The notes beneath the pieces were generated by a model. That model was not told where the DNA came from, did no database searches, and saw only the letters and a list, made by a program, of their open reading frames with translations. From assembly GCA_038245295.1 (NCBI GenBank), contig JBBRSP010000007.1, positions 32,001 through 96,000 of the forward strand: DNA of 64,000 bases, read 5' to 3'. This DNA is from Candidatus Binatia bacterium (GTDB taxonomy: Bacteria > Desulfobacterota > Binatia > HRBIN30). Position numbers and translations under genes: made by a program. Shown here piece by piece: positions 1 to 64,000 of the stretch. The first letter of the stretch is position 1; each line of letters opens with the position of its first letter.

Positions 1-247
1 CTTCCGGCAAGCTCTCGAGGTCGGCGCGGTTGCTCAACGTCTCGAGCAGTGAGCGACGCTCGAGCAAGACACGCGCGCCGATCGGATCATTGCGGAAACG
101 GTTGAACTGCTTCTCCCCCGAATTGCCGGAGAGGGCATCGATGATGCGAAACACCTGGCCCGTGTCATCCGGATCTTTCAGCAGCACGCCCATGGCGCGC
201 AGGGCTTCCAGCGGACGAATACGGCGCTTGCGGGTGTTGGGCTCCAT
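1..247 (-). CDS. Coq4-family protein (5' part; runs off window start)
   Basis: Manual translation MEPNTRKRRIRPLEALRAMGVLLKDPDDTGQVFRIIDALSG...LLETLSNRADLESLPE matches the N-terminus of bacterial Coq4-like proteins; AAAGGT RBS upstream. Absent from the ORF track because the stop lies outside the window. Confidence 0.7.
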   Translation of the reverse strand, partial: MEPNTRKRRIRPLEALRAMGVLLKDPDDTGQVFRIIDALSGNSGEKQFNRFRNDPIGARVLLERRSLLETLSNRADLESLPE

Positions 248-279
248 CGCGATACCTTTCTTGTGGTAAGACCGAATTA

Positions 280-297
280 ACTGACAAGGATGTAAGT
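280..297. promoter_or_regulatory. Candidate TetR operator
   Basis: Imperfect inverted repeat ACTGACA-agga-TGTAAGT in the 55-bp gap between the divergent Coq4-like and TetR genes. Confidence 0.45.
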
Positions 298-302
298 AGG
301 AA

Positions 303-1022
303 ATGACCAAAGCTCAGTCAAGCGGGTCGGGGCGCCGCACCAAATCGGCCGCACCGCGGCGCCGACGATCGGCGGAGGACGCCAAGCGGGCGATTCTCGA
401 CGCCGCCGCGTCGCGTTTTGCCGCCGACGGGCCGGCCGGGATCCGCCTGCAGCAGATCGCCGCAGACGTTGGGGTGTCGCATCCGGCCGTACTGCATCAC
501 TTCGGTAGCCGCGAGGATCTGATGCGCGCGGTGATCGAGCGCGCCTTCGGCGCCTTGCGCGAGGAGCTACTGGCGGTCCTGACGACACCCGATCCGTCGG
601 CGATCGATGGGCCTGCGCTCATCGAACGTGTCTTCGAAACACTCGGCGGCCATGGCCAGGCACGTCTGATGGCTTGGCTGGCGTTGTCCGGCCATGCGGA
701 TGACACTCGTCGCCGCGACAACGGCGCCTTCTTCATCCGAGAGCTCGCGCAAGCCGTGCATACACAGCGCCGATCGGCATTTGTCGGCAGCGGCCGGCGC
801 ACACCGCCATTCGAGGATTCATTGTTCGCCATCCTGCTGACGACACTCGCTCTGATCGGCGACGCACTCCTCGGCGAACCGGCGCGCGCCAGTTGCGGGC
901 TTGAAGATCCGGATGCCGGGCGCCGCTTTCGCAAGTGGTTTGCCGAGATGCTCGTCGCCTACCTCGCCAGCGATCCCTTCCCGAACGCCAAGCCGCGAAA
1001 ACGTCGCCCGCGCCGATCGTAG
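303..1022 (+). CDS. TetR/AcrR family regulator
   Basis: N-terminal HTH AILDAAASRFAADG...IAADVGVSHPAVLHHFGSREDL. Confidence 0.9.
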   Translation: MTKAQSSGSGRRTKSAAPRRRRSAEDAKRAILDAAASRFAADGPAGIRLQQIAADVGVSHPAVLHHFGSREDLMRAVIERAFGALREELLAVLTTPDPSAIDGPALIERVFETLGGHGQARLMAWLALSGHADDTRRRDNGAFFIRELAQAVHTQRRSAFVGSGRRTPPFEDSLFAILLTTLALIGDALLGEPARASCGLEDPDAGRRFRKWFAEMLVAYLASDPFPNAKPRKRRPRRS

Positions 1023-1326
1023 GTGCGGTTCGCGACCGCCCGGCGAGGAATCGGCAGCCGGCGGGATTGGAGTCGACCTCTCCGGCGGATGTGGAGTAGG
1101 CTCGCCGTCGTCCAAGACAACCATCGCGGAGGTACCATCGCGCCACCGCTGAAATCAGTTTGAGGTCCCTGAACTGGGTTCGGAGTACCGGGTGCAGGGT
1201 TGGATCGAACAACCGGCGGGGGCCGTTATGCGGTCACCGGGGCAGGCCACGCACCTGGGGGACCTGCCGCAGGCGGGGCTAGCCCGCAAGACCTCCAACT
1301 TGATTCCGAGAGGCCCATCTGGGCGT

Positions 1327-1342
1327 CGGCACGGTCATTGCT
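1327..1342 (+). promoter_or_regulatory. Putative sigma54 (-24/-12) promoter
   Basis: CGGCACG-GTCA-TTGCT, about 50 bp upstream of ATG 1391. Confidence 0.55.
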
Positions 1343-1390
1343 CTTGTCATCCTGCGTTGCCGACAGCGGCACGGAAAGAAGGGCAGGAAC

Positions 1391-2368
1391 ATGCGCCACT
1401 CGGAACAACTCCTCAAATCAATCGTCTCGACAGCAGCATATACGTTGTTTGCCATCGCACTCGCCTGCAGTCTGGCTAGCGCCAAGGAAAAGGTGAAGAC
1501 CGACCTCATGCCGGGGACTGATGCCGACGCCCAGGGCCAGGTGCGCGTCATGGTACGCAGCGCCACGGACGGACGGTTCGAACTGCGGGTCCGCAACCTC
1601 GACCCCAACTCGACCTTCGACGTTCTGGTCAGTGGTGTCAAAGTCGGCACCGTTACCACGAGCGGCAAGGGTGCCGGCAATAGCCGCTTCCGCTCGCGGC
1701 CGCACGGCCACGACCAGCTTCTCGGCTTCGACCCGCGCGGCACCACGGTCGCCTTACAGAATGCCGCCGGCGACGAGGTCCTCCGGGGTATGGTACCGGC
1801 CGGCACGACGAGCGGCCTGAGCAACGGCAAGATCGCCTGCTGCATCCCCGACGATAGCGGCACCGAATGCGACGACCGCACACCGGACGAATGCACCGCC
1901 CGCGGTGGCAGCCCATCGACCGCGTCGACGTGTCTGCCGAACCCGTGTGGGGCGACCACGCCAAGCCTCGATACGAAGGTTGTCTGCTGTATCCCCGACG
2001 ACGGCGCGCCCGAGTGCGAAGATCGCACCGCCGACCAGTGCGCGGCGCGCGGTGGCATTGTCGTCACGGCCACCAGCTGCACCCCAAACCCATGCGTCGC
2101 ATCAGCCGACGCCTCACCGACCCCGGAGATCGAGCCCTCGCCGACGGCGACCCCAACGCCAGCGACTCCAGGTTCGGTGACGGGAAGTGCGGTCGAAACC
2201 CCGTCGCCGACGCCAGCACCTACCGCGGCTGTCGGTGAAACCGTCGACAAGCACGGCTGCGGCCTCACCGGCGGCAACACGAGCGGCGGCGGCGAAGCCT
2301 CCTCGGGTGGTGGCTCCGGCGGCGGTGGTGGTCGCGCCCCGCGTCCCGGCTACTACGGCGCACCGTGA
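1391..2368 (+). CDS. Secreted protein with two Cys-rich repeats and a Pro/Thr/Gly-rich tail
   Basis: Signal peptide; two about 41-aa repeats CCIPDD..ECxDRTxDxCxARGG...CxPNPC; PT linker. Confidence 0.75.
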   Translation: MRHSEQLLKSIVSTAAYTLFAIALACSLASAKEKVKTDLMPGTDADAQGQVRVMVRSATDGRFELRVRNLDPNSTFDVLVSGVKVGTVTTSGKGAGNSRFRSRPHGHDQLLGFDPRGTTVALQNAAGDEVLRGMVPAGTTSGLSNGKIACCIPDDSGTECDDRTPDECTARGGSPSTASTCLPNPCGATTPSLDTKVVCCIPDDGAPECEDRTADQCAARGGIVVTATSCTPNPCVASADASPTPEIEPSPTATPTPATPGSVTGSAVETPSPTPAPTAAVGETVDKHGCGLTGGNTSGGGEASSGGGSGGGGGRAPRPGYYGAP

Positions 2369-2393
2369 CCTGATCTGCCACTCAACGATCTTT

Positions 2394-2436
2394 GAACGCC
2401 CCTTCTGTGACCACACAGAGGGGGCGTTCGTTATTT
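2394..2436. terminator. Intrinsic terminator hairpin between convergent genes
   Basis: GAACGCCCCTTCTGTG-acca-CACAGAGGGGGCGTTC followed by GTTATTT. Confidence 0.7.
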
Positions 2437-2478
2437 GAGGAACCTATCGATAAACGCTGAAGCGTGAACCGCCGGTAA

Positions 2479-3294
2479 TCACTCCACGGTGACCGCACCA
2501 TCTTCGATGATGATGTCGTAGTGGTACCCGAAGCCGAGATCTTTGTCGGCCGTCAGCTTGCCGCGCACCAGCACCATCTTGCCGACAGCGGCCTCAACGC
2601 TCGTGGAGACCGTCAAATCGTTGTTGGGAGCATTGCCGCTGCCGTCCTGGACGTGCAGCCAGTTCTTCTCCATCACACCCGCGGTGTACTTGACGACGCG
2701 ACCGCGCACGGCAACGTCTTTCCCAACGAGGTCTGCTTTCTTCGCATACAGCTCAGCCACGGTCTGGCCGCCGTCGGCTTTCTTGATGTTTGTCAGATCC
2801 ACCTCGGCCGGCTTCGGACCGCCGACCCCATGCGCCGCAGCGCCCGAGTGCGCCGCCATGCCGGCCTCCAGGCCACCTTTCGCGGCGCCATGCGCCGAGG
2901 CTGCGCCAATATTGGCCGGCTTAGCACCAGCCACCTCAATCGCTGAGACGAAATAGACGACATCGAAGGTCCGCCCCAACGTCTTGCTTTGGAAGCCGCG
3001 CATCGCCATGCCACTCGGTACCGTCACCTTGTCCCCGACGGCAACCGTCGTCTGCGGCCCTGCCGCCCAGACCTTCTTCGAACCGTCATCGATCAAAACG
3101 TAGCTGTATTGGCCGGCGTTCATCGCCTCGGCGACTGTGCCGGTGATGCTCGGCGTATTCTCCGAGCCACCGCCCGCATCAGCGGCCGGCGCCGGGGCTT
3201 GTGCCTTGGCGGGTTGGACGTTCGCAGAAAACGCGAGCGCCAAAATCGTTGCGACGGTACACGCGCACGACAGAAGTGGATGTTTCACGATCAT
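2479..3294 (-). CDS. Exported protein with two OB-fold-like domains
   Basis: Signal peptide; GTVAEAMNAGQYSYVLI...VWAAGP and VAVRGRVVK..GVMEKNWLHVQDGSG...DKDLGFGYHY, a conserved deltaproteobacterial hypothetical family. Confidence 0.7.
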   Translation of the reverse strand: MIVKHPLLSCACTVATILALAFSANVQPAKAQAPAPAADAGGGSENTPSITGTVAEAMNAGQYSYVLIDDGSKKVWAAGPQTTVAVGDKVTVPSGMAMRGFQSKTLGRTFDVVYFVSAIEVAGAKPANIGAASAHGAAKGGLEAGMAAHSGAAAHGVGGPKPAEVDLTNIKKADGGQTVAELYAKKADLVGKDVAVRGRVVKYTAGVMEKNWLHVQDGSGNAPNNDLTVSTSVEAAVGKMVLVRGKLTADKDLGFGYHYDIIIEDGAVTVE

Positions 3295-3418
3295 TCCTCC
3301 AGGTTAGGATCGGCGATTGCCCGTTTGGGCTACTTTTGGGTCGTACCTCATCCGCAACCGGGCGAGAAGGGGGCAGGGTTTCCCATTTGCCCCTCGCCTC
3401 TGCTAGAGCAAGGGGCGC

Positions 3419-3847
3419 ATGCGGCGCCGTCTTCCCTACCCTCTGGTTTGCGCGCTCATGGGTCTCGTCCTCGGCTGGGCTCCGAAGCTGGTGCACGGGC
3501 CGATCCCGGAAAAATACAACCTGCACTACATCCAGGGCGCCATCGCCGTGTGGGCCTGGTACAACGCGCGAATGCTGGTCGGCTTTCTGGTCGGCATCAC
3601 CGCCTGGCCGTCGCGCTGGTACCTGCGCGGGCCCTTGTGCGGACTGATCATGCTGTTCCCGCTCGGCTTCATGTCGCTGGCGACACCCGAGTGTGGCCTG
3701 CCCTGCATGTTCTACAACTGCACGACGGCGTCGCTCGTCGGTCTTACCATTGGCGGCCTCGCCTATCTCTTGACCGGCCGCCATCACCTCTACGATGAGC
3801 CGCGTCCCGCGGCGCCGCAGTCGGTGGCCGATGCCCCCGGAGTCTAA
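3419..3847 (+). CDS. Small integral membrane protein
   Basis: About four hydrophobic segments; 3' end overlaps the cyclase start, suggesting translational coupling. Confidence 0.65.
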   Translation: MRRRLPYPLVCALMGLVLGWAPKLVHGPIPEKYNLHYIQGAIAVWAWYNARMLVGFLVGITAWPSRWYLRGPLCGLIMLFPLGFMSLATPECGLPCMFYNCTTASLVGLTIGGLAYLLTGRHHLYDEPRPAAPQSVADAPGV

Positions 3848-6800
3848 GAGCGCCACCGAAGAGCGCCGCATCGCGACCGTCATGTTCGCTGACATCTCGG
3901 GGTTCACGGCGCTCTCCGAGAAACTCGACCCCGAAGAAGTCACCACGGTCATGAACGGTGCGTTCATCCGCCTGGAGAGTGTCGTCTTCGCCCACGGCGG
4001 CATCGTTGATGAATACCTCGGCGACTGCGTCAAAGCGGTCTTCGGCTTCTCACCCGATATCCAGAACCCCACCTTCCATGCCGTCGAAGCCGCACTCGAG
4101 CTGCGCCAGACACTCTACCAGTACAATATCGACGCCTCGTTGCCGCTACCACTCGACATCCACATCGGCCTGACAACCGGCCCGGTCACCGCGATGATCG
4201 TCGGCGATGAAAACAAGTCCGACTTTTCCGTCTTCGGCGACACGGTGCGGCTCGCCAGCCGATTGGAGGACGTCTCCGATCGCGGCGACATCTTCGTCGG
4301 CCCCGGGACCTTCGCCGCCACCGCCGACGACTTCGAGTTCAAGCCCCGTGATCCAGTCACCTTGCGCCCGTATCCGGAGCCGTTTGCCGTCTACGAGCTG
4401 GTCGGTAAACGCAGCAGCGAGCGTGTCGTGCGCGACAGTGAGCGGCGGCAGGCGAGTGTTTTATTCGCCGAGCTGGTCGGCGTCGATGCTCTCGTCGACA
4501 CCTTCAGCGAGGCCGATCTCACCGAGTTGCTCGGCGAGCTCCTGCACCGCATGGCGCGCTCGGTCAGCTCGTTCGGCGGCTGCGTCGACAAGTATCTCGG
4601 CGAGGGCATCATGGCGCTGTTCGGCGTGCCCAACGCCATCGAGCGGGCGCCGCAACAAGCCATCAACTGCGCCATCGACCTGCGCCACGCCGTCGCCACC
4701 TTCGAACGCGAGCGCAATCTGCCGAGTCCGCTGGCCCTGCACATCGGCGTCAACACGGGACTGTGCATCGCCGGAGAAATCGGCGGGCGCGTCAAGCGCG
4801 ACTTCACCGTCATGGGCGACACGGTCAACCTTGCCGCCCGTCTGAAGGAAGCGGCGCACGGCGGCGACATCTACATCGGCCCCGAAACCTACCGCTATGT
4901 GCGCGGTGAGTTCGAGTTCACACCCACCGAGCCGCTCAAGCTCAAAGGCAAAGCGCAGCCTGTTCCGGCCTACCGTGTGCTCTCCGAGCGCGTCCAGATT
5001 CATCGACAATCGAGCAGCGATGATCGCCGCCTGTTCTCGCCGCTGGTCGGCCGCGACGCCGAGATAGCCCAGATTCGCGACGGCGCTGTCGGCCTGCGAC
5101 GCGGTCACGGCTCCATCCTGGCCGTGATCGCCGAAGCCGGCATCGGCAAGTCGCGCCTGCTCAGCGACGCGTTGCAACCGCAACGCGATGACGGCCAGGT
5201 CATCCTCGCCCGCTCGTTGGCAATCGGCCGCACGATGAGCTTCCACCCCTTCGTCGACCTGCTGCGCCACTGGTGCGGCGTCGGCGAGGAAACCGCCGGA
5301 GCCGAGATCCTTACAAAGCTGGCGCACAGCATGCAGCGTGTGCTCGGCCCGGACAGCGACGACGCGTTGCCGTTCATCGGCCGCCTCATGGGCTTGCCCC
5401 TCAGTCCGGAATCGAGCCAGCGCATGATCGGCATCGACGGCGAAGCCCTCGAGCACTTGATCACCAAACACCTGCGCGACCTGCTTGCCGCCATCGGCCA
5501 ACACGCGCCTCGCGTGCTGGTGTTCGAGGATCTGCATTGGGCCGATCGATCGTCGCTGCGCCTGCTCGAAGAGATCGTACCGCTGGCGCGTGACGTGCCG
5601 CTCCTGTTCGTCCTGGCGACCCGTCCAATCGCCAGCGAAACCAGCGAGCCATTGCTGGCCAACCTGCGAAAGTCCTGCGCCGAGTATTACAGTGAGGTTC
5701 GCCTGGCCCCCCTCGGCAGCAGCGACGCCGAGGCCCTGGTTGCCAATCTCCTGCGCCTCGACGAGATACCAGCCAAACTGCGCGAGGTCGTCACCGGACG
5801 CACCGGCGGCAACCCGTTCTACATCGAAGAAGTGCTGCGCGCCCTGGTCGATCAGGGGGCGATTGAATTTGCGGATGATGCGTATCGAGTGACGCCGAGC
5901 ATCGATACCGTCGCGCTGCCGGGGACGATCCACGAAGTCATCATGAGTCGCGTCGATCGCCTCGACGAACCGGCGCGCCAGGTATTGCGTGTTGCCTCGG
6001 TGATCGGGCGGCAATTTCCGCAACAGGTGCTGGCGCGCGTCGTGCCGCGCGGTAGCCAACTGCAAGTCGACATTGCCACACTGCTCGAACGCCAGCTCAT
6101 CGAGCCGCGGCTGGATGAATGGAGCGTCCCTGTCGGCACCCAAACCTCGAGCCGCGAGCTCGAGTATCTGTTCCGTCACGCGCTGGCCCAAGAGGCCGTG
6201 TATCAGTCGATCCTGCTGCGCAGCCGCAAGGAGCTGCATCAGCAAGTGGCGGTGGCCATCGAACAATCGTTCGCGTCCGACCTGTCGAAGCACTTCTCAC
6301 CAATTGCGCATCACTATCGCCAAGCCGAGCAGTGGGAGCCGGCCGAAGCGTATCTCGTCAAGGCCGGCGTCGTTGCCGCGGCAGCCGCCGCGTCGAGTGA
6401 GGCGTTGGTGTTGTTCAACGACGCCCTCGAGCTCTACAACCGCCTGCACGGCGATGGTGGCGGCGATGCGCGCCACCGCGCCTTGATCGAGAAACACATC
6501 GGCCTCGGACTGCTCAACACCGGCCAGATTCCGGAGAGCATCCCGCATTTCGACGTCGCCTCCGGGCTGCTCGGTGATCCGGCGGGCGACAAGAGCATCC
6601 GCTCCTATGTGCGCGTCGCCGGCGACTTCGCTGCTCTACTCCGTCAACTCTACTTGAGCCGCGGCCACCGGCGCGCCCCAGCCGACATCGAACGCGAGCT
6701 CGAGTGGAGCGACATCCTGTTCAACCGGGCGCGTGCCGAGATCACCAGCGATCCGACCAGATTGTTCCTCGACAACATCAGTGCGCTGCGACGCTTCAAC

Positions 6801-7820
6801 GAGCTCGAGCTGCAGCACTTCGACCAGGCTTGTACGATCTTCGCCTCCGGAGCCGGCCTCTTCTACTACTCCGGCCTGTCGTTCCGCATCGGCAAGCGCA
6901 TCCTCGGGGTCGCCGCCAAGATGGTTCGGCCGGGCAACGTGCGCGACGAATTTCCGTATCGTTCGATGGCGTTCATCGCCGCATATCTCACCGGCGAGTG
7001 GAAGACCGCCGCGACAGTGCCGACGCAACTGGTCGCCGATGCCCTGCGCAGCGGGCAATTCTGGGACGCCAACACGTACATCGGCTTGTACTGCGACATG
7101 TTGCTGCGTCAGGGCCAGTTCGCCGCCGCCGAGCATCAGTTGCAGCAGCTCCAGGAGCTACGCGACGACTATCGCTTTCAGTTTGCCGGAACGAACCACG
7201 ATGGCATGCGCGCCATCTGGTTGATCGAAAGACGCGAGATCGAGGCGGGTATTACCGCCGCCGAGCACTACGCCGATGGCCGCACCGAGGAGCCACTGCA
7301 GGCCTTGTCCTTTGGCACGTTGGCCAAAGCGCTGCTGCTGGGCGGCCGAATCAGCGACGCGGAGCAGGTGTTGGGGCGGGTCGCGACCTTGTCCCGACCC
7401 GGGGAAATCCCGCCTTGGCACATGAGCGCCGTCGCCGCGGCGCGCCTGCGCCTGCATCTCACACAACTGCGCACCGAGCCTGGCAACGGCACTCTACAAC
7501 GTCAGGCCCGTCGCAGTGCGCGGCAGGGGCTGGCGATTACCAATCGCGTGGCAGTGCAGCGCACCGAGATTTTCCGACTGGCCGGCGAGACCCGCTGGTT
7601 GTGCGGTCAAACACGTAAGGCCAAACAGCTCTTCGAGAGGGCGGTGGCCGTCAGCGCCCAACTGGATTGCCAGCCGGAGCTGGCGCGCACCTACGCGGCG
7701 GCTGCCGAGCTGCTGGCGGGTACGAATGACAAGCTCAACGGCCTCAGCCCGACCGAGTGCGGCGCGCGAGCGCAGCAACTGTTCTCCGAGCTCGGCATCG
7801 CCGCTGACGCGCCGCGGTAG
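3831..7820 (+). CDS. Tandem class III adenylate/guanylate cyclase domains + STAND (AAA) NTPase + helical/TPR-like region
   Basis: Cyclase motifs FADISGFT...GD...GDTVRLASRLE and FAELVG...DKYLGE...GDTVNLAARL; Walker A AEAGIGKS; Walker B LVFEDLHWAD; GGNPFYIEE; YLFRHAL. Start could be 3795 or 3831. Confidence 0.9.
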   Translation: MPPESKSATEERRIATVMFADISGFTALSEKLDPEEVTTVMNGAFIRLESVVFAHGGIVDEYLGDCVKAVFGFSPDIQNPTFHAVEAALELRQTLYQYNIDASLPLPLDIHIGLTTGPVTAMIVGDENKSDFSVFGDTVRLASRLEDVSDRGDIFVGPGTFAATADDFEFKPRDPVTLRPYPEPFAVYELVGKRSSERVVRDSERRQASVLFAELVGVDALVDTFSEADLTELLGELLHRMARSVSSFGGCVDKYLGEGIMALFGVPNAIERAPQQAINCAIDLRHAVATFERERNLPSPLALHIGVNTGLCIAGEIGGRVKRDFTVMGDTVNLAARLKEAAHGGDIYIGPETYRYVRGEFEFTPTEPLKLKGKAQPVPAYRVLSERVQIHRQSSSDDRRLFSPLVGRDAEIAQIRDGAVGLRRGHGSILAVIAEAGIGKSRLLSDALQPQRDDGQVILARSLAIGRTMSFHPFVDLLRHWCGVGEETAGAEILTKLAHSMQRVLGPDSDDALPFIGRLMGLPLSPESSQRMIGIDGEALEHLITKHLRDLLAAIGQHAPRVLVFEDLHWADRSSLRLLEEIVPLARDVPLLFVLATRPIASETSEPLLANLRKSCAEYYSEVRLAPLGSSDAEALVANLLRLDEIPAKLREVVTGRTGGNPFYIEEVLRALVDQGAIEFADDAYRVTPSIDTVALPGTIHEVIMSRVDRLDEPARQVLRVASVIGRQFPQQVLARVVPRGSQLQVDIATLLERQLIEPRLDEWSVPVGTQTSSRELEYLFRHALAQEAVYQSILLRSRKELHQQVAVAIEQSFASDLSKHFSPIAHHYRQAEQWEPAEAYLVKAGVVAAAAAASSEALVLFNDALELYNRLHGDGGGDARHRALIEKHIGLGLLNTGQIPESIPHFDVASGLLGDPAGDKSIRSYVRVAGDFAALLRQLYLSRGHRRAPADIERELEWSDILFNRARAEITSDPTRLFLDNISALRRFNELELQHFDQACTIFASGAGLFYYSGLSFRIGKRILGVAAKMVRPGNVRDEFPYRSMAFIAAYLTGEWKTAATVPTQLVADALRSGQFWDANTYIGLYCDMLLRQGQFAAAEHQLQQLQELRDDYRFQFAGTNHDGMRAIWLIERREIEAGITAAEHYADGRTEEPLQALSFGTLAKALLLGGRISDAEQVLGRVATLSRPGEIPPWHMSAVAAARLRLHLTQLRTEPGNGTLQRQARRSARQGLAITNRVAVQRTEIFRLAGETRWLCGQTRKAKQLFERAVAVSAQLDCQPELARTYAAAAELLAGTNDKLNGLSPTECGARAQQLFSELGIAADAPR

Positions 7821-7857
7821 GACCGCCGGCCTTCGGTGAAGAGCGTCGGGGTGAGGG

Positions 7858-8068
7858 GGCTTTACGGCAATTCAGATGCGAGGCCTTCGAGACGCCGCCA
7901 AACATCCTTCGAGACGGCACCAGAAGAAGGTGCCTCTCTTCAGGAGGCGGCTCCTCAGGCCGAACGGTTACATGGTTGAGTTCTAAGCTTAATTTCCGTT
8001 CGCCCTGAGGAGGCCGCATCTTTTCAGCGGCCCTCTCGAAGGGCATTCTCGAATTGTCGTGCAAAGCC
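7858..8068. mobile_element. MITE-B copy 1 (IS5/IS903-like ends)
   Basis: TIRs GGCTTTACGGCAATTC / GAATTGTCGTGCAAAGCC; 9-bp direct repeat GGGTGAGGG at 7849-7857 and 8069-8077. Confidence 0.75.
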
Positions 8069-8103
8069 GGGTGAGGGCGCCCGACGGAGGTTCCGGATGA
8101 TCC

Positions 8104-8161
8104 CAACCCTCACCCTAACCCTCTCCCAGATGTTGCGAATCCGGCCGAGCTGGGAGAGGGA
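8104..8161. repeat. REP-like CCCTCACCC/CCCTCTCCC...GGGAGAGGG palindromic repeat
   Basis: CAACCCTCACCCTAACCCTCTCCCAGATG...GAGCTGGGAGAGGGA; similar copy at about 29997-30054, related copies at 15451, 29380 and 35451. Confidence 0.75.
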
Positions 8162-8181
8162 ATGCTCGCAGTATCCTCCCA

Positions 8182-9729
8182 TCACCAGAACAGCACGCCG
8201 AGGAGCGCCGCGATCGCGATCGCGACACAAACCCACGCAAACACATCACCGAACCGCTCGTACACCGACACTTCCGACGAGGCATGCACCGAGCCGCGGA
8301 CCGTCGCACGGGTGAACAGCTTACTCCTCACTTCGACCACTCCGCTCGGTGCGACGATGGCCGACGGCCCGGCGGTCGACGCCCGTACCAGGTAACGACG
8401 CTGTTCGACGGCCCTGAAACGCGCCATGTCGAAGGCAATGCCGGAGAACGTGGCGTCGCTCACCCACGTGTCGTTGGTCAGGTTGATGAGCAACTGTGCG
8501 CCGCGGCGCACGGCGTCGCCGGAGAGATCCGGGAACATCGCCTCGTTGCAGATGACGACACCGGCCGGCCCAGCAACGGTTGGCAGGATGACCGGCTCCG
8601 CCGCCGCGGTGAATTGCCGGACCTTGCCGAAATCGCGCTGCAGCAGGTCACTCCAGGCAAATGGGAAATATTCGGCAAACGGCAGGAGTCGCTGCTTGTC
8701 ATAACGCAAGCGTGGTCGACCCGAGGGGTCGATCAGGAATGCCGAGTTGAAATAGGTTTCACCGGTTGCGGTGACATCGCGATGTGGTCCACCGACAACC
8801 AGCTGCGCCTTGTGCGGTCCAAGCACGCTGCCAATCGATGCCTGATACGCGGGTTCTTCCTCGACGAAGAAAGTCATGGCGCTCTCTGGCCACACGACCA
8901 GCGCGGCAGGCTGCTTGCGCAACTCGTCCAAGGTGGCGCGCAGATAGGTTTCGAGGTTGCGACCGTAGAGGTCCTGGTGCCACTGCGAACCAAGGTCGAG
9001 GTTGTCTTGCACGATCAGCACGGTCGTCGCCTCGGTCGCCGGCGACGTCCGCGCCAGGCGCACCTCGCCATACGCCAGGGCTACAACCAAACACGCGGAC
9101 GCCACAGCCACCGAGGGCCATGCCGCGCGTGGACCGCTCCAGCGTGCCATCAACTCGACGAGTGAGAAGCTGACCAGGGCCAACAGCCAGGTGACCCCAT
9201 ACACGCCGGTGATGTCGGCAATCTGCATGATCGGCAGGACGCCGCTTTGGCTGTAGCCCCACAACACCCACGGGTTACCGGTGAGCACCGACGAACGGAA
9301 GAATTCGCCCGCCACCCAGGCGGAGGCGGCGGCCGGCGGCACCATCCAGGTCGGCAAACGACAGAGACGGCCATAAGCCGCACCCACCACGGCATAGGGC
9401 GGCACGACCATGAGCAGCACAACGGCGGCAAACATCAGCCAACCGAGCCAGATCGGCTGATGGAAGTAGATGTTCACCGTGCGCGGTAGCCACGCCACGG
9501 TCATTACCGCACCGGCACTCGCCAGAACCCCGCCGAGGAACGCACCGCGACCGCTGTGACAGCGACGCAGGACAAACAAGGCCGGGAGCAACACTACCCA
9601 GGCGAGCCAGCGCCAGGCGAACGGCGGGAAACAGGTTCCGTACAACAGGCCCGACACCACCATCACCGCGACATCGGCAATGATCCCGCCGCGGTGGTGC
9701 TTGACATCCGCAGGGTCGCGGCGCGACAT
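8182..9729 (-). CDS. lnt: Apolipoprotein N-acyltransferase
   Basis: Membrane N-terminus with GNPW..WGYSQ and ADITGVYG; nitrilase triad WPES, YDKQRLLPFAEY, ICNE; RAVEQRRYLVRA. Start uncertain (9729 or 9741). Confidence 0.9.
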   Translation of the reverse strand: MSRRDPADVKHHRGGIIADVAVMVVSGLLYGTCFPPFAWRWLAWVVLLPALFVLRRCHSGRGAFLGGVLASAGAVMTVAWLPRTVNIYFHQPIWLGWLMFAAVVLLMVVPPYAVVGAAYGRLCRLPTWMVPPAAASAWVAGEFFRSSVLTGNPWVLWGYSQSGVLPIMQIADITGVYGVTWLLALVSFSLVELMARWSGPRAAWPSVAVASACLVVALAYGEVRLARTSPATEATTVLIVQDNLDLGSQWHQDLYGRNLETYLRATLDELRKQPAALVVWPESAMTFFVEEEPAYQASIGSVLGPHKAQLVVGGPHRDVTATGETYFNSAFLIDPSGRPRLRYDKQRLLPFAEYFPFAWSDLLQRDFGKVRQFTAAAEPVILPTVAGPAGVVICNEAMFPDLSGDAVRRGAQLLINLTNDTWVSDATFSGIAFDMARFRAVEQRRYLVRASTAGPSAIVAPSGVVEVRSKLFTRATVRGSVHASSEVSVYERFGDVFAWVCVAIAIAALLGVLFW

Positions 9730-9739
9730 CGTTGCCGTC

Positions 9740-10837
9740 ATGACGAGTGCGTCTCTGCCGCCCCTGCGCCAACTTGTCCAGGCCATCCCCACGGAATGTT
9801 ACCGGCGCCCGATGTGGCGCGGCATCGCTTACCTGGTGCGCGCGACGCTGATCTACGCCCTGCTCCTGGCCGCCCTGTGGTACACCGACCAGCCACTGGC
9901 ACTGCTACTACTGTGGCCGCTGGCGGGCCTGGCGATCAGCGGGCTGTTCGTGTTGGCACACGACGCGGCGCACGACGCACTGTTCGAATCGCGCGCCTTG
10001 AACCAACTGATGGCCCGTCTCGCCCTGCTGCCAACCCTACACGCGGCGGCCGTGTGGACACTCGGGCACAACCGCATCCACCACGTCCACACCAACCGAG
10101 TCGATTACGATTTCGTCTGGCACCCGTTGTCGCCAGTACAATTTGCCGAGCTCACACCCTGGCAGAAGTTGAACCATCGCTTCGAGTGGAGCACCGCCGG
10201 CATGGGCTGGTACTACCTGCGGCGCATCTGGTGGGAACGCATGATGCGCTTTCCTGCGCCGGGACGCTTTGCGCCTCTGTTCCGCGCCGATCGTATCGTG
10301 GTTGTGCTGTACGCCACTCTCTGGTCGCTTTGCCTGGCGGGTCTCGGCTATCGCCACGGCGGCACCGTGTCGGCCGTGTGGACCTGGTGCAAGCTCGGGC
10401 TGATGCCTTGGCTGCTGTGGAACTACTTCATCGCCGCAACCGTATTCGTGCAACACACGGCACCCCGCGCGCCATGGCTACGCGGCGACGAATGGAAGCG
10501 CAATCGCGGCCAGCTCGAGTCGTCGACCAACTATCTCGTGCCTGGTTGGTATAATCTCTTCGCGCACAACATCTACCTGCACCTGCCGCATCACATCGAC
10601 GCCAGGATCCCGTTCTACAACCTACCCGCCGCTCTAGCGGCCTTGCGGCGCACCTATCCGCACCTCGTCCGCGTCAGCCGCCTCGGCTGGCGTCACTTCC
10701 TCCACCTGCAGCGGCACTGCAAACTCTACGACTTCGAACGCGGCGCCTGGCTCGACTATCGCGATGCGGCGGCGGTGTTGGTGACCACACCGCCAGCGTC
10801 GGCGACTGCCACCAACGGTGCCGCAACGGCGGCGTAG
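9740..10837 (+). CDS. Membrane fatty acid desaturase (delta-12/omega-6-like)
   Basis: His boxes HDAAH, HNRIHH, HLPHH; IPFYNL motif. Confidence 0.9.
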   Translation: MTSASLPPLRQLVQAIPTECYRRPMWRGIAYLVRATLIYALLLAALWYTDQPLALLLLWPLAGLAISGLFVLAHDAAHDALFESRALNQLMARLALLPTLHAAAVWTLGHNRIHHVHTNRVDYDFVWHPLSPVQFAELTPWQKLNHRFEWSTAGMGWYYLRRIWWERMMRFPAPGRFAPLFRADRIVVVLYATLWSLCLAGLGYRHGGTVSAVWTWCKLGLMPWLLWNYFIAATVFVQHTAPRAPWLRGDEWKRNRGQLESSTNYLVPGWYNLFAHNIYLHLPHHIDARIPFYNLPAALAALRRTYPHLVRVSRLGWRHFLHLQRHCKLYDFERGAWLDYRDAAAVLVTTPPASATATNGAATAA

Positions 10838-11529
10838 ACGCGGGCGAGCAATTCCTCCGGCGTCGCGCTGTCGCTCGGAGAGATGGCTGCGCCGATATGC
10901 AGCGTGGCGACGATCGGCGGGCCGGCGGCAACACGGTCGCGGATATGGCACCACAAGCTCAGGTCCTCGACCCAATGGGCGCGTTGTGTGTCGTAGATGA
11001 TCGTCGCGGGAATGATCGGCACGGCAGTGCGGTGCAGCAGGCGAAACAGGCCCAGGGGAAATTCTGCCGGCAGAGCCGCATCGCTAGTCGTGCCTTCGGG
11101 GAAGATGGCGACCGGGGCTTGGGCCAAGCGCCGCAACAGCACGCGCGCCGCGCGGGCCCGGCCACTCAACGCGTCGCGATCAACGAACACGGCGCCAATT
11201 TCCTGCAGCACCGGGCCAATCAGCGGCCAATCGACGACATCGCCACGACATAAGAACGTCGTACGAAACGCCGATCCAACGACCAGGGCATCGAGATAGC
11301 TGCGGTGATTGACGATGATCGCGCCACTCTGTAGCGGCACGACTCCGACGGTGTGCAGCCGCAGGCGCAAGGCTCGGCGTGCCCACGGACTCCAGCCGTG
11401 CAGCATCCCCACCGCAACGTCCTGAGCGTCGCCCCGTCGACTCTTGGTCAACCGATGGAACAAGAGACAGGCATAGCCGCTCACAATCAAAAACCCGGCG
11501 CCGGCCACGGCGCGCCAGGTTGCTCGCAT
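10756..11529 (-). CDS. Lysophospholipid acyltransferase (PlsC-like)
   Basis: NHRSYLD and FPEGTTS motifs; 3' end overlaps the desaturase. Confidence 0.85.
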   Translation of the reverse strand: MRATWRAVAGAGFLIVSGYACLLFHRLTKSRRGDAQDVAVGMLHGWSPWARRALRLRLHTVGVVPLQSGAIIVNHRSYLDALVVGSAFRTTFLCRGDVVDWPLIGPVLQEIGAVFVDRDALSGRARAARVLLRRLAQAPVAIFPEGTTSDAALPAEFPLGLFRLLHRTAVPIIPATIIYDTQRAHWVEDLSLWCHIRDRVAAGPPIVATLHIGAAISPSDSATPEELLARVYAAVAAPLVAVADAGGVVTNTAAASR

Positions 11530-11732
11530 TTCGGCTGCTTCCACGCTGGCGCATCGTCTCGCCGATCGTGCCTCGACGCAAGTGTTGGAACTGGGGTGAG
11601 CTCCGTCGTCCCGGCAAAGGCGGCCCGGTTCCAAGGGATGGCAATCGTCAGAGCGAAACCCCTTTCACAGCCTGGGGTCGTTGCACACGGCACCGACGTT
11701 GCATCTCTCTGCGCGACAGAGGGCTCGAGACG

Positions 11733-13361
11733 ATGGAAAGATCGGAGTTCGACGTCGTCATCATTGGTGGTGGGCATAACGCCCTGACCTGCGCCGCCTA
11801 CCTGGGCAAGGCCGGGGTCGATGTATGCATCCTCGAGGGTCGCCACGAATGGGGCGGCGCCGTCTACACCGCCGAACACACGGCCCCAGGCTTCTGCCAC
11901 AACATCCACTCCAATTTCATGGAGTTCCTGCACATCATGCCGTTCTTCGAGGATTTCGATTTGCCGAGCCTTGGAGCGCGGACGATCTTTCCCGAGGCGC
12001 AGGCGGGCATGCCGTTCGCCGATGGCCGGCCGCCGGTCATCATTTACCGCAACGACATGATCGAGCGGACCTGTAAGAACTTCGCTGTCTACTCGCAGCA
12101 TGACGCCGACACCTGGCGTGCGCTGAAGACGCAGGCCAACAACCTCGAGCCCCTGTTCGCGATGGGCCTCTACACGCCGCCCGCACTGATCGACTTCAAC
12201 GGCCCTCTGCCCAATCCGCACGAGGGCACGATGATGATGATGAAGATGTTCGGCCTCGATCCCGAGCTGGCCTTCAAGTCGATTCGCGACTGCATTGATG
12301 AGCTCTTCGAGACCGACGAGATCCGCGCCATGTTCTATCGCGTCGCCGTCGAGTTCTGCGGCCCGCCGATCGAATGGCCCGGCACCGGTGGGCTGTTCCT
12401 GTTCTCGTGCCTGATCATGCCCGGGTGCTGGCGCATGATGGTTGGTGGCTCACATCGTTTGAACGGCGCCATGGTCACCGCGTGTTTGAAGAATGGCGTC
12501 ACCATGCGCGAGGCGAGCCGCGTCAAGAAGGTCATCCTCGAAGGTGGCAAGGCGGTCGGTGTCGAAACCGTCGACGGACACAAGTACATGGCGCGCCAGG
12601 CCGTGGTCAGCGGTATCGGTTTGAAAGACACGTTTCTCGATCTGGTCGGCGAAACGCATCTTTCCGATTACGCCCAACGACGCATCAAGAACTACAAAGA
12701 CGGCCCGGATCAGGTCCTGGGCTCGGTGGCGATGGCGCTGCACGAGGCACCTCATTACAAATCAGCGGCCCACGACCCGGATGTCGACAAGGCGTGGTAC
12801 CAGATCGTCGGCTACGACTGCGCCAAGGATGTGCTCGACTACAACCGCGCCGGTCACATCGATCGCATTCCCGACCTGCCGGCGGCCGGGGTGTGGATCA
12901 ATTCGATCTGGGACAAGACCCAGGCTCCCGACGGCAAACACAACCTCACCGGCTGGTACTTCTTCCCGCGCGCCAGTGCGCTCAACGAAGCACAGTGGGA
13001 CGACGTCAAGGCGACGTACAACGCGCGTTTCTTGTCGCTGTACGAGAAGTTCGCGCCCAACATGACACCGAGCAACGTCATCGCCGACTATCTGCACACA
13101 CCACTCGATCAAGAGCGCGGCATGCGCATGCGCGAAGGCGATTTCGGCCACGGCGCGATGAGTATCGACCAGCTCGTCGGCATGCGGCCGTACGCCGGGG
13201 CCGGACGCTACTCGACCGAGATTCCAGGATTGTATCTGTGTGGCAGCTGCACCCACCCAGGCGGCGGAGTAACCGCCGCGCCCGGGTACAACGCGTTCAA
13301 GATCCTGTGCGAGGACTTCGGTTATCCCGAGGTGTGGCGCAGCAACACGCGCCCCTACTGA
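11733..13361 (+). CDS. FAD-dependent oxidoreductase, phytoene dehydrogenase-like (COG1233, CrtO/PYROXD2-like)
   Basis: VIIGGGHNAL Rossmann motif; C-terminal GLYLCGSCTHPGGGVTAAPGYNA. Confidence 0.85.
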   Translation: MERSEFDVVIIGGGHNALTCAAYLGKAGVDVCILEGRHEWGGAVYTAEHTAPGFCHNIHSNFMEFLHIMPFFEDFDLPSLGARTIFPEAQAGMPFADGRPPVIIYRNDMIERTCKNFAVYSQHDADTWRALKTQANNLEPLFAMGLYTPPALIDFNGPLPNPHEGTMMMMKMFGLDPELAFKSIRDCIDELFETDEIRAMFYRVAVEFCGPPIEWPGTGGLFLFSCLIMPGCWRMMVGGSHRLNGAMVTACLKNGVTMREASRVKKVILEGGKAVGVETVDGHKYMARQAVVSGIGLKDTFLDLVGETHLSDYAQRRIKNYKDGPDQVLGSVAMALHEAPHYKSAAHDPDVDKAWYQIVGYDCAKDVLDYNRAGHIDRIPDLPAAGVWINSIWDKTQAPDGKHNLTGWYFFPRASALNEAQWDDVKATYNARFLSLYEKFAPNMTPSNVIADYLHTPLDQERGMRMREGDFGHGAMSIDQLVGMRPYAGAGRYSTEIPGLYLCGSCTHPGGGVTAAPGYNAFKILCEDFGYPEVWRSNTRPY

Positions 13362-13410
13362 GGGAACCGCCGCACGTTGAACCGCCGAGACAAGCGCGAG
13401 GGCTCGAACG

Positions 13411-15012
13411 ATGGGAATGTTTGAAAACGGTTTCGATGCAATCGTGATAGGTGCCGGACACAACGGCATGTCGCTGGCCGCCTATCTGGCCAAGAGCGGC
13501 TGGAGTGTGGCGGTGCTCGAACGCCGCACCGAAGAAGGCGGCGGCCTCAACACCGAAGAAGTCACCGAGCCAAACTTCCTGCACAACCTGCACTCCAACT
13601 ACCACTCACTGGTCGGCCTGAGCCCGGTCTACGATGACCTCGAACTGCTCGACAACGGCGTCGACTACGTGCTGCCCGACGTTCAGATGGGCAGCATCTT
13701 CGCCGACGGCACGGCGCTCACCATCCACACCGACATGCGCAAGACCTACGACAGCTTTGCGCGTTTCTCGAAGAAGGATGCCGACACGTGGATGCGCCTC
13801 TGGGATGAGGTCGGCGGTTACATGGATCTGATGGTGCGCACACTCATGTTCGCGCCGCCCATCAAGCTGAACGACCTGACGCGTGCCCTCGCCTCCTGGG
13901 GCGTCGAAGAGCGCTCGGAGTTTCTGACGGCGCGCCTGCGCTCGATCTCGGTAGCCGACTTCCTCGACAAGCACTTCGAGAACGATCGCATCAAGGCGAT
14001 GCTCGCCTTCCACGCGGCGATCTGCGCCTACCAGCCGCACATCAAGGGCCTGGCGGTGACATTGCCGGTCCTGCTCGGCAAGATCGCCAATTGGCACCTG
14101 TGCAAAGGCGGCAGCCATCGCCTGGCGCACGCCTTGATGCGCGTCATCGTCAAAGCCGGCGGACGTGTCTTTCCACAGGTTCCGGTCGAAGAGATTGTCG
14201 TCGAAAACGGGCAGGCCGTCGGCGTGCGCACGCCGGATGGATTCATTCGCGCCCACAAACTGGTCGCCTCGAGTGTCGACGTGAATCAGACGTTCGAGAA
14301 GCTCCTCAAGCGTGAACACGTCGCCGACAGCACAGCCGCAGCGGTAGCGGAGGTGCAGTACCAGGACGCGACGCTGTTCAATGTGCACCTCGCGATGAAC
14401 GGGTTGCCGCGATACAAGGCGGCGAGTTTCGACCCCGACATCGAACGCGCCTGGATCTTGAACATCGGCTTCGAGTCGCTGGCCGACTTCAAGGACGAGT
14501 TCGATCGTATCCGTACCGGACAGCTGCCAGCGTCGCCGCGGCTCAATGTCGCCGTCAACTCGCTCTACGACCCGACCGACGCCCCCGAAGGCAAGGCAAC
14601 CGGGCTCATTCGTGTCTTCGCTCCATTCGGGCTGGCCGACGGCGGACCGGAAGCATGGCGTGGCGCCGCGAAGGACTTCGGACGCCGTTGCGTCGAACGT
14701 TGGGCCAGTGTCTGCACCAACATGAACGATGACCTGATCCGCATGTGGGTTGCCGAGACGCCGTACGACATCAGTCAGAAGATCATCAACTATCGCTTCG
14801 GCGACTGGATGGTGGGACGCATTCATCCGAAGAGTTTACTCGAGCACCGTCCGACCGACGAGTTGGCGCAGTACCGCACACCGATCAAAGGCCTGTACAT
14901 GTGCGGCGCCTCGCAGCATCCGCACGGCTACATCACGTTCGCCCCTGGATACAATTGCCTGGGCATCATCGCCGACGATTACGGAATGGACAAATGGTGG
15001 CAACACATCTGA
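13411..15012 (+). CDS. Second COG1233 phytoene dehydrogenase-like oxidoreductase
   Basis: IVIGAGHNGM; YRTPIKGLYMCGASQHPHG..APGYN. Confidence 0.85.
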   Translation: MGMFENGFDAIVIGAGHNGMSLAAYLAKSGWSVAVLERRTEEGGGLNTEEVTEPNFLHNLHSNYHSLVGLSPVYDDLELLDNGVDYVLPDVQMGSIFADGTALTIHTDMRKTYDSFARFSKKDADTWMRLWDEVGGYMDLMVRTLMFAPPIKLNDLTRALASWGVEERSEFLTARLRSISVADFLDKHFENDRIKAMLAFHAAICAYQPHIKGLAVTLPVLLGKIANWHLCKGGSHRLAHALMRVIVKAGGRVFPQVPVEEIVVENGQAVGVRTPDGFIRAHKLVASSVDVNQTFEKLLKREHVADSTAAAVAEVQYQDATLFNVHLAMNGLPRYKAASFDPDIERAWILNIGFESLADFKDEFDRIRTGQLPASPRLNVAVNSLYDPTDAPEGKATGLIRVFAPFGLADGGPEAWRGAAKDFGRRCVERWASVCTNMNDDLIRMWVAETPYDISQKIINYRFGDWMVGRIHPKSLLEHRPTDELAQYRTPIKGLYMCGASQHPHGYITFAPGYNCLGIIADDYGMDKWWQHI

Positions 15013-15515
15013 TGGCAACTCTGGATACCCGGCCCGATGTGTTGCCGGTGGTCCTCGTGGGTGACGATCAGGCCAGTGGTCTGGCCGACATGCTGCGCCA
15101 ATTCATCGAACAAACGCTGGCCGAGTCGCCACGCAAGCAACGCCAGGCGCGGTCCCTGTCAGGGGCAACCCTGTTCCGCTCGGCCGAGGACGACGACCTC
15201 TGTGTCTGCATCACGTTCGCCGGCGATCACATCGAATTGCGCGACGAAGCGACACCACCAGTCGGCCTACCAGCGATCACCGCCGACTTCCTCACCATCG
15301 CCCACTTGACGTCGGGGCAAGCGAATCCGTTCTGGTTGCTGGCACGGCGCCGGCTCCAAGCGCGCTTCACAATCCGCCAGGTGCCGTTTCTGCTGCGGCT
15401 GCTGCGTTTCATGCGAATCGAGCGGCATGCTCCATCAAATCAGATGGAAACTCCCCCTCTCCCAGCAGGACCGAATCTGCCTGAGCCGGGAGAGGAAGCG
15501 CCACGGACCCGCTAA
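15012..15515 (+). CDS. SCP2-like small protein
   Basis: ATG overlaps the upstream TGA (TGATG); AITADFLTIAHLTSGQANPFWLLARRRLQ resembles an SCP2 C-terminus. Confidence 0.55.
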   Translation: MATLDTRPDVLPVVLVGDDQASGLADMLRQFIEQTLAESPRKQRQARSLSGATLFRSAEDDDLCVCITFAGDHIELRDEATPPVGLPAITADFLTIAHLTSGQANPFWLLARRRLQARFTIRQVPFLLRLLRFMRIERHAPSNQMETPPLPAGPNLPEPGEEAPRTR

Positions 15516-15535
15516 ATGTTCCAAGGAGGCAACCC

Positions 15536-15988
15536 ATGTCGGTGATTTACTCGGATGCTTGGTATGAAGACATGAAGCGGCTGATCAACGGCTCCGAGCA
15601 ACTCGCGAAGCTGGCCCCCAAGATCCGGATCGCCTTTTCGCTCGAAGTGATGGGCGACGGGGCGTCGCCGTATGTCCCGAAGGATGGCGGCCGCTACTTT
15701 CTCTTGGCGATCGAGAACGGCAAGGTTACGGATTTTTGCCCGCTACCGGAACGCCATGATGGCAAGGGTCTCAACTTCCGCTTCACCGCCCCGGCGACCA
15801 TCTGGGAAGGCGTTGCCGCCGGCACGAACGATCCCATCCGCTGCGGCCTGCGCGGTCAGATCAAGGTGCGCGGCGATATGAAGTTCCTGATGGAGAATGC
15901 CGACGCGGTAAAGCTCGCCATCGATCTGTACGGTCACCAGGTGAACACCGAGTGGCCGCTGGGGGCGCCGCCGTATGTGCATGCCTGA
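15536..15988 (+). CDS. SCP2 sterol/lipid-binding domain protein
   Basis: AGGAGG RBS; FRFTAPATIWEGV..G.NDPI..GLRGQIKVRGDMKFLM. Confidence 0.8.
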   Translation: MSVIYSDAWYEDMKRLINGSEQLAKLAPKIRIAFSLEVMGDGASPYVPKDGGRYFLLAIENGKVTDFCPLPERHDGKGLNFRFTAPATIWEGVAAGTNDPIRCGLRGQIKVRGDMKFLMENADAVKLAIDLYGHQVNTEWPLGAPPYVHA

Positions 15989-16399
15989 GGTGTCCCGCAA
16001 CTGTGGCGAACCGTTGCCTCACCGCCAGCCCCGATAATTCTTGAACCCTTCTCCCAAGACGTGGCTCTCACGCAGAGGGAGGATCATACGATATGGAGAA
16101 CGGGTTCAGGGCTTGGCGCGTGTTCATTGCCCTGGCGTGCGGCCCTGCCGTCGTTCATCGAGGTCGTGCCGGATGGAATCGTCGAGACGTTACGACTGCA
16201 ATCACTTGGTTTTCTGTCGGTCGAGCTGTGATGGAAACGTGGGCACAACCATGAGGAAGACGGCACTCGGACGATCCCTGATGCGACTCGCCATAAGCGA
16301 CTCGTTGGGAATTGCGCCATGACAGTGGTGTGCCAATGTGGCAGGGCAAACGCCGTCGTGTGCCGTAGACGTGAGACCCGAGGCAGGAAAGGGACGGCC

Positions 16400-17770
16400 A
16401 TGGATTCCTACGACCGGTACATCAACCGGGCAGCATACATAGCGATGGTCTTGTTGGCATGCGCAACACTCGCACCTTGCGCCAGAGCTCTCGAAGAAGA
16501 ACCCGGCCTGACGTTGGGTGACGCTCTACGAACGGCCTTGAGCCACAACCGCACACTCAACGCGGCGCGGCAGCAGAGCGTCATGGCACAGGCCGGACTG
16601 ACTCAGGCACGCGCCGGGATGTTGCCTCGATTCGACATTGACGAAACGTTTACGGAAACAAACAACCCGACCCTGGTCTTCTCGAACCTGCTCAATCAGC
16701 AGCGCTTCACGCAGAACGACTTTGCCCTCGACAAGCTGAATCACCCCTCCTCGCTGTCCAACTTCGACACCCGCATCCGCGTCGAACAACCGCTGTTCAC
16801 GGGCGGTAAGCTCCTCGCCGGGCTCGATGCGGCGCACGAGGGTATCGCGGCGGCCGGGGGCCAAGAGGCACGCGCCGAACAGGAAACCGTCTACCAGACG
16901 CGACGCGCCTACTACGGCGTCCTGCTCGCCGACGGCAACCTGACGGCTGTCGACCGGGCCCTGGCGGCGGCGCGGGAGCATGCGGAATCGGCACAGGCCC
17001 TCTTCGATCGCGGTGTCGCCGTGCGTTCGGATCTTTTACGCGCCGAAGTCCTGGTCGGCAGCCTCGAGCGGCAGCGCATCGATGCTACCAGCGCGACACG
17101 CACCGCCCGTAGTCAACTGAGCTACGCGATGGGGGCCGGTAGAGACATCCGCCTCCAGGATACCGACGCCTGGCCGGCGCTCGACGCACCGCCTTCCCTC
17201 GTGCAGTCGACCGACACCGCGCTGAGGCAACGCCCGGACCTGCAAGCCCTCGAGCACGAGTGGCAGCGTAACGAGGCCATGCTGCGCCAGGTGCAAGCCG
17301 AATACCTGCCATCTTTGGGAGTCATCGGTCAGTACGACATCAATTCGCAGGACTTGAATCGGGCCGGCGACAGCTATGCCGTCTTCGTCGGAGCGAGGTG
17401 GAACGTCTTCAATGGTTTGGCCACCAGCGGCAAGGCGCAGGAAGCGGCCGCACAAGCCGCCCGCAGCCGCTTGCTGAGAGATGACCTCGCCGACCGCGTG
17501 CGCGTCGAAGTCGAACAGGCATGGCATGGACTAACCGGCGCGACACAGCAGGTAGACGTCGCGCAGCACAACCAGGAGCAAGCGCAAGAACATCTGTCGA
17601 TCGTCCGCGACCGCTACTCTGGAGGCCTGGCAAGGACTGTCGACGTGATGGATGCCGTGGCGACGCGGGAACAGGCGGAGTTGGAACTGCTGCAGTCGCG
17701 CGTCGCCCGTCAGGTCCGCCACGCCGAGCTCGAGCTCGCCACCGGTCAGCCCGTGCCATCTGCGGAGTGA
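16400..17770 (+). CDS. TolC-family outer membrane efflux protein
   Basis: Signal peptide, LTLGDALRTALSHN, two OEP halves (QPLFTGG; WNVFNG), RYSGGL. Confidence 0.9.
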   Translation: MDSYDRYINRAAYIAMVLLACATLAPCARALEEEPGLTLGDALRTALSHNRTLNAARQQSVMAQAGLTQARAGMLPRFDIDETFTETNNPTLVFSNLLNQQRFTQNDFALDKLNHPSSLSNFDTRIRVEQPLFTGGKLLAGLDAAHEGIAAAGGQEARAEQETVYQTRRAYYGVLLADGNLTAVDRALAAAREHAESAQALFDRGVAVRSDLLRAEVLVGSLERQRIDATSATRTARSQLSYAMGAGRDIRLQDTDAWPALDAPPSLVQSTDTALRQRPDLQALEHEWQRNEAMLRQVQAEYLPSLGVIGQYDINSQDLNRAGDSYAVFVGARWNVFNGLATSGKAQEAAAQAARSRLLRDDLADRVRVEVEQAWHGLTGATQQVDVAQHNQEQAQEHLSIVRDRYSGGLARTVDVMDAVATREQAELELLQSRVARQVRHAELELATGQPVPSAE

Positions 17771-17878
17771 GACGCCCGATGGCGAAGATGCCGGGACAAC
17801 TCGTCTCACTCGACCTCACGGATCGTATGACACCACACAACGGCCCCATCCCACGTTACGTTTGAGAGCGCGACGCGT

Positions 17879-18280
17879 TCAGTGGTTCCCGTGCTCCTGC
17901 CCGTGCCCGTGTTCCTGGTGATGCTGGGTATGCTTCCCCTCGTGGCGCCCGCCCTGCTCGCGATAGTGGGGAACGTAGACGTTGTTGTACCAGGTGTCCT
18001 GAACGAAATAGACCGGTCGACCACAGGCACCGTAGCGACCACAGTATTGACGCCAGTGGCTTGCATGGCGCGGCGGCACGCGCAGATAGAGCGGTTCCTG
18101 GACCACCCCTGGCTGAATGATGACCGGTTGCGGGTAGATCACTTCCGGCGGCGGTAAGCCGCCGATGTCGATGTGACCGTAGAAACCCGGCTGGCCGATG
18201 CTGACGGATACGCCGGCATCAGCGGCAAGGGGTAGAGCTATCAGCGCCGCGCACGCGGCAGCCAAGTAGAAGCGGTTCAT
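17879..18280 (-). CDS. Small exported Pro-rich protein with His-rich tail
   Basis: GAGGAG RBS; signal peptide; VSVSIGQPGFYGHIDIG...YLRVPP.H..HW..YC..Y.ACGRPVYFV, a conserved hypothetical family. Confidence 0.75.
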   Translation of the reverse strand: MNRFYLAAACAALIALPLAADAGVSVSIGQPGFYGHIDIGGLPPPEVIYPQPVIIQPGVVQEPLYLRVPPRHASHWRQYCGRYGACGRPVYFVQDTWYNNVYVPHYREQGGRHEGKHTQHHQEHGHGQEHGNH

Positions 18281-18389
18281 CAGAGTACTCCTTCTCCTCA
18301 CAATTGTCTGCCTAGTCGCGAGAAGGTCAATCAGGGAACTTGGCGGAGAGCATCGAACGCGCGGCGCGGCGCCGAGTTGGCCCGCCCAA

Positions 18390-18905
18390 TTACATCTTCA
18401 TTTTCATCTTGTGCATGCCGTGCCCCTTCGACATGTCGTCGAGGTGGGTGAGAAGATTGGCCGTCAGCGTCGAGACTCGCTTCGCATCGGGAGTCGATAG
18501 GGCAACTTCCTTCTCGAGCTCCGTCAGCTGCTGATTCACCTGATCGTGATGCATCTCCATCTTCTCCATCTGGTCCTTCATTTTGGTTTGCATCTCCGGG
18601 CTCATCGCCTTGGCGCATTCCTCGTGGTGTTGCTTCATCTGATCGAAGCTACGGCGCATCTCGGCGACAGCGGCGCGCGCAAATTCAACGTTGACCGACT
18701 TCGCGTGCGACGTTTGCTCATGGAGTGTCTTCGCAAACGTCGTAAGGTTGTGGTGGTACGCCATGGCCAACGCATGGTGCGGCTCGTTGACCATCTCCTT
18801 CGACATGTCGGAATGGCCCTTGTGTCCCTCATGAGCCACGGCAACACCGCCGAAGCCCGCGAGGGCGAGAGCAACCAGGATTGTGGCGATCGTTTTTGTC
18901 TTCAT
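18390..18905 (-). CDS. Periplasmic His/Met-rich helical protein
   Basis: AAAGGAG RBS; signal peptide ending AVA-H; many His and Met residues. Confidence 0.75.
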   Translation of the reverse strand: MKTKTIATILVALALAGFGGVAVAHEGHKGHSDMSKEMVNEPHHALAMAYHHNLTTFAKTLHEQTSHAKSVNVEFARAAVAEMRRSFDQMKQHHEECAKAMSPEMQTKMKDQMEKMEMHHDQVNQQLTELEKEVALSTPDAKRVSTLTANLLTHLDDMSKGHGMHKMKMKM

Positions 18906-19239
18906 CGTAGATCTCCTTTGTTGGAATCAGTGGCTCGGCGGGTCTCGCCGTGTACCGCAGGGAGAAGCTTTCCCCAGGGCCACTGCAGTCATTTGTATAC
19001 GTGAGGTGCGAGTGGCCCGATAACTCGGAGTAGTACGCGCGTGATCCTACGCGGATCACGTGATTCCCAGCGTCGGCAAGTCGAGGAGTGCGTCTTCGCA
19101 GAGCCAGGAAGCGAGCCACCCGTCGCGCCTGTGCCGGTGTCGAGCACATCGGGGCACCCGTCTTGCTCGTTTCATGCAGTAAGAGAGTGATCTCGCCCAG
19201 GCGACCTATGGTGGGCTCGCTCCGCCGCTGAAAAGGGGT

Positions 19240-20694
19240 GTGGCCATGTCACGTTACGCTTATGAGCGCCTGACGGCGCTCGACAACAGCTTCCTCATCT
19301 TCGAGAGCGCCAATACCCCGATGCATGTCGCCACCGCAGCCACCTTTGAAGCGACGCCATTGCGCCACGCCGACGGCGGCGTCGACATGCAACGCATCCT
19401 GCACTACGTCGAATCGCGACTACACCTCATGCCGCGTTATCGCGAGCGACTCGCGTATATCCCGTTCGAAGATCATCCCGTGTGGGTCGACGACGAACGC
19501 TTCAACATCCTTTACCACGTGCGTCACACGGCCTTGCCGCGACCCGGGTCCGAGCGTCAGCTGAAACGGCTGTGTGCGCGCATCCTGTCGCAGCAACTCG
19601 ATCGCGGCAAACCGCTGTGGGAGATGTGGGTCATCGAAGGGGTGGAGGGCAATCGGCTCGCCATCATCACCAAGATGCACCACTGCATGATCGACGGCAT
19701 CGCCGGAGTCGACCTGCTCGCTTCACTGATGACGAACGAACCTAGCAAGCGTAATGCGTCGATCCCCGAGCCGAAGCGCTGGATCCCACGACCAACGCCA
19801 ACCCCGAGAGAGTTGTTGCGGGACGAGATCCTGACGCGTCTGCAGGCCCCCCTCAGCCTGCTCGGCCAGTTGTTGCAACAACCCAGCGAAGTCCTCGCCA
19901 ACGTCCGCGCCGGTGCCGCCGCCGTCGCCGAAGTGTTGCAAGGCGCGACACATCTCGCCTCGGATACCCCCTTGAATCGGCCGATCGGTCCGCATCGGCG
20001 ATTCGACTGGCTGACCATGGAGATGGACGCCTTACAGGAGATCCGCGAGCACCTCGGCGGCACACTCAACGAGGTCGTGTTGACGATCGTCAGCGGCGCC
20101 GTCCGACGCTTCCTCACGCAACGCAACATCGACGTCGACCAGATCGACTTCCGCGTCTTCGTACCGGTCAACGTCCGCCAGCCCGAAGCACACGCCAAGC
20201 CAGGCAATCAGGTGGCGGCCTGGATCATCGATTTACCCGTTCGTGAACCCGACGTCTTGCAACGACACGAACAACTACGGCGTCACACAGACCACGCCAA
20301 ACATTCGCAGCAGACCAAGGGTACCCAGATCCTCGTGGAGGCGACCGAGTGGACCGGCACAACCGTCCTTGGCCTGGCGACCCAATTGATGGAGCGCACC
20401 CTCCCCTTCAACATGGTCGTCACCAATGTGCCCGGCCCACCAAAGGCGCTGTATCTTCTCGGTGCCCGCATGTTGGCGCTGCATCCGATGGTGCCGTTAT
20501 TCGTCAACCAGGGACTCGGGGTGGCGCTGTTCAGCAACGCCGGGCGCTTGTTCTGGGGGTTCAACGCCGACTGGGACGTGGTCCCCGATCTCCACCAGTT
20601 TGTCGAGGCGATCTCCGCCTCGTTCGAAGAGTTACACGCGCTGGCGGCGCCGCGTCGCACCGCCACGCCACGACGTCGGCGAAGAGCGGCGTAG
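19240..20694 (+). CDS. Wax ester synthase/diacylglycerol acyltransferase (WS/DGAT)
   Basis: RLTALDNSFL, PMHV, LDRGKPLWE, catalytic HHCMIDG, VVTNVPGP. Confidence 0.92.
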   Translation: MAMSRYAYERLTALDNSFLIFESANTPMHVATAATFEATPLRHADGGVDMQRILHYVESRLHLMPRYRERLAYIPFEDHPVWVDDERFNILYHVRHTALPRPGSERQLKRLCARILSQQLDRGKPLWEMWVIEGVEGNRLAIITKMHHCMIDGIAGVDLLASLMTNEPSKRNASIPEPKRWIPRPTPTPRELLRDEILTRLQAPLSLLGQLLQQPSEVLANVRAGAAAVAEVLQGATHLASDTPLNRPIGPHRRFDWLTMEMDALQEIREHLGGTLNEVVLTIVSGAVRRFLTQRNIDVDQIDFRVFVPVNVRQPEAHAKPGNQVAAWIIDLPVREPDVLQRHEQLRRHTDHAKHSQQTKGTQILVEATEWTGTTVLGLATQLMERTLPFNMVVTNVPGPPKALYLLGARMLALHPMVPLFVNQGLGVALFSNAGRLFWGFNADWDVVPDLHQFVEAISASFEELHALAAPRRTATPRRRRRAA

Positions 20695-20702
20695 GGAGCA
20701 GC

Positions 20703-21920
20703 ATGGCTGATCAATCCGACCCCGCACTAGGGCGCAGCTTCACCGACTTCGTCGCTTCGCGCTGGCGCAGCTGGAGCGATGTGACGTCACACCCGTCGAT
20801 CCCCACCGCGCCGCGGACGCTGGCGTTGGCCGGCAAGGTGGCTCTCGACGAGATGCTCCTCACAGCCATGATTGCCTCGGTACGACTGCCGGCGCCGCAC
20901 GAGCGTCGTCGCATCGCGCGCGAGACCGGCGATGCCCTGGCATTGTTCGACGACCGCGGCTGGCTGATCGAACCGCGGCGCTACCACGAGACACCGCCAC
21001 CGCCGGAGCGCGTTTCCCTGCGGCGCTCGCGCTCGCGCGGCATCGAGTTTCGCCACCTGGCGTTCGATAGTGACTACGAGCCGCGCCCCGAAGAACCGGG
21101 ACGAGCACGCTGGCTGGGTCGGCGAGCGAACCGCCGGGCTCATGCTTGGGTCGTGCAGCACGCCGGCCCGCCGCGCCCGTGGCTGATGTGTATCCACGGC
21201 TACGGCATGGGCATCCCGTTCGTCGATCTCGGCGGTTTCCAGGCCGCTCGCCTGGCACGCGGGCTCGGACTCAACCTCATTTTCCCGGTGCTGCCGTTGC
21301 ATGGTCCACGCCGCGAAGGCGCCCGTAGTGGGCAAGGTTTTGTCAGTGGCGACCACCTCGACACAGTACACGCCGAGGCCCAGGCAATGTGGGACATTCG
21401 CCGCATCCTGGCGTGGGTACGCGGTCTCGACGGCGAAAGTGTCGGCGTCTACGGGCTGTCGTTGGGTGGCTACAACGCCGCCCTGTTGGCGGGCCTAGAA
21501 CCTGACCTGGCTTGTGTCATCGCCGGCGTCCCGGCCACCTGCTTCGTCAGCTTCGTGCGCGAACACTCGGCACGGATGGTCTTACGCGATCAGACCGCCG
21601 CCGATCTGATGTCTGACGATGCCGAGCGAATACTGCGCGTTGTCTCGCCGCTCAGCCTGCCACCGCTCGTACCGTGGGATCGTCGCTTCCTGTTCGCTGG
21701 GCTCGCCGATCGCTTCATTCCAGCCGAACACGTGCGCCGCCTATGGGAGCACTGGTCGCGCTCGCACGTCACCTGGTACCACGGCACCCACATGACGTTC
21801 CCCTTCGAGCGCCAGGTACAGCAGCTCATCGAGGATGCGCTCCACACCACTGGCCTGATCCACCGCCGACCGACACCGAACGCGCCAGTGATCGATCGTG
21901 CCAGCGACTCAGTGTCATGA
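20703..21920 (+). CDS. Alpha/beta hydrolase
   Basis: IHGYGMG, LPLHGPR, nucleophile GLSLGG, ADRF, GTH. Confidence 0.85.
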   Translation: MADQSDPALGRSFTDFVASRWRSWSDVTSHPSIPTAPRTLALAGKVALDEMLLTAMIASVRLPAPHERRRIARETGDALALFDDRGWLIEPRRYHETPPPPERVSLRRSRSRGIEFRHLAFDSDYEPRPEEPGRARWLGRRANRRAHAWVVQHAGPPRPWLMCIHGYGMGIPFVDLGGFQAARLARGLGLNLIFPVLPLHGPRREGARSGQGFVSGDHLDTVHAEAQAMWDIRRILAWVRGLDGESVGVYGLSLGGYNAALLAGLEPDLACVIAGVPATCFVSFVREHSARMVLRDQTAADLMSDDAERILRVVSPLSLPPLVPWDRRFLFAGLADRFIPAEHVRRLWEHWSRSHVTWYHGTHMTFPFERQVQQLIEDALHTTGLIHRRPTPNAPVIDRASDSVS

Positions 21921-22515
21921 CCGACACGATGGCACCGATGAGGCAGGTAAACATGTCCCACTGCGTATCCCACGGGTCACCCTGCGTCCCGAGGAAGTCG
22001 GTCGCCTTGGCGCCGCCGAGCAGGGCCGACCACCATTCGATGAACTCGTAGAAGGCACTGAAGGCGAGACAGACACTCACCACGAGAAACGGCAACCAGC
22101 GGCTGCGGCCAATCGTGCTGGTGCGCAGCAATAGCTCGCGAACCAAGACAGCCGGCACGAATCCCTGCGCAAAGTGGCCGAGGCGGTCGAAGTCGTTCCG
22201 CGCCAACCCGAAGGTGTTCTTGACCCAGTCACCGACGGGGACCTTGGCGTAGGTCCAGTGCCCGCCGACGGCAAGAATCACAGAATGTAGCGCCAGCAGG
22301 CTCAGGCAGAGGTGCGACAGTGGGAAACGGCGGTGCGTGGCAAACCACAGTGTCAAACCGATCCAGACCGGGAAATTCTCGAGAGCCCAGGTTAGGCGAT
22401 CGGCGACCGGGTGAAGCCCGAGGCCCACTTGCACAATGATCACCAAACCGATGACCACGTTGGGCAGGTTTACCCTAGTAGCAGGGGACGGTTCCGGTGC
22501 GCGTTCAGCCGGCAT
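21826..22515 (-). CDS. DUF2238 (YjdF-like) inner membrane protein
   Basis: DRLTWALE, GGHWTYAKVP, RNDFDRLGHF, FLGTQGDPWDTQWDM. Confidence 0.9.
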   Translation of the reverse strand: MPAERAPEPSPATRVNLPNVVIGLVIIVQVGLGLHPVADRLTWALENFPVWIGLTLWFATHRRFPLSHLCLSLLALHSVILAVGGHWTYAKVPVGDWVKNTFGLARNDFDRLGHFAQGFVPAVLVRELLLRTSTIGRSRWLPFLVVSVCLAFSAFYEFIEWWSALLGGAKATDFLGTQGDPWDTQWDMFTCLIGAIVSVMTLSRWHDRSLARSVSVGGGSGQWCGAHPR

Positions 22516-22643
22516 GCGGCCCCGGCATCAGGCGTGCGGGCAAGCTCGAGTCATGCACCGCTCTCGAATAGCACGAAGAGGGAGGACCGTCCGCTGCCTG
22601 AAGGCTCAAACAGCGGACGGCGGGGAGAGTCGTCGCGTGTCGA

Positions 22644-23681
22644 CTAGTGCTTTCCCTTGAACTTCGTCGTGGTGTTGGTGACGAGCTGCGCCCCCGTGTA
22701 GACATCGCCCCAGCATAGGGCGTTGTCGCTGTTGACGAGTTGTACGGTCACACTTGTCGCCCCGGAAAACGGCAGGCTGGCACCAAAGCCGAGCGCGAAA
22801 CCTTTGCCGACAGCGTGGATCTGACCTTTACCGGCGACCTTGCCGGCAGCCAGCGTAACCACCTGCAGTGTCGTCGACGTCTTGTTCTTGTAGTTGAACC
22901 CGTGCGGCTTCAGCACCCAACCACTGCCCGCGGCCACGTCGAGCTGATCCATCAGCGTATTGTCGGCGTAAAGGCACATGGCGTAACGTGCCGTCGTCGT
23001 CGGATTACCAAAGTCGGCAGGATTGGTCGTCGGTCCCTTCTTCCATGTGAAGGCCAAGCTTTGCTTGCCAGCCACATCTCCCATGGTGAGCAAGCTCGCT
23101 CCGGGCGCAATGCAGGTCGCCGGAGTTGAGGGACACAGCGACAGGCTGTTGTTGTTGATTGTCAGACTGACGGCGCTGGCAGCGTCGCCGAGCCCGGTAT
23201 GTGATAGGTCAACCGCATTGCCCCACGCCGCGAGCGTTACGCTGGTAAACGATGCGGGGGCGGTCCAATCGAACGAAAAGGAAGTGACGCCGCTCACCGC
23301 CGGCTTCGGGGCGCTATGCGTCAGCTCGAGCAAGCTTGTCACCGGGTTTGTCATTGTCTGGGTGTCGGCTGAATCCGGACCACCGACGGAGAACAAACCG
23401 GCAGGGGCGGATACGTTCAAGCCAGCGTACGGCTGGGTATTCGGGTTTGTGACACTCAGGGTGTACGTGTTTGTTGAATTCGGGGCCACCGAGGTGGGGC
23501 CGCTCAGCTGAACAGCGGGGCTTGTGCCGCCGCCGTGACAAGCCAGGTTGTTACAGCCGGTCGCCGCCGAGGGGAAAAACGCGCTGACCATACCCGCGGA
23601 GAAGGCATACGCACTCGGTGCGATCGCAAGCGTGAGCAGAGCGGCCAGCGCCGCGGTTTGAAGAGATCGTTCGACTTTCAT
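22644..23681 (-). CDS. Secreted Reeler/choice-of-anchor-V-like protein with CX4CH motif
   Basis: Signal peptide; GCNNLACHGG; ELTHSAPK..FSFDWTAP...LAAWGNAV; C-terminal beta domain (FTWKKG...DFGNP...VQLVNS..CW). Confidence 0.7.
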   Translation of the reverse strand: MKVERSLQTAALAALLTLAIAPSAYAFSAGMVSAFFPSAATGCNNLACHGGGTSPAVQLSGPTSVAPNSTNTYTLSVTNPNTQPYAGLNVSAPAGLFSVGGPDSADTQTMTNPVTSLLELTHSAPKPAVSGVTSFSFDWTAPASFTSVTLAAWGNAVDLSHTGLGDAASAVSLTINNNSLSLCPSTPATCIAPGASLLTMGDVAGKQSLAFTWKKGPTTNPADFGNPTTTARYAMCLYADNTLMDQLDVAAGSGWVLKPHGFNYKNKTSTTLQVVTLAAGKVAGKGQIHAVGKGFALGFGASLPFSGATSVTVQLVNSDNALCWGDVYTGAQLVTNTTTKFKGKH

Positions 23682-23745
23682 TCAATTCTCCTTGGTTCGT
23701 CTAGTAGTGCGTCCTGCGGTCCACCGGACAAAGCGCCGTGCTGCC

Positions 23746-24111
23746 TCACAACGCTTTGGCATCGCTGACAACGATGCTGGCGACACCTTGTTTGTCGAAT
23801 TTCTTGCCGGTGATCTCGGCGCGCTCGCCGGCGAGTTTCTTGGCCGCGTCATATGGATCGGAATTGTTGTGGTCGTCGAGGAGGAGGTACACCTGGCCGG
23901 CATCGGTGAGCACGCCGATGGGCACGCCCTTCTTGGCGCACATGACGGCGCAGGGCTTGTGCGCCGCGCCTTTGAGACCCTTGGACATGTAACAAGCCAT
24001 GTCGAGGATCTCGCCTTGCACGGTCAGATCTTCCTCGGCACGTGCGGCACCGGCGCAAAGCAGGCCGGCCAGGATTATGGATAAACTTCCAGCTACCAAT
24101 TTTCGCTTCAT
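23746..24111 (-). CDS. Exported conserved hypothetical protein with Cys/His cluster
   Basis: AAGGAG RBS; signal peptide; GEILDMACY...HKPCAVMCAKKGVPIG. Confidence 0.75.
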   Translation of the reverse strand: MKRKLVAGSLSIILAGLLCAGAARAEEDLTVQGEILDMACYMSKGLKGAAHKPCAVMCAKKGVPIGVLTDAGQVYLLLDDHNNSDPYDAAKKLAGERAEITGKKFDKQGVASIVVSDAKAL

Positions 24112-24144
24112 ACGATTTCTCCTTGTTGGCGTGCGGCTGGTTTT

Positions 24145-24825
24145 TTAGTCGCCGCCACCACCGCCCTCGCCCCTGCTGCCAGCACCAGCACCACCACCAC
24201 CACCGCCCTCGCCTCTGCCGCCACCACCACGACGACGACTCGCCCTAAGATAACGCGCGATGTCGATGGTGTTGCCGCGCGTCAGCAGCGCGGACAGGAA
24301 CTGCATTTGCGGGACTTCCCCGAGCGCCTCTCGGATGCTGCCGAGAGAGGAGCCGTAGACGGTCTCGCCGACGAAGCTGGTCGAGGTCGCCTCGTGGCAA
24401 GACGCACAGTAGGCTTGGTAGGCGATCGCCCCTCGCGCCACGCTGTTTCGCGGCGTCGTGGTTGGTGTCGGTGTGAACGTCGGTGTGCCGGTCGTGCCGA
24501 ACGGAACCGCCGGCGTCGGCGTAGGTGTTCCAGCAACGACTCCGAGAGCGGCAAGATAAGCGGCCGTGCCGTTGACGTCGTTGACGACGGCACCGTGACC
24601 AACCATGCGGTTGATCGTATTCACCCACGTGTTTTGATCGCGTCCGCTCACGTACGATGTGAAGCCCTGCGAACCGGGGCCGTTCGTGACGGTTACACCG
24701 TTCACACTAAGGCCATGGCAAGAGCCACACGCGGTCGACACCGCGGCCGGCGTTACCGCGTGTGCGGCGTTGATCAGCACGATGGCCAGTACGTTTGTCG
24801 CAAGCACCTTGCGCCAGATTGTCAT
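24145..24825 (-). CDS. Diheme c-type cytochrome
   Basis: AAGGAG RBS; signal peptide; CGSCH with W..TINRM, PT linker, CASCH with distal Met; Gly-rich tail. Confidence 0.8.
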   Translation of the reverse strand: MTIWRKVLATNVLAIVLINAAHAVTPAAVSTACGSCHGLSVNGVTVTNGPGSQGFTSYVSGRDQNTWVNTINRMVGHGAVVNDVNGTAAYLAALGVVAGTPTPTPAVPFGTTGTPTFTPTPTTTPRNSVARGAIAYQAYCASCHEATSTSFVGETVYGSSLGSIREALGEVPQMQFLSALLTRGNTIDIARYLRASRRRGGGGRGEGGGGGGAGAGSRGEGGGGGD

Positions 24826-24906
24826 TCGGGAACTCCTTCTTTGTTGCATCCGTGCGGCCTCGTTGAAGTTGAGGGAAACATTGGGCTCAGCGAGACCACC
24901 CACGGG

Positions 24907-24922
24907 TGCAACGCCCATGCCA
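24907..24922 (-). promoter_or_regulatory. Sigma54 (-24/-12) promoter
   Basis: Minus strand TGGCATG-GGCG-TTGCA, a near-consensus match about 80 bp upstream of ATG 24825. Confidence 0.7.
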
Positions 24923-25074
24923 CTCACGCGTCGCGAAGCTTCCGCCCTTCGCCCCGGGTGATTCACTCGTTTTACTGCAACTTGACGAACCGGCGGCGTG
25001 CCAATCGCGCAAGAGCTTGCAGTCCCGACGCCACAACGCGCCCACGATATTGCGAGGCCACGCGCACACACGGC

Positions 25075-25090
25075 TGGCGCGGCAACTGCA
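25075..25090 (+). promoter_or_regulatory. Possible divergent sigma54 promoter
   Basis: TGGCGCG-GCAA-CTGCA (GG-N10-GC) before the 25103 ORF. Confidence 0.4.
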
Positions 25091-25102
25091 AGGAAGCTCT
25101 GA

Positions 25103-26053
25103 ATGAAGATCCCGCAGAATTCTTTTGTGAACAGAACATTGCTTCGGGTGCGTACGGAACTGCCGCGGCTGGCATTATGCCTTCTCGCGATCGGCCTGCG
25201 GCCCGTCCACGTTGCTCACGCTGCGACTACACCCTTGCTTGCTGCAAGCGCACAGGCAGTGGCCGCGAGCTGCATCGGCGATTGTGATGCCAGCGGCGGT
25301 GTAACCATCGACGAGTTGATCGCGGGCGTGAACATCGCGCTCGGCAATGCCGCGTTGACCGTGTGCCCGGTGTTCGATTGCAACGGCAGCGGTGAAGTCA
25401 CCATCAACTGCCTGGTGAGCGCCGTGAACGCTGCCCTCAATGGCTGCCCGGCCCCACCCGTACCAAGCGCGACATCGACACCGGCGGCCACGGAGACAGC
25501 AATCGAGGTGGCAACGGCAACCTTGACGCCGACGCCAACACAACCCCCGATTGACACAGCAACAGCCGCACCCTCGCCCTCGGCATCACCTTCGCGCACC
25601 GCGACGGCGACGGCGACACCCACACAACCACCGGTTGCCACAGCAACAGCCACACGATCGCCCTCGGCATCACCTTCGCGCACTGCGACGGCGACGGCGA
25701 CACCCACAACCGCGACGTCAACCGCAACCCTGGCAACCATCCAAAGCACCATCTTCTCGCCGAGCTGCACCGACGCCGGTTGCCACAACAGTGCCGTCCG
25801 CGCCGGCAGCCTAAATCTCGAAGCCGGCAAGTCATACGACGAGTTGGTCAACGTCACGAGCTTCAGCTACTTCGCCCAGCAGGCAGGGACACTGCGTGTC
25901 AAACCCGGCGATCCGGCCAACAGCTTTCTGCTGATCAAGTGTGGCACTCCCGCCGGCCAGTTCGGCTCGATCATGCCGCTCGGCAAAGCGCATTTGACCG
26001 CCGATCAGCTCCAACTCCTGAAAGACTGGATCACCAACGGCGCCTTGCCCTGA
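25103..26053 (+). CDS. Secreted protein: dockerin-like module, PT linker, C-terminal cytochrome-c-like domain (CX4CH)
   Basis: CIGDCDASGGVTIDELIAGVNIALG...DCNGSGEVTINCLVSAVNAALNGC; IFSPSCTDAGCH...RVKPGDPANSFL...MPLG...WITNGA. Start uncertain. Confidence 0.75.
   Translation: MKIPQNSFVNRTLLRVRTELPRLALCLLAIGLRPVHVAHAATTPLLAASAQAVAASCIGDCDASGGVTIDELIAGVNIALGNAALTVCPVFDCNGSGEVTINCLVSAVNAALNGCPAPPVPSATSTPAATETAIEVATATLTPTPTQPPIDTATAAPSPSASPSRTATATATPTQPPVATATATRSPSASPSRTATATATPTTATSTATLATIQSTIFSPSCTDAGCHNSAVRAGSLNLEAGKSYDELVNVTSFSYFAQQAGTLRVKPGDPANSFLLIKCGTPAGQFGSIMPLGKAHLTADQLQLLKDWITNGALP
25555..25708 (+). repeat. 84-bp period in-frame duplication in the PT linker
   Basis: CACAGCAACAGCC...TCGCCCTCGGCATCACCTTCGCGCAC.GCGACGGCGACGGCGACACCCACA at 25555 and 25639. 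Confidence 0.75.
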
Positions 26054-26327
26054 AGAAACCGCCTCCCCCCTTCCGCCGCGAACGAATCGTGCCCCTCCTG
26101 GGGTCGCATTCTGATTCGTCGGAAGTGGGGGCGTTCCCAATTCCTGCACCCTCGAAACTTGTCGTTTGGTGACGCGTCTTCCGTGCCGCATCGCCGGCCT
26201 CACCCATCAACATCCGGGGACAGGCGGCTCATGTCAGGCGCCAACGAACTGCACCGCTGGCAAGGTCGGCGCGCCGTGTAGTGGCACACCCAGAAGCAGC
26301 GCAATGTCAGCGGCGATACCAACTGCG

Positions 26328-27197
26328 CTAGCGGAGCTTGCGCAACCTCGGCACAGCCTTCTTCCGCGGCGATGCGCGGCCGGCAAAGCGGTGCAGCAAT
26401 CGCGCGCCCAGTGTTGCGTCCGGATCATTGCGGCGCCTGCGCTGCAGCAGCTTGATGCCGCGTTCGACGGCGGCCGACACTTCGGCGCGCAATTCGAGAC
26501 AGGCGACCTGATCGTCGGCACGCCCGGCCCACGGCTGCGTTTCAATTGGTGCTCCGAAGCGGAAATAGAACCGTTGCGGCCGCGGCAGCGGCCCGATGCC
26601 GGCAACGACGGGCGGCAATTCGTCGGCCCGCGGTGTCAGCGACTCGAGAAAGGGACCGATCGGGCTGCGCCGCATCTCGTCGCTATCAATGAGGATGTCG
26701 TAACACTCTTCGGCGCCGACCGAGGCGAACGGGACAATCGGATAGCCGTGCTTGATCGCCAGCGCGGCGAAGCCGATGCGGTTCTTCCAGATCAGGTGAT
26801 ACTGCTCGCCCTTGTGCTTGAAGACCTCGCGACCACCACCTGGAAAAACGAGGACCGATTCGCCGGCGCGCATCAGGGCGGAGCAGTTGTCACGCGTCCC
26901 GTCGACCGCTCCGAAACGCGTCAACACGTCGCGCCACAGCGGCACCTGGAAATGCAGATGATCCCCGAGGGCGCGCACCATCAAACCGGTACGCTCGTGC
27001 AAGCCGAGCAGCATCAGCGGGATGTCGAGCACCCCCATGAGAGTGTGATTACCGACCAACAGGAACGGTCGGTCGGTCGGGACGTTCTCCACCCCGACGA
27101 ACAGGGGGGATGTCAGCATTCGCCACGGCTCGAGTAGAACCCGTGCCGCGGCCATGGCTTCGGCAGTCGGCCGGCGTCCGGCGACGGCGCGTCTCAT
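26328..27197 (-). CDS. Lysophospholipid/diacylglycerol acyltransferase family protein
   Basis: LLVGNHTLMGVLD, VLVFPGGGRE, PIVPFASVGAEE. Confidence 0.85.
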   Translation of the reverse strand: MRRAVAGRRPTAEAMAAARVLLEPWRMLTSPLFVGVENVPTDRPFLLVGNHTLMGVLDIPLMLLGLHERTGLMVRALGDHLHFQVPLWRDVLTRFGAVDGTRDNCSALMRAGESVLVFPGGGREVFKHKGEQYHLIWKNRIGFAALAIKHGYPIVPFASVGAEECYDILIDSDEMRRSPIGPFLESLTPRADELPPVVAGIGPLPRPQRFYFRFGAPIETQPWAGRADDQVACLELRAEVSAAVERGIKLLQRRRRNDPDATLGARLLHRFAGRASPRKKAVPRLRKLR

Positions 27198-27551
27198 TCT
27201 GCACGAGCTACCCCGCTTGCACTTATCGCGTCAATCTCAGGGCACACCCGTCAGTCGACCGGACGCGTTCAACAGAAACGTCCGTGGCGGACCGATAATG
27301 GAGGTGGTGATAGGGGGCGGGCGTCGGGCGGGTCGCGCGGCAATTCGCCTTCGCGTTTTGCAGAACGGAGTCGGGCTTGTTCTTCTCCGAAGCGCGCGGC
27401 GCGAAGGGGAGCCCCCAGGCCCGCAGCCGGCGGATCGTCCTCAGCAAATCCAGACAGTTTTTAGCCGCACCGCCGGGGCGGCGTGAGGGCACGCCGACTC
27501 CGTCCCCGCACGCCGTGCAAAGTCGCGTCGGGCGGTTGCGCGTGCTGATGG

Positions 27552-28982
27552 TCAGTCGTCGGCTCCAGGTTGTTGTTCGCGGCTCGCCTGCCAACCGAAC
27601 AGCCCATCGCGGCGGATGATGTCGACGATGGCGGCCGGCACGAGTTGCTCCCAACTCGGATCACCCGTTTGAATCTTAGCCAAGACCTCGGAGGTCGAGA
27701 TGCTCAAGTAGGCAGGATTGTAGCTGAGTAGTGTCTCAACGAAGCCATTCTCGAGTAGGTAGGCATGCAGGTGGTGCGCCGACGGCGCCACACGCAGGGT
27801 TTCGGCGGTGATGATCTCCCCGGACGTCGGATCGCGATACGGGTAGACGTAAAGCTTGACGTTGTCGCGGCACAACCGACCGGCCGCTTCGAGCATGCCA
27901 CCCGGCAGATCGGCGTAATATCGTGGGTCGGCGACCTCGGTGAGACTCGGGATACCCAGGGCGATACCGATCATCTTCTGGGTGTACTGCGACAGGTATT
28001 CGACGAGGCGGAAGTAACGTCCGAAGTTCGAGATCAACACCGTATGGCCAAGCGCACCCAGAATATCGACGCGCGCCAGGAAATCGCTGTGGTCGATGCC
28101 GCTTGCCGACGTCAGGTTGTGCAGGGTCATCTCGAACAGGACGATCGGCGTGTCGCCGCCCAGGCGCTCGTCTAGGGCAAACCGCGCTTGCGACTGCTGC
28201 AGCAAATCGAAGGTAACGTTGGTGATCGGTCGGAAACTGCCGCGCTCGACCAGAATCGGGCGCTTGTAGAGAACCTCGGAAGGCTGCACGACTTCACCGC
28301 TCGTCTGGAACATGGCGGCATCGGTGAAGCCGTTCTGGACGAGTTGCAGACTCATCAGACGGTTGTCTGCCGCGGCAAACGCCGGACCCGAAAGCTCCAG
28401 CATGTCGATCTCGATGCGGTCGCGCGTCAGATCTTCCATCAAGGCCAACAGCAGCGCCGACGGTTGGCTGTAGTGATAGAATGCCGCGTGGATCAAGTTG
28501 ACGCCGATGATCCCAAGCGCCTCGTGGACCGGTGCACTTTCGCCGTCGAGCAGGTGGGCGTGGATGATGATCTGCGACGCCGCCTCGCCAGGAGTCGTCT
28601 GGAAACGCATGCCGATCCAGCCGTGACCATTCTCCGGACGCGTCGGATTGCGCGTCGCCACGGTATCGGCGAAGGCGAAGAAGGTGCTGTGGTCGCCACG
28701 TTTGGCTTGCAAACGCTCGAGGACGAGAGCGTATTCGTGCGTCAGCATGGCCTCGAGGCGCTGGCGGCTGACGTAGCGCTCGCAACGCCCGTAGATGGCG
28801 TCGCTCACCGACATGTCGTAGGCGGAGATCGTTTTGGCGACCGTGTTGGCGGCGCGGCCGACATGAAAGAACCAGCGCGCCACCTCTTGCCCGGCACCGA
28901 TCTCGGCGAAGGCGCCGTACTTGGCCGGGTCAAGATTGATCTGCAGGGCTTTCTGGAAAGTGCTGGGGGAAGACGCGTCCAT
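27552..28982 (-). CDS. Conserved hypothetical protein with nucleotidyltransferase-like C-terminal half
   Basis: QKALQINLD..YGAFAEIGAGQEVARWFF...TVAKTISAYDM; ILVERGSFRPITNV. ATG at 28982 preferred over the longer ORF. Confidence 0.75.
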   Translation of the reverse strand: MDASSPSTFQKALQINLDPAKYGAFAEIGAGQEVARWFFHVGRAANTVAKTISAYDMSVSDAIYGRCERYVSRQRLEAMLTHEYALVLERLQAKRGDHSTFFAFADTVATRNPTRPENGHGWIGMRFQTTPGEAASQIIIHAHLLDGESAPVHEALGIIGVNLIHAAFYHYSQPSALLLALMEDLTRDRIEIDMLELSGPAFAAADNRLMSLQLVQNGFTDAAMFQTSGEVVQPSEVLYKRPILVERGSFRPITNVTFDLLQQSQARFALDERLGGDTPIVLFEMTLHNLTSASGIDHSDFLARVDILGALGHTVLISNFGRYFRLVEYLSQYTQKMIGIALGIPSLTEVADPRYYADLPGGMLEAAGRLCRDNVKLYVYPYRDPTSGEIITAETLRVAPSAHHLHAYLLENGFVETLLSYNPAYLSISTSEVLAKIQTGDPSWEQLVPAAIVDIIRRDGLFGWQASREQQPGADD

Positions 28983-29430
28983 GTGCGTTTTCTCCCCCCA
29001 GGCAGCGGGCGGCGCAAGTTCTTTTGCCTGTTCTCTTGGTCGGAAAATGAAATGGGGGCACGCGCCAGACGCGCTGCATGCTGTCTGAACACGTGCCCAC
29101 CACGCCCCCGTCGATCGGACTCTTCTGCCCCCAGGAGGGCGCCATGTGTGGCCCCACTCCTTGCTGCCGAAGAATCTGAGTCGGTGTATACGCAACGGTG
29201 ATGCCAACGTGGCGTTCGGGGATCTCGTGGCGCCGGCGGCTGTCGGGCGGCGGCAAGTGGGCAGATATCTTCCCACCCACTGTGCAGGTTTCTGCCACCT
29301 GCCCGGCCCAGCGGAAGCCTGGCTGAGCCCACGAAGTGGTCATAACCTGAGATCGCCCATCTCCGATGAAAAGCAAGCGCCCCCTCTCCCGCATCGGGCG
29401 AACACGTGGATGGCAGGAGAGGGTCGGGGT

Positions 29431-29759
29431 CAATGTCGTTAAGTTAGTGAGAGAAGTGCGTCGTCCCGGCGGAGGAGACTGGCGATTTTCTCTGATTCAT
29501 CGCTTAAAACTGCGCAAACACCTCCGTCATACCGGCGAAAGCCGGTATCTCCTCAGGATTTTTGGTCTCCTCTCGAGGAGAACCCTGCTTTCGCCGGGAT
29601 GACGTTGCTCCATTTCTGTTTATCGACAGCCTCGGAGGCCCGGACCTAGTGATGGAATAGAATCTGCGCGTGATGCTTGGGTTCCATCTCTGGATACCGG
29701 CCTCCGCCGGTATGACGAGGCTCCGCATTGGCCCTGACCTCGCTAACTCAACGACATTG
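29431..29759. mobile_element. MITE-A (IS4-like ends)
   Basis: 21-bp TIRs CAATGTCGTTAAGTTAGTGAG / CTCGCTAACTCAACGACATTG (19/21 match); 10-bp direct repeat GGGTCGGGGT at 29421-29430 and 29760-29769. Confidence 0.8.
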
Positions 29760-29774
29760 GGGTCGGGGTGAGGG

Positions 29775-29958
29775 GGCTTTGCACAACAATTCGTTGAAAG
29801 CGTTGGGAATGCCCTTCGAGACGGCCCCAAAGGAAGGGACCTCCTCAGGGCGAGCGGAAACTCTGCTGTGAAATCAGCAATCACACCGTTCGGCCTGAGG
29901 AGCCGCCGTCCGTTTGGCGGCGTCTCGAAGGCCTCAGCTCGAATTAATGCGCAAAGCC
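29775..29958. mobile_element. MITE-B copy 2 (opposite orientation to copy 1)
   Basis: TIRs GGCTTTGCACAACAATTC / GAATTAATGCGCAAAGCC; 9-bp direct repeat GGGTGAGGG at 29766-29774 and 29959-29967. Confidence 0.8.
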
Positions 29959-30194
29959 GGGTGAGGGCCCGCGTATGCCGGGCTGTACCCACAGACCAAC
30001 CCTCACCCCAGCCCTCTCCCAGATGCTGGCAGTCCGGTTGAGCTGAGAGAGGGAGCGTCTCGAGACCGCAGCCATCTCTTTTCAAAGGAGGTACAGATGG
30101 GCGAACCGGTAGGCGCAAGCTTTAGCTTGCGGTGGGTAAGTCCGCGTTGAGGAGGCCCTAGGGAGCAGAACTCAACGCGGACGCTACGAACGCC

Positions 30195-30854
30195 TTACTT
30201 CGGCTGTGGCACGATGCGCAGATACGGCTTCGGGGCCTTCCAGCCGTTCGGATACTTCTGTTTTGCTTCCTCGTCGGAAACGGCCGGGACGATGATGACA
30301 TCCTCGCCGTGTTTCCAGTTCACCGGCGTCGCCACCTTGTGCTTGGCGGTAAGCTGGATGGAATCGAGCACACGCAGCACTTCGTCGAAGTTGCGGCCGG
30401 TGCTCATCGGGTAGGCCAGCATGAGCTTGATCTTCTTGTCCGGGCCAACAACGAAGACCGTCCGGACGGTGGCGTTGGTGGCTGCCGTACGCCCCTCCGA
30501 CGTGGTGCCGGCGCCGGCTTCCAGCATGTCGTAAAGTTTGGCGACCTTCAGCTCGGGGTCGCCGATCATCGGGTAAGTGACCTTGAAACCCTGTGTCTCC
30601 TCGATGTCGCCTTCCCACTTCAAGTGGCTGCTGACGGGATCGACGCTGAGTCCGATGACCTTCGTATTGCGCTTGTCGAACTCGGGTTTGAGGCGAGCCA
30701 TGTAGCCAAGCTCGGTCGTGCACACCGGCGTGAAATCCTTGGGGTGCGAGAACAGGATGGCCCAACCATCACCAATCCAGTCATGGAACGTGATCGGCCC
30801 TTGCGTCGTGTCGGCCGTGAAATTCGGCGCCTCGTCGTTGATGCGTAGCGACAT
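30195..30854 (-). CDS. 1-Cys peroxiredoxin (Prx6)
   Basis: FSHPKDFTPVCTTELG; YPMSTGRNFDEVLR; ATPVNW; GAGGAG RBS. Confidence 0.95.
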   Translation of the reverse strand: MSLRINDEAPNFTADTTQGPITFHDWIGDGWAILFSHPKDFTPVCTTELGYMARLKPEFDKRNTKVIGLSVDPVSSHLKWEGDIEETQGFKVTYPMIGDPELKVAKLYDMLEAGAGTTSEGRTAATNATVRTVFVVGPDKKIKLMLAYPMSTGRNFDEVLRVLDSIQLTAKHKVATPVNWKHGEDVIIVPAVSDEEAKQKYPNGWKAPKPYLRIVPQPK

Positions 30855-31029
30855 GAGTCCTCCTCTGCGCCCTGGGAGGGCGCGCGAACCTCGGATAATG
30901 AGCCGTACGTAAATCAAATTTCCGGATCTTGCGAAAGACACGGCCGGCTTTTGGTCGGTCGCTAGCATCGGGCAACGATCGTTTGGCTTTTGTCGGAACC
31001 ACGCCGGTGATAGAGACCGCGCCACACGT

Positions 31030-31365
31030 ATGGACATCACCGAAACCAGGCACGGGGGTACTCTCGTCGTAACGCTGCAAGGTCGTCTCAACGCGGCGTC
31101 GACGGAGACACTTCAGGAACGGTTGTTGGCGCGCATCGACGCGGACGAGAAACTGATGGTGGTCGATCTGCAGGGGGTCGACTACATCAGCAGCGCCGGA
31201 TTGCGGACGATCCTGATCGCCACCAAGCGCATGCAGGCCAATGACGGCCGACTGGCTCTCTGCTCGCTCACCGACAACGTTGACCAGGTCTTTCGCATGA
31301 GCGGCTTCGACTCGATCATCGAGCTGCACCACGACCTCGCCACGGCGCTCCAAAGTCTCACGTAG
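31030..31365 (+). CDS. STAS anti-anti-sigma factor (RsbV/SpoIIAA-like)
   Basis: GRLNA..., VDYISSAGLR phosphoacceptor motif, VFRMSGF. Confidence 0.9.
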   Translation: MDITETRHGGTLVVTLQGRLNAASTETLQERLLARIDADEKLMVVDLQGVDYISSAGLRTILIATKRMQANDGRLALCSLTDNVDQVFRMSGFDSIIELHHDLATALQSLT

Positions 31366-31406
31366 TCGAGGCTTTCGCCCGGCGATTGTGGCAAGCTGAC
31401 ACCGCC

Positions 31407-32702
31407 ATGTTTGAAGACAGTGCCCGCCTGCGCCTCTTGCACGAGCTAGGCTGCGCCTTTGCGGCGCGCACCGAGCTCGAAGACCTTTGCCGCCTGGTCA
31501 TCTCCAAGTGCGGCGAAGCCCTCCATGCCGAAGGCGTCGGCATCCTGCTGCTCGATGAGAAAAAACAGGAGCTGTACTTCCCCTACGTCGCCAACGAAGA
31601 TCCGGAAGCTGCCCAACGATTGCTGCAGATGCGCTTCGCGGCCACACGCGGCATCGCCGGGGAAGTCTTGCGCAGCGGCAAACCGATCCGCGTCGACGAC
31701 ACGAGTACCGACAGCCGCTTCTACTCCGGCGCCGATCAACAATCGCGCACCACGACGCGTGACCTCATCGCCGCCCCTCTGCGCTCCGAACAGGGCACCA
31801 TCGGTGTGCTGCAGGCGGTGAACCGCCGCACGTCCGCTAGTGCTTCGGCGCATTTCTCCGACGACGATCTGGCCTTCCTCGAAGCCCTGTCCGGCAGCGT
31901 TGCCGTTGCCATCGACAACGCCCGCGCCATGGAGGAACGAGCAGCGTTACGGGCGCTGCGCCGCGAAGTCGAGATCGCCAGCGAGATTCAGCAATCGATC
32001 CTGCCGCGTGTCTTCCCAGCGTTCCCCGAGCGCCAGGACTTCGATCTCTTCGCCGCGATGATTCCGGCGCGCGACGTCGGCGGCGACTTCTACGACTACT
32101 TCCTCATCACACCGTCACAGCTCGCGCTCGTCATCGCCGACGTCTCCGGCAAGGGTGTCCCTGCCGCCTTGTTCATGGCGGTGAGTCGCACCCTGCTGCG
32201 CGCCACGGCGTTGAACGGTCCGTCGCCGGCGGCCTGCCTACGAACCGTAAACCGACTGCTGTGCGCCGAGAACAGTGCTGAGATGTTCGTCAGTCTCTTC
32301 TACGGCATCCTCGACACCGACAGCGGCCGCTTCACCTACAGCAACGGCGGCCACAACCCGCCGTTCGTCGTTCGCCGTGGAGCGCCGGCGGTGGCACTGC
32401 CGGCCAAACCCGGGTGTGTGCTCGGTGCCATGGATATCGCCACCTATCAGGACGCCACCATCTTGATTGAGCCGCATGACACGCTGCTGCTCTATACGGA
32501 CGGCGTCAGCGAAGCGATGAACAGCCGCGACGAGCTTTACGGTGAGGAGCGTTTGCAACAGCTCCTCGGTAGCCCCGTCGACTCACCCCGAGCCCTGATC
32601 GACACCATCCTCGCCGATGTCCAACGGCATAGCCTCGATACCGAACAGAGTGATGACATCACTCTGCTGGCCGTCACCTATCGCGGCGGCGGGCATGCCT
32701 GA
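31407..32702 (+). CDS. GAF + PP2C (SpoIIE/RsbU-like) phosphatase
   Basis: GAF domain (GIAGEV...D.RFY...IGVLQAVN); VGGDFYD, IADVSGKG, YTDGVSEA, DDIT. Confidence 0.92.
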   Translation: MFEDSARLRLLHELGCAFAARTELEDLCRLVISKCGEALHAEGVGILLLDEKKQELYFPYVANEDPEAAQRLLQMRFAATRGIAGEVLRSGKPIRVDDTSTDSRFYSGADQQSRTTTRDLIAAPLRSEQGTIGVLQAVNRRTSASASAHFSDDDLAFLEALSGSVAVAIDNARAMEERAALRALRREVEIASEIQQSILPRVFPAFPERQDFDLFAAMIPARDVGGDFYDYFLITPSQLALVIADVSGKGVPAALFMAVSRTLLRATALNGPSPAACLRTVNRLLCAENSAEMFVSLFYGILDTDSGRFTYSNGGHNPPFVVRRGAPAVALPAKPGCVLGAMDIATYQDATILIEPHDTLLLYTDGVSEAMNSRDELYGEERLQQLLGSPVDSPRALIDTILADVQRHSLDTEQSDDITLLAVTYRGGGHA

Positions 32703-33132
32703 GTCCCTTCCACACGATCGGCTGCGTCTGCGCAATCAGCTCGATGAGCTCGATCGACTGCACACGTTCGTGTCGAACTATGGCGAGCAACAGCAGATAG
32801 CCGCCGAAGACTCGTTTGCCATAACTTTGGCGCTCGATGAGCTGGTGACCAACGTGATTGTGCATGGCTACGACGATACGGCAGAACACGAAATCCTGAT
32901 CGGCCTATGTACGGATGGCGATTCCGTAGTCGTCGAAGTCGAGGACGACGCGCGGCCCTTCGATCCGTCGCAGTCGGTGGCGGTCAATCTCTCGGCCAAT
33001 TTGGAAGAACGCGCCATCGGCGGACTCGGCCTGCACCTCGTGCACCGCACGATGGATCAACTCACGTACCGGCGCGCCGACGGCAAGAATCACCTGCAGT
33101 TGCGCAAGCGCCTGTCGCCCCGCCTCACCTAG
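32695..33132 (+). CDS. RsbW-like anti-sigma factor/Ser kinase
   Basis: LALDELVTNVIVHGY, VEDDARPFDP, RAIGGLGLHLV. Confidence 0.9.
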   Translation: MPESLPHDRLRLRNQLDELDRLHTFVSNYGEQQQIAAEDSFAITLALDELVTNVIVHGYDDTAEHEILIGLCTDGDSVVVEVEDDARPFDPSQSVAVNLSANLEERAIGGLGLHLVHRTMDQLTYRRADGKNHLQLRKRLSPRLT

Positions 33133-33179
33133 ACGCGCGCGCCGGGCTGCTGTAGGGGTGCGCCCCTGTGATCTCCGCG

Positions 33180-34190
33180 ATGCCAGCAATCCTGCGACGT
33201 CTATGGCTGGGCGTGGCCCTGATCGCCGGGGTCTCGGCCATCTTAGTGGCGTTGGACCCAAAAACTCCGGACCCGAGCAAGGGAGCACCAACCCACAAGA
33301 AGTGGAAGGTGCATATGCTCGCCTTCATCTCCGCCATCGACAGCGAGGAGTGCCAGCGCGGCATGCACGCCGGTCTCGCCGCCTCTCTCAAGGAAGGCGC
33401 GGATTTCGAGGTCGTCGCGCGCAATGCGCAGGGTGACATGCCGACACTGACCAGCCTGGTGGACGCAGCCATCAGCGACGGTGCCGATCTGATCATGACC
33501 CTGTCGACGCCGACGTTGCAGACGGCGATCCAACGCGTGAAGTCGACGCCGATCGTCTTTTCCTTTTCGTCGAACCCGATCGGCGCCGGCGCCGGCAAAA
33601 GTTACACGGATCACCTTCCCAACGTCACGGGTGTGCCGGTGACTGCCGCGTATGAAGAGATGCTGCAGATGATTCGGGAGACGATGCCACAGGCCCACCG
33701 CCTCGGATCATTGCTCGTCCCTTCGGAAGTAAACTCGGTGTTCAACACGGCGCAGCTGAAACAGTTCGCCGAGAAGATGGGTTTCGAGCTGGTGACTGTC
33801 GCGGTGAACTCGAGCTCGGAGATCTCCGACGCGACGTTGGCCTTGCTGGCGACGCCGGTCGACGCCATCTGTCAGGTCCCCAGCAATCTCACCATCACCG
33901 GCATGGCCAGCGTCTCGCGCCCGGCACAACGCGCCCACGTGCCGCTGTTTGGCTTCCTGACGAGTGATGCGACCAACGGTGCTGTCGTCACCGCGGCGCG
34001 CGACTACTTCGAGATGGGTCAGGCCGCCGGAGTCCAGGCGGCCAAGATCATGGGCGGCGCCTCACCGGCGAGTCTACCGTTCGAAGAAGTCGGGGTGACC
34101 CGGATCATCGTCAACAAGAGCGCCGCGCAGGCCGCCGGCATCACCCTCCCGGCCGCCTTGATCGAGCGTGCCGCCAAGGTTCTGGAGTAG
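33180..34190 (+). CDS. ABC transporter substrate-binding protein (COG2984-like)
   Basis: NAQGD, STPTLQ, PIVF, PNVTGV, PSEVNS, DYFEMG; N-terminal membrane anchor. Confidence 0.85.
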   Translation: MPAILRRLWLGVALIAGVSAILVALDPKTPDPSKGAPTHKKWKVHMLAFISAIDSEECQRGMHAGLAASLKEGADFEVVARNAQGDMPTLTSLVDAAISDGADLIMTLSTPTLQTAIQRVKSTPIVFSFSSNPIGAGAGKSYTDHLPNVTGVPVTAAYEEMLQMIRETMPQAHRLGSLLVPSEVNSVFNTAQLKQFAEKMGFELVTVAVNSSSEISDATLALLATPVDAICQVPSNLTITGMASVSRPAQRAHVPLFGFLTSDATNGAVVTAARDYFEMGQAAGVQAAKIMGGASPASLPFEEVGVTRIIVNKSAAQAAGITLPAALIERAAKVLE

Positions 34191-34196
34191 GCGCCG

Positions 34197-35423
34197 ATGG
34201 AGATCACCAAACACGCTGCCGGAGAGTGGTTGGAGCTGACGGCCGTCGGACGCCTCGACGCGTCGTGGGCCGACCACCTGAGCACCGCCATCGACGAGAG
34301 TCTGCAGGCCGGCGGCCACCGCCTGCGCCTCGACATGGCCGGCATCGTGTACATGAGCTCGGCCGGCATCCGCGTGCTGCTGCACTTCCGCAAACAGTTG
34401 CAGAACCTCGGCGGGTCGTTCATTGTCGTGAATCCCTCCGCGTCGGTGCGCAGTGTCTTGGAGATGGTGGGGCTCGACTCACTCTTCGCCGAGGTTGTCG
34501 ATGCTGACGCCAGTGTTGTCGCCGTTGCGCCGCACTCGTCTTACGGCGGTATCGAGCTCGAGGTTCTCGGATCGTTTCCGGCCGACGGCGTCGCCTGTCG
34601 CCTCGTCGGTGATCCGCGCACGTGGCGCGACGACGGATGGACACCGACGGCGCGTGTTCAACTGCAACGCTCGCTGTTGAGTCTTGGCGTCGGCGCGCTC
34701 GGCGACGCGTCGGAGGACAGTGACGGCCGCTTGGGAGAGTTCCTCGGCGTCGCCGGTGCCGCGGCGTATCTCCCGGGCGACGGCACCGGTGTGCCGGACT
34801 ATGTGGTTACTGCCGGGAGCTTGGTGCCGGAGGTGCACGTCCTCTATGCCGCGGTCTGCGACATGAGCGCGGCCCCGCTGCTGCGCTTCGAAGCGCCCCC
34901 TACCGCGGGCGCATTGGGTTTGAACGCCCTGATGGAAGCTTGCCTCGCGGCGAGTGGCGCACCGCTGGCGGCGATCGCCATGGTCGCGGAATCGGCAGGC
35001 CTGATGGGCGCGGCGTTGCGCCATCCGCCGACGCCGACGGCGGACGGTGCCTTCTCGTTTCACTTTCCGGAGGTGCGGCAGTGGCTGTCCTTCGCTCCGG
35101 AACGTGTGCACGCGCGCAGTGTCGCGCTCGTCGTTGGTTTCATTGGACGAGGTGACAAGGGTCCGCTGGCGACCTTCCTGCGTCCGATGAGCAGCTCGTC
35201 AGACTTGACCGGCCACTTTCACGGTGCCGCTTTCGGCTACCGCCCGTTGCGCAAGGGTCGCATCGACCTGAGCACCACGGTGGCGGGCTTGTTCGACGAC
35301 GGCGCACCATTGGGGATCCTGCATTTGCTGAATGATGATCGTCCAATCGTCGGCAGCGGCGAGAGCTTGTTCGTGCGCGGCGCCTGTTGGGTCGTGCCGA
35401 TCGGGGGCGTCGATGTCGGCTAA
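34197..35423 (+). CDS. STAS domain fused to an uncharacterised about 290-aa domain
   Basis: N-terminal GRLDA...YMSSAGIRVL; C-terminal LGVGALG..GE, GHFHGAAF. Confidence 0.8.
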   Translation: MEITKHAAGEWLELTAVGRLDASWADHLSTAIDESLQAGGHRLRLDMAGIVYMSSAGIRVLLHFRKQLQNLGGSFIVVNPSASVRSVLEMVGLDSLFAEVVDADASVVAVAPHSSYGGIELEVLGSFPADGVACRLVGDPRTWRDDGWTPTARVQLQRSLLSLGVGALGDASEDSDGRLGEFLGVAGAAAYLPGDGTGVPDYVVTAGSLVPEVHVLYAAVCDMSAAPLLRFEAPPTAGALGLNALMEACLAASGAPLAAIAMVAESAGLMGAALRHPPTPTADGAFSFHFPEVRQWLSFAPERVHARSVALVVGFIGRGDKGPLATFLRPMSSSSDLTGHFHGAAFGYRPLRKGRIDLSTTVAGLFDDGAPLGILHLLNDDRPIVGSGESLFVRGACWVVPIGGVDVG

Positions 35424-35426
35424 GCT

Positions 35427-35510
35427 TCCCATGCGGGATGGAAGGCAAGCGCCCCCTCTCCCGCATCAAGCGAAATCGTCGACGGCGGGAGAGGGTCGGG
35501 GCGAGGGTGA
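35427..35510. repeat. REP-like repeat inside the operon
   Basis: GCAAGCGCCCCCTCTCCCGCATC...GGCGGGAGAGGGTCGGGGCGAGGG, similar to 29356-29430; an uninterrupted copy of the MITE target. Confidence 0.75.
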
Positions 35511-35567
35511 GCGGGTCTTCACCTTGGCGGAAGGCGGCCTGCGATGTCCAAAGGGAGGGGTCCTGCC

Positions 35568-36503
35568 TTGACCCTCATGCTCGGCGCCTGGACCGTCGGC
35601 CTGATCCTCTCGCTTCTGGCGCTGGGAGTGTTCATCAGTTTCCGCGTCTTCAAATTCGCCGACATCACCACCGAAGGCTCGATCACGATTGGCGCCGCGA
35701 CGGTGGCCGTACTGCTGACACACGGCGTTTCGCCGATGCTGGCCACACTTGCCGGATTCATGGCGGGTGCCGTCGCCGGCGCATTCACCGGCGTGTTGCA
35801 CACACGCTTCGGCATCAATGGCTTATTGTCGGGCATCATCGTCATGACGGCGTTGTACTCGATCAACCTGCGCATCATGGGGCAGAGCAACATTCCGCTG
35901 CTCAACGCGCGCACCATCGTCAGCGATGGTGAAGATCTCGGCCACTGGCTGTTCCGCGGCGCCGACCACGTCGCCGTCCTCGGATGGTCGGTGCCGGTAC
36001 GTGAAGTTTTCATCCTGGCGCTGGTGTTGGCGTTTGTCGTGTTCACCACGGGGCTACTATTCGCCTTCCTGCGCACCAACCTCGGCACGGCGATGCGCGC
36101 CACCGGCGACAACGACCAGATGATCACCGCCCTTGGTGTCGATACACGCAACATGATCACCCTCGGACTGGCGCTGGCGAATGGTCTGGTCGGATTGGCG
36201 GGAGCGCTGATCGCCCAGTATCAGGGCTTCGCCGACGTGCAGATGGGTATCGGCATGGTGGTGTGGGGACTCGCCAGCGTCATCATCGGCGAGGCGTTGG
36301 TCGGCACCAAGCAACTCGGTTTCATTCTCATCGGCACGGTCATGGGCTCGGTTCTGTTTCGCCTCCTGGTCGCCGTCGCGTTGCGCGCCGGGTTGAACCC
36401 CAACGACCTGAAGCTGATCACGGCGTTGTTTGTCTTCGCCGCCCTGGTGCTGCCCGGCGTAGTGGCCTGGCGGCCGCGCAAACGGAGCACTGCCGATGCT
36501 TGA
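35568..36503 (+). CDS. ABC transporter permease (COG4120-like)
   Basis: GVFISFRVFKFADITTEGS, GLLSGIIVMTALYSINLRIMG, GFADVQMGIG; TTG start after GGGAGG. Confidence 0.9.
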   Translation: MTLMLGAWTVGLILSLLALGVFISFRVFKFADITTEGSITIGAATVAVLLTHGVSPMLATLAGFMAGAVAGAFTGVLHTRFGINGLLSGIIVMTALYSINLRIMGQSNIPLLNARTIVSDGEDLGHWLFRGADHVAVLGWSVPVREVFILALVLAFVVFTTGLLFAFLRTNLGTAMRATGDNDQMITALGVDTRNMITLGLALANGLVGLAGALIAQYQGFADVQMGIGMVVWGLASVIIGEALVGTKQLGFILIGTVMGSVLFRLLVAVALRAGLNPNDLKLITALFVFAALVLPGVVAWRPRKRSTADA

Positions 36504-37308
36504 GTTGCGGCACATCACCAAAACCTTCCACGCCGGAACGCCGAACGAGGTGCGGGCGCTGCGGGGCGTCGACCTGGTCATCGAGGAAGGCAGCTTCGTC
36601 ATCGTCATCGGCACCAACGGCTCGGGGAAGTCGACGTTGCTCAACGCCGTCGCCGGCAGCTTTTTCGTCGACTCCGGCAAGATCATTCTCGCGGCGCACG
36701 ACATCACGCATCGGCGCGAGCACGCGCGGGCGTCGTTCATCGGACGCGTCTTCCAGAATCCGTTCAGCGGCACGGCGCCCGACATGACCATCGCCGAGAA
36801 CCTCGCCCTGGCGGCGCAACGCGGCCAGCGCCGCGGCCTCGGCTGGGCCCTATCCGGCCGCTTCCGCGACGAGCAGCGCGACCGCATCCGCAACCTCGGC
36901 ATGGGATTGGAGGACCGCGTCGATAATGTCATCGGCAGCCTCTCCGGCGGCCAGCGACAGGCACTGACCTTACTCATGGCAACCTGGCTGCGGCCACAGC
37001 TCCTCTTGCTCGACGAGCACACAGCAGCACTCGACCCCAAAAGCGCCGAGCAGGTGATCCGCCTGAGTGAGGCAATCGTCGCACGTGATCGACTGACGAC
37101 GTTGATGGTCACCCACTCCATGCAGCAAGCCACCGCCCTCGGCGATCGCCTGGTGATGATGTACCAGGGCCGCGTCTTGCATGACTTCTCCGGCGCCGAG
37201 AAACAGCGCCTGCGCCCCGAAGATCTCATGGCGCGCTTCGAGGAAGTGCGGCGGACTGAGCAACTCGATGAGTCGGCGGCCGATCTGTTGCGCCGCACGT
37301 ACGTTTAG
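36496..37308 (+). CDS. ABC transporter ATP-binding protein (COG1101-like)
   Basis: GTNGSGKS, LSGGQRQ, LLLLDEHTAALDP. Confidence 0.95.
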   Translation: MLELRHITKTFHAGTPNEVRALRGVDLVIEEGSFVIVIGTNGSGKSTLLNAVAGSFFVDSGKIILAAHDITHRREHARASFIGRVFQNPFSGTAPDMTIAENLALAAQRGQRRGLGWALSGRFRDEQRDRIRNLGMGLEDRVDNVIGSLSGGQRQALTLLMATWLRPQLLLLDEHTAALDPKSAEQVIRLSEAIVARDRLTTLMVTHSMQQATALGDRLVMMYQGRVLHDFSGAEKQRLRPEDLMARFEEVRRTEQLDESAADLLRRTYV

Positions 37309-37318
37309 GGAGAACAAC

Positions 37319-37996
37319 ATGAACGGCACTGACATCCAGTACACCACCCGAAACCACGAGACGTTCGACGGCTATCTCACCGCGCCGGCCGGCAACGCCA
37401 AGGCGCCCGGCATCCTGCTGATCACCGCCATCTTCGGCGTCGATCAGGAGATGCGCGAACTAGCCGACGCCTGGGCGGCCGACGGGTTCGTCGTCTCCGT
37501 GCCCGACATTTTCTGGCGCCAGATTCCTGGGCCGACGGCAGACATCAATGTGGCATTCGACCGCTACGGCAAGTTCGATCCGGTGCAAGGCATGCTCGAC
37601 ATCGAGGACCTGGTGCGTGATCTGAAGGCGCAGCCGCGCTGCAGCGGTAAGGTAGCGATCCTCGGCTTCTGTTTCGGCGGCCGCTACGCGCTGCTGAGTG
37701 CAGCCCGCCTCGACGTCGACGCTGCCGCCTCCTTCCACGGCGCCGGGATGGGCCAGCACCTCGATGAGGTCGACAAGATCACCTGCCCGGTGAGCTTCCA
37801 TTTCGGCGACGACGACCCGGTGGTGCCCATGGCAGAAGTCGAAGCCATTCAGAAAGCATTCGCGGGCCGCGCCAACGCCGATGTTGGTGTCTACGCAACC
37901 GGCCACAACTTCGCGATGCCGCACAAGGACGGCTACAACGCCGCCGCGGCGAAGGAGGCGCGTGAGCGGACGCTGCGCTGCTTCAAGTCGATGTGA
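37319..37996 (+). CDS. Dienelactone hydrolase family protein
   Basis: GFCFGG nucleophile elbow, FGDDDP, GHNF. Confidence 0.9.
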   Translation: MNGTDIQYTTRNHETFDGYLTAPAGNAKAPGILLITAIFGVDQEMRELADAWAADGFVVSVPDIFWRQIPGPTADINVAFDRYGKFDPVQGMLDIEDLVRDLKAQPRCSGKVAILGFCFGGRYALLSAARLDVDAAASFHGAGMGQHLDEVDKITCPVSFHFGDDDPVVPMAEVEAIQKAFAGRANADVGVYATGHNFAMPHKDGYNAAAAKEARERTLRCFKSM

Positions 37997-38008
37997 GGCA
38001 GATCCTCG

Positions 38009-38130
38009 TCTCGCGCCAAGGCGCCAGGTAAAATGGCTATGCGGCGTTCCTTCTTGATGGACTCAACACCATCCGTGTTTATCCGTGTAATCCGAGGTTG
38101 CGCATTGCGTCTTGGCGTCTTGGCGTGAGA
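38009..38130. repeat. Short intergenic tandem/inverted repeats
   Basis: TCTCGCGCCAAGGCGCCAGG...CTTGGCGTCTTGGCGTGAGA flanking ATCCGTGTTTATCCGTGTAATCCG. Confidence 0.55.
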
Positions 38131-38187
38131 ACTTCTTGACGTGTGCGAGTCCTGGTTGTTCCCAACGATGTTTACCTGGAGGCCCCG

Positions 38188-38559
38188 ATGGTCCAACTCA
38201 AACCCCTCGACGCAACGGTACCGATCTTCCAGCAGCTGAGCTCGGACGTATCACCGGTCGTCCTCGTCAATCTGTTTCACGTCGCCGAAGGCGACATCCC
38301 CGCTCTGCTCGAGGCCTGGGAGGCCGACGCCAACTGGATGAAGCAACAACCTGGCTACATCTCGACGCAGCTGCATCAAGGCATTGCCGGCAGCACGGTG
38401 TTCATGAACTACGCGGTGTGGGAATCCGTCGCCCACTTTCGCGCGGCGTTCAATCATCCGGAATTCAAGAAGGCACTGGAGCACTACCCGTCGTCCGCCG
38501 TGGCGTCGCCGCATCTCTTCACACGGCTGACGGTGCCGAATCTTTGCGTCGGGCCATAA
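38188..38559 (+). CDS. Antibiotic biosynthesis monooxygenase (ABM) family protein
   Basis: VVLVNLF, QPGYISTQLH, NYAVWES; GGAGG RBS. Confidence 0.9.
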   Translation: MVQLKPLDATVPIFQQLSSDVSPVVLVNLFHVAEGDIPALLEAWEADANWMKQQPGYISTQLHQGIAGSTVFMNYAVWESVAHFRAAFNHPEFKKALEHYPSSAVASPHLFTRLTVPNLCVGP

Positions 38560-38561
38560 GG

Positions 38562-38760
38562 AGACTGCCTCAAAACCTGGGGGCCGGCTTCGACAAGCCC
38601 ATGGTTCGACGAGCTCACCACGAGCGGATGCTTGGTTGATTTTAAAGACAGTTTTCCCGCTCGCCTTGAGCCCCGCTCATCCTGAGCTGGCTTTGCACGT
38701 AACTTCGACGAGCAGAGCTTGTCGAAGGACGAAGGGTGAGCCAATGTTTTGAGACACCCT
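38562..38760. mobile_element. Possible third MITE
   Basis: Imperfect TIRs AGACTGCCTCAAAAC / GTTTTGAGACACCCT (12/15 match) around TTCGACGAGCTCACCACGAGCGG...CCGCTCATCCTGAGC...TTGTCGAAGG palindromes; no clean target duplication. Confidence 0.5.
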
Positions 38761-38822
38761 AAGGGCCACGCCTGACGACGCAGGCGACGTCGCGGACGCA
38801 GGCGCAGGCGGGCGATGACGGA

Positions 38823-39905
38823 TCAGTCGAAGCGGTAGAGATCTTTACAGTTCGTCACGGTGACACGCTCAACCAGCGCCGCATCGAGTCCGTGGAATGC
38901 CTTTTCAATCGCCTGGCGCGAGAACGGGAAGGTACTGTCGGGATGAGGATAGTCGGAGGCCCACATGCAGTTCTCGGCGCCGACGAGGGGAATGAGCTGC
39001 GGGCCGAAGGCTTCTTCCTCGAACGTCGCGAAGACCTGTCGGCGGAACAGCTCGCTCGGCTTGGTCTTGATCCGATAGTCGCTCGCCTTGGGGGTGTGTT
39101 TCTCGAACATCTGGTCCATGCGGGCGATGAAGTACGGCAGCCAGCCGATGCCGCATTCGGCGAGCACCAGGCGTAGCTCGGGATTACGCTCCAGCGGTCC
39201 GGCGAAGATCATCATCGCCAGCGGCTCGTCCATGTTCATCGGTGTCACCGTCGCCCACGCCGCCAACTCCCAGCCGCCCCACGACACGGCAAGACGCGAG
39301 GTGCCGCCGCCGATGTGAAAACTGATCGGCAGGCATGTCGACGCAGCGGCTTCCCAGAATGGCTCCCAGGCAGGATCAGCGGGCAAGAACTCGAACGGGC
39401 TGATGATGGCGCCGCGATGTCCGGCCGCCGCCACCCGCTCGAGCTCGGCGATTGCCGCCTGCGGCGTATGGGTTGGCAGCACGGGCAGCGCACACAAGCG
39501 ACCACCGCTGCGTTGATGAAACTCGAGACCCCAGTCGTTGTAGGCCGCCAGCGACGCGGCCTTGAGCTCGGGATCGGCGATTGGCAGGCCGAGCAGATTT
39601 GGTCCGTAGATCACCGATGCGAATACTCCATCGCGTTCCATATCGGCGAGACGCAGCTCCGGGTTCGAGGCGTGGAAGCCATCGTCTTCGATGCCCGCGC
39701 GGGTGATGGCACTGAGGTCCTTCATCATGCGCATGCCGTGTGGACCCATCACCGAGCCATCACAGCTCCACCACAGGGAGCCATTCATCTCGACCACACG
39801 CGGGCCGCGTTCGCGCCACTTCGAGGGCAGGCGTGCTTCCCAGACATCACGCGGTAGGTTCCACAGATCGAGATGATCGTCGCAGGAGTACAGTCGCTGA
39901 GTCAT
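38823..39905 (-). CDS. Amidohydrolase_2 family protein
   Basis: SCDDH, RLADMERDG, PISFHIG, AECGIGW, MWASDYPH. Confidence 0.9.
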   Translation of the reverse strand: MTQRLYSCDDHLDLWNLPRDVWEARLPSKWRERGPRVVEMNGSLWWSCDGSVMGPHGMRMMKDLSAITRAGIEDDGFHASNPELRLADMERDGVFASVIYGPNLLGLPIADPELKAASLAAYNDWGLEFHQRSGGRLCALPVLPTHTPQAAIAELERVAAAGHRGAIISPFEFLPADPAWEPFWEAAASTCLPISFHIGGGTSRLAVSWGGWELAAWATVTPMNMDEPLAMMIFAGPLERNPELRLVLAECGIGWLPYFIARMDQMFEKHTPKASDYRIKTKPSELFRRQVFATFEEEAFGPQLIPLVGAENCMWASDYPHPDSTFPFSRQAIEKAFHGLDAALVERVTVTNCKDLYRFD

Positions 39906-39958
39906 GGGTGGTTAGTACCATCGCGGCGGCGCGCACGTCTACGTTTGTTGCGAGGCGG

Positions 39959-40004
39959 AGGGTACAGGGTACGGGGTACAGGGTACGGTCGAACCCTGCA
40001 CCCC
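39959..40004. repeat. Heptamer tandem repeat (RGGGTAC)n with inverted copy
   Basis: AGGGTAC AGGGTAC GGGGTAC AGGGTAC...ACCCTGCACCCC. Confidence 0.6.
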
Positions 40005-40085
40005 AGCTCTTTGTAGGTGCCCGTGGGCCATGGCACCGTGCTAGTGGATAGCGTGAAGGCCGGCTCGGAGCCGCGAGAGGAACAA

Positions 40086-40529
40086 ATGCTGAAAACCATC
40101 AGGATCAGTGCCGCGACGTTCGTCGTCGTCTTCGTGCTGGCGCAGGCCATTCGCATCAACACCGTGAACCCGCGCGTCGACGGAGACATCGCGGCGCCGC
40201 CGGCGGTCGCCAAGCTGTTGCGCGGCGCCTGTTACGACTGCCATTCCAACGAAACGGTATGGCCGTGGTACAGCCAGGTCGCGCCGATCTCCTGGCTGCT
40301 GTCCAGCGACGTCGACGAAGGACGACGCGAGCTCAACTTCTCGGCCTGGAGCACGTACGATCCGAAACGGCAGGCCAAGAAGCTACGCGAGACGGCGAAG
40401 GAGATCGACGAGAACGACATGCCGCCCTGGTACTACGTCCTGGCTCACGCCGACGCCAAGCTGTCGGACGCTGAGCGTGCAACGCTGCGCGCCTGGGCGG
40501 TCGACGAGGCAGGCAAGCTGCCGAAGTGA
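40086..40529 (+). CDS. Haem-binding domain (Haem_bd) c-type cytochrome
   Basis: ACYDCHSNETVWPWYSQVAP, GRRELNFS, MPP.YY..H. Confidence 0.9.
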   Translation: MLKTIRISAATFVVVFVLAQAIRINTVNPRVDGDIAAPPAVAKLLRGACYDCHSNETVWPWYSQVAPISWLLSSDVDEGRRELNFSAWSTYDPKRQAKKLRETAKEIDENDMPPWYYVLAHADAKLSDAERATLRAWAVDEAGKLPK

Positions 40530-40620
40530 CTGGCCCCCTCTCCCACCACCAGGCTTGCATTCACGGTGGGCGAGGGAGCACCTTTGAATCTGGATCGCCC
40601 TGGGTGAGAGAGTCGAGACC

Positions 40621-42375
40621 ATGAAACTCCTGGGCTTCGTATCCATCCTCCTCCTTTGCCTGCTCGCCGCCTGTGGCGAGGAAGCGGGCTCGGGCACGAC
40701 AACTTCCACTCGCGTTGCCCAGTGGGACCGCCTGGATCTGCCATTGCCGCTCGCTGTGGACCAAGGCAATCCGTTCAATCCCGCCGAAGTGCAGGTGGAC
40801 GTCGAGCTCACCGCGCCGAGCGGCTCTTCCATCGTCATCCCTGCTTTCGTCGGACGCGCGTTCCAGCGCGCCCTCGTCGACAACCACGAAGTTCTTACAC
40901 CCGCCGGTGAGCTGCGTTGGCAAGCGCGCTTCACGCCAACTGAGATCGGCCTGTGGCACTGGCGGTGGCGCCGACAGCGCGCCGCTGCCGTCGACGTCGG
41001 CAACTGGCAGAGCTTCGAAGCGACTCCGCCACATGGCGACCAACACGGCTTCATCCGACGCAGCCAGCGCGACACGCGTTATCTCGAGTTCGATGACGGA
41101 CACCCCTACTGGGCGCTCGGTGAGAACTTATCTTGGTACGCCGGCCAGGGAACCTTCGACTACGATCGCTGGATCGCCGACCTGAAGGCCAACGGCTGCA
41201 ACTATATTCGCCTCTGGATGCCGAGTTGGGCCTTCGCGCCGGAGTGGATCGAACGCGACAGCCACGGCGCCGTCGCCCAGTCGAGTCTCGGCAATTACGA
41301 AAGACGCCTCGATCGCCTGTGGCAACTCGACCACGTGATCGAGACGGCCGAGCGTCAGGGCATGTATGTCATGTTGTCGCTGTTCAACCACGGCGCCTTC
41401 TCTCTCGACTTCAACTCCGAGTGGGCCGACAACCCGTACAACGTCGCCAACGGTGGGCCGCTCGCACAGCCGCGCGACTTCTTCACCAATCCGCAGGCAA
41501 TCGAGCTGGTGCGTCGGCGCCTGCGCTACATCGCCGCACGTTGGGGTTACTCGCCGAACATCATGAGTTGGGAGCTGTGGAACGAAGTTGATCTCGCCGA
41601 TCACCCGACCGGCGGTGAGGTCGAACAGTGGCATCAGCAGATGGGCGATCTGCTGCGCCAGCTCGACCCCAATGATCATCTCATCTCAACGTCGTTGGCG
41701 ACGCGTTATCAACTGCTCAACCTGTGGAAGCTCGACAACGTCGACTTCACGCAGCTCCACCTGTACTCGTTTGCCGGCATCCCTCTCAATTTCACCGAGC
41801 TCGTGCCGGTGGCGATCGGGCGTCTGGCGCGCAACAGCAAGCCGGTGCTGTTCGGCGAAGGTGGTGTCGACTCGCGCGGGCCGGCCGAGACAATCGCCAA
41901 TGACCCGAACGCCGACGGCTTCCACGACATTCTATGGAGTGGGCTGACCAGCGAGAGCTTTGGAAGCGGTATGTCGTGGTGGTGGGACAACGTCGTCGAG
42001 CCACAGAATCTCTACTCCCACTTCGCGCCGCTGGCGGCGCTGACCAAAGGGGTCGACTTTGCCGGCGAGGGCTTCGGCGTGCAGCACCTCAGCAGCACCG
42101 CGGGCAGTGGTCAGAGCGTGAATACGACTTGGCTGGTCGGACGGAACACGGTGTTGGCGTGGATCAAAAATGCCGGTCATCAATGGACCGCACCCGATCC
42201 GTCGCCGGTCAGCGGTGCGGTGCTCACGCTGCCGGAGCTGCCGGCGGGTGCCTGGACGGCGACCTGGATCGACACGCGCACCAACGCTCACACTACAGCA
42301 GGAGCGATTGCCGCCGCGACGATCGAAGTGCCGGTGTTCGAACGCGACACCGCGTTGCGCCTTGATCGGCGCTAG
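40621..42375 (+). CDS. Lipoprotein, DUF5060 + GH5-like (clan GH-A) glycoside hydrolase
   Basis: Lipobox LAAC; NPFNP, WQARFTP..G.W; WELWNE acid/base; PVLFGE nucleophile. Confidence 0.8.
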   Translation: MKLLGFVSILLLCLLAACGEEAGSGTTTSTRVAQWDRLDLPLPLAVDQGNPFNPAEVQVDVELTAPSGSSIVIPAFVGRAFQRALVDNHEVLTPAGELRWQARFTPTEIGLWHWRWRRQRAAAVDVGNWQSFEATPPHGDQHGFIRRSQRDTRYLEFDDGHPYWALGENLSWYAGQGTFDYDRWIADLKANGCNYIRLWMPSWAFAPEWIERDSHGAVAQSSLGNYERRLDRLWQLDHVIETAERQGMYVMLSLFNHGAFSLDFNSEWADNPYNVANGGPLAQPRDFFTNPQAIELVRRRLRYIAARWGYSPNIMSWELWNEVDLADHPTGGEVEQWHQQMGDLLRQLDPNDHLISTSLATRYQLLNLWKLDNVDFTQLHLYSFAGIPLNFTELVPVAIGRLARNSKPVLFGEGGVDSRGPAETIANDPNADGFHDILWSGLTSESFGSGMSWWWDNVVEPQNLYSHFAPLAALTKGVDFAGEGFGVQHLSSTAGSGQSVNTTWLVGRNTVLAWIKNAGHQWTAPDPSPVSGAVLTLPELPAGAWTATWIDTRTNAHTTAGAIAAATIEVPVFERDTALRLDRR

Positions 42376-42398
42376 GGGCGGTTCGCGAACCGCCCCTA
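42373..42398. repeat. Perfect 26-bp palindrome (GTAG-REP-like; possible bidirectional terminator)
   Basis: TAGGGGCGGTTCGCGAACCGCCCCTA between convergent genes; degenerate copy at 1019-1041. Confidence 0.75.
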
Positions 42399-42407
42399 AT
42401 AATCCGA

Positions 42408-42875
42408 TCAGGCGCCGTAGGCGCCGCCGAGGTGGTCGTATACATCAACGCCGGCCGCGAGATCGCTCTTGAACTTGGCGTGATCGACGTGTCGTTCGAG
42501 TCCGTCGACCAGGTACGCCAGGAAGTCTCGCGTCGATAGGATCCCAACCGGCCGCGACTTCTCCAGCACCGGCAGATGACGGAACTTGCGGGCCCGGAAG
42601 ATCGCCAACACCTGCTTGAGCGGCTGATCGACATCGATCGTCGCCACCGTGCCGGTGCAGACCTGGCCAACCTTGGTCGTTTGCGGATCACGATGCTCGG
42701 TGATGACGCGGCTGACCAGGTCGCGTTCCGAGAACAACCCGAGTAGTCCGTCTTGATCAACCACGAGGACGGCGCCGACACGGTTCTGCCGCATGCGATT
42801 TGCCGCCTCGAGAACCGTATCTTCGGGCGCCACCGTTACCATTTCCGTCACCATCAAGTCGCGAATCGCTGCCAT
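42408..42875 (-). CDS. CBS domain pair protein
   Basis: VGAVLVV..GLFSERDL; FRHLPV..VGILSTRD. Confidence 0.9.
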   Translation of the reverse strand: MAAIRDLMVTEMVTVAPEDTVLEAANRMRQNRVGAVLVVDQDGLLGLFSERDLVSRVITEHRDPQTTKVGQVCTGTVATIDVDQPLKQVLAIFRARKFRHLPVLEKSRPVGILSTRDFLAYLVDGLERHVDHAKFKSDLAAGVDVYDHLGGAYGA

Positions 42876-43183
42876 CTGTCGGTTCTCCTCGCCCTCTCAG
42901 CAGTGCAAGGCCTCTGCCAGCGGTGATCGGCGCCTGCAACGGTTACGATCGTGGCGGCACTCTCCCACATGTGAGAACTCATCGTCGTCCCGGCGGAGGC
43001 CGGGACGATGTCACACAAGCTGGGAACTCAACATGATCGTCGCCGCGGCGCGATTCTCATCTCTGCCGACCATACGCAGCTCCGATTCCCGGGGCTAACG
43101 GAAGAAGTCCCGAGCCACTCAACACGGCGGTGCATCAACGAAGCGGCGTCGGAATTGCAGTTCGCAAGCGATCGGAGGTGTCT

Positions 43184-43462
43184 ATGCGCCGTGACCTCGG
43201 CCGCAGCGAACCGGTGGCCGCAGGGACGTATTACCTCGTCAATGTCGTGGACCCACTCGGCTTGCTGCTCGAATCCGACCCCAATCTGATGCACAACGCC
43301 GGCGTCGTCAGCATCGACATTCCGGCCCGCATCGGCACCAACGAACTGCCGCAGCCAACCCCGACGTCATCGATCATCCCGACACCATCACGCACGCGCC
43401 GACCACATCCACCGCATCTACCGCGAGCGCCGCGGCCCGGGCGAACGCCGATCCCACGCTAA
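43184..43462 (+). pseudogene. 3' remnant of a secreted protein (CARDB/lysyl-oxidase-like C-terminus + PT tail)
   Basis: GTYYLVNVVDPLGLLLESD...N motif with no upstream domain or signal peptide. Confidence 0.4.
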
Positions 43463-43525
43463 AACCGGCGCCGCGTCGTCATCCCGGCAAGCACGCGCTT
43501 CTTGCGCGTCGGCGTTAGGCGCGAA

Positions 43526-43864
43526 TTAGGCGCCAAGAATCTCGTTGAGGCCTTCCAGCACCTGCGCCAACTCTTCAGGCGACGCCCGCGCGAGCCGCTT
43601 CCCAATGCGCTCCGTCGCTAACGTCCGGATCTGGCTAATTTTGACCCACGATCGTTTGGGCAAACGGGGCGCCGTCAACTCCAGCGTCAGTGGAAACCCT
43701 GCCCGTTGTGCCTGGCTCGTCAACGCGACCGCGATGACCGTTCCCGAGCGTTCGTTGAAGACATCATGGCTCAGGACCAACACCGGCCGTTGTCCGCCCT
43801 GCTCACTCCCTTGCGTCGGGTTGAGATCCGCCCACCGGATCTCAACCCTCAATATTCCGGCCAT
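43526..43864 (-). CDS. mazF: PemK/MazF family toxin
   Basis: WADLNPTQGSEQGGQRPVLVLS; SQIRTL..ERIG. Confidence 0.9.
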   Translation of the reverse strand: MAGILRVEIRWADLNPTQGSEQGGQRPVLVLSHDVFNERSGTVIAVALTSQAQRAGFPLTLELTAPRLPKRSWVKISQIRTLATERIGKRLARASPEELAQVLEGLNEILGA

Positions 43865-44091
43865 CGCGCGACGTTCCCCGCGAGCCCCTCCTCCGCCATC
43901 GCACACTCGGCCAGCGGATCGAGCTTCGCGCACTCGTCGGCAAGCCGTCGCCGCTCGAGCCGCTCGAGCTGCGCCGAGACGGCAGCTTCAATCGCCTGAC
44001 TACGGTTTGGATACCGGGCATCGCGCACGAGACGGTCGACCCGCCGAAGCGTTTGGGTGTCGAGCGTAACGGCGACCTTCGTTTTGGCCAT
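43849..44091 (-). CDS. Ribbon-helix-helix antitoxin
   Basis: MAKTKVAVTLD...YPNRSQAIEAAV; overlaps the toxin start; GTAT-gcga-ATAC palindrome and TAGAAT upstream. Confidence 0.85.
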   Translation of the reverse strand: MAKTKVAVTLDTQTLRRVDRLVRDARYPNRSQAIEAAVSAQLERLERRRLADECAKLDPLAECAMAEEGLAGNVARWPEY

Positions 44092-44223
44092 GAGACACCT
44101 CGGGGTATGCGAATACATTCTACCCACAGGGCCGACAAGATGTGCGGAACATCACCGCGGTCGGATGCAGAACTCTAACGGACTTACGCAAAAATCGGAT
44201 GTACGGACCGGCGTTCCTACAAG

Positions 44224-44274
44224 TCGCTCGACCGGACGCTGCAAGTGCGGTACGTCCGGCGGTCCGTGCCCTTC
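44224..44274 (+). repeat. 51-bp repeat, copy A (copy B at 49366-49416)
   Basis: 47/51 identical by eye; both copies are preceded by GTACGGACC, which can pair with the internal GGTCCGTGC. Confidence 0.75.
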
Positions 44275-44432
44275 AACTCAAAAGCAGTGACCAATCAATC
44301 GCCGCCGCGCGATACGCGCGCTTGAACGCGCTCCAAAGGAAATTGGCTCGACAAACCGACTCGCAACCCACAGTGTGACGCCCAATCCGGGGGGACCTCG
44401 TTTTGGACACGCTCACGGCACGATCGCGAAGA

Positions 44433-47400
44433 ATGCGGCTCACACCAACCATCGGGCTCTTCGTCGGCCTGTTGCTGACGCAACCGAGGCCTTCCATTGC
44501 GGCGGAAGCCCTCTACGTCGCGGACACTGCCAGGGATCGGATCGTCATCGCCGATCCGGAGACGTTGAAGGTCGTCGATTCGATCCCACTGGGCTCGGGG
44601 ATCCGGCCGTTCGGCCTTGCGCTGAGCGCCGACGAACTTCACCTGTTCGTGACCGCCGAGCTCGGCACAGTCGCCACGGTGGATCTCGCACGCCGGTCCA
44701 TCACTCGGAAGGCAACGGGAGGCTACGGGTACGAACGGCCGATCCTGACAGGGGCGGCGGCCGCACAGTTCCTGGTTCTTGGATCGACGATCTTCGACAC
44801 CATATCCCTGGGAGTCGTCGGTGGATTCAATAGTGCATACACTCCGACGGCGGGACTGTCGGTCCTCCCAGCGTCGGTCATTGCCAACAACGAACACACG
44901 ATCAATCGCCTCGATGTGCAAACCCGACGGGTTGCGGCAACCTACTTCTCGCAAAGCAAAATCGTCGCACTTGTCGCAACGCGCGATGGTAAGGAAGTCT
45001 GGTACGGCGACCGAACTCACTTGGTTCAGCTCGACTCGACCACGCTGGCTCCCCTCGCTGAGGTCCCTCTAGTTGGAGTGAATCTGCTGATCGCCGACCC
45101 TGAGCGGGGTATCTGGGCGCAGTCGGGCGGGCGGTTCATTCCGATCGTTGGGGGTGAGTTCAATCCTTCGCGCTCGTTGCCGGCTCCGCAGGTGACGAGT
45201 GCAACGCGTGCCCATATCCTGGCCGACGGTCGGCTCATCCTGGTTGATCTGACGATGCGGGCGTACGTTATTGTCGACCCCACGCTACCCGTACAAACGC
45301 AACAGTATCGCTTGGAGCGGCCCGAGGAACCAATCGAGGACATCGTCTTCAGCAGCCGCAGCGCGCGCGCCTGGCTGGCTCGGCGGTCGGGGATCTACGA
45401 GTTGGACCTCGATCACCAAACCGAAACGCCGGTGCTTGCCGCCGCCGCACCTGTTGAGCTTGCATCGGATCCGACAGGAACGCGGCTCGCGGTTGCCGAT
45501 CAAGCCGCGCGCGCGGTGCTCCTCATCAACGTGGAAGATGGCGCACAGACGACGATCGCAACCGGCGGTGAACCATCGAGCATAACATTTCATCCCAGCG
45601 GTAACGCCGTCTTCGTAGCCGGGCACGAATTCATCCGCGCCTACGACCTGTCCGGCCGCTTGCTGCATTCCTACGACGCGGGGTGGTTCGAACATCCAGC
45701 GGTCTCACCTGATGGCAAGCTCCTGTTTGTGACCGATCACCAGGAAACCGTTGCGGTGTTCGACGTCGAGTCCGCCGCCTTGCTCCGTCAAGTCGACCTC
45801 GGTGGTCCGGGCGACACCGTCTTTGGTAACATCGCTTTCGATCACAGCGGAAATGCCTTCCTGGCACAGCCCGATGGCTACACCGTGTGGCGCTTCGATC
45901 TGGCCACGCTCGAGCCCTATCCAACCGCATTGCAAGGCCAAGCTCGCAGTGTGGTCTTTGACTCAACACGCAACACGCTTCTTGCGTCCCTCGATCCCCC
46001 GTATCCGCACGACCGCGACGAGGCACACAACTCCATCGTGGCGACCCTCGCGCTCGCCACGATGAGCTCGGGGCGCCCGATGGGCCTGGACGGATCAGCC
46101 GGCTCGCTTGCCATCAGCGCCGACCACAAATGGCTGGCTGCCGCCGCGTCTCTCCAAGGCGGCGTGCAATTGATCAGCCTCGAACGCGGCGCGACTCAGG
46201 GGTTCATCGGAATGCCGGCTGGGAGCTTGGTATTCGCTAGGAAGCCAGCTGTCCGGTTTGGACTAACCGAGCTGGGGCTCAACACCGCCATTGCCTCGCC
46301 TGTCGTCCCAGACCTCGAGAAGGCATCGGCCAACAGCTCTGTCGGGCTCGACATGATCTGGGCCGGTACGCCGAGCACCCACGCGGGGCTTGGCGAGATT
46401 TCCTTCTTCTTTGATCGCGCCACAGCGGTTCGCCCGGTCTCGTCAGACACTCCCGACTGCAAACTGGTCGGTCCGTTCGAAGGTTGCACTCTGGCCGCAG
46501 CCTTCCGCCCGCGCGGCTGCGAACCGGGCATTTCCTGCGATCATGTGGCGTGGCGTCCGGCCTGCCCGTCGAAACGTCTCCTACAACCCGGACAGTCCCT
46601 GCTGCGCTGCACCGTCGACGTATCGCCCGACGCAGCGCCCGGATTGCATCCGGTAGCCGGGAACACGTGGTCGAACGTCGACGGCGTCGGCTTCACCGGT
46701 GGCGTCGTTGTCACCTCTGGCGAGGCGAGAGCCGGCACACCATCACGCACACCGTATCCGACACGTACCCCTACCGTCACATCCACGCCAACCGCCACAC
46801 CACACCATCCACAAATCTTGATCGACGCCCGGCCGTCGACACTTGCGCCGGGCGAGGACCTTCTCGTGGCAACCGTGCTTCTCGGCGATAGCAGCAACAT
46901 CGTGAGCCTCGAGTACGACGTCGACTTACCGCCGGACATCACCATCGATTCAGATGCCTACGGTTCTCCGATCTGCGTCAGATCCAACGCCGATCGGTTC
47001 AGCGCGGTTTCCGTGTCGCCTTCGGGGGCCTGCGACACGGGTGCTGCAACTTGCGGTTCACGATTGCATGGCTTCGTCCCGGCGACGGCGTCCGGTGTTC
47101 GCCAGATCGGTGATGGCCCGATCGTGCAGTGCCATGCTCATGTGCGCAGCGACGCCGACGCGGGAGAGATCCTCCTGACGGCGGCCTTCTTTTCATCGAC
47201 AAGCGATCCCTATGTCGTCAACGAGCCGCTCGTCGCAACGAGCCGGTTGACCATCCGTGGCTCCGGCACACCTCAGTCGTCACCGACTCCCACGGTGACG
47301 CCGACGCCCAGCGCCACAGCCCCCGACCTTGCCGACGATGCCGAGCTCAACGGCGTCATCGTGTACGCGGGACTGGGCGGTGTAGGTATCGCCGCCGTCG

Positions 47401-48560
47401 ACCCTTTCGACCTCAACGCGATTGCGTCCTACCTATACGATGGCTTTGGTCTGGGATACGGTCCGCCGGCGCTCGCCTTGGACCCGAGCGGTCAGCTCAT
47501 GTTCGCCGGCTCGGTCGACAGGTTCTATATCCTCGCCCCGTGCACACAAGCGTTTTCGGGCGACGCGTTTGGTCTGGACGAGTTGACGGATCTAGCGCTT
47601 TTCGAAGATGGTGGTTTGGTTTGGGTGGCGGCAAAGGATCGTGTCACCGCCCTGGATTTGGCGTCGCTGCAACCACAGGTGACGATTCGCGCCGCCGGCC
47701 ACTCGCGTCTTACTGCCGGCCTAGCGTCGCGTCGGCTCTACGTCTCACCCTATGCCGACAGGTTCAACGACTTCGCCATCAACGGAATTCTACGCGCCTA
47801 CGACCTGACAAATGGAGAGCTGCAAGCCGAGGCACCGGCCCTAGCCGAATTCGATCGAGGTCTCGGCAACGCGATTGAGTTGTCGCGAGACCAACGACAG
47901 CTCTATGTGACCAGCGCTCCATGCCGCGACCCTTTCTGCGGTGCCGACGATCGCGGCAGCGGCCGGATTGTTGTCCTCGACGCGATGAGCCTCGAGGTGC
48001 GTGATGTGTTCACGCTTCCGCCGCCCTATTTCCCGACAGCCGTTGGTGTTCATCCTGACGGCCGCACGCTGTGGGTTGGCGCTACCAGCGACGAACAATC
48101 CAGGGTGTTCAGCATCCAAGTGGACACCCACGAAATTCGGGAAATCCTCGCGCCACCTTCGGCCTTGGCCGACATCAAGTTCAGCGCGAGCGGTCAATGG
48201 GCCTATCTGTTGACGAGAAGCCCTGGCGCGATTTCGCGAGTCGACGTGCTGACGCATCGGATCGTTGCGCACCATGTGTATGGCGACATCAACAATTTCC
48301 CAACGGAAGGGGGACGCCTGGTCATTGCGCCGAGACCGCCGGAGTGTGCAACGATCCCGGCGCGGTGCCCCTGTGATTGCAATCGTGACGGAGCCACATC
48401 GATCGACGAGATCCTCGTCAACGTCGGCGCAACCGTGAACGGCGCGGCTGATTTATCATGTTCGCACCCGGCGTCGGACGTCGCGGGTCTCGTGGCGTGC
48501 GTCCAGTCGGCGCTGGGATCTTGTTCGGCGCCACGCTCGATCGTTTCGTCCGCTCCGTAG
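44433..48560 (+). CDS. Large secreted YVTN/YncE-like beta-propeller protein with two cohesin-like beta domains and a C-terminal dockerin-like module
   Basis: Signal peptide; repeated xSxDGxxL(Y/F)V blades; PT linkers; terminal CPCDCNRDGATSIDEILVNV...LVACVQSALGSC. Confidence 0.75.
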   Translation: MRLTPTIGLFVGLLLTQPRPSIAAEALYVADTARDRIVIADPETLKVVDSIPLGSGIRPFGLALSADELHLFVTAELGTVATVDLARRSITRKATGGYGYERPILTGAAAAQFLVLGSTIFDTISLGVVGGFNSAYTPTAGLSVLPASVIANNEHTINRLDVQTRRVAATYFSQSKIVALVATRDGKEVWYGDRTHLVQLDSTTLAPLAEVPLVGVNLLIADPERGIWAQSGGRFIPIVGGEFNPSRSLPAPQVTSATRAHILADGRLILVDLTMRAYVIVDPTLPVQTQQYRLERPEEPIEDIVFSSRSARAWLARRSGIYELDLDHQTETPVLAAAAPVELASDPTGTRLAVADQAARAVLLINVEDGAQTTIATGGEPSSITFHPSGNAVFVAGHEFIRAYDLSGRLLHSYDAGWFEHPAVSPDGKLLFVTDHQETVAVFDVESAALLRQVDLGGPGDTVFGNIAFDHSGNAFLAQPDGYTVWRFDLATLEPYPTALQGQARSVVFDSTRNTLLASLDPPYPHDRDEAHNSIVATLALATMSSGRPMGLDGSAGSLAISADHKWLAAAASLQGGVQLISLERGATQGFIGMPAGSLVFARKPAVRFGLTELGLNTAIASPVVPDLEKASANSSVGLDMIWAGTPSTHAGLGEISFFFDRATAVRPVSSDTPDCKLVGPFEGCTLAAAFRPRGCEPGISCDHVAWRPACPSKRLLQPGQSLLRCTVDVSPDAAPGLHPVAGNTWSNVDGVGFTGGVVVTSGEARAGTPSRTPYPTRTPTVTSTPTATPHHPQILIDARPSTLAPGEDLLVATVLLGDSSNIVSLEYDVDLPPDITIDSDAYGSPICVRSNADRFSAVSVSPSGACDTGAATCGSRLHGFVPATASGVRQIGDGPIVQCHAHVRSDADAGEILLTAAFFSSTSDPYVVNEPLVATSRLTIRGSGTPQSSPTPTVTPTPSATAPDLADDAELNGVIVYAGLGGVGIAAVDPFDLNAIASYLYDGFGLGYGPPALALDPSGQLMFAGSVDRFYILAPCTQAFSGDAFGLDELTDLALFEDGGLVWVAAKDRVTALDLASLQPQVTIRAAGHSRLTAGLASRRLYVSPYADRFNDFAINGILRAYDLTNGELQAEAPALAEFDRGLGNAIELSRDQRQLYVTSAPCRDPFCGADDRGSGRIVVLDAMSLEVRDVFTLPPPYFPTAVGVHPDGRTLWVGATSDEQSRVFSIQVDTHEIREILAPPSALADIKFSASGQWAYLLTRSPGAISRVDVLTHRIVAHHVYGDINNFPTEGGRLVIAPRPPECATIPARCPCDCNRDGATSIDEILVNVGATVNGAADLSCSHPASDVAGLVACVQSALGSCSAPRSIVSSAP

Positions 48561-48619
48561 AGGAGGTTGAGAGCCCTCCGGTTCCCAGGCTGCTCGACGT
48601 CAATTTCCATCTCGGTGGA

Positions 48620-49255
48620 CTACAGCGGCCGGCCAAGGGCATCGAATGCGTCGATCGGTGTCGCCGCGGCTTGGCTGCCGGCGAATTCTTCGGCGAGCAT
48701 GCTCCAAATCATCGTGTCGCGTGGCTGACCGTCGGCACCGTTGACATCTTGCCGCCGCGTGCCGTCGTGGTGAAAGCCGAGACGCCGCGGCACGGCGAGG
48801 CTGCGTAGATTCAACGGATCGCAATGGATCTCGACGCGTTTCATCTGTGCGATGGCAAACGCCACATGCGTTAGAGCTGAGGCGGTTTCGCCCGCCAGTC
48901 CCCGGTTGAGATGATCCTTGTGGATCCAGTACCCGATCTCGCGCCCGTGTGGCCCGACGCGTGTGTGCAAGCCGGTGCCACCAAGAGCGGCCGTCTCGTC
49001 ACGATTGAAGATGCCGTATGTGAAGTCCTGGCCGAGATCGAACTCGCCACGGAAACGTCGCAGTTGCTCGACTCTTTGCTCGAAGGATTGTGGCTCGTGT
49101 TTGATCCACGGCATCCAGGGCCCTAGATGCTCGAGGTTGGCTTCGATCGCCGCACTGAGAAGCGCCGCGTCGGCTGGTTGCCAACAGCGCAGGACCAGGC
49201 GCGGGGTGACGACGCGATAGGCTGGGCCACGTGGAGCCGATTGTTTGTCATCCAT
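48620..49255 (-). CDS. GNAT acetyltransferase (RimJ/RimL-like)
   Basis: TPRLVLR, HLGPWMPW, EIGYWI, N.RS.AVPRRLGF; GGAGG RBS. Confidence 0.9.
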   Translation of the reverse strand: MDDKQSAPRGPAYRVVTPRLVLRCWQPADAALLSAAIEANLEHLGPWMPWIKHEPQSFEQRVEQLRRFRGEFDLGQDFTYGIFNRDETAALGGTGLHTRVGPHGREIGYWIHKDHLNRGLAGETASALTHVAFAIAQMKRVEIHCDPLNLRSLAVPRRLGFHHDGTRRQDVNGADGQPRDTMIWSMLAEEFAGSQAAATPIDAFDALGRPL

Positions 49256-49365
49256 CCGCTCGAACCTCCTCGGCGTGATACATGTTCGGTCCTTCAGATC
49301 ATGCAGTGATCGATCCGGGAACGATTTACTTTCCACGTTGTTTGGTTCCACGTACGGACCCGCCA

Positions 49366-49416
49366 TCGCTCGACCGGCCGTTGCAAATGCGGTACGTCCG
49401 ACGGTCCGTGCCCTTC
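49366..49416 (+). repeat. 51-bp repeat, copy B
   Basis: Direct repeat of 44224-44274. Confidence 0.75.
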
Positions 49417-49460
49417 GACACTGAAATCACGACTAGCGGCGTGCCCTGCGAGGTGCGCCT

Positions 49461-51266
49461 TTGAGCGCGCCGGTCGCGCAGCCCGCACCGACGGGGTGGC
49501 TGTACCGCCTCGTCCCGGCTCTCGACTCGCTGCGCAACTACGGCGTCGTCGAGGCGCGTGCCGATCTGATTGCCGGCCTGACCGTCGCCGCGGTCGCCGT
49601 ACCGCAGGCCATGGCCTACGCCATCGTCGCCGGCTTGCCGGCGCAGTACGGGCTCTATACGGCGATTGTCATGACGGCAGTCGGCGCCGTGTTCGACTCG
49701 TCGCGCCAACTGATCAACGGCCCGACCAACGCCATCTCGATCGCCGTGCTCAGTGCCATCGCCGTCGTCGACCCGGAGCAGCGCGTTCAGGCGGCCGTGC
49801 TTCTCGCCTTCATGGTCGGCTGCATCCAACTCGGCATCACATTGTTCCGCCTCGGCGATCTGACACGCTACATCTCCCATTCGGTCATCGTCGGCTTCAC
49901 CCTCGGGGCCAGCGCTCTGCTGGTGCTCGATCAGATCAAGAACCTCCTCGGCATGGCTGCCGGCGGCGGGGCCCACGACCACTTCCTTTATCGCTTCTGG
50001 CTGACCATGAGCTCAGGCGGCGGTATCGAGCCGTATACGACCGTCATCGGACTCGGATCGATCGCGCTCGTTCTCGCCCTGCGTTGGCTCAAGGAAAAAC
50101 TCGACTGGCAGCTCCTGCCCGAGCTTCTGCTCGTGGTCGTCTTCATGGCCGTCGTCGTGGCTCAATTGGGGCTCGATCAGCGCGGCGTGAAAGTGGTCGG
50201 GGACATTCCCGCATCGCTACCGCCTTTCCAACTTCCCGGTTTCGACATCGAATTGATGCGGCGGCTGTCGACGGCAGCGCTGGCTCTCGCGGTGCTTGGT
50301 CTTCTCGAAGCAATCTCCATGGCAAAGGCGATCGCTGCACAGACACGGCAAACACTCGACATGAATCAGCAGTGCATGAGTGAAGGCCTGGCCAATTTCG
50401 CCGGCAGCTTCTTTCAGTGCATGCCGGGTTCGGGCTCGCTGACACGCTCAGCGATCAACCAGCAAGCCGGCGCCAAGACCCAATGGTCGGGCGTGGTGTC
50501 CGCCCTCGCCGTGGCACTCATCATGATGGTGTTTGCCCCCTACGCGAAGTTCATCCCGCGTTCGGCGCTCGCCGGCATCCTGATCCTGACGGCGTGGAAG
50601 ATGGTGGATCGCAAAACCCTCGCGTACCACTTGCGCACGACCCAGTTCGACGCCGCCATCGTCGCCGTCACCGCATTTTCCGCCGTCGCGATCTCGGTTG
50701 AGTTTTGCGTGCTCATCGGCGTCTTCATGTCGTTCATGCTGACGGTACCGCGCGCCGGCCGCATGTCGAGCACCGAGTTCGTCGTAACCGCCGGCGGTGG
50801 CATCCACGAACGGTTGCCGGAAGACGAAGTGTGCGGCCGCATCCTAATCTTCGGCCTGGAGGGCGAGCTGTTTTTCGGCGCCTCGTCGGCGCTCGAACGT
50901 CACTTCCGCCATTTCGAAGAACGCATCGACCCGAAGACGCGTGTTCTGGTGCTACGCATGAAGCGACTGCGCAACCCCGACGCCGTCGGCCTGACGCTGC
51001 TGGCAGGCTTCGTCGAGCGTATGAAGGCGCGCGGTGTCCACCTGGTCATCTGCGGTGTACGTCAAGGGTTCTACGAGACCATGAAGAAGGCAGGCTTCGT
51101 CGAATTGCTGGGCAACACCGAGGTCTTCCTCGAGCAACCGGTGCGCGAGACGAGCACGATGTTGGCCATCCGCCATGCCTACCAGCTCGTCGACGATCCC
51201 TGCGACACCTGCCCACGGCGTCATCGCCCCAGCGGCGAGGAGCAGACGCTGTACTACGCGATCTAG
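49461..51266 (+). CDS. SulP/SLC26 anion transporter with STAS domain
   Basis: ADLIAGLTVAAVAVPQAMAYA, GSGSLTRS, C-terminal EGELFFG STAS. Confidence 0.92.
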   Translation: MSAPVAQPAPTGWLYRLVPALDSLRNYGVVEARADLIAGLTVAAVAVPQAMAYAIVAGLPAQYGLYTAIVMTAVGAVFDSSRQLINGPTNAISIAVLSAIAVVDPEQRVQAAVLLAFMVGCIQLGITLFRLGDLTRYISHSVIVGFTLGASALLVLDQIKNLLGMAAGGGAHDHFLYRFWLTMSSGGGIEPYTTVIGLGSIALVLALRWLKEKLDWQLLPELLLVVVFMAVVVAQLGLDQRGVKVVGDIPASLPPFQLPGFDIELMRRLSTAALALAVLGLLEAISMAKAIAAQTRQTLDMNQQCMSEGLANFAGSFFQCMPGSGSLTRSAINQQAGAKTQWSGVVSALAVALIMMVFAPYAKFIPRSALAGILILTAWKMVDRKTLAYHLRTTQFDAAIVAVTAFSAVAISVEFCVLIGVFMSFMLTVPRAGRMSSTEFVVTAGGGIHERLPEDEVCGRILIFGLEGELFFGASSALERHFRHFEERIDPKTRVLVLRMKRLRNPDAVGLTLLAGFVERMKARGVHLVICGVRQGFYETMKKAGFVELLGNTEVFLEQPVRETSTMLAIRHAYQLVDDPCDTCPRRHRPSGEEQTLYYAI

Positions 51267-51409
51267 GCTTCCGCGGGCACGGGCACGGGTTCTTCGACTC
51301 CGGTTCGAGGTGCGGCCATCGCTCCAGCCTTGCCGTTGCCTGTGCCCTCGCCGGTTGGAATTGAGGTTGTTGCGATTCCCCGATGGAACCCATAGGTCAA
51401 TGCAAGGTC

Positions 51410-51967
51410 ATGTCGATCACGCAGGCATCTACGACGCGCGCTAGTGACGGAAGGCGCGAGAGTGTCGCTGCCATCCGAGCCAGCCTGTTGCCGCTGTTGC
51501 TGTGTCTCGCGCTTGGGTCGACGGTGGCCATGGCGGCGGATCTCCGCCGCATTACCCTGTCCGACGGCAGCGTCATCAACGGCGAGGTCTTGGAGATGAA
51601 AGACGACGTCTACATCATCCGCTCGGCGACCCTCGGCACGGTACGGTTGAGCAGCGCCCAGGTGCGTGGCATCGACACGATGGAAGCGATCCCCGCACCA
51701 GCCGCAATCACCGGCACCAGCGGCGTGCGCAAGGCGCGCGGCGAAGCGGTCGAGGGCATCGCCGAGCGTCTCGGCAACGATCCCAGCACGATGGAGCTGA
51801 TCACCAAGCTGCAAGAGGATCCGAAGATTCAGGACATCCTCAACGATCCGGAGATCATGAACGCCGTGCAGTCCGGCGATCCCGCCGCACTCGAAGACAA
51901 CCCGAAGATCCGCGATCTGATGAATCATCCGGCCGTCGAGGAGATCAACAAGAAGATGGTGCAGTAG
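51410..51967 (+). CDS. Exported protein with STI1-like (DP-repeat) C-terminus
   Basis: Hydrophobic leader; ITLSDGSVINGEV domain; LQEDPKIQDILNDPEIM...NPKIRDLMNHP. Start uncertain. Confidence 0.65.
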   Translation: MSITQASTTRASDGRRESVAAIRASLLPLLLCLALGSTVAMAADLRRITLSDGSVINGEVLEMKDDVYIIRSATLGTVRLSSAQVRGIDTMEAIPAPAAITGTSGVRKARGEAVEGIAERLGNDPSTMELITKLQEDPKIQDILNDPEIMNAVQSGDPAALEDNPKIRDLMNHPAVEEINKKMVQ

Positions 51968-52032
51968 CACTGGCTCGCGCGACGGCGCTCGGGGGGCGCG
52001 TTGCGCTCAAGTCCATCGTCGCATCAAGCGCA

Positions 52033-55000
52033 TCAATCGGGAGCAGCATGGAAAACCTCATGCCGCGTCGCGCCGGCCAACACCGCATCGGCAGCAAAGC
52101 GCAGCGGGTACGCCTCATTCGCCAGCCACAACGCCGCCTGGTCGTCAAAGTTCGGCGAATCGGTGAGGCCGGACTGGCCACCGGGGATGATATTGAGGCC
52201 GCTGACCTCGCCGTGGCGTAGGCCAAACACCATACGCATCACCGGGCCGCTACCGTGGGTGAAGTCGGTGCCCGAGAACCCCGGGTTGGCGGCGTCGACA
52301 TTCCACTGATCTCCCGGACGCGGAAACCAGCGGAGGCCAATGCGCGGATCGCCCGGCGGCAGGCTGGGCGCCAACGGTAGTTTTGACGTATCGATATTGA
52401 ACGGCTGCGTGAAGATCGCAAAGTTGGGATCGTTGCCGAGGAACGGTGCCAGCAACGACTCGAACTTGGCCTGATGTCGCAACCCCCAGAGCCAGGTGTT
52501 CATGTCGGTCGTCCCGAAGCCGCCACGATCCGCGGCCAACGGCGCCGAGCGCAAGAAGTGCAGCGCGTCGACGAGCGCTTGCATCATGAGCTCGCGACTC
52601 GTTTCAACCTCCGGCGTTCCGAGGCGATCGAAGAACACCGACTCACCGGTCTCGGGATTGTGCGAAGCGAACTTCGCGTCGGGCCGTCCGCGCGCCAGCA
52701 GGAAGCGGGCGATCAAGCTCACTCGCTGCTGATCGCCGTTTCCGAACAGACCGCCGTCAATTCCTTCGTCGTCCCAGACGCTGTGCAGGAAGCGACTCAT
52801 CCAGGCGTGGAAGATCATCGTAACTACGGCGTCGTCGAGCTCGTGCGGCACCACGGTGTGGTAGAAGGTCTGCACACCGGAGGCGGAATCGTAGCCGCGA
52901 TCGAACCATCCGAGGAAGCGCTGCTCGACCTCGTCAATCGCCGGCGCCTCGCTGCGATAGAGCGCCTCCAGTCGCTGCTCCCACGGCTGCAAAATACGAT
53001 CGACGACCGACAGCGAGCGCGCGTAGCCGATGGCTTCAACCAGGTAGGGAGCAAACGTCTCACCGAGGCGCGAGCGATGGCTCGCCTGCAACGCCGCCAT
53101 GCTGGCAACATCGCCGTTGCCATCGTGGACGGTACGACTCAACGCCTCGTCGATCGTCGAGGCCCGGAATCCGGTATCCCACGGCCCGCCGATATGCCAC
53201 GGATCGTTATTGAGATTGCCATCGAAGGCAATGCGCGCCGGGTCGTTGTTGGAGCTCAGCAAGTAGCCACGGCTCGGCGTGATCGACTGCGGCGTCGAAT
53301 CGAATGGCACGAGGCAGCGCTGCGGATCACCGCCGGAGGCTGCTTCGTCGACCAGACCATTCGTCATCGGCACTTCGAACCCACCGTACAGCGTGCCATC
53401 AAGCAGCAGCGTTGGATCGGCTCCAACGACGTAGTCGCCGTTGGCCTGGCGCGGCAGGTACCCGCGGCACGGCACGGCATGATAGCTCGTATACAGGATC
53501 CCACCCTGATCATCGCCGGCAATGATGTTCTGCGAATAACCGACAAGCTTGCGGGCATGTTGCCGGAACTCCTCGATGTTGGCCGAGTGGCCAAAACCTT
53601 CGGCGCCCGCCAGCAGCTGACCGATGTCGAACGCCGTATAGTCGAAACTGATGCCGCTGATCGCACCGTCGCCATTGGTATCGCTCGGCACAACCAGACC
53701 GCTCATCGTGTAGACCGCGCTCTCGCCCGGACCGAGAGCACCATCCGGCGTCGTCGGACGGCCTTCGATCGCCGCGAGGAAACGGCCGTCAAACAGCTGA
53801 AAACGCGGATGCGACTCGGTGCGACCGTGACTATCGAGGGCCGGGACATCGCGGATGACGAACGTCTCGTCGATGCGCGTCACCGGCCGCATCTCGCCTT
53901 TGAACAACGACGCCGCCGGCAGGCCGTTGGCGTCAAGTTGCAACTGTTCCTGGTACCAATCGGTGATGTCGGCGTTCAACTGCGTCTGACTCCACGCGAC
54001 GTTGCCATTGGTGCCGACCGGCATGATGAAGAAACCCGGAATGACCAGTCCGAGCTGATGCGTCGTGCCGCCGCCGAGCAGCGTATCGTCAAGACCGATC
54101 TGGAAGAAGATCGAAGGAATGTCGAGGCCGAGATGTCCATCGCCGGCAACCAGCGTCGTGCCATCGGCGGTATGGGCGCCGGCAACAGCCCACACGTTGG
54201 AGCCGAAGCCTTCGACCCGTCCAAGGCGCTCTTCGATGGCATCGAGACGCGGGCTAAGTCGATCGAGGAGCGGGGCACCCGCCGCAGCGCCTCGACGGTC
54301 GTGTTCGGACGCAACGCTGCGCAGCGGAGATGCCGCGGCGGGGAGCTGGGCACCCGGGACCTGATCAGGGGTCGGACCTGCCGTGAATGTGTCGCCGCGT
54401 TCGACGCCGAATCCAGGAGCCGACGCCACTTCTTCGAAAGGGGCGATGCCGCCGGGGACGTCGGTGCGCAGGCCTGCGTCTCGCAGCTGCTCAAACGCGG
54501 CGCCAGCGAAGTGGCGGTCGATGGTGGCTTGGGCTCGAGCGTTGCCGACGTCGCCGGTCTCGTAGCTGCTCTGGTAGACGATCACCGCGAGGATGCCGGC
54601 GACATCGCGGCGCGTGAACGGCTCCATGAGATCACGCGGGTTGGAGACGCCGAGCAGCGGGCCCGCCAGACGCAACTCGCTCGGCACCGGCAACTTCCGC
54701 GCTTTCACCTGCGTGATGTAGGCGTTGACACCGGCAACAAAGGCGTCGGCTAACTCAGCCTGCTCGCTGCTCATACCGTTGGCGATGCGATCGGCGACAT
54801 AGGTCATGCCGGTGAGGCGCGAGTCGATATCGTTGTCGAGAGCCTGGGCGCCGATCAGTTCAGTGACACGACCGAGCCCGAGACGACGCGTCAGGTCCAT
54901 CATGAAGTAACGATCACGCGCCACAACAAAGCCGTGAGCGAAGGACAGGTCGCGGCGAGTGCTCGCATAGATGTGGGGCACGTTGCCCTCGGTGCGCAAG

Positions 55001-55293
55001 ACGTGGACGTCGCCGTTGATTCCGGGGATGGTCCAGGTTTCGTCGACAGGCCGCTGGACAAGGCGCTGTGCCGCCGAAAGTGTTGCGGTCGGCGTCGGCG
55101 GGCTGGTGTTGGTTGGCAGCAGCGAAGCTGTGGACGTCGGGGACGGGGTGGATGAGGCTGTGGACGTTGGCGCTGGCGGGGGCAGCGTGGCGCTTGGGGT
55201 CGCCGCCGCCGTCGAGCCTCCAGAGTCCCCGTCACCACAGCCAACGGCAAGGCTCAGTGCCGGCAACAACAGCAGGCGAATTACCAAGCGCAT
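52033..55293 (-). CDS. Penicillin acylase family (Ntn hydrolase) lipoprotein
   Basis: Lipobox LAVGC; VPHIYA...HGFVVARDRYFMMD; GSNVWAV nucleophile; PGGQSG. Confidence 0.88.
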   Translation of the reverse strand: MRLVIRLLLLPALSLAVGCGDGDSGGSTAAATPSATLPPPAPTSTASSTPSPTSTASLLPTNTSPPTPTATLSAAQRLVQRPVDETWTIPGINGDVHVLRTEGNVPHIYASTRRDLSFAHGFVVARDRYFMMDLTRRLGLGRVTELIGAQALDNDIDSRLTGMTYVADRIANGMSSEQAELADAFVAGVNAYITQVKARKLPVPSELRLAGPLLGVSNPRDLMEPFTRRDVAGILAVIVYQSSYETGDVGNARAQATIDRHFAGAAFEQLRDAGLRTDVPGGIAPFEEVASAPGFGVERGDTFTAGPTPDQVPGAQLPAAASPLRSVASEHDRRGAAAGAPLLDRLSPRLDAIEERLGRVEGFGSNVWAVAGAHTADGTTLVAGDGHLGLDIPSIFFQIGLDDTLLGGGTTHQLGLVIPGFFIMPVGTNGNVAWSQTQLNADITDWYQEQLQLDANGLPAASLFKGEMRPVTRIDETFVIRDVPALDSHGRTESHPRFQLFDGRFLAAIEGRPTTPDGALGPGESAVYTMSGLVVPSDTNGDGAISGISFDYTAFDIGQLLAGAEGFGHSANIEEFRQHARKLVGYSQNIIAGDDQGGILYTSYHAVPCRGYLPRQANGDYVVGADPTLLLDGTLYGGFEVPMTNGLVDEAASGGDPQRCLVPFDSTPQSITPSRGYLLSSNNDPARIAFDGNLNNDPWHIGGPWDTGFRASTIDEALSRTVHDGNGDVASMAALQASHRSRLGETFAPYLVEAIGYARSLSVVDRILQPWEQRLEALYRSEAPAIDEVEQRFLGWFDRGYDSASGVQTFYHTVVPHELDDAVVTMIFHAWMSRFLHSVWDDEGIDGGLFGNGDQQRVSLIARFLLARGRPDAKFASHNPETGESVFFDRLGTPEVETSRELMMQALVDALHFLRSAPLAADRGGFGTTDMNTWLWGLRHQAKFESLLAPFLGNDPNFAIFTQPFNIDTSKLPLAPSLPPGDPRIGLRWFPRPGDQWNVDAANPGFSGTDFTHGSGPVMRMVFGLRHGEVSGLNIIPGGQSGLTDSPNFDDQAALWLANEAYPLRFAADAVLAGATRHEVFHAAPD

Positions 55294-55899
55294 CGTATTC
55301 CTCCCCAGTACGCCATGCTGCGGCATCTTCCCATGGCATCTTCTCCCAGCCCCCCACGCGTATCCGGTCGGTCAAAACTTCGCCAGCGGATTGTACAAAG
55401 GGTTCACGTACGGATCACAGAACGCAACGAAGGTCAGTGATCGCACTTCATCGGCGCCCGCCCCCCCCCCGACGCCATACGACCAAGACACCCTCCATGC
55501 GCTACCGCAAGCAGAACCGGGTCGTACGACGCACCAGGAAGCCCCAGGACGCGCTCCCAGGGCACGGGATGACCTTACCTACGCACACAAACTCAACGTT
55601 TTTAGGAAATCAGACGATCGAGAGCTTGAAATGATTGAGAATTTTCGACATTCGCTCCGGCGCGCGGCCGGCATTCGGGAGCCGGCTTACCGAAGAGAGG
55701 ATTATCGGCCTCGGCGACACCATCCCAACACCGGGGGCGCGCTGGCGTAGTCGAGGAGCGCATCCACAGCGCCACGGCTGATCACATCGGCGGTCCATGC
55801 CTCAAAATCGGCGGCCCACGGCCGGATGGGCCTTCTCTATCTGGTGCATCCTCTGCATGCCACCTTGCGGATCCGCCGAACCCGCCGTAGGAAGCCACG

Positions 55900-57090
55900 A
55901 TGTCGCCCCTCAGCTTCGACCCCACCGACCTGGCTCACGCCGCGGATCCCTATCCACTCCTCGCCGAGGTACGGCGCGCCGCGCCGGTGCTGCGGTTGGC
56001 CAACGGGTTCTGGGCGGTGACCGGCTACGACGCGGCGATGGAAGTCTTTCGCCAACGTGCCTTCGCTTCCGGACCGATCGCCGGGCGCTACGTCAACTCC
56101 CTGCCGCCGGGCGCGGCGCGCGACGAAATGAGTCACCGAATCAATTTCCTCGATCCGCCGGATCACACGCGTGTACGCGGACTCGTCGCGAAAGCATTCA
56201 CGCCGCGGCGTGTCGCCGATCTGGTGCCGTGGATTGAGGCCACGGCGACGCGTTTGCTCGACGATCTCGCGGCAAGCAAAGAGTTCGACCTGCTGCAGTG
56301 CTTCGCCCATCAATTGCCCTCGCTGGTGATCTCCGAGATGCTCGGTGTGCCGAGTGCTGATCGCCATCAGCTGACGGCGTGGAGCGACGCTGTCGCCCCG
56401 TTGCTCGGCCTGACGCTGTCGGACGACGATCGTCAACACGCCGTTGCCGCCGCCGAGGAGTTCCACGCCTACTTGAGCTCGTTGCTGGACGAGCGCCGTC
56501 GCCATCCCGGTGAAGATCTGTTGTCGGCGTTGTTGGCCGCCGAAGAAAACGGCGAGCGCCTGAATCGCGTCGAGCTGTTGTCGTTGGCAGCAACGCTCTA
56601 CTCGGCCGGCCATCGCACCACGCGTGATCTATTCACCAACGGCATGTCGGTTCTGCTGACCCACGACGGCTACTTCGGCAACGTCGTTGCCGGGCGCTGG
56701 ACGTGCGAAGCTGTCGTCGCCGAATTCCTGCGCTACGAAACACCGACGTTGTTCGTGGTGCGTATTCCTCTGGAGGTCGTCACCATCGCCGGAGTCGAGG
56801 TCGGCGCCTTCGAACCAACCTTAATCTTCCTCTCCGCCGCCAATCGCGATCCCTATGCCTTCCCCGAACCGGACGCGTTCACACCCGGGCGCGACGGCCC
56901 CCCTGCCCTATCGTTTGCCTACGGCGCCCACTATTGCCTCGGCGCTTCGTTGGCACGCACCGAAGCCGAAATCATGTTGAAGACTCTCACCCGACATTGC
57001 CCGACGCTGCACCGGGCACCCGGCCATGCGCTCCGGTGGCATCAACGCGGGCCGTTCCGCGGTCTCGACGAGCTCGTCGTACGGCGCTGA
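55900..57090 (+). CDS. Cytochrome P450
   Basis: DPPDHTRVR, EFLR (ExxR), AANRDP, FAYGAHYCLG heme ligand. Confidence 0.95.
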   Translation: MSPLSFDPTDLAHAADPYPLLAEVRRAAPVLRLANGFWAVTGYDAAMEVFRQRAFASGPIAGRYVNSLPPGAARDEMSHRINFLDPPDHTRVRGLVAKAFTPRRVADLVPWIEATATRLLDDLAASKEFDLLQCFAHQLPSLVISEMLGVPSADRHQLTAWSDAVAPLLGLTLSDDDRQHAVAAAEEFHAYLSSLLDERRRHPGEDLLSALLAAEENGERLNRVELLSLAATLYSAGHRTTRDLFTNGMSVLLTHDGYFGNVVAGRWTCEAVVAEFLRYETPTLFVVRIPLEVVTIAGVEVGAFEPTLIFLSAANRDPYAFPEPDAFTPGRDGPPALSFAYGAHYCLGASLARTEAEIMLKTLTRHCPTLHRAPGHALRWHQRGPFRGLDELVVRR

Positions 57091-57253
57091 AATCCGGAAC
57101 CAGGGAGACGATCGGTGAAGCTCACGTGGCACGAGACGCGGTGCGCGACACGGATTGCTCTGGAAACGTGAGGCAAGATGTTGAAAGGCCGCTCCAGGGT
57201 GCCCGCTGACAAGACGAAACCCTAGCGCGCCACGCTAAAGAGTTTGCCGCCCT

Positions 57254-58321
57254 ATGAAGATCTTCCACTGCGAACATTGCCAACACCTGGTCTTCTTCGA
57301 GAACACCCATTGTCTGAAGTGTGAGCACTCGCTCGCCTATTTGCCGGATATCAGCGCCATGGCAGCCCTCGAGCAAAGTGCCGGACTGTGGCGCCGACCG
57401 CGTTCCGGCGATCCCGGGCCTCTTTATCGCCTGTGCGCCAACTATGCGCAGGAGGACGTTTGCAACTGGGCCTTGCCCGCCGCTTCGACGGAAGCGCTGT
57501 GCCCGTCGTGTCGACTGACTCGAGTGATCCCGGATCTCGACCCGCCCGGGCATCGCGCCGCATGGTACCGTCTCGAAACGGCCAAGCGGCGTCTAGTCTA
57601 CAGTCTTCTGCAGCTGGGCCTGCCGATCCGCAACAGGCAAGACGACCCGCAGAACGGCTTGGCATTCGAGTTTCTCGCCGATGCGCCGGACGGTAGCCGA
57701 GTGCTGACCGGCCACGACGACGGCGTCATCACGATCAACATCGCCGAGGCGGACGATGCCGAACGCGAGAAGCGCCGCCTAGCGCTGCACGAACCCTACC
57801 GCACACTGCTCGGCCATTTCCGCCATGAGGTCGGCCACTACTATTGGGACCAACTCCTGGCGCGAGGCTCGCGCCTCGAGGGCTTCCGCCGTCTATTTGG
57901 CGATGAGCGGGCGGACTACGCTGCGGCGCTTCAACGCCACTATCAGGACGGCGCCGCACCGGACTGGCAACAGCGCTACCTCAGCACATACGCGAGTGCG
58001 CATCCGTGGGAAGATTGGGCCGAGACCTGGGCGCATTACCTTCACATGACCGACACTCTCGAAACGGCTGCCGCAAGTGGTTTGTCCTTGCGCCCACGGC
58101 GCCCTGACGAACCGTCGCTGCAACCCGATCGACGCACGTCGCTATCGAGAACACCCTTCGCCACAATGATGGAAGACTGGTTCTCGCTCACCTACATTCT
58201 CAACAACCTCAACCGCGGCCTTGGCCTACCGGATGGTTATCCCTTCGTCCTTCCCGGACCGGCGATCGACAAACTACAGTTCGTGCACGACACGATCATC
58301 GCTGCCAACGGCCCCGCCTGA
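57254..58321 (+). CDS. Zinc-ribbon + putative zinc metallopeptidase (DUF2248-like)
   Basis: CxxC pairs; TGHDDG, EPYRTLLGHFRHEVGHYYW, HPWEDWAETWAHYLH. Confidence 0.9.
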   Translation: MKIFHCEHCQHLVFFENTHCLKCEHSLAYLPDISAMAALEQSAGLWRRPRSGDPGPLYRLCANYAQEDVCNWALPAASTEALCPSCRLTRVIPDLDPPGHRAAWYRLETAKRRLVYSLLQLGLPIRNRQDDPQNGLAFEFLADAPDGSRVLTGHDDGVITINIAEADDAEREKRRLALHEPYRTLLGHFRHEVGHYYWDQLLARGSRLEGFRRLFGDERADYAAALQRHYQDGAAPDWQQRYLSTYASAHPWEDWAETWAHYLHMTDTLETAAASGLSLRPRRPDEPSLQPDRRTSLSRTPFATMMEDWFSLTYILNNLNRGLGLPDGYPFVLPGPAIDKLQFVHDTIIAANGPA

Positions 58322-60360
58322 TCACCGGGGGACGCGAAGTCTTGGCCGCAAGCGTCGCCGCGCCAGGGCGATCACAAGGAGGGCAAGCGGCGCCATCGCT
58401 CCGTTTGCATCAGCCCCCACGGCACAGCCGCTTCCGCCGGAGGAGCTGTGCAACGCCACCTGGGTCGGCCTCGGGGGCGGGGTCGGCGAAGGCAACGGGG
58501 TTGGCGCGGCGGCAACATCGGTTTGCTCGATGACATCGACGCCGGTGAACTGAGTCGCGGCGTACACCAAACGCGGATCGTGCGGATCGGCCAGGACATC
58601 GGTGATCATGCTTTGGTTGAAGCCCGCCGAGAATGGTTCCCAAGTCGTGCCGCCGTCGCGGCTACGGAAGACGCCACTGTAGGTTCCGACGTAGAGCAGC
58701 GACGAATCGAACGGACTGACGGTAACACTTGTACATGCCTGGCCGTCGAGGAGGGTCCCGGCGGTCACGCGAGTCCAGGTGACACCGCCGTCGAGACTGC
58801 GACCCGATCCTTCGAACGACGCGGCATACAGGCGTTCTTCGTGGCGCGGGTCGGCGGCGAGATCGAGCACAGAATGAACACCGCTCGCTTCAATCGGCAA
58901 TGCCTGCCAGCGAGCACCGTGGTCTTTGCTGACGTACAGGCCGGGCAGCCCTGCCGCATAGACCGCACCGTGCACGGCAAGCACGGCTCAGATGTCGGCG
59001 TCGCTGGCCAAGCCATTTTGGCTCGCCACCCATGACTCACCGCCGTCGGCGCTCGTGTAGAGTCCGCCGCCCCCGAGGTAGAGCCGCGCCGGATCGTCGG
59101 CATCGACGGCCAACACCCCGCTGGGACCACCCGCGCCTTGCTCGTACCGCAACCCGTGATTGACGGGACGCCACGTCGCACCGCCATCAACCGTCTTGCT
59201 CACGCCGTTGAAGTTGCTGACGTAAATTGTCCCGGCGCGTGTTGGATCAAAGGCAACCGCATAGACGAATTCGAGACGGGCGCCCCGCTGCATCCACGTC
59301 GAGGCTCGATCGCTGCTGCGGAACAGACTGCCGGCGGTCGCATTGACGGAGCCATCGGTGGGATCGATTGCCAACTGGCCGACAACGACAGAGCCAAGGC
59401 CCAAGCCAGACGGCATCCACGTCGAGCCGCGATCCGTGCTGAGATAGAGCTGCTGCAAATAGGCGACATACAATGTCGCCGGATGGGTCGGCACGACGAA
59501 CAGGCTGGCGTAACCAACAATGTCGTTCACCGCCGCCGGCGATGTAAGCGTACTCCACGAGGCCCCACCGGCGGTGCTACGCTGCAGAACCGTCATGGAA
59601 AGGCCGCCGTTGTTGCGGTGGTTACCGGTCACATAAACGTTCATCGGATCAATTGGGTCGACCGCCACTTGATCAATCGGCAACTGCGCTGGCTCGGAGA
59701 TCCAGCTGTCGCCGCGGTCGCTGCTGGCGAAGAGTCCGGCCGATGTCGCGGCGTGCAACCGTCCATCAGGGCCGATCGCCACCTGCGACACAAACGCCGC
59801 GTCCATCGGAGAACTGTCGGCCCACGTCGTCCCCCCATCGACACTACGAATCAGAAATCCCGGGGGTGGCGGCAACTGGACAGTGTAGTCCTCATAGGCG
59901 CTGCCGCCGCCAACGTATACGGACGAGTCGGCACCAACGACGATCGAATTGGCGGTCGTGTCATACCTACCGACGACGCTCCAGTTCTCGCCGCCGTCAA
60001 GGCTGCGCAACACGCTTCCGCCACAGCCGTACTGGTTGATGCACGAGAACGCCGCCGTCGCGTAAAGGGCCGCCGGGTGGGCCGAGTCGAGAGCCAATGC
60101 CGTGATCGTTTGTCCGCGGATCTCCGGCGGCGGCGCCACGCTGGTCCACGATACACCCGCGTCGTTGCTCCGATAGAACACGCTGTCGAGCGCGACGTGG
60201 ACGATATCCGGATCAACCGGCTCGACAACGATCGCCTGAACGCAGTCGATCGAATCGAACACCGTGTGCCACGAGTTGCCCCCATTGGCGATCTTGAAGA
60301 GGCGCTCCCCACAATCAACGGCGTCGTTCCCGCCAGCGCATAGGGTTGCCGGTGTCCGAG
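58322..60360 (-). pseudogene. BNR/Asp-box (VPS10/YCF48-like) beta-propeller surface protein, interrupted
   Basis: Many SxDGGxxW repeats; in-frame TGA at 58988-58990; no start or signal peptide upstream; C-terminal GC + TM + Arg-rich sorting tail. Confidence 0.7.
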
Positions 60361-60386
60361 GGAGCCGCCTGTGCGTCGACTCCGCA

Positions 60387-60414
60387 TTGACATTTTAAAC
60401 GTCTATTTTAAATG
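60387..60414 (+). promoter_or_regulatory. Promoter -35 with overlapping TetR-type operator
   Basis: TTGACA followed by the AT-rich near-palindrome CATTTTAAAC-GTCT-ATTTTAAATG just before the TetR gene. Confidence 0.6.
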
Positions 60415-60423
60415 CCGATATGA

Positions 60424-61092
60424 ATGATGGACTCGAAACCCGACCACGTGGGCCCGCGAGCCGCTGCGACGCGAGCACGACTCTTGGAGGCGGCAGGCGA
60501 AGTGTTCGCCGCCGAGGGCTTCCGCAACGCCACCATCCAGGCGATCTGCCAGCGCGCCGGCGCCAACATCGCGGCGGTAAACTATCACTTCGGAGACAAA
60601 GAGCGGCTGTACACGGCGGTGATCGCCTATGCCGATCAGTGCGCCCTGGAGCATCAACCGGTTGCGCCTCCCAAGGCACAGGAGGGTGCGCCCGAGGAGC
60701 GTTTGCAGCGGCAGATCCGCTCCTTCCTGTCGCGCCTGTTCGATCGCGGCCGGCCTGCCTGGCACGCCAAGCTCATGGCTCGCGAGATGGTTGATCCGAC
60801 GGCCGCCCTCGATCAACTGGTCAACGAACGTATGCGCGCCAATCACCAGCAGTTGGCGAAGATCGTGCGCGAGCTCATCGGTCCGGGCGTCAAAGCCGAC
60901 GCCGTAAGACTATCTGTGATGAGCATCATCGGTCAGTGCGTCTTCTACCGCCATTCGGCACCCGTCGTGGCGCGACTGTATCCCGATCTGATTCTCGAAG
61001 AAGAAGTCGAACGTATCGCCGCGCACATCACGCGATTCTCCCTCGCCGCCCTGCACGGCATGCGCTCGACAAGGAAAGGTAAGAGCGCATGA
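60424..61092 (+). CDS. TetR family regulator (CecR/DUF1956-like)
   Basis: RLLEAAGEVFA..GF...AGANIAAVNYHFGDKE; REMVDPT. Confidence 0.9.
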   Translation: MMDSKPDHVGPRAAATRARLLEAAGEVFAAEGFRNATIQAICQRAGANIAAVNYHFGDKERLYTAVIAYADQCALEHQPVAPPKAQEGAPEERLQRQIRSFLSRLFDRGRPAWHAKLMAREMVDPTAALDQLVNERMRANHQQLAKIVRELIGPGVKADAVRLSVMSIIGQCVFYRHSAPVVARLYPDLILEEEVERIAAHITRFSLAALHGMRSTRKGKSA

Positions 61093-62246
61093 GCACTCTC
61101 GGGAAATGGGGCGGTGGTCTGGTCGTACTCTTGGCTGTCGCCACAGGCACCTTCTTGGCCCGACGCGGTTCGACACAGCCGGCCGGCGACCCAAAGGGCG
61201 GTGCGCCGGTGCGCAGCGTTCCGGTTGCGGCCGCGGTGGCGACGACAGGTGACATTGGCGTGTACCTCAACGGCCTGGGCTCCGTCGTGCCTCTCCAGAC
61301 GGTGACAGTCCGCAGTCGCGTCGACGGCGAACTGATGTCGGTGCTGTTTCGGGAAGGCCAGGCGGTTCACCGCGGCGATCTCCTGGCCGAGATCGACCCG
61401 CGCCCCTTCGAAGTGAAGCGGACTCAGGCACAGGGACAGATGGCGCGCGACCAGGCCTTACTCACGAACGCGATGCTCGACCGGCAGCGCTACCGAACCC
61501 TGCTCGAACAGGATTCAATCGCCAAGCAGCAGCTCGACACGCAAGAGTCACTGGTGCGTCAGTACGAAGGTGCCGTAAAACTCGACCAGGGACAGGTCGA
61601 CGACGCCGACCTGCAGCTGTCGTACTGTCACATCAAGTCGCCGATCGACGGGCGCCTCGGCCTGCGTCTGGTCGATCCGGGCAACATCGTACATGCCAGT
61701 GACACCGGCGGTCTCGTCGTCATCACACAGGTACAGCCGATCGCCATCGTCTTCACGATCGCCGAAGACAGCCTGCCGCCCCTACTCACCAAGCTCAACG
61801 CCGGAGCCACACTGCCGGTCACGGCATACGATCGCGAACAGCGCCACCAATTGGCCAGCGGCTTGCTGCTGACCGTCGACAACCAGATCGACGCCAACAC
61901 CGGCACCGTGCGCCTGAAGGCGCAATTCCCGAATGACGACAGCGCTCTGTTTCCGAATCAATTCGTCAACGCCCGGCTACTCATCGATTTGAAGCGCGGC
62001 AGCACGCTGATCCCGTCGGTGGCGTTGCAGCAGGGCACCCAGGGCAACTTCGTTTACGTCGTCAAATCCGACCTCACCGTCGAGATGCGATCGGTCCACG
62101 TCGATGTCATCGAGGGCGAACAAGCCGCCATCGACAAGGGTCTGGCCGCCGGTGAGCGCGTCGTTAGCGACGGCGCCGACGGCTTACGCGACGGCAGTAA
62201 GGTCGAGCTGCCGGCGGAAAACGCCGCGCCGCGGGATCACGCATGA
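61089..62246 (+). CDS. mdtA: RND efflux membrane fusion protein MdtA
   Basis: [51 protein letters not shown]. Confidence 0.9.
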
Positions 62247-64000
62247 ACCTGTCACGGCCGTTCATCCTGCGCCCCGTCGCCACCACTCTCCTGATGGCGG
62301 CGATCTTGTTGGCCGGTGGCGTGGCGTATCGCCAACTGCCCGTGTCGGCCTTGCCGCAGGTCGACTACCCGACGATCCAGGTTGTGACATTTTATCCCGG
62401 CGCCAATCCCGACGTCATGGCCTCCTCTGTCACCGCGCCGCTCGAACGACAGTTCGGCCAGATGCCCGGGCTCAATCAGATGACCTCAACGAGCTCCGGC
62501 GGCAGCTCGGTCATCACGCTGCAATTCAGCCTTGATCTGAGCCTCGATGTCGCCGAGCAAGAAGTTCAGGCGGCGATCAACGCCGGCGCGACGTTCCTGC
62601 CGCGCGATCTGCCCAATCCGCCCATCTACAACAAAGTGAACCCGGCCGATGCGCCGATCCTTACGTTGGCGCTGACCTCGGAGACGATGCCGCTGCCGCG
62701 CGTCGAGGATCTGGCCGATACGCGCATCGTGCAGAAGATCGCCGAACTGCCGGGCGTCGGACTCGTCAGTATCAGCGGCGGCCAACGCCCAGCCGTGCGC
62801 ATCCGTGCCATTCCAACGGCACTGGCGTCCTACGGCCTGACCCTCGAGGATCTGCGCCTCGCCATCGTTGGTAACAACGTCAACCAGGCCAAGGGCGGTT
62901 TCGATGGCCCGGAGCAAGCCTTCGTGATCGGCGCCAATGATCAACTGCAGACAAGCGCCGAGTACCGACCGTTGATCGTCGCCTACCGCAACGGCGCGCC
63001 GGTTCACCTCTCCGATGTTGCCGAAGTGATCGACGATGCGGAGAACGTGCGACAAGCGGCTTGGAAAAACGACACGGCCGCGGTGATCATCAACATCCAG
63101 CGCCAGCCGGGCGCCAATGTCATCGAAGTCGTCGACCGCGTCAAACGATTGTTGCCGCAGATCGAGCGCGTCTTGCCGCCAGCGGTACAAATCTCGGTGC
63201 TGAGCGATCGAACGACGACGATCCGCGGCTCCGTCGAAGACGTGCAGTTCGAGCTTGTCCTCGCCGTGGTGCTCGTCGTGGCCGTGATCTTCCTCTTCCT
63301 GCGCAACCTGGCGGGTACGGTGATCCCAGCAGTCGCGGTGCCGCTATCCCTGGTCGGCTCCTTCGGAGCCATGTACCTGCTCGGGTTCAGCCTCAACAAC
63401 TTGTCGTTGATGGCGTTGACGATCTCGACCGGCTTCGTCGTCGACGACGCGATCGTCATGATCGAAAACATCGCCCGCTACGTCGAGGCCGGCGATCCGC
63501 CACTTGAAGCGGCGCTCAAGGGCGCTGAACAGATCGGTTTTACGATCCTGTCACTCACCGTGTCGCTGATCGCCGTCCTGATCCCTCTGCTGTTCATGGG
63601 TGACGTCGTCGGACGCCTGTTCCGCGAGTTCGCCATCACCCTGGGGCTGACGATTCTCATCTCGGCGGTCGTGTCGCTCACCTTGACCCCGATGATGTGC
63701 GCGCGCCTGTTGCGCCATACACCGGAGGAGCAGCAAGGACGCTTCTACCGCAGCTCGCAGCGTATCTTCGATCGGACCATCGACGCCTACGGCACAACGC
63801 TGCGTTGGGTGCTGCACCGCCAAGGCGCTACCCTGCTGGTCGCCGTCGGCATTCTCGTCCTCACGGTGCTGCTTTTCCTCATCGTCCCGAAGGGCTTCTT
63901 TCCGGTACAGGACACGGGCGTCATCCTCGGCATCTCCGAAGCACCACAATCCATCTCCTTCGCAGCGATGGCCGAGCGCCAGCGCGCCCTGGCACGGGTG
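62243..64000 (+). CDS. mdtB: RND efflux transporter MdtB (3' truncated by window end)
   Basis: Manual translation [18 protein letters not shown]...[16 protein letters not shown]...[18 protein letters not shown] overlap with mdtA. Confidence 0.9.

Follow-up and report, generated by a model that had tools for sequence, protein, structure and literature searches.

The window analysed here, a 64,000-nucleotide stretch of DNA from a Candidatus Binatia bacterium, carries a gene for a protein (P0001) in which two cyclase domains (D1 and D2) are followed by a STAND NTPase and a TPR-like tail. The features of the gene and its surroundings are given below, with neighbourhood counts that cover 14 cyclase loci.

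3419..3847, forward strand: 142-aa hydrophobic protein with C92-x3-C96 (codons 3692-3694 and 3704-3706), overlapping the cyclase start by 17 nt
3831..7820, forward strand: tandem-cyclase STAND protein P0001, 1329 aa, open throughout
3852..4415, forward strand: cyclase domain D1 (aa 8-195), C1 role, with D21, D65, H111 and the GFT loop
within 3852..4415, forward strand: D1 residues of the second pocket, E61, S133, R140 and R144
4410..4439, forward strand: short D1-D2 link (aa 194-203), from the last D1 strand to the first D2 strand
4431..4994, forward strand: cyclase domain D2 (aa 201-388), C2 role, with K254, T326, N333, R337 and K372-G-K374
4806..4808, forward strand: Thr326, class IIIb base-specifying residue, distinct from Asp324 at 4800-4802
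5040..5612, forward strand: STAND NTPase (AAA_16, aa 404-594), Walker A AEAGIGKS at 5130, Walker B VFEDLHW at 5520
6468..7817, forward strand: helical TPR-like C-terminal region (aa 880-1329), presumed sensor; its structural look-alikes are TPR clusters
8182..9792, reverse strand: Lnt-like N-acyltransferase (LNT_N + CN_hydrolase), the most constant neighbour (12/14 loci)
9680..10837, forward strand: fatty acid desaturase, nearby in 6/14 loci
10756..11634, reverse strand: PF01553 acyltransferase, nearby in 5/14 loci

The P0001 gene is real, and the reading frame proposed for it in the initial annotation is open over its 1329 aa. All motifs quoted there were found again and their positions confirmed, with FADISG at residue 19, DEYLGD at 60 and VRLASR at 139 in D1, and FAELVG at 212, DKYLGEG at 253, RDF at 323 and VNLAAR at 332 in D2. 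A Pfam scan matched PF00211 twice and AAA_16 at aa 404-594 (E 1.9e-16), while TPR Pfam families match some P0001 homologues. The protein has the make-up of a STAND member, i.e. a P-loop NTPase in which both Walker motifs are intact, followed by helical and repeat domains (here the TPR-like tail); among the 92 tandem homologues listed, Walker A was found in 90 and Walker B in 91. The two cyclase domains are 36% identical in a gap-free alignment, and the link region carries a conserved R201-x-S203-E204-R205-R206.

Catalytic residues are divided between the two domains, and this division is shared by relatives of P0001. Among the 120 matches listed, 92 are tandem proteins; the site formed by both D1 Asp residues with the D2 Asn and Arg (site 1) is complete in 89 of these, the other three being truncated, while the reverse site (site 2) is complete in none of the 92. 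The complementary substitutions proposed earlier are thus conserved among the homologues. The first metal-site Asp of D1 is found in 89 and the second in 91 of the 92 listed proteins (the remainder are gaps in truncated rows), the D2 Asn and Arg are each present in all 92, and the Asn of D1 is retained in just five. With 47 effective sequences, 18 columns are conserved in D1 only and 31 in D2 only; five single-domain relatives mostly retain both sets. P0001 itself has a GFT phosphate loop and H111 in D1 and a KGK lid in D2. At the level of sequence, these patterns support one composite site (D1 metal ligands with the D2 Lys, Asn and Arg) plus one degenerate site across the family. The claim that D2 had lost both Asp is too simple, as both metal positions of P0001 hold Glu (E214 and E258); an acidic pair occurs there in 61 of the 92 listed homologues, and Asp/Asp in 24. 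Since D2 in those 24, and D1 in two homologues, retain all four residues, some members may be active as homodimers.

The Asp of the RDF motif (D324) had been taken as base-specifying, wrongly: it lies nine residues before the Asn, and the base position lies seven before, at T326, which is Thr in 85 and Ser in seven of the 92 listed tandem homologues; at the aligned position, AC8 C2 has Asp and human sAC C2 has Thr. Class IIIb cyclases are defined by Thr instead of the substrate-binding Asp (PMC2613629). With PF00211 twice, T326 and a fold match to CyaB (Z 28.7), P0001 belongs to class IIIb; it is likely a switchable adenylyl cyclase, and its Lys/Thr pair suggests ATP as the substrate. Gln replaces K254 in 16 of the 92 listed homologues, and the base may thus differ in a subfamily. 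The ‘mammalian-style’ label is therefore better replaced by sAC-style (class IIIb), the pair being Lys/Thr and not the Lys/Asp of mammalian tmAC.

The tandem layout itself is already known from sAC and clade A PycC. The domain order of sAC (ADCY10; 4CLF, 4CLK) and of bacterial sAC-like proteins (C1-C2-STAND-TPR) is like that of P0001, as is the placing of two Asp in the first domain and Lys/Thr/Asn/Arg in the second, and their canonical interface is matched by the model of a homologue, P0091. The P0001 family differs in being ∼25-50 residues shorter between the domains, in a pairing predicted between chains and in a duplication that was likely separate, and D2 reads KYLGEG where the sAC C2 loop is of FDKG type (human and bacterial sAC-like proteins read DKG). 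The bicarbonate pair K95/R176, a feature of mammalian sAC only, is not reproduced in P0001, which has E61 at K95 and S143 at R176, the latter from an equal-length match of P0001 107-159 to sAC 140-192. The mammalian membrane cyclases AC1-9 (class IIIa) also have one catalytic and one degenerate site in two unequal domains, but they differ in having a Lys/Asp base pair (Thr at the Asp position in P0001), two membrane bundles, for which P0001 has no room (D1 runs from residue 8 and D2 begins five residues past D1), and G-protein control in place of the STAND-TPR part. Clade A PaPycC (6YII) is bacterial and has two consecutive cyclase domains (PMC11224242), as in P0001; the P0091 model overlays it with Z 32.2 (2.9 Å, 350 residues). 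PycC proteins of clades A-D make cUMP and have a cyclic-nucleotide receptor partner, whereas P0001 has a purine-type Lys/Thr site and a STAND fusion, and no cyclic-pyrimidine receptor effector was found among the window ORFs scanned with Pfam. The best per-domain sequence and fold matches of P0001 are the single-domain class IIIb cyclases CyaB (3R5G), CyaC and Cya2 (2W01) and single-cyclase STAND-TPR proteins; among the latter, P0117-P0121 (TIGR03903-like in the cyclase-STAND part) are 46-53% identical to each domain and have the full catalytic set. Single-domain cyclases must pair as symmetric two-site homodimers, whereas P0001 has two copies of the domain with separate roles.

For the geometry of this pairing, P0001 and the long-linker homologue P0091 were folded in AlphaFold2 with the same 91 family rows. 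Single domains of the P0001 model (pLDDT 90.8, pTM 0.56) overlay single cyclases (CyaB: Z 28.7, 1.5 Å, 190 residues), but its D1-D2 pair lies ∼20 Å off those of sAC and AC9 and no intrachain dimer is predicted; AlphaFold2 can miss a strained intrachain fold. The P0091 model, in contrast, has a canonical C1/C2 pair (pTM 0.85, 2.5-3.3 Å) that fits sAC 4CLK (Z 36.0, 2.5 Å, 353 residues) and AC9 9U3R (Z 41.3, 2.7 Å, 363 residues); AlphaFold2 has seen many such C1/C2 pairs. The intrachain interface on which the initial annotation had staked its ‘single-chain’ pseudo-heterodimer is thus absent from the P0001 model and present in that of P0091. The models predict a D1:D2 interface of the canonical C1/C2 kind, and a ∼10-residue P0001 link too short to permit it inside one chain. 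Because the P0001 model is unpaired and that of P0091 paired, pairing is likely between chains, a step predicted from these two AlphaFold2 models, whose sequences differ. Equivalent positions of D1 and D2 are spaced a median of 193 residues apart, with 80 of 91 tandem homologues at 197 or less, compared with a median of 219 in 53 bacterial sAC-like proteins; the other 11 of the 91 have spacings of 200-243, so intrachain pairing is probably feasible in some members.

We give an even chance to the reading of P0001 as a STAND-switched class IIIb adenylyl cyclase whose two complementary domains form one site between chains. Pairing of D1 and D2 of one chain as a sAC-like pseudo-heterodimer, with the STAND module acting allosterically, is possible but on balance doubtful: the complementary residues, the canonical intrachain pair predicted for P0091, the spacings of 196-203 in four of the 53 sAC-like proteins (near the tandem-family values) and the precedent of sAC and clade A PycC, which work in this way according to PMC3383692 and PMC11224242, all speak for it, but the pair is absent from the P0001 prediction although the domains are confident, and the strands are joined by ∼10 residues, of which R201, S203 and E204 are 96-98% conserved and hence probably bound, not free. 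Under the between-chain reading, the TPR-like tail would sense a signal, upon which the STAND module would bring copies of P0001 together; D1 of one chain would then face D2 of another to give the single working site, and cyclic AMP would be made only once copies pair. Assembly as the on-switch is suggested by known STAND behaviour. For the question of how the STAND module of sAC controls the catalytic core, the tandem family offers bacterial proteins in which complementation could reveal if the active site is put together by STAND assembly.

Mean identity to single-domain cyclase-STAND proteins is 46% for D1 and 53% for D2, and that to sAC-like proteins is 26% (D1-C1) and 30% (D2-C2). The single-domain proteins share one clade (support 99) with D1 and D2, apart from C1 and C2, all trees being ‘quick’ ones without bootstrap, and a clade of the tandem family with sAC-like proteins is rejected on cyclase+STAND columns (p-AU 0.002). 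The best trees and the identities thus favour a duplication separate from that of sAC, in which, we infer, a cyclase-STAND subfamily doubled its one cyclase domain. We consider it decidedly unlikely that P0001 is instead a divergent bacterial member of the sAC lineage, with D1/D2 from the same ancient duplication as C1/C2. Such descent would fit the identical domain order and Lys/Thr class, the nearness of D1 to C1 over C2 (26 versus 23%, a slight difference) and of D2 to C2 over C1 (30 versus 23%), and the AU test on cyclase domains alone, which does not reject a grouping of D2 with sAC-like C2 (p-AU 0.175 and 0.407); a small tree placed D1 beside C1 (support 84, long-branch warning). Apart from the rejection on cyclase+STAND columns, however, D1 and D2 align gap-free at 36% where C1 and C2 average 21%, and D2 is without the DKG loop of sAC C2, the motif by which the sAC-like set was chosen and which may miss part of that lineage. 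Besides single-domain and tandem forms, the subfamily includes whole-unit duplications, which have the opposite polarity; together they offer a natural series from symmetric two-site cyclases to one-site enzymes with a free pocket, and to reuse of that pocket.

The second pocket of P0001 is likely non-catalytic, and it may bind a guanine nucleotide. In either geometry, it could be a guanine-nucleotide site that senses GTP, cGMP or a related molecule, or that makes cGMP, with two messengers coupled or produced, a tentative reading that we hold to be rather doubtful. Glu occupies the D1 Lys position in 32 of the 92 listed tandem homologues, P0001 included; Arg stands at the Asn position in every one of these, their second base-specifying position is Cys in 17 and Ser in nine, and 29 have an acidic pair in D2 (20 Asp/Asp) compared with 32 of the 60 others. 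In rhodopsin-GC structures (6AOA, alignments) the guanylyl pair is Glu with Cys, and salmon sAC is active with Arg at the Asn position (PMC12867704, Table 1). Yet, apart from P0091, the Glu class (∼12 effective sequences) belongs mostly to a single clade, such that co-occurrence may reflect inheritance; D2 is without the GFT-loop Thr (Asp/Glu in 56 of the 92 listed), the KGK lid is lost from D1, and P0001 itself carries Ser in place of Cys and Glu/Glu in place of Asp/Asp.

The genes around P0001 suggest that its input signal may be tied to lipid or lipoprotein modification. The Lnt-like neighbours come from at least three Lnt sublineages; in the window, the true start of this gene is probably somewhat inside the ORF. 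The N-terminal enzyme domain on a STAND-TPR protein also recalls NLR-like sensors of phage defence such as Avs or Pycsar, and the cyclase would then produce an alarm nucleotide; the cyclase domains are hit by PADLOC PycC profiles (best 6.8e-36), and the protein is patchily spread (15 of 201 class genomes). We give this reading a very slim chance, as the PADLOC matches cover just the generic cyclase fold, none of the STAND defence profiles gave a match, the scanned neighbours are lipid-modifying genes without a cNMP-binding or other defence effector, and the neighbourhood is stable with one copy per genome.

The membrane gene at 3419-3847 had been proposed as a coupled partner, and it does overlap P0001, but it lies directly upstream in only five of the 14 loci; across 201 class genomes, the small gene is found in 71 and the cyclase in 15. 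It has no PADLOC match, and is predicted from sequence comparisons to be the Cys form of a CxxxU selenoprotein family. An in-frame TGA stands at the conserved Cys96 position in 31 of 72 family copies (29 of 66 genomes), with homology continuing beyond it (identity over the next 26 residues is 12.1 for TGA copies and 12.3 for Cys copies). A SECIS-like stem-loop past the UGA, with stem positions read off the TGA copies themselves, has 8/8 stem pairs in 24 of the 31 TGA copies and in none of the 41 Cys copies, and selB is present in 26 of 29 TGA genomes versus 12 of 37 Cys-only genomes. The family is apparently missing from the 119-family selenoprotein inventory of 2026. Joined into one, these parts would describe a separately evolved pseudo-heterodimeric cyclase shortened past self-closure, in which STAND assembly couples D1 of one subunit with the D2 next to it as a built-in coincidence switch, the leftover pocket senses guanine nucleotides, and the input is lipid or lipoprotein remodelling together with a membrane CxxxC/CxxxU thiol-selenol partner from this uninventoried family; as a whole we regard this as improbable. 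Genes of the CxxxU family would be truncated at the UGA by genome annotation.

The tandem cyclase joins two cyclase domains, D1 and D2, to a STAND NTPase and a C-terminal tail for which TPR clusters appear as look-alikes in the Atlas (a lead only). The two domains share 36% identity over a gapless alignment.

3831-7820 (+): tandem cyclase gene, 1329 aa
Residues 8-195 of the tandem cyclase: cyclase domain D1
Residues 201-388 of the tandem cyclase: cyclase domain D2
Residues 404-594 of the tandem cyclase: AAA_16

Among the cyclase matches of its own genome this is the only gene with the tandem arrangement, and its close homologs carry the label Deltaproteobacteria. Of 201 genomes surveyed from the class, 15 carry the gene, as do two of 301 genomes in a phylum sample, both of them again from that class. 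The best 120 of 4434 passing matches comprise 92 tandem proteins, 22 'spaced' proteins with about 210-300 residues between the domains, five single-domain cyclase-STAND proteins and one unclassified protein. In a plasmid search, no tandem member was seen among the best 30 of 663 matches, which resemble double-matched single-domain cyclases, and a literature search, whose coverage mostly stopped short of subscription journals, found no paper on a tandem-cyclase STAND family. The genome contains about 20 STAND genes, and three consecutive single-cyclase genes occupy G000:C2:239439-247038, two of them with a STAND match and the third with none in its frame.

The complementary split of catalytic residues across D1 and D2 that the initial annotation described is a conserved property of the family: the site formed by the D1 Asp pair and the D2 Asn and Arg (site 1) is intact in 89 of 92 tandem homologs and none of the 92 completes the reverse site, and so the main residue-split observation holds. 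In D1, the first metal position is Asp in 89/92 and the second in 91/92, the remainder being gaps, and the GFT loop and H111 are retained, the latter corresponding to sAC K144 by the alignment ranges and Table 1 of PMC12867704. In D2, Asn and Arg are universal (92/92 each), the base-specifying Lys is kept in 76 and gives way to Gln in the other 16; the KGK lid is retained. When the sequences are weighted, conservation is confined to D1 at 18 columns and to D2 at 31. The D2 metal Asp residues had been described as lost; in the tandem cyclase itself they have become Glu/Glu, and these positions are acidic in 61 of 92 homologs. The adenine-specifying residue had been assigned to D324 of 'RDF', a choice we reject; the position is occupied by T326, seven residues N-terminal to the Asn, where the aligned AC8 C2 has Asp and human sAC has Thr. 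Thr at this position is a mark of class IIIb (PMC2613629), and on alignment the base-specifying residue of the tandem cyclase is T326, of the class IIIb type. The Gln-bearing subfamily (P0045, P0048, P0050, P0051, P0053, P0055-P0059, P0061, P0062, P0064, P0065 and P0067) also has Glu/Lys/Cys/Arg in D1 and Asp/Asp in D2, and its members are the strongest candidates for altered specificity or a working guanine site.

The second pocket is composed of E214 and E258 from D2 and E61, S133, R140 and R144 from D1. It holds no copy of the human sAC bicarbonate site, as the K95 position is E61 and the R176 position is S143; R140 was considered as a counterpart of the R176 switch and rejected, since it maps to D173. 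Glu at the E61 position is found in 32 homologs, all of which have Arg at the Asn position (32/32), while the second base position is Cys or Ser in 26/32 and the acidic D2 pair is kept in 29/32. Such co-occurrence, together with the fact that Glu and Cys make up the guanine pair in rhodopsin guanylyl cyclase, raises the possibility that the second pocket, probably non-catalytic, binds a guanine nucleotide. We give this binding a low probability. Against it, the tandem cyclase itself has Ser rather than Cys at the second base position; moreover, the phosphate-loop Thr is gone from D2 and the KGK lid from D1, and the Glu class falls largely in one clade in a tree of 39 of 91 tandem and nine of 22 spaced proteins (P0071, a truncated protein, omitted).

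In the same tree the spaced proteins, a second duplicated form, group in a separate clade (support 100), and they show the opposite polarity, with Asn/Arg in the first domain and the Asp pair in the second in 22/22. These proteins (P0060, P0070, P0073, P0079, P0082 and P0093-P0116; 22 proteins) have His, Ala or Asn in the first domain where the Thr would stand. P0087 may represent a further separate duplication.

For comparison with sAC-like proteins, a motif scan yielded 120 metagenome loci, the motif lay in an open frame in 109, and the comparison drew on the 53 in which both domains could be parsed; one such protein was compared with the PDB, and its top match was human sAC. In a domain tree of 21 tandem, five spaced and 16 of the 53 sAC-like proteins, a single clade (SH-aLRT 99) unites D1, D2, single-domain and spaced sequences, and C1 (99) and C2 (100) stand outside it. 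Mean identities over the same set are 46% for D1-single, 53% for D2-single, 26% for D1-C1, 30% for D2-C2 and 21% for C1-C2. A clade of tandem and sAC-like proteins is rejected (p-AU 0.002) over 649 cyclase and STAND columns from nine tandem, four spaced, four single-domain, ten sAC-like and seven own-genome proteins. With cyclase columns alone, a D2 and C2 grouping is not rejected (p-AU 0.175 in a small tree of eight tandem, two spaced and eight sAC-like proteins, and 0.407 with the larger domain-tree set), and the small tree groups D1 with C1 (support 84). Overall, the tandem cyclase probably arose by a duplication separate from that of sAC.

The strands of D1 and D2 are joined by residues 194-203 alone, part of which is highly conserved. 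An AlphaFold2 model of residues 1-400, built with 91 family rows, has confident domains but a pTM of 0.56, and its D1-D2 pair lies about 20 Å off sAC and AC9 (TM 0.36-0.42); the expected intrachain interface was thus not predicted for the tandem cyclase. A homolog with about 50 additional low-complexity linker residues, P0091, served as the control and did recover that interface: modelled with the same 91 rows (pTM 0.85), it overlays sAC 4CLK (Z 36.0, 2.5 Å, 353 residues) and AC9 (Z 41.3, 2.7 Å, 363 residues). Because of this overlay, the D1:D2 interface appears canonical where the tether permits, an argument that draws on a single pair of models, each of a different sequence. Median domain spacing is 193 in 91 tandem proteins versus 219 in 53 sAC-like proteins, with exceptions on both sides (four of 53 sAC-like proteins nearly as short, 11 of 91 tandem homologs longer). 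The short sAC-like exceptions (L102, L111, L128 and L165; spacing 196-203) would allow the linker argument to be tested on natural proteins; three of the four (L102, L128, L165) were placed in the tree, in a long-branched clade of their own. A two-copy complex prediction for residues 5-392 scored 0.08 (mark 0.42) with the controls not folded, and carries no weight in either direction. On the models, we lean towards D1:D2 pairing between chains in the tandem cyclase. By established class III chemistry, single-domain cyclase-STAND proteins must likewise pair between chains, and so this arrangement fits the ancestry.

Neighbourhoods were compared for the window and 13 of 14 other matches in the class, the truncated G149 match being left out. 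In 12 of these 14 loci the tandem cyclase has an Lnt-like N-acyltransferase no more than about 7 kb away; the other two are L095, which meets a contig end, and L099, a real absence.

8182-9792: Lnt-like gene in the window

The cyclase-adjacent Lnt-like proteins, most with triad motifs, fall into at least three sublineages interleaved with other Lnt paralogs of the same genomes, and the link therefore amounts to more than one inherited block, although related loci are not independent. The window's own genome has an unusual expansion of about seven Lnt-like genes (8182-9792 in the window, others on contigs C1, C2, C3 and C29). Also nearby are a desaturase (6/14 loci), a PF01553 acyltransferase (5/14) and an FAD oxidoreductase (5/14, once with a cyclopropane synthase alongside). 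Other lipid-related genes of the window (11379-15988, 19240-20691 and 26331-27197) encode two tandem FAD oxidoreductases, an SCP2-like protein, a wax ester synthase/DGAT and a second acyltransferase.

From the observed residue split, motifs and neighbours and the predicted geometry, we propose that in the resting state the TPR-like tail would keep the STAND module closed and the chains separate, leaving no composite site. The presumed switch would be triggered by a signal, likely one linked to lipid or lipoprotein modification, that drives exchange of nucleotide and assembly and so brings D1 of one chain against D2 of its neighbour. Each interface would then contain one Lys/Thr site, converting ATP, the presumed substrate, to cAMP.

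Bacterial sAC-like proteins are known, reportedly from Kobayashi, Buck and Levin in 2004, and repeated origins of pseudo-heterodimers are said to have been recognized by Bassler, Schultz and Lupas in 2018, a study cited in PMC9552081. Two-domain, one-site cyclases include sAC and Plasmodium ACbeta (PMC3383692) and clade A PycC (PMC11224242). What is new here is the tandem family itself, together with the predicted geometry of its short tether, a guanine-like pocket found in one subclade, the lipid-related (Lnt) surroundings and a neighbour from a probable selenoprotein family.

This neighbour is a small gene for a 142-residue hydrophobic membrane protein with a Cys92-x3-Cys96 motif.

3419-3847 (+): small membrane protein gene, family member in the window
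L023, L024, L034, L037, L040, L047-L084: loci with further members of the family

It had been taken for a coupled partner of the cyclase, and it does lie directly upstream in five of 14 loci, one being the window and the other four coming from genomes of a single different family; at a sixth locus it is 6.5 kb away. An obligate partnership is rejected on this adjacency. Of the 15 cyclase genomes 14 carry the gene, but so do 57 of the 186 others. Pfam, NCBIfam and PADLOC gave no match to the protein; it has 515 homologs, and its Atlas clusters are unnamed. In 72 copies aligned over the motif, Cys92 is always kept (72/72), while position 96 is divided between Cys (41 copies) and TGA (31 copies), and the sequence beyond it is equally similar in both. 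A SECIS-like stem of eight pairs starting 17 nt from the first UGA base, at positions defined on the TGA copies, is perfect in 24/31 TGA copies and 0/41 Cys copies. The selB gene is found in 26 of 29 TGA genomes versus 12 of 37 Cys-only genomes; the three TGA genomes with no selB match are 58-89% complete. No selB match was found in the window's own genome, whose copy uses Cys, as do all five cyclase-adjacent copies (5/5). Table 1 of the 2026 selenoprotein inventory (PMC13188914; 119 families) lists no CxxxU family, four motifs were absent from the supplements of PMC12013277 by motif search, and no match for the family was found in selenoprotein literature lying mostly outside subscription journals. 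The pattern points to a probable selenoprotein family absent from that inventory table.

Elsewhere in the window, 1391-2368 (+) and 2479-3294 (-) each encode a probably secreted protein for which no Pfam match passed the cut-off, the first with repeated CC-IPDD..ECEDR motifs, and 43529-43933 (-) encodes a PemK/MazF-family toxin of the toxin-antitoxin type.
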